Position numbers and translations under genes: made by a program. This document shows, in pieces, positions 1-43,975 of a stretch of DNA of 43,975 nt. This DNA is from Utricularia gibba (Eukaryota; Plantae; Magnoliophyta), in assembly GCA_002189035.1 (NCBI GenBank), contig NEEC01000344.1, forward strand, positions 1 to 43,975, read 5' to 3'. The notes below the pieces were generated by a model. The model saw only the letters and a list, made by a program, of their open reading frames with translations. It did not search any database and was not told where the DNA came from. Position 1 is the stretch's first letter. Every line of letters begins with the position of its first letter.

Positions 1-389
1 TTACATGGTTTCTGAAGGAAAAGCTTGTCGTTTTTGGTTTGGTGCTTTCATTGGGAAGTTCATCCGGACCAAGGTTCGGTTCGACTCCTGAGCCCAATCG
101 GGTCCTATTCAACGAAAATCAACATGCATTTTTTGAAGTTAGGATGTCATGAGCACCCAAATGGTTTTCTCATCCACAAGTTTATATTTGAGGAGGCGCT
201 CTCGAGGGGCACCAGGATCGGGCTGGAGGTCGGGTCGGGCTCGGCCCATAGTCATTTGTAGCCCGGCAAAAAAAGTGATCCATTTATTAACGTTGGGTTT
301 TCGGCAGCTGCCTACATTGTTTCTGAAGGAAAAGCTTGTCGTTTTTGGGTGGGTGCTTTCGTTGGGAAGTTCATCCGGACCCAAGGTTC

Positions 390-400
390 GGTTCGACTCC
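390..400 (+). promoter_or_regulatory. Pol III B-box / tRNA T-loop-like motif GGTTCGACTCC (core present in nearly every monomer)
   Basis: Exact match to the GGTTCGANTCC consensus. No A box found upstream and the T-stem pairs only partly, so this is a sequence match only and function is unsupported. Confidence 0.25.
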
Positions 401-518
401 TGAGCCAAATCGGTCCTATTCGACGAAAATCGTGATGCATTTATTGAAGTTAGGATGTCATGAGCACCCCAAATGGTTTTCTCATCCACAAGCTTTATAT
501 TTGAGGAGGCGCTCTCGA

Positions 519-558
519 GGGGCACCAGGATCGGGCCGGAGGTCGGGTCGGGCTCGGG
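519..558 (+). other. Putative G-quadruplex motif (five G3+ tracts) in A-like monomers
   Basis: GGGG(519-522)-N10-GGG(533-535)-N9-GGG(545-547)-N2-GGG(550-552)-N3-GGG(556-558). Needs loops longer than the classical 7 nt. Confidence 0.3.
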
Positions 559-595
559 CCCATAGTCATTTGTAGCCCGGCAAAAAAAGTGATCC

Positions 596-3500
596 ATTTA
601 TTAACGTTGGGTTTTCGGCAGCTGCCTACATGGTTTCTGAAGGAAAAGCTTGTCGTTTTTGGGTGGGTGCTTTCGTTGGGAAGTTCATCCGGACCCAAGG
701 TTCGGTTCGACTCCTGAGCCCAATCGGGTCCTATTCAACGAAAATCGTGATGCATTTATTGAAGTTAGGATGTCATGAGCACCCCAAATGGTTTCTCATC
801 CACAAGCTTTATATTTGAGGAGGCGCTCTCGAGGGGCACTAGGATCGGCCGGAGGTCGGGTCGAACTCGGGCCCATAGTCATTTGTAGCCGGCAAAAAAA
901 GTGATCCATTTATTAACGTTGGGTTTTCGGCAGCTGCCTACATGTTTCTGAAGGAAAAGCTTGTCTTTTTTGGGTGGGTGCTTTCGTTGGGAACTTCGTC
1001 CGACCCAAGGTTCGGTTCGACTCCCCCAATCGGGTCCTATTCGACGAAAATCGTGATGCATTTATTGAAGTTAGGATGTCATGAGCACCCAAATGGTTTT
1101 CTCATCCACAAGCTTTATATTTGAGGAGGCGCTCTCGAGGGGCACCAGGATCGGGCCGGAGGTCGGTCGGGCTCGGGCCCATAGTCATTTGTAGCCCGGG
1201 AAAAAAAGTGATCCATTTATTAACGTTGGGTTTTCGGCAGCTGCTACATGGTTTCTGAAGGAAAAGCTTGTCGTTTTTGGGTGGTGCTTTCGTTGGGAAG
1301 TTCATCCGGACCAAGGTTCGTTCGACTCCTGAGCCCAATCGGGTCCTATTCGACGAAAATCGTGATGCATTTTTTGAAGTTAGGATGTCATGAGCACCCC
1401 AAATGGTTTTCTCATCCACAAGCTTTATATTTGAGGAGGCGCTCTCGAGGGGCACCAGGATCGGCCGGAGGTCGGGTCGGGCTCGGGCCCATAGTCATTT
1501 GTAGCCCGGCAAAAAAAGTGATCCATTTATTAACGTTGGGTTTTCGGCAGCTGCCTACATTGTTTCTGAAGGAAAAGCTTGTCGTTTTTGGTGGGTGCTT
1601 TCGTTGGGAAGTTCATCCGGACCCAAGGTTCGGTTCGACTCCTGAGCCAATCGGGTCCTATTCGACGAAAATCGTGATGCATTTATTGAAGTTAGGATGT
1701 CATGAGCACCCCAAATGGTTTTCTCATCCACAAGCTTTATATTTGAGGAGGCGCTCTCGAGGGGCACTAGGATCGGCCGGAGGTCGTCGAAATCGGGCCC
1801 ATAGTCATTTGTAGCCCGGCAAAAAAAGTGATCCATTTATTAACGTTGGGTTTTCGGCAGCTGCCTACATTGTTTCTGAAGGAAAAGCTTGTCGTTTTTG
1901 GTGGGTGCTTTCGTTGGGAAGTTCATCCGGACCCAAGGTTCGGTTCGACTCCTGAGCCCAATCGGGTCCTATTCAACGAAAATCGTGATGCATTTATTGA
2001 AGTTAGGATGTCATGAGCACCCCAAATGGTTTTCCAACCACAACTTTTTATTTGAGGAGGCGCTCTCGAGGGGCACTAGGATCGGGCCGGAGGTCTTCGA
2101 ACTCGGGCCCATAGTCATTTGTAGCCCGGCAAAAAAAGTGATCCATTTATTAACGTTGGGTTTTCGGCAGCTGCCTACATGGTTTCTGAAGGAAAAGCTT
2201 GTCGTTTTTGGGTGGGTGCTTTGTTGGGAAGTTCATCCGGACCCAAGGTTCGTTCGACTCCTGAGCCAAATCGGTCTATTCGACGAAAATCGTGATGCAT
2301 TTATTGAAGTTAGGATGTCATGAGCACCCAAATGGTTTTCTCATCCACAAGCTTTATATTTGAGGAGGCGCTCTCGAGGGGCACCAGGATCGGCCGGAGG
2401 TCGGTCGGGCTCGGGCCCATAGTCATTTGTAGCCCGGGAAAAAAGTGATCCATTTATTAACGTTGGGTTTTCGGCAGCTGCTTACATGGTTTCTGAAGGA
2501 AAAGCTTGTCGTTTTTGGTTGGTGCTTTCATTGGGAAGTTCATCCGGACCAAGGTTCGGTTCGACTCCTGAGCCCAATCGGGTCCTATTCAACGAAAATC
2601 GTGATGCATTTATTGAAGTTAGGATGTCATGAGCACCCCAAATGGTTTTCTCAACCACAAGCTTTATATTTGAGGAGGCGCTCTCGAGGGGCACTAGGAT
2701 CGGCCGGAGGTCGTCGAAATCGGGCCATAGTCATTTGTAGCCCGGCAAAAAAAGTGATCCATTTATTAACGTTGGGTTTTCGGCAGCTGCCTACATTGTT
2801 TCTGAAGGAAAAGCTTGTCGTTTTTGGGTGGGTGCTTTCGTTGGGAAGTTCATCCGGACCCAAGGTTCGTTCGACTCCTGAGCCCATCGGGTCCTATTCG
2901 ACGAAAATCGTGATGCATTTATTGAAGTTAGGATGTCATGAGCACCCCAAATGGTTTTCTCAACCACAACTTTTTATTTGAGGAGGCGCTCTCGAGGGGC
3001 ACTAGGATCGGGCCGGAGGTCATTCGGGCTCGGGCCCATAGTCATTTGTAGCCCGGCAAAAAAGTGATCCATTTATTAACGTTGGGTTTTCGGCAGCTGC
3101 CTACATGGTTTCTGAAGGAAAAGCTTGTCTTTTTTGGGTGGGTGCTTTCGTTGGGAAGTTTCGTCCGACCCAAGTTTTTCGACTCCTGAGCCAAATCGGG
3201 TCCTATTCACGAAAATCGTGATGCATTTATTGAAGTTAGGATGTCATGAGCACCCCAAATGGTTTTCTCATCCACAAGCTTTATATTTGAGGAGGCGCTC
3301 TCGAGGGGCACAGGATCGGGCCGGAGGTCGGTCGGGCTCGGGCCCATAGTCATTTGTAGCCCGGGAAAAAAAGTGATCCATTTATTAACGTTGGGTTTTC
3401 GGCAGCTGCTTACATGGTTTCTGAAGGAAAAGCTTGTCGTTTTTGGTTGGTGCTTTCATTGGGAAGTTCATCCGGACCCAAGGTTCGGTTCGACTCCTGA

Positions 3501-6500
3501 GCCCAATCGGGTCCTATTCAACGAAAATCGTGATGCATTTATTGAAGTTAGGATGTCATGAGCACCCAAATGGTTTTCTCAACACAAGCTTTTTATTTGA
3601 GGAGGCGCTCTCGAGGGGCACTAGGATCGGCCGGAGGTCGTCGATCGGGCCATAGTCATTTGTAGCCCGGCAAAAAAAGTGATCCATTTATTAACGTTGG
3701 GTTTTCGGCAGCTGCCTACATTGTTTCTGAAGGAAAAGCTTGTCGTTTTTGGGTGGGTGCTTTCGTTGGGAAGTTCATCCGGACCCAAGGTTCGTTCGAC
3801 TCCTGAGCCCAATCGGGTCCTATTCGACGAAAATCGTGATGCATTTATTGAAGTTAGGATGTCATGAGCACCCCAAATGGTTTTCTCAACCACAGCTTTT
3901 ATTTGAGGAGGCGCTCTCGAGGGGCACTAGGATCGGGCCGGAGGTCTTCGAACTCGGGCCCATAGTCATTTGTAGCCCGGCAAAAAAAGTGATCCATTTA
4001 TTAACGTTGGGTTTTTCGGCAGCTGCCTACATGGTTTCTGAAGGAAAAGCTTGTCTTTTTTGGGTGGGTGCTTTCGTTGGGAAGTTCGTCCGGACCCAAG
4101 TTTCGGTTCGACTCCTGAGCCAAATCGGGTCCTATTCAACGAAAATCGTGATGCATTTATTGAAGTTAGGATGTCATGAGCACCCCAAATGGTTTTCTCA
4201 TCCACAAGCTTTATATTTGAGGAGGCGCTCTCGAGGGGCACCAGGATCGGGCCGGAGGTCGGGTCGGGCTCGGGCCCATAGTCATTTGTAGCCCGGGAAA
4301 AAAAGTGATCCATTTATTAACGTTGGGTTTTCGGCAGCTGCCTACATGGTTTCTGAAGGAAAAGCTTGTCGTTTTTGGTTGGGTGCTTTCATTGGGAAGT
4401 TCATCCGGACCAAGGTTCGGTTCGACTCCTGAGCCCAATCGGGTCCTATTCAACGAAAAATCGTGATGCATTTTTTGAAGTTAGGATGTCATGAGCACCC
4501 CAAATGGTTTCTCATCCACAAGCTTTATATTTGAGGAGGCGCTCTCGAGGGGCACCAGGATCGGCCGGAGGTCGGGTCGGGCTCGGGCCCATAGTCATTT
4601 GTAGCCCGGCAAAAAAAGTGATCCATTTATTAACGTTGGGTTTTCGGCAGCTGCCTACATGTTTCTGAAGGAAAAGCTTGTCGTTTTTGGTGGGTGCTTT
4701 CGTTGGGAAGTTCGTCCGACCCAAGTTTCGGTTCGACTCCTGAGCCAAATCGGTCTATTCGACGAAAATCGTGATGCATTTATTGAAGTTAGGATGTCAT
4801 GAGCACCCCAAATGGTTTTTCATCCACAAGCTTTATATTTGAGGAGGCGCTCTCGAGGGGCACCAGGATCGGGCCGGAGGTCGGTCGGGCTCGGGCCCAT
4901 AGTCATTTGTAGCCCGGGAAAAAAAGTGATCCATTTATTAACGTTGGGTTTTCGGCAGCTGCCTACATGGTTTCTGAAGGAAAAGCTTGTCGTTTTGGTT
5001 GGTGCTTTCGTTGGGAAGTTCATCCGGACCAAGGTTCGGTTCGACTCCTGAGCCCAATCGGGTCCTATTCAACGAAAATCGTGATGCATTTATTGAAGTT
5101 AGGATGTCATGAGCACCCCAAATGGTTTTCTCATCCACAAGCTTTATATTTGAGGAGGCGCTCTCGAGGGGCACCAGGATCGGGCCGGAGGTCGGGTCGG
5201 GCTCGGGCCCATAGTCATTTGTAGCCCGGCAAAAAAAGTGATCCATTTATTAACGTTGGGTTTTCGGCAGCTGCCTACATGTTTCTGAAGGAAAAGCTTG
5301 TCGTTTTTGGGTGGGTGCTTTCGTTGGGAAGTTCGTCCGGACCCAAGGTTCGGTTCGACTCCTGAGCCAAATCGGGTCCTATTCGACGAAAATCGTGATG
5401 CATTTATTGAAGTTAGGATGTCATGAGCACCCCAAATGGTTTTCTCATCCACAAGCTTTATATTTGAGGAGGCGCTCTCGAGGGGCACCAGGATCGGGCC
5501 GGAGGTCGGTCGGGCTCGGGCCCATAGTCATTTGTAGCCCGGGAAAAAAAGTGATCCATTTATTAACGTTGGGTTTTCGGCAGCTGCTTACATGTTTTCT
5601 GAAGGAAAAGCTTGTCGTTTTTGGGTGGGTGCTTTCGTTGGGAAGTTCATCCGGACCCAAGGTTCGGTTCGACTCCTGAGCCCAATCGGGTCCTATTCGA
5701 CGAAAATCGTGATGCATTTATTGAAGTTAGGATGTCATGAGCACCCAAATGGTTTTCTCATCCACAAGCTTTATATTTGAGGAGGCGCTCTCGAGGGGCA
5801 CCAGGATCTGGCCGGAGGTCGGGTCGGGCTCGGGCCCATAGTCATTTGTAGCCCGGCAAAAAAGTGATCCATTTATTAACGTTGGGTTTTCGGCAGCTGC
5901 CTACATTGTTTCTGAAGGAAAAGCTTGTCGTTTTTGGTGGGTGCTTTCGTTGGGAAGTTCATCCGGACCCAAGGTTCGTTCGACTCCTGAGCCCAATCGG
6001 GTCCTATTCAACGAAAATCGTGATGCATTTATTGAAGTTAGGATGTCATGAGCACCCCAAATGGTTTTCTCATCCACAAGCTTTATATTTGAGGAGGCGC
6101 TCTCGAGGGGCACTAGGATCGGCCGGAGGTCGGTCGATCGGGCCCATAGTCATTTGTAGCCCGGCAAAAAAGTGATCCATTTATTAACGTTGGGTTTTCG
6201 GCAGCTGCCTACATTGTTTTCTGAAGGAAAAGCTTGTCGTTTTTGGGTGGGTGCTTTCGTTGGGAAGTTCATCCGGACCCAAGGTTCGGTTCGACTCCTG
6301 AGCCCAATCGGGTCCTATTCAACGAAAATCGTGATGCATTTATTGAAGTTAGGATGTCATGAGCACCCCAAATGGTTTTCAACCACAACTTTTTATTGAG
6401 GAGGCGCTCTCGAGGGGCACTAGGATCGGGCCGGAGGTCATAGTCATTTGTAGCCCGGCAAAAAAAGTGATCCATTTATTAACGTTGGGTTTTCGGCAGC

Positions 6501-9500
6501 TGCCTACATGTTTCTGAAGGAAAAGCTTGTCGTTTTTTGGGTGGGTGCTTTCGTTGGGAAGTTCATCCGGACCCAAGGTTCGGTTCGACTCCTGAGCCCA
6601 ATCGGGTCCTATTCGACGAAAATCGTGATGCATTTATTGAAGTTAGGATGTCATGAGCACCCCAAATGGTTTTCTCATCCACAAGCTTTATATTTGAGGA
6701 GGCTCTCGAGGGGCACCAGGATCGGGCCGGAGGTCGGTCGGGCTCGGGCCCATAGTCATTTGTAGCCCGGGAAAAAAAGTGATCCATTTATTAACGTTGG
6801 GTTTTCGGCAGCTGCTTACATGGTTTCTGAAGGAAAAGCTTGTCGTTTTGGTGGGTGCTTTCGTTGGGAAGTTCATCCGGACCAAGGTTCGGTTCGACTC
6901 CTGAGCCCAATCGGGTCCTATTCAACGAAAATCGTGATGCATTTATTGAAGTTAGGATGTCATGAGCACCCCAAATGGTTTCTCAACCACAAGCTTTTAT
7001 TTGAGGAGGCGCTCTCGAGGGGCACTAGGATCGGCCGGAGGTCGGGTCGGGCTCGGGCCCATAGTCATTTGTAGCCCGGCAAAAAAAGTGATCCATTTAT
7101 TAACGTTGGGTTTTCGGCAGCTGCCTACATGTTTCTGAAGGAAAAGCTTGTCTTTTTTTTGGGTGGGTGCTTTCGTTGGGAAGTTCATCCGGACCCAAGG
7201 TTCGGTTCGACTCCTGAGCCAAATCGGTCCTATTCGACGAAAATCGTGATGCATTTATTGAAGTTAGGATGTCATGAGCACCCCAAATGGTTTTCTCATC
7301 CACAAGCTTTATATTGAGGAGGCTCTCGAGGGGCACTAGGATCGGGCCGGAGGTCGGTCGGGCTCGGGCCCATAGTCATTTGTAGCCCGGGAAAAAAGTG
7401 ATCCATTTATTAACGTTGGGTTTTCGGCAGCTGCTTACATGGTTTCTGAAGGAAAAGCTTGTCGTTTTTGGTTGGTGCTTTCGTTGGGAAGTTCATCCGA
7501 CCAAGGTTCGGTTCGACTCCTGAGCCAATCGGGTCCTATTCGACGAAAATCGTGATGCATTTATTGAAGTTAGGATGTCATGAGCACCCCAAATGGTTTT
7601 CTCATCCACAAGCTTTATATTTGAGGAGGCGCTCTCGAGGGGCACCAGGATCGGCCGGAGGTCGGGTCGGGCTCGGGCCCATAGTCATTTGTAGCCCGGC
7701 AAAAAAAGTGATCCATTTATTAACGTTGGGTTTTCGGCAGCTGCCTACATGTTTCTGAAGGAAAAGCTTGTCGTTTTTGGGTGGGTGCTTTCGTTGGGAA
7801 GTTCATCCGGACCCAAGGTTCGGTTCGACTCCTGAGCCCAATCGGGTCCTATTCAACGAAAATCGTGATGCATTTATTGAAGTTAGGATGTCATGAGCAC
7901 CCCAAATGGTTTCTCATCCACAAGCTTTATATTTGAGGAGGCGCTCTCGAGGGGCACTAGGATCGGCCGGAGGTCGGGTCGAAATCGGGCCCATAGTCAT
8001 TTGTAGCCCGGCAAAAAAAGTGATCCATTTATTAACGTTGGGTTTTCGGCAGCTGCCTACATTGTTTCTGAAGGAAAAGCTTGTCGTTTTTGGTGTGCTT
8101 TCGTTGGGAAGTTCATCCGGACCCAAGGTTCGGTTCGACTCCTGAGCCCAATCGGGTCCTATTCAACGAAAATCGTGATGCATTTATTGAAGTTAGGATG
8201 TCATGAGCACCCCAAATGGTTTTCTCAACCACAACTTTTTATTTGAGGAGGCGCTCTCGAGGGGCACTAGGATCGGCCGGAGGTCTTCGAACTCGGGCCC
8301 ATAGTCATTTGTAGCCCGGCAAAAAAAGTGATCCATTTATTAACGTTGGGTTTTCGGCAGCTGCCTACATGGTTTCTGAAGGAAAAGCTTGTCGTTTTTG
8401 GGTGGGTGCTTTGTTGGGAACTTCGTCCGACCCAAGGTTTGTTCGACTCCTGAGCCAAATCGGTCCTATTCGACGAAAATCGTGATGCATTTATTGAAGT
8501 TAGGATGTCATGAGCACCCAAATGGTTTTCTCATCCACAAGCTTTATATTTGAGGAGGCGCTCTCGAGGGGCACCAGGATCGGGCCGGAGGTCAGGTCGG
8601 GCTCGGGCCCATAGTCATTTGTAGCCCGGGAAAAAATCATTTATTAACGTTGGGTTTTCGGCAGCTGCTTACATGGTTTCTGAAGGAAAAGCTTGTCGTT
8701 TTTGGTTGGTGCTTTCATTGGGAAGTTCATCCGGACCCAAGGTTCGGTTCGACTCCTGAGCCCAATCGGGTCCTATTCAACGAAAATCGTGATGCATTTA
8801 TTGAAGTTAGGATGTCATGAGCACCCCAAATGGTTTTCTACCACAACTTTTTATTTGAGGAGGCGCTCTCGAGGGGCACTAGGATCGGCCGGAGGTCCGA
8901 AATCGGGCCCATAGTCATTTGTAGCCGGCAAAAAAAGTGATCCATTTATTAACGTTGGGTTTTCGGCAGCTGCCTACATTGTTTCTGAAGGAAAAGCTTG
9001 TCGTTTTTGGGTGGGTGCTTTCGTTGGGTTCATCCGGACCCAAGGTTCGGTTCGACTCCTGAGCCCATCGGGTCCTATTCGACGAAAATCGTGATGCATT
9101 TATTGAAGTTAGGATGTCATGAGCACCCAAATGGTTTTCTCCACAAGCTTTTATTTGAGGAGGCGCTCTCGAGGGGCACTAGGATCGGGCCGGAGGTCTT
9201 CGCTCGGGCCCATAGTCATTTGTAGCCCGGCAAAAAAAGTGATCCATTTATTAACGTTGGGTTTTCGGCAGCTGCCTACATGGTTTCTGAAGGAAAAGCT
9301 TGTCGTTTTTGGGTGGGTGCTTTCGTTGGGAAGTTCCCGGACCCAAGTTTCGGTTCGACTCCTGAGCCCAATCGGGTCCTATTCAACGAAAATCGTGATG
9401 CATTTATTGAAGTTAGGATGTCATGAGCACCCCAAATGGTTTTCTCATCCACAAGCTTTATATTTGAGGAGGCGCTCTCGAGGGGCACCAGGATCGGGCC

Positions 9501-11400
9501 GGAGGTCGGGTCGGGCTCGATAGTCATTTGTAGCCCGGGAAAAAAAGTGATCCATTTATTAACGTTGGGTTTTCGGCAGCTGCTTACATGGTTTCTGAAG
9601 GAAAAGCTTGTCGTTTTTGGTGGTGCTTTCGTTGGGAAGTTCATCCGGACCAAGGTTCGGTTCGACTCCTGAGCCCAATCGGGTCCTATTCAACGAAAAT
9701 CGTGATGCATTTTTTGAAGTTAGGATGTCATGAGCACCCAAATGGTTTTCTCATCCACAAGCTTTTATTTGAGGAGGCGCTCTCGAGGGGCACCAGGATC
9801 GGGCCGGAGGTCGGGTCGGGCTCGGGCCATAGTCATTTGTAGCCCGGCAAAAAAGTGATCCATTTATTAACGTTGGGTTTTCGGCAGCTGCCTACATTGT
9901 TTCTGAAGGAAAAGCTTGTCGTTTTTGGGTGGGTGCTTTCGTTGGGAAGTTCGTCCGACCCAAGTTTCGGTTCGACTCCTGAGCCAATCGGTCTATTCGA
10001 CGAAAATCGTGATGCATTTATTGAAGTTAGGATGTCATGAGCACCCCAAATGGTTTTCTCATCCACAAGCTTTATTTTGAGGAGGCGCTCTCGAGGGGCA
10101 CCAGGATCGGGCCGGAGGTCGGTCGGGCTCGGGCCCATAGTCATTTGTAGCCCGGCAAAAAAAGTGATCCATTTATTAACGTTGGGTTTTCGGCAGCTGC
10201 CTACATGGTTTCTGAAGGAAAAGCTTGTCGTTTTGGTTGGGTGCTTTCGTTGGGAAGTTCATCCGGACCCAAGGTTCGGTTCGACTCCTGAGCCAATCGG
10301 GTCCTATTCGACGAAAATCGTGATGCATTTTTTGAAGTTAGGATGTCATGAGCACCCCAAATGGTTTTCTCATCCACAAGCTTTATATTTGAGGAGGCGC
10401 TCTCGAGGGGCACCAGGATCGGGCCGGAGGTCGGGTCGGGCTCGGGCCCATAGTCATTTGTAGCCCGGCAAAAAAAGTGATCCATTTATTAACGTTGGGT
10501 TTTCGGCAGCTGCCTACATTGTTTCTGAAGGAAAAGCTTGTCGTTTTTTGGGTGGGTGCTTTCGTTGGGAAGTTCATCCGGACCCAAGGTTCGGTTCGAC
10601 TCCTGAGCCAAATCGGTCCTATTCGACGAAAATCGTGATGCATTTATTGAAGTTAGGATGTCATGAGCACCCCAAATGGTTTTCTCATCCACAAGCTTTA
10701 TATTTGAGGAGGCGCTCTCGAGGGGCAGGATCGGGCCGGAGGTCGGTCGGGCTCGGGCCCATAGTCATTTGTAGCCCGGGAAAAAAAGTGATCCATTTAT
10801 TAACGTTGGGTTTTCGGCAGCTGCTTACATGGTTTCTGAAGGAAAAGCTTGTCGTTTTTGGTTGGGTGCTTTCGTTGGGAAGTTCATCCGGACCAAGGTT
10901 CGGTTCGACTCCTGAGCCCAATCGGGTCCTATTCGACGAAAATCGTGATGCATTTATTGAAGTTAGGATGTCATGAGCACCCCAAATGGTTTCTCATCCA
11001 CAAGCTTTATATTTGAGGAGGCGCTCTCGAGGGGCACTAGGATCGGCCGGAGGTCGGTCGGGCTCGGGCCCATAGTCATTTGTAGCCCGGCAAAAAAAGT
11101 GATCCATTTATTAACGTTGGGTTTTCGGCAGCTGCCTACATTGTTTCTGAAGGAAAAGCTTGTCGTTTTTGGGTGGGTGCTTTCGTTGGGAAGTTCATCC
11201 GGACCCAAGGTTCGGTTCGACTCCTGCCCCAATCGGGTGAAAATCGTGATGCATTTATTGAAGTTAGGATGTCATGAGCACCCCAAATGGTTTTCTCATC
11301 CACAAGCTTTATATTTGAGGAGGCGCTCTCGAGGGGCACTAGGATCGGCCGGAGGTCGTCGAACTCGGGCCATAGTCATTTGTAGCCCGGCAAAAAAAAG
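596..11400 (+). repeat. Domain I: 20-monomer block (~6.19 kb) followed by a 17-monomer copy lacking one trimer
   Basis: CCCGGG sites pair at 1195/7386, 2433/8625 and 3360/9534 (offset ~6.19 kb), then 4292/9534 and 5538/10775 (offset ~5.24 kb). Uncommon alleles are shared at the same offset: TGCTTTGTTGGG 2217/8407 and GAGCCCATCGGG 2880/9061. Confidence 0.6.
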
Positions 11401-11560
11401 TGATCCATTTATTAACGTTGGTTTTTTCGGCAGCTGCTACATGTTTCTGGAAAAGCTTGTCGTTTTTGGGTGGGTGCTTCGTTGGGAACTTCGTCCGGAC
11501 CAAGGTCCTGAGCCAAATTATTTCATTTATTGAAGTTCTGAGCCATCCACAAGCTTTATA
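11221..11560 (+). other. Internally deleted and degraded monomers
   Basis: About 10 bp (CCTATTCGAC) is lost at ~11238. In the next monomer the two HindIII sites (11453, 11551) are 98 bp apart instead of ~158. Confidence 0.85.
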
Positions 11561-12243
11561 TTTGAGGAGGCGCTCTCGAGGGGCACCAGGATCGGGCCGG
11601 AGGTCGGTCGGGCTCGGGCCCATAGTCATTTGTAGCCCGGCAAAAAAGTGATCCATTTATTAACGTTGGGTTTTCGGCAGCTGCCTACATGGTTCTGAAG
11701 GAAAAGCTTGTCGTTTTTGGTGGTGCTTCGTTGGGAAGTTCATCCGGACCCAAGGTTCGGTTCGACTCCTGAGCCCAATCGGTCCTATTCAACGAAAATC
11801 GTGATGCATTTTTTGAAGTTAGGATGTCATGAGCACCCCAAATGGTTTCTCATCCACAATTTATATTTGAGGAGGCGCTCTCGAGGGGCACAGGATCGGG
11901 GAGGTCGGTCGGGCGGGCCCATAGTCATTTGTAGCCCGGCAAAAAAGTGATCCATTTATTAACGTTGGGTTTTCGGCAGCTGCCTACATTGTTTCTGAAG
12001 GAAAAGCTTGTCGTTTTTGGGTGGTGCTTTCGTTGGGAACTTCGTCCGACCCAAGGTTCGGTTCGACTCCTGAGCCAATCGGGTCCTATTCGACGAAAAT
12101 CGTGATGCATTTATTGAAGTTAGGATGTCATGAGCACCCCAAATGGTTTTCTCATCCACAAGCTTTATATTTGAGGAGGCGCTCTCGAGGGGCACCAGGA
12201 TCGGCCGGAGGTCGGTCGGGCTCGGGCCCATAGTCATTTGTAG

Positions 12244-15200
12244 CCCGGGAAAAAAAGTGATCCATTTATTAACGTTGGGTTTTCGGCAGCTGCTACATGG
12301 TTCTGAAGGAAAAGCTTGTCGTTTTTGGTTGGTGCTTTCATTGGGAAGTTCATCCGGACCCAAGGTTCGGTTCGACTCCTGAGCCCAATCGGGTCCTATT
12401 CAACGAAAATCGTGATGCATTTTTTGAAGTTAGGATGTCATGAGCACCCCAAATGGTTTCTCATCCACAAGCTTTATATTTGAGGAGGCGCTCTCGAGGG
12501 GCACCAGGATCGGGCCGGAGTCGGGTCGGGCTCGGGCCCATAGTCATTTGTAGCCCGGCAAAAAAAAGTGATCCATTTATTAACGTTGGGTTTTCGGCAG
12601 CTGCCTACATGTTTCTGAAGGAAAAGCTTGTCGTTTTTGGGTGGGTGCTTTCGTTGGGAAGTTCATCCGGACCCAAGGTTCGGTTCGACTCCTGAGCCCA
12701 ATCGGGTCCTATTCAACGAAAATCGTGATGCATTTATTGAAGTTAGGATGTCATGAGCACCCCAAATGGTTTTCTCACCACAAGCTTTTATTTGAGGAGG
12801 CGCTCTCGAGGGGCACTAGGATCGGGCCGGAGGTCTTCGGCTCGGGCCCATAGTCATTTGTAGCCCGGCAAAAAAGTGATCCATTTATTAACGTTGGGTT
12901 TTCGGCAGCTGCCTACATGGTTTCTGAAGGAAAAGCTTGTCGTTTTTGGGTGGGTGCTTTCGTTGGGAACTTCGTCCGACCCAAGGTTCGGTTCGACTCC
13001 TGAGCCCTCGGTCCTATTCGACGAAAATGTGATGCATTTATTGAAGTTAGGATGTCATGAGCACCCCAAATGGTTTCTCATCCACAAGCTTTATATTTGA
13101 GGAGGCGCTCTCGAGGGGCACCAGGATCGGGCCGGAGGTCAGGTCGGGCTCGGGCCCATAGTCATTTGTAGCCCGGAAAAAAAGTGATCCATTTATTAAC
13201 GTTGGGTTTTCGGCAGCTGCCTACATGGTTTCTGAAGGAAAAGCTTGTCGTTTTTGGTGGGTGCTTTCGTTGGGAAGTTCATCCGGACCAAGGTTCGGTT
13301 CGACTCCTGAGCCCAATCGGGTCCTATTCAACGAAAATCGTGATGCATTTTTGAAGTTAGGATGTCATGAGCACCCCAAATGGTTTCTCATCCACAAGCT
13401 TTATATTTGAGGAGGCGCTCTCGAGGGGCACCAGGATCGGGCCGGAGGTCGGGTCGGGCTCGGGCCCATAGTCATTTGTAGCCCGGCAAAAAAAGTGATC
13501 CATTTATTAACGTTGGGTTTTCGGCAGCTGCCTACATTGTTTCTGAAGGAAAAGCTTGTCGTTTTTGGGTGGTGCTTTCGTTGGGAAGTTCATCCGGACC
13601 CAAGGTTCGGTTCGACTCCTGAGCCCAATCGGGTCCTATTCGACGAAAATCGTGATGCATTTATTGAAGTTAGGATGTCATGAGCACCCCAAATGGTTTT
13701 CTCAACCACAGCTTTTATTTGAGGAGGCGCTCTCGAGGGGCACTAGGATCGGGCCGGAGGTCATATCGAACTCGGGCCCATAGTCATTTGTAGCCCGGCA
13801 AAAAAAGTGATCCATTTATTAACGTTGGGTTTTCGGCAGCTGCCTACATGGTTTCTGAAGGAAAAGCTTGTCTTTTTTGGGTGGGTGCTTTCGTTGGGAA
13901 CTTCGTCCGACCCAAGGTTCGTTCGACTCCTGAGCCAATCGGTCTATTCGACGAAAATCGTGATGCATTTTATTGAAGTTAGGATGTCATGAGCACCCCA
14001 AATGGTTTTCTCATCCACAAGCTTTTATATTTGAGGAGGCGCTCTCGAGGGGCACAGGATCGGGCCGGAGGTCGGTCGGGCTCGGGCCCATAGTCATTTG
14101 TAGCCCGGGAAAAAAAGTGATCCATTTATTAACGTTGGGTTTTCGGCAGCTGCTTACATGGTTTCTGAAGGAAAAGCTTGTCGTTTTTGGTGGGTGCTTT
14201 CATTGGGAAGTTCATCCGGACCAAGGTTCGGTTCGACCCTGAGCCCAATCGGGTCCTATTCAACGAAAATCGTGATGCATTTATTGAAGTTAGGATGTCA
14301 TGAGCACCCCAAATGGTTTTCTCATCCACAAGCTTTATATTTGAGGAGGCGCTCTCGAGGGGCAGGATCGGGCCGGAGGTCGGTCGGGCTCGGGCCCATA
14401 GTCATTTGTAGCCCGGCAAAAAAAGTGATCCATTTATTAACGTTGGGTTTTCGGCAGCTGCCTACATTGTTTCTGAAGGAAAAGCTTGTCGTTTTTGGGT
14501 GGGTGCTTTCGTTGGGAAGTTCATCCGGACCCAAGGTTCGGTTCGACTCCTGAGCCCAATCGGGTCCTATTCAACGAAAATCGTGATGCATTTATTGAAG
14601 TTAGGATGTCATGAGCACCCAAATGGTTTTCTCAACCACATGCTTTTATTTGAGGAGGCTCTCGAGGGCACTAGGATCGGGCCGGAGGTCATATCGAACT
14701 CGGGCCCATAGTCATTTGTAGCCCGGCAAAAAAGTGATCCATTTATTAACGTTGGGTTTTCGGCAGCTGCCTACATGGTTTCTGAAGGAAAAGCTTGTCG
14801 TTTTTGGGTGGGTGCTTTCGTTGGGAACTTCGTCCGGACCCAAGTTTCGGTTCGACTCCTGAGCCCAATCGGTCCTATTCGACGAAAATCGTGATGCATT
14901 TATTGAAGTTAGGATGTCATGAGCACCCCAAATGGTTTTCTCATCCACAAGCTTTATATTTGAGGAGGCGCTCTCGAGGGGCACCAGGATCGGGCCGGAG
15001 GTCAGGTCGGGCTCGGGCCCATAGTCATTTGTAGCCGGGAAAAAAAGTGATCCATTTATTAACGTTGGGTTTTCGGCAGCTGCCTACATGTTTCTGAAGG
15101 AAAAGCTTGTCGTTTTTGGTGGTGCTTTCGTTGGGAAGTTCATCCGGACCAAGGTTCGGTTCGACTCCTGAGCCCAATCGGGTCCTATTCAACGAAAATC

Positions 15201-17816
15201 GTGATTTTTTGAAGTTAGGATGTCATGAGCACCCCAAATGGTTTTCTCATCCACAAGCTTTATATTTGAGGAGGCTCTCGAGGGGCACCAGGATCGGGCG
15301 GAGGTCGGGTCGGGCTCGGCCCATAGTCATTTGTAGCCCGGCAAAAAAGTGATCCATTTATTAACGTTGGGTTTTCGGCAGCTGCCTACATTGTTTCTGA
15401 AGGAAAAGCTTGTCGTTTTTGGTGGGTGCTTTCGTTGGGAAGTTCATCCGGACCCAAGGTTCGGTTCGACTCCTGAGCCCAATCGGGTCCTATTCAACGA
15501 AAATCGTGATGCATTTATTGAAGTTAGGATGTCATGAGCACCCCAAATGGTTTTCTCAACCACATGCTTTTATTTGAGGAGGCGCTCTCGAGGGCACTAG
15601 GATCGGGCCGGAGGTCGGTCGAACTCGGGCCCATAGTCATTTGTAGCCCGGCAAAAAATGATCCATTTATTAACGTTGGGTTTTCGGCAGCTGCCTACAT
15701 GGTTTCTGAAGGAAAAGCTTGTCGTTTTTTGGTTGGGTGCTTTCGTTGGGAACTTCGTCCGACCCAAGGTTCGGTTCGACTCCTGAGCCAATCGGGTCTA
15801 TTCGACGAAAAATCGTGATGCATTTTTTGAAGTTAGGATGTCATGAGCACCCCAAATGGTTTTCTCATCCACAAGCTTTATATTTGAGGAGGGCTCTCGA
15901 GGGGCACCAGGATCGGGCGGAGGTCAGGTCGGCTCGGGCCCATAGTCATTTGTAGCCCGGCAAAAAAGTGATCCATTTATTAACGTTGGGTTTTCGGCAG
16001 CTGCTTACATGGTTTCTGAAGGAAAAGCTTGTCGTTTTTGTTGGGTGCTTTCATTGGGAACTTCGTCCGGACCCAAGGTTCGGTTCGACTCCTGAGCCCA
16101 ATCGGGTCCTATTCGACAAAAATCGGATGCATTTTTTGAAGTTAGGATGTCATGAGCACCCCAAATGGTTTCTCATCCACAAGCTTTATATTTGAGGAGG
16201 CGCTCTCGAGGGGCACTAGGATCGGCCGGAGGTCCGAATCGGGCCCCATAGTCATTTGTAGCCCGGCAAAAAAAGTGATCCATTTATTAACGTTGGTTTT
16301 TCGGCAGCTGCCTACATTGTTTCTGAAGGAAAAGCTTGTCGTTTTTGGGTGGTGCTTTCGTTGGGAAGTTCATCCGGACCCAAGGTTCGGTTCGACTCCT
16401 GCGCCAATCGGGTCCTATTCACGAAAATCGTGATGCATTTATTGAAGTTAGGATGTCATGAGCACCCCAAATGGTTTTCTCAACCACAACTTTTTATTTG
16501 AGGAGGCGCTCTCGAGGGGCACTAGGATCTGGCCGGAGGTCTTGTCGAAATCGGGCCCATAGTCATTTGTAGCCCGGCAAAAAAAGTGATCCATTTATTA
16601 ACGTTGGGTTTTCGGCAGCTTGGTTTCTGAAGGAAAAGCTTGTCTTTTTTGGGTGGGTGCTGTCGTTGGGAACTTCGTCCGACCCAAGTTTCGGTTCGAC
16701 TCCTGAGCCAAATCAGGTCTATTGACGAAAATCGTGATGCATTTATTGAAGTTAGGATGTCATGAGCACCCCAAATGGTTTTCTCATCCACAAGCTTTAT
16801 ATTTGAGGAGGCGCTCTCGAGGGGCACCAGGATCGGGCCGGAGGTCAGGTCGGCTCGGGCCCATAGTCATTTGTAGCCCGGGAAAAAAAGTGATCCATTT
16901 ATTAACGTTGGGTTTTCGGCAGCTGCTTACATGGTTTCTGAAGGAAAAGCTTGTCGTTTTTGGTTGGGTGCTTTCATTGGGAAGTTCATCGGACCAAGGT
17001 TCGGTTCGACTCCTGAGCCCAATCGGGTCCTATTCAACAAAAATCGTGATGCATTTTTTGAAGTTAGGATGTCATGAGCACCCAAATGGTTTTCTCATCC
17101 ACAAGCTTTATATTTGAGGAGGCGCTCTCGAGGGGCACCAGGATCGGGCGGAGGTCGGGTCGGGCTCGGGCCATAGTCATTTGTAGCCCGGCAAAAAAAG
17201 TGATCCATTTATTAACGTTGGTTTTTTCGGCAGCTGCCTACATTGTTTCTGAAGGAAAAGCTTGTCGTTTTTGGGTGGGTGCTTTCGTTGGGAAGTTCGT
17301 CCGGACCCAAGGTTCGGTTCGACTCCTGAGCCCAATCGGGTCCTATTCAACGAAAATCGTGATGCATTTATTGAAGTTAGGATGTCATGAGCACCCAAAT
17401 GGTTTTCTCAACCACAAGCTTTTTATATTTGAGGAGGCGCTCTCGAGGGGCACTAGGATCGGGCCGGAGGTCATATCGTCTCGGGCCCATAGTCATTTGT
17501 AGCCCGGCAAAAAAAGTGATCCATTTATTAACGTTGGGTTTTCGGCAGCTGCCTACATGTTTTGAAGGAAAAGCTTGTCGTTTTTGGGTGGGTGCTTTCG
17601 TTGGGAAGTTCATCCGGACCCAAGGTTCGGTTCGACTCCTGAGCCCAATCGGGTCCTATTCGACGAAAATCGTGATGCATTTATTGAAGTTAGGATGTCA
17701 TGAGCACCCAAATGGTTTTCATCCACAAGCTTTATATTTGAGGAGGCGCTCTCGAGGGGCACCAGGATCGGGCCGGAGGTCGGTCGGGCTCGGGCCCATA
17801 GTCATTTGTAGCCGGG
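12244..17816 (+). repeat. Domain II: six consecutive A-B-C trimer higher-order repeats (~928 bp each)
   Basis: C-monomer ends at 12244, 13172, 14104, 15035, 15956, 16877 and 17812 (intervals 921-935 bp). A markers: CTTACATGG, TTTCATTGGG, CATTTTTTG. B markers: CAACCACA, ACTAGG, CGAACTC/CGAAATC. C markers: AACTTCGTCC, CAAGTTTC, CAGGTC, CCCGGGAAA. Markers cycle in A-B-C order. Confidence 0.8.
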
Positions 17817-20800
17817 AAAAAAAGTGATCCATTTATTAACGTTGGGTTTTCGGCAGCTGCCTACATTGTTTCTGAAGGAAAAGCTTGTCGTTTTTGGTGG
17901 GTGCTTTCGTTGGGAAGTTCATCCGGACCCAAGGTTCGGTTCGACTCCTGAGCCCAATCGGGTCCTATTCAACGAAAATCGTGATGCATTTATTGAAGTT
18001 AGGATGTCATGAGCACCCCAAATGGTTTTTCCAACCACAACTTTTTATTTGAGGAGGCGCTCTCGAGGGGCACAGGATCGGGCCGGAGGTCGTCGTCGGG
18101 CCCATAGTCATTTGTAGCCCGGCAAAAAAAGTGATCCATTTATTAACGTTGGGTTTTCGGCAGCTGCCTACATTGTTTCTGAAGGAAAAGCTTGTCGTTT
18201 TTTGGGTGGGTGCTTTCGTTGGGAAGTTCGTCCGGACCCAAGGTTCGGTTCGACTCCTGAGCCCAATCGGGTCTATTCGACGAAAATCGTGATGCATTTA
18301 TTGAAGTTAGGATGTCATGAGCACCCCAAATGGTTTTCTCATCCACAAGCTTTATATTTGAGGAGGCGCTCTCGAGGGGCACCAGGATCGGGCCGGAGGT
18401 CGGTCGGGCTCGGGCCCATAGTCATTTGTAGCCCGGGAAAAAAAGTGATCCATTTATTAACGTTGGGTTTTCGGCAGCTGCTTACATGGTTTCTGAAGGA
18501 AAAGCTTGTCGTTTTTGGTTGGGTGCTTTCGTTGGGAAGTTCATCCGGACCCAAGGTTCGGTTCGACTCCTGAGCCCAATCGGGTCTATTCGACGAAAAT
18601 CGTGATGCATTTTTTTGAAGTTAGGATGTCATGAGCACCCCAAATGGTTTTCTCATCCACAAGCTTTATATTTGAGGAGGCGCTCTCGAGGGGCACCAGG
18701 ATCGGGCCGGAGGTCGGGTCGGGCTCGGCCCATAGTCATTTGTAGCCCGGCAAAAAAAGTGATCCATTTATTAACGTTGGGTTTTCGGCAGCTGCTACAT
18801 GGTTTCTGAAGGAAAAGCTTGTCGTTTTTGGGTGGGTGCTTTTGTTGGAAGTTTCGTCCGGACCCAAGGTTCGGTTCGACTCCTGAGCCCAATCGGGTCC
18901 TATTCGACGAAAATCGTGATGCATTTATTGAAGTTAGGATGTCATGAGCACCCCAAATGGTTTTCTCAACCACAAGCTTTTTATTTGAGGAGGCGCTCTC
19001 GAGGGGCACTAGGATCGGGCCGGAGGTCATTCGAACTCGGGCCCATAGTCATTTGTAGCCCGGCAAAAAAAGTGATCCATTTATTAACGTTGGGTTTTCG
19101 GCAGCTGCCTACATTGTTTCTGAAGGAAAAGCTTGTCGTTTTTGGGTGGGTGCTTTCGTTGGGAAGTTCATCCGGACCCAAGGTTCGGTTCGACTCCTGA
19201 GCCCAATCGGGTCCTATTCGACGAAAATCGTGATGCATTTATTGAAGTTAGGATGTCATGAGCACCCAAAATGGTTTTCTCATCCACAAGCTTTATATTT
19301 GAGGAGGCGCTCTCGAGGGGCACCAGGATCGGGCCGGAGGTCGGTCGGGCTCGGGCCCATAGTCATTTGTAGCCCGGCAAAAAAAGTGATCCATTTATTA
19401 ACGTTGGGTTTTCGGCAGCTGCCTACATTGTTTCTGAAGGAAAAGCTTGTCGTTTTTGGTGGGTGCTTTCGTTGGGAAGTTCATCCGGACCCAAGGTTCG
19501 GTTCGACTCCTGAGCCCAATCGGGTCCTATTCAACGAAAATCGTGATGCATTTATTGAAGTTAGGATGTCATGAGCACCCCAAATGGTTTTCTCAACCAC
19601 AACTTTTTATTTGAGGAGGCGCTCTCGAGGGGCACTAGGATCGGGCCGGAGGTCGTCGAATCGGCCCATAGTCATTTGTAGCCCGGCAAAAAAAGTGATC
19701 CATTTATTAACGTTGGGTTTTCGGCAGCTGCCTACATGTTTCTGAAGGAAAAGCTTGTCTTTTTTGGGTGGGTGCTTTCGTTGGGAACTTCGTCCGACCC
19801 AAGGTTCGTTCGACTCCTGAGCCAATCGGTCCTATTCGACGAAAATCGTGATGCATTTATTGAAGTTAGGATGTCATGAGCACCCCAAATGGTTTTCTCA
19901 TCCACAAGCTTTATATTTGAGGAGGCTCTCGAGGGGCACCAGGATCGGGCCGGAGGTCGGTCGGGCTCGGGCCCATAGTCATTTGTAGCCCGGCAAAAAA
20001 GTGATCCATTTATTAACGTTGGGTTTTCGGCAGCTGCCTACATGGTTTCTGAAGGAAAAGCTTGTCGTTTTTGGGTGCTTTCATTGGGAAGTTCATCCGG
20101 ACCAAGGTTCGGTTCGACTCCTGAGCCCAATCGGGTCCTATTCGACGAAAAATCGTGATGCATTTTTTTGAAGTTAGGATGTCATGAGCACCCCAAATGG
20201 TTTCTCATCCACAAGCTTTTATATTTGAGGAGGCGCTCTCGAGGGGCACCAGGATCGGGCCGGAGGTCGGGTCGGGCTCGGCCCATAGTCATTTGTAGCC
20301 CGGCAAAAAAAGTGATCCATTTATTAACGTTGGGTTTTCGGCAGCTGCCTACATGGTTTCTGAAGGAAAAGCTTGTCGTTTTTGGGTGGGTGCTTTCGTT
20401 GGAAGTTCATCCGGACCAAGGTTCGGTTCGACTCCTGAGCCAATCGGGTCCTATTCACGAAAATCGTGATGCATTTATTGAAGTTAGGATGTCATGTCCT
20501 TTTGGGCTTTTTATTTGAGGAGGCGCTCTCGAGGGGCACTAGGATCGGGCCGGAGGTCGTCGAACTCGGGCCCATAGTCATTTGTAGCCCGGCAAAAAAG
20601 TGATCCATTTATTAACGTTGGGTTTTCGGCAGCTGCCTACATGGTTTCTGAAGGAAAAGCTTGTCGTTTTTTGGTGGGTGCTTTCGTTGGGAAGTTCGTC
20701 CGACCCAAGGTTTCGGTTCGACTCCTGAGCCAATCGGGTCCTATTCGACGAAAATCGTGATGCATTTATTGAAGTTAGGATGTCATGAGCACCCCAAATG

Positions 20801-21520
20801 GTTTTCTCATCCACAAGCTTTATATTTGAGGAGGCGCTCTCGAGGGGCACCAGGATCGGCCGGAGGTCGGTCGGGCTCGGGCCCATAGTCATTTGTAGCC
20901 CGGGAAAAAAAGTGATCCATTTATTAACGTTGGGTTTTCGGCAGCTGCCTACATGTTTCTGAAGGAAAAGCTTGTCGTTTTTGGTGGGTGCTTTCGTTGG
21001 GAAGTTCATCCGGACCCAAGGTTCGGTTCGACTCCTGAGCCCAATCGGGTCCTATTCGACGAAAATCGTGATGCATTTATTGAAGTTAGGATGTCATGAG
21101 CACCCAAATGGTTTTCTCAACCACAAGCTTTTATTTGAGGAGGCGCTCTCGAGGGGCACTAGGATCGGGCCGGAGGTCGTCGAAATCGATAGTCATTTGT
21201 AGCCCGGCAAAAAAAGTGATCCATTTATTAACGTTGGGTTTTCGGCAGCTGCCTACATTGTTTCTGAAGGAAAAGCTTGTCGTTTTTGGGTGGGTGCTTC
21301 GTTGGGAACTTCGTCCGACCCAAGTTTCGGTTCGACTCCTGAGCCAAATCGGGTCCTATTCGACGAAAATCGTGATGCATTTATTGAAGTTAGGATGTCA
21401 TGAGCACCCCAAATGGTTTTCTCATCCACAAGCTTTATATTTGAGGAGGCGCTCTCGAGGGGCACCAGGATCGGGCCGGAGGTCGGTCGGGCTCGGGCCC
21501 ATAGTCATTTGTAGCCCGGG
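16877..21520 (+). repeat. Three consecutive A-B-C-B-C pentamers (~1.55 kb each)
   Basis: A monomers start after 16877, 18432, 19989 and 21515 (intervals 1555, 1557, 1526), with B,C,B,C marker order between them. The first pentamer overlaps the last trimer of domain II. Confidence 0.65.
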
Positions 21521-23073
21521 AAAAAAAGTGATCCATTTATTAACGTTGGGTTTTCGGCAGCTGCCTACATGTTTCTGAAGGAAAAGCTTGTCGTTTTTGG
21601 TTGGGTGCTTTCGTTGGGAAGTTCATCCGGACCCAAGGTTCGGTTCGACTCCTGAGCCCAATCGGGTCCTATTCAACGAAAATCGTGATGCATTTTTTGA
21701 AGTTAGGATGTCATGAGCACCCCAAATGGTTTCTCATCCACAAGCTTTATATTTGAGGAGGCGCTCTCGAGGGGCACCAGGATCGGGCCGGAGGTCGGGT
21801 CGGGCTCGGGCCCATAGTCATTTGTAGCCCGGCAAAAAAAGTGATCCATTTATTAACGTTGGGTTTTCGGCAGCTGCCTACATTGTTTCTGAAGGAAAAG
21901 CTTGTCGTTTTTGGTGGGTGCTTTCGTTGGGAAGTTCATCCGGACCCAAGGTTCGGTTCGACTCCTGAGCCCAATCGGGTCCTATTCGACGAAAATCGTG
22001 ATGCATTTATTGAAGTTAGGATGTCATGAGCACCCCAAATGGTTTTCTCATCCACAAGCTTTATATTTGAGGAGGCGCTCTCGAGGGGCACTAGGATCGG
22101 CCGGAGGTCGTCGAATCGGGCCCATAGTCATTTGTAGCCCGGCAAAAAAAGTGATCCATTTATTAACGTTGGGTTTTCGGCAGCTGCCTACATGTTTCTG
22201 AAGGAAAAGCTTGTCGTTTTTGGTGGGTGCTTTCGTTGGGAAGTTCATCCGGACCCAAGGTTCGGTTCGACTCCTGAGCCCAATCGGGTCCTATTCGACG
22301 AAAATCGTGATGCATTTATTGAAGTTAGGATGTCATGAGCACCCCAAATGGTTTTCTCAACCACAACTTTTTATTTGAGGAGGCGCTCTCGAGGGGCACT
22401 AGGATCGGCCGGAGGTCGGTCGAAATCGGGCCCATAGTCATTTGTAGCCCGGCAAAAAAAGTGATCCATTTATTAACGTTGGGTTTTCGGCAGCTGCCTA
22501 CATTGTTTCTGAAGGAAAAGCTTGTCGTTTTTGGGTGGGTGCTTTCGTTGGGAAGTTCGTCCGGACCCAAGTTTCGGTTCGACTCCTGAGCCAATCGGGT
22601 CCTATTCGACGAAAATCGTGATGCATTTATTGAAGTTAGGATGTCATGAGCACCCCAAATGGTTTTCTCATCCACAAGCTTTATATTTGAGGAGGCGCTC
22701 TCGAGGGGCACCAGGATCGGGCCGGAGGTCGGTCGGGCTCGGGCCCATAGTCATTTGTAGCCCGGGAAAAAAAGTGATCCATTTATTAACGTTGGGTTTT
22801 CGGCAGCTGCTTACATGGTTTCTGAAGGAAAAGCTTGTCGTTTTTGGTTGGGTGCTTTCATTGGGAAGTTCATCCGGACCAAGGTTCGGTTCGACTCCTG
22901 AGCCCAATCGGGTCCTATTCGACGAAAATCGTGATGCATTTTTTTGAAGTTAGGATGTCATGAGCACCCAAATGGTTTTCTCATCCACAAGCTTTATATT
23001 TGAGGAGGCGCTCTCGAGGGGCACCAGGATCGGGCCGGAGGTCGGGTCGGGCTCGGGCCATAGTCATTTGTAG

Positions 23074-26000
23074 CCCGGCAAAAAAAGTGATCCATTTATT
23101 AACGTTGGGTTTTCGGCAGCTGCCTACATTGTTTCTGAAGGAAAAGCTTGTCGTTTTTGGTGGGTGCTTTCGTTGGGAAGTTCATCCGGACCCAAGGTTC
23201 GGTTCGACTCCTGAGCCCAATCGGGTCCTATTCAACGAAAATCGTGATGCATTTATTGAAGTTAGGATGTCATGAGCACCCCAAATGGTTTTCTCACCAC
23301 ATGCTTTTATTTGAGGAGGCGCTCTCGAGGGGCACTAGGATCGGGCCGGAGGTCATATCGAACTCGGGCCCATAGTCATTTGTAGCCGGCAAAAAAGTGA
23401 TCCATTTATTAACGTTGGGTTTTCGGCAGCTGCCTACATGGTTTCTGAAGGAAAAGCTTGTCTTTTTTGGGTGGGTGCTTCGTTGGGAACTTCGTCCGGA
23501 CCCAAGTTTCGGTTCGACTCCTGAGCCAATCGGTCCTATTCGACGAAAATCGTGATGCATTTATTGAAGTTAGGATGTCATGAGCACCCCAAATGGTTTT
23601 CTCATCCACAAGCTTTATATTTGAGGAGGCGCTCTCGAGGGGCACCAGGATCGGCCGGAGGTCAGGTCGGGCTCGGGCCCATAGTCATTTGTAGCCCGGG
23701 AAAAAAAGTGATCCATTTATTAACGTTGGGTTTTCGGCAGCTGCTTACATGGTTTCTGAAGGAAAAGCTTGTCGTTTTTGGTTGGTGCTTTCATTGGGAA
23801 GTTCATCCGGACCCAAGGTTCGGTTCGACTCCTGAGCCCAATCGGGTCCTATTCAACGAAAATCGTGATGCATTTTTTGAAGTTAGGATGTCATGAGCAC
23901 CCCAAATGGTTTTCTCATCCACAAGCTTTATATTTGAGGAGGCGCTCTCGAGGGGCACCAGGATCGGGCCGGAGGTCGGGTCGGGCTCGGGCCCATAGTC
24001 ATTTGTAGCCCGGCAAAAAAAGTGATCCATTTATTAACGTTGGGTTTTCGGCAGCTGCCTACATTGTTTCTGAAGGAAAAGCTTGTCGTTTTTGGGTGGG
24101 TGCTTTCGTTGGGAAGTTCATCCGGACCCAAGGTTCGGTTCGACTCCTGAGCCCAATCGGGTCCTATTCAACGAAAATCGTGATGCATTTATTGAAGTTA
24201 GGATGTCATGAGCACCCCAAATGGTTTTCTCAACCACAACTTTTTATTTGAGGAGGCGCTCTCGAGGGGCACTAGGATCGGCCGGAGGTCGTCGAAATCG
24301 GGCCCATAGTCATTTGTAGCCCGGCAAAAAAAGTGATCCATTTATTAACGTTGGGTTTTCGGCAGCTGCCTACATTGTTTCTGAAGGAAAAGCTTGTCTT
24401 TTTTGGTGGGCTTCGTTGGGAACTTCGTCCGGACCCAAGGTTCGGTTCGACTCCTGAGCCCAATCGGTCTATTCGACGAAAATCGTGATGCATTTATTGA
24501 AGTTAGGATGTCATGAGCACCCCAAATGGTTTTCTCATCCACAAGCTTTATATTTGAGGAGGCGCTCTCGAGGGGCACCAGGATCGGGCCGGAGGTCGGT
24601 CGGCTCGGGCCCATAGTCATTTGTAGCCCGGGAAAAAAAGTGATCCATTTATTAACGTTGGGTTTTCGGCAGCTGCCTACATGTTTCTGAAGGAAAAGCT
24701 TGTCGTTTTTGGGTGGGTGCTTTCGTTGGGAAGTTCGTCCGGACCCAAGGTTCGGTTCGACTCTGAGCCAATCGGGTCCTATTCGACGAAAATCGTGATG
24801 CATTTATTGAAGTTAGGATGTCATGAGCACCCCAAATGGTTTTCTCATCCACAAGCTTTATATTTGAGGAGGCGCTCTCGAGGGGCACTAGGATCGGCCG
24901 GAGGTCGGGTCGGGCTCGGGCCCATAGTCATTTGTAGCCCGCAAAAAAAGTGATCCATTTATTAACGTTGGGTTTTCGGCAGCTGCTTACATGGTTTCTG
25001 AAGGAAAAGCTTGTCGTTTTTGGGTGGGTGCTTTCGTTGGGAAGTTCGTCCGGACCCAAGGTTCGGTTCGACTCCTGAGCCAATCGGGTCCTATTCAACG
25101 AAAATCGTGATGCATTTATTGAAGTTAGGATGTCATGAGCACCCCAAATGGTTTTCTCAACCACAAGCTTTTTATTTGAGGAGGCGCTCTCGAGGGCACT
25201 AGGATCGGGCCGGAGGTCATATCGAACTCGGGCCCATAGTCATTTGTAGCCCGGCAAAAAAAGTGATCCATTTATTAACGTTGGGTTTTCGGCAGCTGCC
25301 TACATTGTTTCTGAAGGAAAAGCTTGTCGTTTTTGGGTGGGTGCTTTCGTTGGGAAGTTCATCCGGACCCAAGGTTCGTTCGACTCCTGAGCCCAATCGG
25401 GTCCTATTCGACGAAAATCGTGATGCATTTATTGAAGTTAGGATGTCATGAGCACCCAAATGGTTTTCTCATCCAAGCTTTATATTTGAGGAGGCGCTCT
25501 CGAGGGGCACAGGATCGGGCCGGAGGTCGGGTCGGGCTCGGGCCCATAGTCATTTGTAGCCCGGCAAAAAAAGTGATCCATTTATTAACGTTGGGTTTTC
25601 GGCAGCTGCCTACATTGTTTCTGAAGGAAAAGCTTGTCGTTTTTGGGTGGGTGCTTTCGTTGGGAAGTTCATCCGGACCCAAGGTTCGGTTCGACTCCTG
25701 AGCCCAATCGGGTCCTATTCGACGAAAATCGTGATGCATTTATTGAAGTTAGGATGTCATGAGCACCCCAAATGGTTTTCTCACCACATTTTTTATTTGA
25801 GGAGGCGCTCTCGAGGGGCACTAGGATCGGGCCGGAGGTCCGAACTCGGGCCCATAGTCATTTGTAGCCCGGCAAAAAAGTGATCCATTTATTAACGTTG
25901 GGTTTTCGGCAGCTGCCTACATGGTTTCTGAAGGAAAAGCTTGTCGTTTTTGGTGGGTGCTTTCGTTGGGAAGTTCATCCGAACCCAAGGTTCGTTCGAC

Positions 26001-29000
26001 TCCTGAGCCCATCGGGTCCTATTCGACGAAAATCGTGATGCATTTATTGAAGTTAGGATGTCATGAGCACCCAAATGGTTTTCTCAACCACAAGCTTTTT
26101 ATTTGAGGAGGCGCTCTCGAGGGGCACTAGGATCGGGCCGGAGGTCGGGTCGGGCTCGGGCCCATAGTCATTTGTAGCCCGGCAAAAAAAGTGATCCATT
26201 TATTAACGTTGGGTTTTCGGCAGCTGCCTACATGGTTTCTGAAGGAAAAGCTTGTCGTTTTTGGGTGGGTGCTTTCGTTGGGAACTTCGTCCGGACCCAA
26301 GGTTCGGTTCGACTCCTGAGCCAAATCGGTCTATTACGAAAATCGTGATGCATTTATTGAAGTTAGGATGTCATGAGCACCCCAAATGGTTTTCTCAACC
26401 ACAAGCTTTATTTGAGGAGGCGCTCTCGAGGGGCACCAGGATCGGGCCGGAGGTCGGGCTCGGGCCCATAGTCATTTGTAGCCCGGGAAAAAATGATCCA
26501 TTTATTAACGTTGGGTTTTCGGCAGCTGCTTACATGGTTTCTGAAGGAAAAGCTTGTCGTTTTTGGGGTGCTTTCGTTGGGAAGTTCATCCGGACCCAAG
26601 GTTCGGTTCGACTCCTGAGCCCAATCGGGTCCTATTCGACGAAAATCGTGATGCATTTATTGAAGTTAGGATGTCATGAGCACCCCAAATGGTTTTCTCA
26701 TCCACAAGCTTTATATTTGAGGAGGCGCTCTCGAGGGGCACCAGGATCGGGCCGGAGGTCGGGTCGGGCTCGGGCCCATAGTCATTTGTAGCCCGGCAAA
26801 AAAATGATCCATTTATTAACGTTGGGTTTTCGGCAGCTGCCTACATGGTTTCTGAAGGAAAAGCTTGTCGTTTTTGGTGGGTGCTTTCGTTGGGAAGTTC
26901 GTCGGACCCAAGGTTCGGTTCGACTCCTGAGCCCAATCGGGTCCTATTCGACGAAAATCGTGATGCATTTATTGAAGTTAGGATGTCATGAGCACCCCAA
27001 ATGGTTTTCTCAACACAAGCTTTATATTTGAGGAGGCGCTCTCGAGGGGCACCGGATCGGGCCGGAGGTCGGTCGGGCTCGGGCCCATAGTCATTTGTAG
27101 CCCGGGAAAAAAGTGATCCATTTATTAACGTTGGGTTTTCGGCAGCTGCCTACATTGTTTCTGAAGAAAAGCTTGTCGTTTTTGGGTGGGTGCTTTCGTT
27201 GGGAAGTTCATCCGGACCCAAGGTGTTCGACTCCTGAGCCAATCGGGTCCTATTCGACGAAAAATCGTGATGCATTTATTGAAGTTAGGATGTCATGAGC
27301 ACCCAAATGGTTTTCTCACCACAAGCTTTTATTTGAGGAGGCGCTCTCGAGGGGCACTAGGATCGGGCCGGAGGTCATTCGGGCTCGGGCCCATAGTCAT
27401 TTGTAGCCCGGCAAAAAAAGTGATCCATTTATTAACGTTGGGTTTTCGGCAGCTGCCTACATGGTTTCTGAAGGAAAAGCTTGTCTTTTTTTTGGGTGGG
27501 TGCTTTCGTTGGGAAGTTCATCCGGACCCAAGGTTCGTTTCGACTCCTGAGCCCAATCGGGTCCTATTCGACGAAAATCGTGATGCATTTATTGAAGTTA
27601 GGATGTCATGAGCACCCAAATGGTTTTCCCACAACTTTTTATTTGAGGAGGCGCTCTCGAGGGGCACCAGGATCGGCCGGAGGTCGTCGAATCGGGCCCA
27701 TAGTCATTTGTAGCCCGGCAAAAAAAAGTGATCCATTTATTAACGTTGGGTTTTCGGCAGCTGCCTACATGGTTTCTGAAGGAAAAGCTTGTCGTTTTTG
27801 GGTGGGTGCTTTCGTTGGGAAGTTCATCCGGACCCAAGGTTCGTTCGACTCCTGAGCCCAATCGGGTCCTATTCGACGAAAATCGTGATGCATTTATTGA
27901 AGTTAGGATGTCATGAGCACCCCAAATGGTTTTCTCACCACAAGCTTTTTATTTGAGGAGGCGCTCTCGAGGGGCACTAGGATCGGGCCGGAGGTCGGTC
28001 GAACTCGGGCCCATAGTCATTTGTAGCCCGGCAAAAAAAGTGATCCATTTATTAACGTTGGGTTTTCGGCAGCTGCCTACATGGTTTCTGAAGGAAAAGC
28101 TTGTCGTTTTTGGGTGGGTGCTTTCGTTGGGAAGTTCGTCCGACCCAAGGTTCGGTTCGACTCCTGAGCCCAATCGGTCCTATTCGACGAAAATCGTGAT
28201 GCATTTATTGAAGTTAGGATGTCATGAGCACCCCAAATGGTTTTCTCAACAAGCTTTATATTTGAGGAGGCGCTCTCGAGGGGCACCGGGATCGGGCCGG
28301 AGGTCGGTCGGGCTCGGGCCATAGTCATTTGTAGCCCGGCAAAAAAGTGATCCATTTATTAACGTTGGGTTTTCGGCAGCTGCCTACATTGTTTCTGAAG
28401 GAAAGCTTGTCGTTTTTGGGTGGGTGCTTTCGTTGGGAAGTTCATCCGGACCCAAGGTTCGTTCGACTCCTGAGCCCAATCGGGTCCTATTCGACGAAAA
28501 ATCGTGATGCATTTATTGAAGTTAGGATGTCATGAGCACCCCAAATGGTTTTCTCATCCACAAGCTTTTATTTGAGGAGGCTCTCGAGGGGCACCAGGAT
28601 CGGGCCGGAGGTCATATCGGCTCGGGCCCATAGTCATTTGTAGCCCGGCAAAAAAGTGATCCATTTATTAACGTTGGGTTTTCGGCAGCTGCCTACATGG
28701 TTTCTGAAGGAAAAGCTTGTCTTTTTTGGGTGGGTGCTTTCGTTGGAAGTTCATCCGGACCCAAGGTTCGTTCGACTCCTGAGCCAATCGGGTCCTATTC
28801 GACGAAAATCGTGATGCATTTATTGAAGTTAGGATGTCATGAGCACCCCAAATGGTTTTCTCAACCAAAGCTTTATATTTGAGGAGGCTCTCGAGGGGCA
28901 CCAGGATCGGGCGGAGGTCGGTCGGGCTCGGGCCCATAGTCATTTGTAGCCCGGGAAAAAAGTGATCCATTTATTAACGTTGGGTTTTCGGCAGCTGCTA

Positions 29001-32000
29001 CATGTTTCTGAAGGAAAAGCTTGTCGTTTTTGGTGGTGCTTTCGTTGGGAAGTTCGTCCGGACCCAAGTTCGTTCGACTCCTGAGCCCAATCGGGTCCTA
29101 TTCGACGAAAATCGTGATGCATTTATTGAAGTTAGGATGTCATGAGCACCCCAAATGGTTTTCTCAACCACATGCTTTTTATTTGAGGAGGCGCTCTCGA
29201 GGGGCACTAGGATCGGGCCGGAGGTCATATCGAACTCGGGCCATAGTCATTTGTAGCCCGGCAAAAAAAGTGATCCATTTATTAACGTTGGGTTTTCGGC
29301 AGCTGCCTACATGGTTTCTGAAGGAAAAGCTTGTCTTTTTTGGGTGGGTGCTTTCGTTGGGAAGTTCGTCCAGACCCAAGTTTCGTTCGACTCCTGAGCC
29401 AAATCAGGTCTATTTGACGAAAATCGTGATGCATTTATTGAAGTTAGGATGTCATGAGCACCCCAAATGGTTTTCTCATCCACAAGCTTTATATTTGAGG
29501 AGGCGCTCTCGAGGGGCACCAGGATCGGGCCGGAGGTCGGGTCGGGCTCGGGCCCATAGTCATTTGTAGCCCGGGAAAAAAAAAGTGATCCATTTATTAA
29601 CGTTGGGTTTTCGGCAGCTGCTTACATGGTTTCTGAAGGAAAAGCTTGTCGTTTTTGGTTGGTGCTTTCATTGGGAAGTTCATCCGGACCCAAGGTTCGG
29701 TTCGACTCCTGAGCCCAATCGGGTCCTATTCAACAAAAATCGTGATGCATTTATTGAGTTAGGATGTCATGAGCACCCCAAATGGTTTCTCATCCACAAG
29801 CTTTATATTTGAGGAGGCGCTCTCGAGGGGCACCAGGATCGGGCTGGAGGTCGGGTCGGCTCGGGCCCATAGTCATTTGTAGCCCGGCAAAAAAGTGATC
29901 CATTTATTAACGTTGGGTTTTCGGCAGCTGCCTACATGTTTCTGAAGGAAAAAGCTTGTCGTTTTTGGGTGGTGCTTTCGTTGGGAAGTTCATCCGGACC
30001 CAAGGTTCGGTTCGACTCCTGCCCCAATCGGGTCCTATTCAACGAAAATCGTGATGCATTTATTGAAGTTAGGATGTCATGAGCACCCAAATGGTTTTCC
30101 AACCACAACTTTTTATTTGAGGAGGCGCTCTCGAGGGCACTAGGATCGGCCGGAGGTCGTCGAAATCGGGCCCATAGTCATTTGTAGCCCGGCAAAAAAA
30201 GTGATCCATTTATTAACGTTGGGTTTTCGGCAGCTGCCTACATGTTTCTGAAGGAAAAGCTTGTCTTTTTTGGTGGTGCTGTCGTTGGTTTCGTCCGGTT
30301 TCGGTTCTCCTGAGCCAATCGGGTCTATTCGACGAAAATCGTGATGCATTTATTGAAGTTAGGATGTCATGAGCACCCCAAATGGTTTTCTCATCCACAA
30401 GCTTTATATTTGAGGAGGCTCTCGGGGGGCACCAGGATCGGGCCGGAGGTCGGTCGGCTCGGGCCCATAGTCATTTGTAGCCCGGGAAAAAAAGTGATCC
30501 ATTTATTAACGGGGTTTTCGGCAGCTGCTACATTGTTTCTGAAGGAAAAGCTTGTCGTTTTTGGTGGGTGCTTTCGTTGGGAAGTTCGTCCGGACCCAAG
30601 GTTCGGTTCGACTCCTGAGCCAATCGGGTCCTATTCGACGAAAATCGTGATGCATTTATTGAAGTTAGGATGTCATGAGCACCCCAAATGGTTTTCTCAT
30701 CCACAAGCTTTATATTTGAGGAGGCGCTCTCGAGGGGCACTAGGATCGGCCGGAGGTCGGGTCGGGCTCGGGCCCATAGTCATTTGTAGCCCGGCAAAAA
30801 AAGTGATCCATTTATTAACGTTGGGTTTTCGGCAGCTGCTTACATGGTTTCTGAAGGAAAAGCTTGTCGTTTTTGGGTGGGTGCTTTCGTTGGAAGTTCA
30901 TCCGGACCCAAGGTTCGGTTCGACTCCTGAGCCCAATCGGGTCCTATTCACGAAAATCGTGATGCATTTATTGAAGTTAGGATGTCATGAGCACCCCAAA
31001 TGGTTTTCCAACCACATGCTTTTTATTTGAGGAGGCGCTCTCGAGGGGCACTAGGATCGGGCCGGAGGTCGGGTCGAACTCGGGCCCATAGTCATTTGTA
31101 GCCCGGCAAAAAAAGTGATCCATTTATTAACGTTGGGTTTTCGGCAGCTGCCTACATGTTTCTGAAGGAAAAGCTTGTCGTTTTTGGTGGGTGCTTTCGT
31201 TGGGAAGTTCATCCGGACCCAAGGTTCGTTCGACTCCTGAGCCAATCGGTCCTATTCGACGAAAATCGTGATGCATTTATTGAAGTTAGGATGTCATGAG
31301 CACCCCAAATGGTTTTCTCATCCACAAGCTTTATATTTGAGGAGGCGCTCTCGAGGGGCACAGGATCGGGCGGAGGTCGGGTCGGGCTCGGGCCCATAGT
31401 CATTTGTAGCCCGGCAAAAAAAGTGATCCATTTATTAACGTTGGGTTTTCGGCAGCTGCCTACATTGTTTCTGAAGGAAAAGCTTGTCGTTTTTGGTGGT
31501 GCTTTCGTTGGGAAGTTCATCCGGACCCAAGGTTCGTTCGACTCCTGAGCCCAATCGGGTCCTATTCGACGAAAATCGTGATGCATTTATTGAAGTTAGG
31601 ATGTCATGAGCACCCCAAATGGTTTTCTCAACCAATGCTTTTTATTTGAGGAGCGCTCTCGAGGGGCACTAGGATCGGGCCGGAGGTCATATCGAACTCG
31701 GGCCCATAGTCATTTGTAGCCCGGCAAAAAAAGTGATCCATTTATTAACGTTGGGTTTTCGGCAGCTGCCTACATTGGTTTCTGAAGGAAAAGCTTGTCG
31801 TTTTTTGTGGTGCTTTCGTTGGGAAGTTCATCCGACCCAAGGTTCGTTCGACTCCTGAGCCCAATCGGGTCCTATTCACGAAAATCGTGATGCATTTATT
31901 GAAGTTAGGATGTCATGAGCACCCAAATGGTTTTCTCAACCACATGCTTTTTATTTGAGGAGGCGCTCTCGAGGGGCACTAGGATCGGGCCGGAGGTCTT

Positions 32001-35000
32001 GTCGAAATCGGGCCCATAGTCATTTGTAGCCCGGCAAAAAAAGTGATCCATTTATTAACGTTGGGTTTTCGGCAGCTGCCTACATGGTTTCTTGGAAAAG
32101 CTTGTCTTTTTGGGTGGGTGCTTCGTTGGGAACTTCGTCCGACCCAAGTTTCGGTTCGACTCCTGAGCCAAATCGGTCTATTCGACGAAAATCGTGATGC
32201 ATTTATTGAAGTTAGGATGTCATGAGCACCCCAAATGGTTTTCTCAACCACAAGCTTTTTATTTGAGGAGGCGCTCTCGAGGGGCACCAGGATCGGCCGG
32301 AGGTCGGGTCGGGCTCGGGCCATAGTCATTTGTAGCCCGGGAAAAAAAGTGATCCATTTATTAACGTTGGGTTTTCGGCAGCTGCCTACATGGTTTCTGA
32401 AGGAAAAGCTTGTCGTTTTTTGGGGTGCTTTCGTTGGGAAGTTTCCGGACCCAAGGTTCGTTCGACTCCTGAGCCCAATCGGGTCCTATTCGACGAAAAT
32501 CGTGATGCATTTATTGAAGTTAGGATGTCATGAGCACCCCAAATGGTTTTCTCATCCACAAGCTTTATATTTGAGGAGGCGCTCTCGAGGGGCACAGGAT
32601 CGGGCCGGAGGTCGGGTCGGCTCGGGCCATAGTCATTTGTAGCCCGGCAAAAAAAGTGATCCATTTATTAACGTTGGGTTTTCGGCAGCTGCCTACATGG
32701 TTTCTGAAGGAAAAGCTTGTCGTTTTTGGGTGGGTGCTTTCGTTGGGAAGTTCATCCGGACCCAAGGTTCGGTTCGACTCCTGAGCCCAATCGGGTCCTA
32801 TTCGACGAAAATCGTGATGCATTTATTGAAGTTAGGATGTCATGAGCACCCAAATGGTTTTCTCAACCACAAGCTTTATATTTGAGGAGGCGCTCTCGAG
32901 GGGCACCAGGATCGGGCCGGAGGTCGGTCGGGCTCGGGCCATAGTCATTTGTAGCCCGGGAAAAAAAGTGATCCATTTATTAACGTTGGGTTTTCGGCAG
33001 CTGCCTACATTGTTTCTGAAGGAAAAGCTTTTCGTTTTTGGTGGGTGCTTTCGTTGGGAAGTTCATCCGGACCCAAGTTCGTTCGACTCCTGAGCCAATC
33101 GGTCCTATTCGACGAAAAATGATGCATTTATTGAAGTTAGGATGTCATGAGCACCCCAAATGGTTTTCTCAACCACATGCTTTTATTTGAGGAGGCGCTC
33201 TCGAGGGGCACTAGGATCGGGCCGGAGGTCATTCGAACTCGGGCCCATAGTCATTTGTAGCCCGGCAAAAAAGTGATCCATTTATTAACGTTGGGTTTTC
33301 GGCAGCTGCCTACATGGTTTCTGAAGGAAAAGCTTGTCTTTTTTGGGTGGGTGCTTTCGTTGGGAAGTTCATCCGACCCAAGGTTCGGTTCGACTCCTGA
33401 GCCAATCGGTCCTATTCGACGAAAATCGTGATGCATTTATTGAAGTTAGGATGTCATGAGCACCCCAAATGGTTTTCTCACAACTTTTTATTTGAGGAGG
33501 CGCTCTCGAGGGGCACTAGGATCGGCCGGAGGTCAGTCGGGGCCCATAGTCATTTGTAGCCCGGCAAAAAAAGTGATCCATTTATTAACGTTGGGTTTTC
33601 GGCAGCTGCCTACATTGTTTCTGAAGGAAAAGCTTGTCGTTTTTGGTGGGTGCTTTCGTTGGGAAGTTCATCCGGACCCAAGGTTCGTTCGACTCCTGAG
33701 CCCAATCGGGTCCTATTCACGAAAATCGTGATGCATTTATTGAAGTTAGGATGTCATGAGCACCCCAAATGGTTTTCTCAACCACATGCTTTTTATTTGA
33801 GGAGGCGCTCTCGAGGGGCACTAGGATCGGGCCGGAGGTCATATCGAACTCGGGCCCATAGTCATTTGTAGCCCGGCAAAAAAAGTGATCCATTATTAAC
33901 GTTGGGTTTTCGGCAGCTGCCTACATGGTTTTCAAGGAAAAGCTTGTCTTTTTTGGGTGGGTGCTGTCGTTGGGAACTTCGTCCGACCCAAGTTTTCGGT
34001 TCGACTCCTGAGCCAAATCGGTCTATTTGACGAAAATCGTGATGCATTTATTGAAGTTAGGATGTCATGAGCACCCCAAATGGTTTTCTCAACCAAAGCT
34101 TATATTTGAGGAGGCGCTCTCGAGGGGCACCGGATCGGGCCGGAGGTCGGTCGGGCTCGGGCCCATAGTCATTTGTAGCCCGGGAAAAAAAGTGATCCAT
34201 TTATTAACGTTGGGTTTTCGGCAGCTGCCTACATTGTTTCTGAAGGAAAAGCTTGTCGTTTTTGGTGGGTGCTTTCGTTGGGAAGTTCATCCGGACCCAA
34301 GGTTCGTTCGACTCCTGAGCCCAATCGGGTCCTATTCGACGAAAATCGTGATGCATTTATTGAAGTTAGGATGTCATGAGCACCCCAAATGGTTTTCTCA
34401 ACCACAGCTTTTATTTGAGGAGGCGCTCTCGAGGGGCAGGATCGGGCCGGAGGTCATATCGAACTCGGGCCCATAGTCATTTGTAGCCCGGCAAAAAAAG
34501 TGATCCATTTATTAACGTTGGGTTTTCGGCAGCTGCCTACATGGTTTCTGAAGGAAAAGCTTGTCGTTTTTTGGGTGGGTGCTTTCGTTGGGAAGTTCAT
34601 CCGGACCCAAGGTTCGTTCGACTCCTGAGCCCAATCGGGTCCTATTCGACGAAAATCGTGATGCATTTATTGAAGTTAGGATGTCATGAGCACCCCAAAT
34701 GGTTTCTCATCAAAGCTTTATATTTGAGGAGGCGCTCTCGAGGGGCACCAGGATCGGGCCGGAGGTCGGTCGGGCTCGGGCCATAGTCATTTGTAGCCGG
34801 AAAAAAGTGATCCATTTATTAACGTTGGGTTTTCGGCAGCTGCCTACATTGTTTCTGAAGGAAAAGCTTGTCGTTTTTGGGTGGGTGCTTTCGTTGGGAA
34901 GTTCATCCGGACCCAAGGTTCGGTTCGACTCCTGAGCCCAATCGGGTCCTATTCACGAAAATCGTGATGCATTTATTGAAGTTAGGATGTCATGAGCACC

Positions 35001-38000
35001 CAAATGGTTTTCTCAACCACATGCTTTTTATTTGAGGAGGCGCTCTCGAGGGGCACTAGGATCGGGCCGGAGGTCATATCGAACTCGGGCCATAGTCATT
35101 TGTAGCCGGGCAAAAAAAGTGATCCATTTATTAACGTTGGGTTTTCGGCAGCTGCCTACATGGTTTCTGAAGGAAAAGCTTGTCTTTTTGGGTGGGTGCT
35201 GTCGTTGGGAACTTCGTCCGACCCAAGTTTCGGTTCGACTCCTGAGCCAAATCAGGTACTATTTGACGAAAATCGTGATGCATTTATTGAAGTTAGGATG
35301 TCATGAGCACCCAAATGGTTTTCTCATCCACAAGCTTTATATTTGAGGAGGCGCTCTCGAGGGGCACCAGGATCGGCCGGAGGTCAGGTCGGGCTCGGGC
35401 CCATAGTCATTTGTAGCCCGGGAAAAAAAAGTGATCCATTTATTAACGTTGGGTTTTCGGCAGCTGCTTACATGTTTCTGAAGGAAAAGCTTGTCGTTTT
35501 TGGTGGTGCTTTCATTGGGAAGTTCATCCGGACCAAGGTTCGTTCGACTCCTGAGCCCAATCGGGTCCTATTCAACAAAAATCAACATGCATTTTTTGAA
35601 GTTAGGATGTCATGAGCACCCCAAATGGTTTCTCATCCACAAGCTTTATATTTGAGGAGGCGCTCTCGAGGGGCACCAGGATCGGGCCGGAGGTCGGGTC
35701 GGGCTCGGGCCCATAGTCATTTGTAGCCCGGCAAAAAAAGTGATCCATTTATTAACGTTGGGTTTTCGGCAGCTGCCTACATTGTTTCTGAAGGAAAAGC
35801 TTGTCGTTTTTGGGTGGGTGCTTTCGTTGGGAAGTTCATCCGGACCCAAGGTTCGGTTCGACTCCTGAGCCCAATCGGGTCCTATTCAACGAAAATCGTG
35901 ATGCATTTATTGAAGTTAGGATGTCATGAGCACCCCAAATGGTTTTCCAACCACATGCTTTTTATTTGAGGAGGCGCTCTCGAGGGGCACTAGGATCGGC
36001 CGGAGGTCATGTCGAAATCGGGCCCATAGTCATTTGTAGCCCGGCAAAAAAAGTGATCCATTTATTAACGTTGGGTTTTCGGCAGCTGCCTACATGTTTC
36101 TGAAGGAAAAGCTTGTCTTTTTTGGTGGGTGCTGTCGTTGGGAACTTCGTCCGGACCCAAGTTTCGGTTCGACTCCTGAGCCAAATCAGGTCTATTTGAC
36201 GAAAATCGTGATGCATTTATTGAAGTTAGGATGTCATGAGCACCCCAAATGGTTTTCTCATCCACAAGCTTTATATTTGAGGAGGCGCTCTCGAGGGCAC
36301 CAGGATCGGGCCGGAGGTCAGGTCGGCTCGGGCCCATAGTCATTTGTAGCCCGGGAAAAAAAGTGATCCATTTATTAACGTTGGGTTTTCGGCAGCTGCC
36401 TACATTGTTTCTGAAGGAAAAGCTTGTCGTTTTTGGTGGGTGCTTTCGTTGGGAAGTTCGTCCGGACCCAAGGTTCGGTTCGACTCCTGAGCCAATCGGG
36501 TCCTATTCGACGAAAATCGTGATGCATTTATTGAAGTTAGGATGTCATGAGCACCCAAATGGTTTTCTCAACCACAAGCTTTATATTTGAGGAGGCGCTC
36601 TCGAGGGGCACTAGGATCGGCCGGAGGTCGGTCGGGCCGGGCCCATAGTCATTTGTAGCCCGGCAAAAAAAGTGATCCATTTATTAACGTTGGGTTTTCG
36701 GCAGCTGCCTACATGGTTTCTGAAGGAAAAGCTTGTCGTTTTTGGGTGGTGCTTTCGTTGGAAGTTCATCCGGACCCAAGGTTCGGTTCGACTCCTGAGC
36801 CAATCGGGTCCTATTCAACGAAAATCGTGATGCATTTATTGAAGTTAGGATGTCATGAGCACCCCAAATGGTTTTCCAACCACATGCTTTTTATTTGAGG
36901 AGGCGCTCTCGAGGGGCACTAGGATCGGGCCGGAGGTCATATCGAACTCGGGCCCATAGTCATTTGTAGCCCGGCAAAAAAGTGATCCATTTATTAACGT
37001 TGGGTTTTCGGCAGCTGCCTACATTGTTTCTGAAGGAAAAGCTTGTCGTTTTTGGGTGGTGCTTTCGTTGGGAAGTTCATCCGGACCCAAGGTTCGTTCG
37101 ACTCCTGAGCCCAATCGGGTCCTATTCGACGAAAATCGTGATGCATTTATTGAAGTTAGGATGTCATGAGCACCCCAAATGGTTTTCTCATCCACAAGCT
37201 TTATATTTGAGGAGGCGCTCTCGAGGGGCACCAGGATCGGGCCGGAGGTCGGTCGGGCTCGGGCCCATAGTCATTTGTAGCCCGGCAAAAAAAGTGATCC
37301 ATTTATTAACGTTGGGTTTTCGCAGCTGCCTACATTGTTTCTGAAGGAAAAGCTTGTCGTTTTTGGGTGGGTGCTTTCGTTGGGAAGTTCATCCGGACCC
37401 AAGGTTCGTTCGACTCCTGAGCCCAATCGGGTCCTATTCGACGAAAATCGTGATGCATTTATTGAAGTTAGGATGTCATGAGCACCCCAAATGGTTTTCT
37501 CAACCACATGCTTTTTATTTGAGGAGGCGCTCTCGAGGGGCACTAGGATCGGGCCGGAGGTCATATCGAACTCGGGCCCATAGTCATTTGTAGCCCGGCA
37601 AAAAAAGTGATCCATTATTAACGTTGGGTTTTCGGCAGCTGCCTACATGGTTTCTGAAGGAAAAGCTTGTCGTTTTTTGTGGGTGCTTTCGTTGGGAAGT
37701 TCATCCGGACCCAAGGTTCGTTCGACTCCTGAGCCCAATCGGGTCCTATTCGACGAAAATCGTGATGCATTTATTGAAGTTAGGATGTCATGAGCACCCA
37801 AATGGTTTTCTCAACCACATGCTTTTTATTTGAGGAGGCGCTCTCGAGGGCACTAGGATCGGGCCGGAGGTCGGTCGAAATCGGGCCCATAGTCATTTGT
37901 AGCCCGGCAAAAAAAGTGATCCATTTATTAACGTTGGGTTTTCGGCAGCTGCCTACATTGTTTCTGAAGGAAAAGCTTGTCGTTTTTGGGTGGGTGCTTT

Positions 38001-40683
38001 CGTTGGGAAGTTCATCCGACCCAAGGTTCGGTTCGACTCCTGAGCCAAATCGGTCTATTCGACGAAAATCGTGATGCATTTATTGAAGTTAGGATGTCAT
38101 GAGCACCCCAAATGGTTTTTCTCAACCACATGCTTTTATTTGAGGAGGCGCTCTCGAGGGGCACCAGGATCGGGCCGGAGGTCGGGTTGGGCTCGGGCCA
38201 TAGTCATTTGTAGCCCGGCAAAAAAAGTGATCCATTTATTAACGTTGGGTTTTCGGCAGCTGCCTACATGGTTTCTGAAGGAAAAGCTTGTCGTTTTTGG
38301 TGGGTGCTTTCGTTGGGAAGTTCATCCGGACCCAAGGTTCGTTCGACTCCTGAGCCCAATCGGGTCCTATTCGACGAAAATCGTGATGCATTTATTGAAG
38401 TTAGGATGTCATGAGCACCCAAATGGTTTTCTCATCCACAAGCTTTATATTTGAGGAGGCGCTCTCGAGGGGCACCAGGATCGGGCCGGAGGTCGGGTCG
38501 GGCTCGGGCCCATAGTCATTTGTAGCCCGGCAAAAAAAAGTGATCCATTTATTAACGTTGGGTTTTCGGCAGCTGCCTACATGGTTTCTGAAGGAAAAGC
38601 TTGTCGTTTTTGGTGGGTGCTTTCGTTGGGAAGTTCGTCCGGACCAAGGTTCGGTTCGACTCCTGAGCCCAATCGGGTCCTATTCGACGAAAATCGTGAT
38701 GCATTTATTGAAGTTAGGATGTCATGAGCACCCCAAATGGTTTTCTCACAAAGCTTATATTTGAGGAGGCGCTCTCGAGGGGCACCGGATCGGGCCGGAG
38801 GTCGGTCGGGCTCGGGCCCATAGTCATTTGTAGCCCGGGAAAAAAGTGATCCATTTATTATTGGGTTTTCGGCAGCTGCCTACATTGTTTCTGAAGGAAA
38901 AGCTTGTCGTTTTTGGTGGGTGCTTTCGTTGGGAAGTTCATCCGGACCCAAGGTGTTCGACTCCTGAGCCAATCGGGTCCTATTCGACGAAAATCGTGAT
39001 GCATTTATTGAAGTTAGGATGTCATGAGCACCCCAAATGGTTTTCTCAACCACATGCTTTTATTTGAGGAGGCGCTCTCGAGGGGCACTAGGATCGGGCC
39101 GGAGGTCATATCGAACTCGGGCCCATAGTCATTTGTAGCCCGGCAAAAAAGTGATCCATTTATTAACGTTGGGTTTTCGGCAGCTGCCTACATGGTTTCT
39201 GAAGGAAAAGCTTGTCTTTTTTGGGTGGGTGCTTTCGTTGGGAAGTTCATCCGAACCCAAGGTTCGTTCGACTCCTGAGCCAAATCGGGTCCTATTCGAC
39301 GAAAATCGTGATGCATTTATTGAAGTTAGGATGTCATGAGCACCCAAATGGTTTTCTCACAACATACTTTTTATTTGAGGAGGCGCTCTCGAGGGGCACT
39401 AGGATCGGCCGGAGGTCGTCGAATCGGGCCCATAGTCATTTGTAGCCCAAAAAAGTGATCCATTTATTAACGTTGGGTTTTCGGCAGCTGCCTACATGGT
39501 TTCTGAAGGAAAAGCTTGTCGTTTTTGGGTGGGTGCTTTCGTTGGGAAGTTCATCCGGACCCAAGGTTCGTTCGACTCCTGAGCCCAATCGGGTCCTATT
39601 CGACGAAAATCGTGATGCATTTATTGAAGTTAGGATGTCATGAGCACCCCAAATGGTTTTCTCAACCACATGCTTTTTATTTGAGGAGGCGCTCTCGAGG
39701 GGCACTAGGATCGGGCCGGAGGTCATATCGAACTCGGGCCCATAGTCATTTGTAGCCCGGCAAAAAAAGTGATCCATTATTAACGTTGGGTTTTCGCAGC
39801 TGCTACATGGTTTCTGAAGGAAAAGCTTGTCTTTTTTGGGTGGGTGCTTCGTTGGGAAGTTTCGTCGACCCAAGTTTCGGTTCGACTCCTGAGCCAAATC
39901 GGTCTATTCGACGAAAATCGTGATGCATTTATTGAAGTTAGGATGTCATGAGCACCCCAAATGGTTTTCTCAACAAGCTTTATATTTGAGGAGGCGCTCT
40001 CGAGGGGCACCGGGATCGGGCCGGAGGTCGGTCGGGCTCGGGCCCATAGTCATTTGTAGCCCGGGAAAAAAGTGATCCATTTATTAATTGGGTTTTCGGC
40101 AGCTGCCTACATTGTTTCTGAAGGAAAAGCTTGTCGTTTTTGGGTGGGTGCTTTCGTTGGGAAGTTCATCCGGACCCAAGGTTCGTTCGACTCTGAGCCC
40201 ATCGGGTCCTATTCGACGAAAATCGTGATGCATTTATTGAAGTTAGGATGTCATGAGCACCCAAATGGTTTTCTCAACCACATGCTTTTATTTGAGGAGG
40301 CGCTCTCGAGGGGCACTAGGATCGGGCCGGAGGTCATATCGAACTCGGGCCCATAGTCATTTGTAGCCCGGCAAAAAAGTGATCCATTTATTAACGTTGG
40401 GTTTTCGGCAGCTGCCTACATGGTTTCTGAAGGAAAAGCTTGTCTTTTTTTTGGGTGGGTGCTTTCGTTGGAAGTTCATCCGAACCCAAGGTTCGTTCGA
40501 CTCCTGAGCCAATCGGGTCCTATTCGACGAAAAATCGTGATGCATTTATTGAAGTTAGGATGTCATGAGCACCCCAAATGGTTTTCTCAACAAAGCTTTA
40601 TATTTGAGGAGCGCTCTCGAGGGGCACCGGGATCGGGCCGGAGGTCAGGTCGGGCTCGGGCCCATAGTCATTTGTAGCCCGGG
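23074..40683 (+). repeat. Domain III: three tandem copies of a 19-monomer higher-order repeat (~5.86 kb)
   Basis: Copies start at ~23074, 28950 and 34797 and end at ~40678. The A marker CATTGGG occurs once per copy (23792, 29669, 35513), with 19 HindIII anchors between successive A monomers. CCCGGG offsets from the first site in each copy: 0/932/2787/3406/5255; 0/911/2766/3385/4609; 0/933/3417/4643/5261. Confidence 0.8.
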
Positions 40684-43600
40684 AAAAAAGTGATCCATTT
40701 ATTAATTGGGTTTTCGGCAGCTGCCTACATTGTTTCTGAAGGAAAAGCTTGTCGTTTTTGGGTGGGTGCTTTCGTTGGAAGTTCGTCCGGACCCAAGTTT
40801 CGTTCGACTCCTGAGCCAATCGGTCCTATTCGACGAAATCGTGATGCATTTATTGAAGTTAGGATGTCATGAGCACCCAAATGGTTTTCTCAACCACATG
40901 CTTTTTATTTGAGGAGGCGCTCTCGAGGGGCACAGGATCGGGCCGGAGGTCGTCGAAATCGGGCCCATAGTCATTTGTAGCCCAAAAAAAAGTGATCCAT
41001 TTATTAACGTTGGGTTTTCGGCAGCTGCCTACATGTTTCTGAAGGAAAAGCTTGTCGTTTTTGGGGGTGCTTTCGTTGGGAAGTTCATCCGGACCCAAGG
41101 TTCGTTCGACTCCTGAGCCCAATCGGGTCCTATTCGACGAAAATCGTGATGCATTTATTGAAGTTAGGATGTCATGAGCACCCCAAATGGTTTTCTCAAC
41201 CACATGCTTTTTATTTGAGGAGGCGCTCTCGAGGGGCACTAGGATCGGGCCGGAGGTCATTCGAACTCGGGCCCATAGTCATTTGTAGCCCGGCAAAAAA
41301 AGTGATCCATTTATTAACGTTGGGTTTTCGGCAGCTGCCTACATGGTTTCTGAAGGAAAAGCTTGTCTTTTTTGGGTGGGTGCTTCGTTGGAAGTTCATC
41401 CGACCCAAGTTTCGGTTCGACTCCTGAGCCAAATCGGTCCTATTCACGAAAATCGTGATGCATTTATTGAAGTTAGGATGTCATGAGCACCCAAATGGTT
41501 TTCTCAACCACACTTTTATATTTGAGGAGCGCTCTCGAGGGGCACCGGGATCGGGCCGGAGGTCGGTCGGGCTCGGGCCATAGTCATTTGTAGCCCGGCA
41601 AAAAAGTGATCCATTTATTAACGTTGGGTTTTCGGCAGCTGCCTACATTGTTTCTGAAGGAAAAGCTTGTCGTTTTTGGTGGGTGCTTTCGTTGGGAAGT
41701 TCATCCGGACCCAAGGTTCGTTCGACTCCTGAGCCAATCGGGTCCTATTCGACGAAAATCGTGATGCATTTATTGAAGTTAGGATGTCATGAGCACCCCA
41801 AATGGTTTTCTCAACCACATGCTTTTTATTTGAGGAGGCGCTCTCGAGGGCACTAGGATTGGGCCGGAGGTCATATCGAACTCGGGCCCATAGTCATTTG
41901 TAGCCCGGCAAAAAAAGTGATCCATTTATTAACGTTGGGTTTTCGGCAGCTGCCTACATGGTTTCTCAAGGAAAAGCTTGTCTTTTTTGGGTGGTGCTTC
42001 GTTGGAAGTTCGTCCGGACCAAGTTTCGTTCGACTCCTGAGCCAAATCGGTCCTATTTGACGAAAATCGTGATGCATTTATTGAAGTTAGGATGTCATGA
42101 GCACCCCAAATGGTTTTCTCAACAAATTTTATATTTGAGGAAGGCGCTCTCGAGGGGCACCGGGATCGGCCGGAGGTCAGGTCGGGCTCGGGCCTATAGT
42201 CATTTGTAGCCCGGGAAAAAAGTGATCCATTTATTCAATTGGGTTTTCGGCAGCTGCCTACATTGTTTTCTGAAGGAAAAGCTTTTCGTTTTTGGGTGGG
42301 TGCTTTCGTTGGGAAGTTCATCCGGACCCAAGTTTCTGTTCGACTCCTGAGCCATCGGGTCCTATTCGACGAAAATCGTGATGCATTTATTGAAGTTAGG
42401 ATGTCATGAGCACCCCAAATGGTTTTCTCAACCACATGCTTTTATTTGAGGAGGCGCTCTCGAGGGGCACTAGGATCGGGCCGGAGGTCATATCGAACTC
42501 GGGCCCATAGTCATTTGTAGCCCGGCAAAAAAAGTGATCATTAATTAACGTTGGGTTTTCGGCAGCTGCCTACATGGTTTCTGAAGGAAAAGCTTGTCTT
42601 TTTGGGTGGGTGCTTTCGTTGGAAGTTCATCCGAACCCAAGGTTCTGTTCGACTCCTGAGCCAATCGGTCCTATTCGACGAAAATCGTGATGCATTTATT
42701 GAAGTTAGGATGTCATGAGCACCCCAAATGGTTTTCTCAACAAAGTGCTTTATATTTGAGGAGCGCTCTCGAGGGCACGGATCGGGTCGGAGGTCAGGTC
42801 GGGCTCGGGCCTATAGTCATTTGTAGCCCGGGAAAAAAAGTGATCCATTATTCATATTGGGTTTTCGGCAGCTGCCTACATTGTTTCTGAAGGAAAAGCT
42901 TTTCGTTTTTGGTGGGTGCTTTCGTTGGGAAGTTCGTCCGGACCCAAGTTTCTGTTCGACTCCTGAGCCCAATCGGGTCCTATTCGACGAAAATCGTGAT
43001 GCATTTATTGAAGTTAGGATGTCATGAGCACCCAAATGGTTTTCTCAACCACATGCTTTTATTTGAGGAGGCGCTCTCGAGGGCACTAGGATCTGGCCGG
43101 AGGTCTTGTCGAAATCGGGCCCATAGTCATTTGTAGCCCGCAAAAAAAGTGATCCATTTATTAACGTTGGGTTTTCGGCAGCTGCTACATGGTTTCTGAA
43201 GGAAAAGCTTGTCGTTTTTGGGTGGGTGCTTTCGTTGGGAAGTTCATCGGACCCAAGGTTCTGTTCGACTCCTGAGCCCAATCGGGTCCTATTCGACGAA
43301 AATCGTGATGCATTTATTGAAGTTAGGATGTCATGAGCACCCCAAATGGTTTTTCTCAACAATGCTTTTTATTTGAGGAGGCGCTCTCGAGGGGCACTAG
43401 GATTGGCCGGAGGTCATATCGAACTCGGGCCCATAGTCATTTGTAGCCCGGAAAAAAAGTGATCCATTTATTAACGTTGGGTTTTCGGCAGCTGCCTACA
43501 TGGTTTCTGAAGGAAAAGCTTGTCTTTTTTGGGTGGTGCTTCGTTGGGAACTTCGTCCAGACCCAAGTTTCGGTTCGACTCCTGAGCCAAATCGGTACTA

Positions 43601-43975
43601 TTTGACGAAAATCGTGATGCATTTATTGAAGTTAGGATGTCATGAGCACCCAAATGGTTTTCTCAACACAAGTGCTTTTATTTGAGGAGGCGCTCTCGAG
43701 GGGCACAGGATCGGGCCGGAGGTCAGGTCGGGCTCGGGCCCATAGTCATTTGTAGCCCGGCAAAAAAGTGATCCATTTATTAACGTTGGGTTTTCGGCAG
43801 CTGCCTACATTGTTTCTGAAGGAAAAGCTTGTCGTTTTTGGGTGGGTGCTTTCGTTGGGAAGTTCATCCGGACCCAAGTTCTGTTCGACTCCTGAGCCCA
43901 ATCGGGTCCTATTCGACGAAAATCGTGATGCATTTATTGAAGTTAGGATGTCATGAGCACCCCAAATGGTTTCTC
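40684..43975 (+). repeat. Domain IV: A-free tail built only of B and C monomers, with private variants
   Basis: I saw no CTTACAT, TTTCATTGG or CATTTTTTG after ~35.6 kb. C-end CCCGGG spacing is ~617 bp (40060/40678, 42210/42827). Variants concentrated here: ACCGGGATC, GGCCTATAG, TTCTGTTCG, GCTTTTCG and loss of AACGTT. Confidence 0.65.

Follow-up and report, generated by a model that had tools for sequence, protein, structure and literature searches.

This locus raises the question of whether a satellite array conceals a longer repeating order of its monomers and, if so, what kind of order it is and how it arose. The window, meaning the whole 43,975-nucleotide stretch of Utricularia gibba DNA analysed here, is one unbroken, same-strand, non-coding satellite array with 142 full monomers:

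2..43972, + strand: satellite array with a ~310-314-bp unit, passing beyond both window ends (TRF, anchor spacing).

TRF on the whole window gave a period of 310 (37.2 + 105 copies, matches 93-94%), the anchors are regularly spaced, and GC content (0.49) and skews are uniform across the array. By TRF and anchor spacing a single unit is repeated head-to-tail, always in the same orientation, over the whole window, as in satellite DNA, and the array is also gene-free. Its ORFs are short and irregular and lie on both strands (longest 229 aa). Pfam gave no matches for three ORFs tested, the longest among them, ARAGORN found no tRNA in the array, and no Rfam family matched in the 23-29 kb searched; since all three came back empty, the array appears to contain no hidden gene or ribozyme. 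The monomer, put at 315 bp in the initial annotation, has a consensus of 314 bp and a mean length of 308-310 bp (a ~312-bp unit). It is an old 157-bp dimer, and this subunit size may hint at a centromeric satellite, although it is only suggestive. A literature search on the unit size and 20-22-base consensus words found no match for the satellite, and an exact 31-mer carried by 121 monomers was absent from the metagenome contigs searched. Throughout the array there is a weak 3-monomer periodicity, and AA and GG monomer subtypes alternate.

We cut the array into 142 monomers at the GGAAAAGCTTGT anchor and compared all against all, the check that had been proposed along with the claim of a three-fold 19-unit order of ~5.86 kb. 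The lag profile showed identity peaks at lags 19 and 38 and not at their neighbours. For monomers 75-131, gapped identity was 0.9626 at lag 19 and 0.9682 at lag 38, compared with 0.932-0.949 (about 0.938) at all remaining lags, and none of 20,000 monomer-order permutations matched the lag-19/38 identity (z 9.7). When only substitutions were counted, part of which are alignment shifts near small indels, divergence was 1.78% at lag 19 and 1.54% at lag 38 versus 3.50 +/- 0.25% elsewhere. The peaks are sharp and confined to 23140-40740, where a 19-monomer block (~5.86 kb) stands in three head-to-tail copies (monomers 75-131):

23140..29012, + strand: block copy 1, monomers 75-93, 5873 bp.
29013..34859, + strand: block copy 2, monomers 94-112, 5847 bp.
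34860..40740, + strand: block copy 3, monomers 113-131, 5881 bp.

The period is exactly 19 monomers in each of the three copies, and the junctions are seamless, with junction monomers of normal length and no foreign sequence; a 291-bp monomer at 30253 lies inside copy 2, and the block carries no transposon marker. Lag peaks, permutations and marker positions all bear out the claimed order, and its earlier limits (23074-40683) are 66 bp from ours, solely through the choice of monomer phase. The order, limits and statistics are direct readings of the array.

Further measures gave the same period. Derived substitutions common to in-phase triplets numbered 53 at L=19 versus 1-12 at the other values of L from 1 to 24, and concordance at 18 common polymorphic sites was 0.82/0.85 at lags 19/38 versus 0.52-0.64. 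In an alignment-free count of rare 16-mers, lag 19 ranked highest and lag 38 third. For 7-13 of the 19 monomers the in-phase partner was the best match in another copy (about 1 by chance), and unbroken diagonals extended over 38 monomers at lag 19 and 19 monomers at lag 38. Exact matches in the window are 319 bp long at most, and the sharing of exact 150-mers showed no preference for lag 19; the block is detectable in variant patterns only, not as long exact repeats.

Marker words provide a position-by-position view. CATTGGG occurs once per copy (23792, 29669 and 35513), TTTGGGGTGC at 26562 and 32419 only, and GGTGTTCGAC at 27222 and 38952 only, all exactly where the initial annotation had placed them. 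CACCGGATC does lie at 27050 and 38783 as described, but it has an extra out-of-phase match at 34128, and the CCCGGG offsets, said to match across copies, agree only in part, with two common to all three copies and three found in two copies only. It is extremely improbable that no true 19-unit block exists and that a 2- or 3-monomer subtype cycle aligns by accident. The array-wide 3-monomer periodicity and the AA/GG alternation would suit such a cycle, but the lag profile refutes it, as lags 18, 20, 21 and the multiples of 2 or 3 do not rise above background, whereas lags 19 and 38 lie at least 7 standard deviations out; moreover, rare words confined to two or three places are spaced exactly one or two periods apart.

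The block is bounded, with sharp edges and no fourth copy after copy 3. From monomer 113 on, lag-19 similarity is at background level, and copy 3 shows a gapped identity of 0.933 to the following 10 monomers. The 19-unit order is absent from the flanks, whose blocks show no phase agreement with the three copies (z -0.5 to -1.3). Immediately to the left, monomers 36-55 show a weak lag-19 signal against monomers 55-74 (permutation p 0.0017, z 2.0-2.4), and left-flank monomers have a slight similarity excess to the block at phase shift 12 (z 2.9 among 19 residues). A formerly longer 19-monomer HOR array, with the triple as its best-kept survivors and the flanks as decayed or overwritten copies, could have left both of these signals, but it is contradicted by the sharp edges and the out-of-phase flanks, and we consider it quite unlikely. 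It also fails an assignment test, in which each monomer outside the block was given its best unit position and successions were counted: 3 of 74 were correct versus a null of 4.1, and the flanks were rejected as older copies of the 19-unit order.

Other patterns in the window are:

38896..43820, + strand: separate short-period pattern with alternating ~311/304-bp units and a 7-monomer two-copy block, overlapping the end of copy 3.
953..11448, + strand: older two-copy block of ~17-20 monomers, monomers 3-19 versus 23-36, with a 3-monomer register slip.

The short-period pattern has low divergence at lags 2, 5 and 7 compared with lags 1, 3, 4, 6 and 8. In the older block, a maximal-segment scan gave 0.133 at lag 17 and 0.106 at lag 20, with a null 95th percentile of 0.105. 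Because the array contains a strong triple at lag 19, a weak pair at the same lag adjoining it on the left and a 17/20-lag pair farther left, one might suppose that it grows as exchanges recur at a favoured register of ~17-20 monomers (5.3-6.2 kb). We hold this to be very improbable; if true, such a distance could reflect chromatin or replication spacing rather than chance.

By comparing the copies in phase, we found a substitution divergence of 1.87% between copies 1 and 2 and 1.53% between copies 1 and 3, with z values of 8.9 and 11.0 against out-of-phase controls. The differences between copy pairs are near-equal and star-like (108, 96 and 89 in ~5.78 kb). Overall the divergence between copies is 1.5-1.9% for substitutions alone and 3-4% once indels are included, and in-phase monomers are separated from random ones by a similarity contrast of only about two-fold. 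Private variants are most numerous in copy 2. Among 93 private substitutions, 76 are alleles present elsewhere in the array and 17 are array-wide singletons; 36 sites are common to two copies, and subtype switches at the linked sites 170/233/234 occur at unit positions 9, 13 and 17. Indels in homopolymers follow the phase as well (Jaccard 0.28/0.38 versus 0.14 +/- 0.04), so the small variation is in large part inherited and not noise. The idea that the copies differ by mere homopolymer noise is thus rejected in part, and the two-fold contrast survives homopolymer compression as well.

These differences bear on whether the tandem copies were created or miscounted in assembly, through stacking or mis-joining of similar reads. 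The window is wholly satellite, the hardest sequence class to assemble, its longest exact repeat anywhere is merely 319 bp, and homopolymer-length variants are common, all of which would favour such an error. However, reads used more than once would not yield the level of substitution seen between copies (1.5-1.9%), the 36 two-copy sites or the linked subtype switches, and for a mis-join the genome would still have to contain the 19-unit order in three distinct copies. Because the inter-copy differences are structured in this way, we regard an assembly artefact as unlikely.

Alpha-satellite HORs are present hundreds or thousands of times and give the entire array its structure; divergence is 20-40% between their monomers and no more than a few per cent between HOR copies. 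The initial annotation had compared the block with these primate repeats in organisation, and the likeness holds for a fixed 19-monomer order, repeated three times head-to-tail with seamless junctions and visible via diagnostic variants only. It does not extend to array-wide extent or identity contrast. Instead of many copies homogenising the whole array there are three, between flanks without the order, and the copies are not far more alike than the monomers within them, with 1.5-1.9% divergence between copies versus 3.5% between monomers (96.3-96.8% versus 93.8% identity). Given the three copies, the unordered flanks and the ~3.5% monomer divergence, the block resembles plant local HOR blocks, not an array-wide HOR.

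Naish et al. (bioRxiv 10.1101/2021.05.30.446350) describe local CEN180/CEN178 HOR blocks in Arabidopsis that vary widely in size, averaging 3.7 monomers with a maximum of 60 monomers or 10.7 kb; their similarity declines with age and distance, and recombination-based homogenisation is proposed as the cause. As in that system, stretches of adjacent monomers reappear close by, without a change of strand, among highly similar monomers, with at least three consecutive monomers matching another same-strand run, which is one part of the definition of a HOR block that Naish et al. use. Unlike in Arabidopsis, the monomer is a 314-bp unit (the old 157-bp dimer) rather than 178 bp, and the copies are directly adjacent and diverged beyond the limit of 5 differences per monomer. 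With that limit (<=5 pairwise differences per monomer pair), which was set for 178-bp units in a polished assembly, 1 of 38 pairs at lag 19 and 0 of 19 at lag 38 fall within it when all differing columns are counted, and runs of 4-5 monomers do so by substitutions alone. Scaling the limit to monomer length (<=9) brings in 8 of 38 and 6 of 19 pairs, versus 2.5% of other pairs.

Judging from the sequence, the three-copy block is very probably a real local triplication within a non-coding plant satellite array, brought about by out-of-register homology-directed repair. We infer that exactly 19 consecutive ~312-bp monomers would have been copied head-to-tail, in one step or twice, through repair in which monomers had paired with a register offset of 19 units. 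The exchange may have been unequal between sister chromatids or have taken place within one chromatid; a replication or template-switch event of equivalent effect may also have been the route, and the resulting sequence would be alike for either. Later the copies would have drifted apart, mostly via short patches carrying alleles of other monomers and for the rest by new point mutations; the patches may represent gene conversion or hot sites that changed repeatedly. Polishing with mis-mapped reads could likewise place foreign alleles on the copies and imitate conversion. The seamless junctions, the period of 19 and the star-like distances fit the kb-scale amplification by unequal exchange or replication suggested earlier; calling it recent was an overstatement, since copy divergence is only about half the array background, which points to a middling age relative to array turnover. 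Sites common to copies 2 and 3 are concentrated in the right half, in small counts and linked patches. A hybrid copy 2, which one unequal crossover in an ancestor with two copies would have produced, was rejected, as the informative sites do not fit.

Local block duplication is already well known in plant and human satellites, so the triplication is a correct but ordinary finding that leaves the understanding of such arrays unchanged. As an example of plant satellite arrays growing by kilobase-sized steps it is clean and bounded, and it offers a rough internal measure of about four to five allele-reusing later differences per new point change.

Tandem Repeats Finder (TRF) detects a single ~310-bp period across 2-43972 with 93-94% matches and breaks the array at one place only, near 11.5 kb, where a unit is damaged; along the whole window, base composition and strand skews stay flat. 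By splitting the window at the GGAAAAGCTTGT anchor with at most 2 mismatches, we obtained 142 full monomers in a single strand orientation, numbered 1-142 along the window, with a consensus of 314 bp. The halves of this 314-bp unit match at 105 of 157 positions (alignment score 33.5; shuffles, -8 +/- 5.3), and the unit is an old dimer of ~157-bp halves. The ORFs are short, irregular and spread over both strands; Pfam gave no match for the three tested, the longest included, a tRNA search found none, and no Rfam family matched within 23-29 kb. The window is without coding or structured-RNA signal. No literature match to the satellite family was found by unit size or consensus words, and a conserved 31-mer had no matches in a metagenome scan.

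Copies of the 19-monomer unit and the damaged monomer
11449-11699, damaged monomer of 251 bp with four internal deletions, site of the TRF split
23140-29012, copy 1 of the 19-monomer unit (monomers 75-93)
29013-34859, copy 2 (monomers 94-112)
34860-40740, copy 3 (monomers 113-131)

All monomers were compared all-against-all by global alignment, giving a background gapped identity of 0.937. When identity was sorted by lag, the distance in monomers, lags 19 and 38 were the top two over the whole array. Within monomers 75-131 (23140-40740), gapped identity reached 0.9626 at lag 19 and 0.9682 at lag 38, against 0.932-0.949 at every other lag, which is the peak expected from the initial annotation; none of 20,000 shuffles of monomer order within the block attained either value (z 9.7). 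In a MAFFT alignment of the full monomer set, substitution-only divergence was 1.78% (lag 19) and 1.54% (lag 38) versus 3.50 +/- 0.25% at other lags. Triplets of monomers spaced i, i+L and i+2L had 53 derived substitutions in common when L=19 and 1-12 for every other L tried, up to 24; concordance at 18 common polymorphic sites was 0.82 (lag 19) and 0.85 (lag 38) versus 0.52-0.64 elsewhere. The best partner in another copy was the in-phase monomer at 7-13 of the 19 positions, where chance gives about 1. An alignment-free count of 16-mers present 2 or 3 times in the window gave 21 events at lag 19, the top rank, and 11 at lag 38, the third rank, with a mean of 2.6, and a maximal-segment scan over all diagonals scored the block at 0.498, far above any other segment and the null maximum of 0.124. 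No exact repeat in the window is longer than 319 bp, so the block is invisible to the eye and to exact-match tools.

The identity, substitution, shared-variant and permutation evidence bears out the 19-unit order, repeated three times, that had been read from diagnostic variants, and the limits then proposed (23074-40683) describe the same block in a different monomer phase. Each copy has a single CATTGGG (23792, 29669 and 35513, spaced 5877 and 5844 apart), and two of the uncommon alleles said to recur in phase, TTTGGGGTGC at 26562 and 32419 and GGTGTTCGAC at 27222 and 38952, are found nowhere else. CACCGGATC lies at 27050 and 38783 as described, but has an extra out-of-phase match at 34128, and of the CCCGGG offsets held to agree across copies, two occur in all three and three in just two.

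The block is sharply limited. Lag-19 similarity sets in at monomer 75 and its last pair is 112/131; monomers 113-122 compared with 132-141 show identity at background (0.933), and the 19 monomers left of the block are out of phase with it (z -0.5). When 19 position-consensus monomers were built and each outside monomer was given its best position, only 3 of 74 successions were correct versus 4.1 expected; therefore, the 19-unit order is absent from the flanks.

The remainder of the array carries patterns of its own. Across 1-23139 there is a weak 3-monomer subtype periodicity, in which two GG-type units follow an AA-type unit (alignment sites 233/234), and CATTGGG and CCCGGG repeat in ~930-bp steps in places. 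At the left end (953-11448), monomers 3-19 and 23-36 form an older block of ~17-20 monomers in two copies, which stands barely above the permutation null: monomers 3-11 and 23-31 pair at lag 20 (1.2% substitutions), then monomers 8-19 and 25-36 at lag 17 (1.6%), implying a 3-monomer register slip inside a trimer-patterned stretch. The neighbor of the 251-bp monomer (11152-11448, 297 bp) is likewise damaged. In 11152-23139, monomers 36-55 and 55-74 show weak lag-19 similarity (permutation p 0.0017) that does not share the phase of the main triple, and a rare 16-mer cluster at 11407 comes back one period later; this relation may reflect chance or a distinct 19-monomer duplication of greater age. 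At the right end (38896-43820), ~311-bp and ~304-bp units alternate. Lags 2, 5 and 7 have low substitution divergence there (0.037, 0.037, 0.027) and lags 1, 3, 4, 6 and 8 have high values (0.048-0.058), and a 7-monomer block occurs twice (monomers 126-134 vs 133-141), overlapping the end of copy 3.

By comparing the copies over ~5.78 kb, we counted 108 substitution differences between copies 1 and 2, 96 between 2 and 3 and 89 between 1 and 3, some of them being alignment shifts beside small indels. Divergence is thus 1.5-1.9%, the spread among the three pairs is not significant, and divergence in the left half of the unit is roughly half that in the right. There are 93 substitutions that set a single copy apart, of which only 17 are array-unique and 76 are alleles found in other monomers. 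Linked patches at sites 170, 233 and 234 switch monomers between two common subtypes at unit positions 9, 13 and 17, where copies 2 and 3 are alike and copy 1 differs. These patchy differences are consistent with other monomers acting as conversion donors or with hot sites that changed repeatedly, and polishing with mis-mapped reads would produce a similar picture. Indels are mostly length changes in short homopolymers; the two-fold contrast between in-phase and other monomer pairs persists after homopolymer compression, and phasing extends to the homopolymer indels (Jaccard 0.28 and 0.38 vs 0.14 +/- 0.04), which rules out pure noise as their source.

The register is exactly 19 monomers, the three copies are adjacent with star-like distances and sharp outer limits, and the junctions are seamless, with junction monomers of normal length. 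By standard inference, such a block would arise when monomers paired out of register by 19 units undergo repair or exchange, either in two events close together in time or in one event that included two additional copying rounds; short-tract conversion would have come afterwards. Had a two-copy ancestor undergone one unequal crossover, copy 2 should be a hybrid, its left like copy 3 and its right like copy 1, a pattern absent from the informative sites, which are few and clustered. For out-of-register repair or exchange, unequal sister-chromatid exchange and break-induced or template-switch replication cannot be separated by sequence alone. If mutations arise at an Arabidopsis-like rate, ~7e-9 per site per generation, total divergence gives a rough upper bound near a million generations for the age of the block, and the array-unique changes alone give an equally rough age of the order of 1e5 generations. 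The earlier interpretation, a recent kb-scale amplification by unequal exchange or replication-based duplication, was correct in substance but overstated the recency.

The likeness to alpha satellite was also overstated. Here there are three copies and not an array, the flanks lack the 19-unit order, and the monomers of one unit differ by ~3.5%, in contrast to tens of per cent in alpha satellite; the block is not an alpha-satellite-type higher-order repeat (HOR). It is of the same kind as the HOR blocks of Arabidopsis CEN180, which in Col-CEN are defined as at least 3 consecutive monomers matching another run with at most 5 differences, average 3.7 monomers with a maximum of 60 (10.7 kb), and diverge with distance, for which recombination-based homogenization was proposed (bioRxiv 10.1101/2021.05.30.446350). 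Relative to that threshold, the 19-monomer block is more diverged once indels are counted. At the level of the assembled sequence, and pending confirmation in reads, the 19-monomer triple exemplifies a known process, with clear bounds and nothing out of the ordinary.
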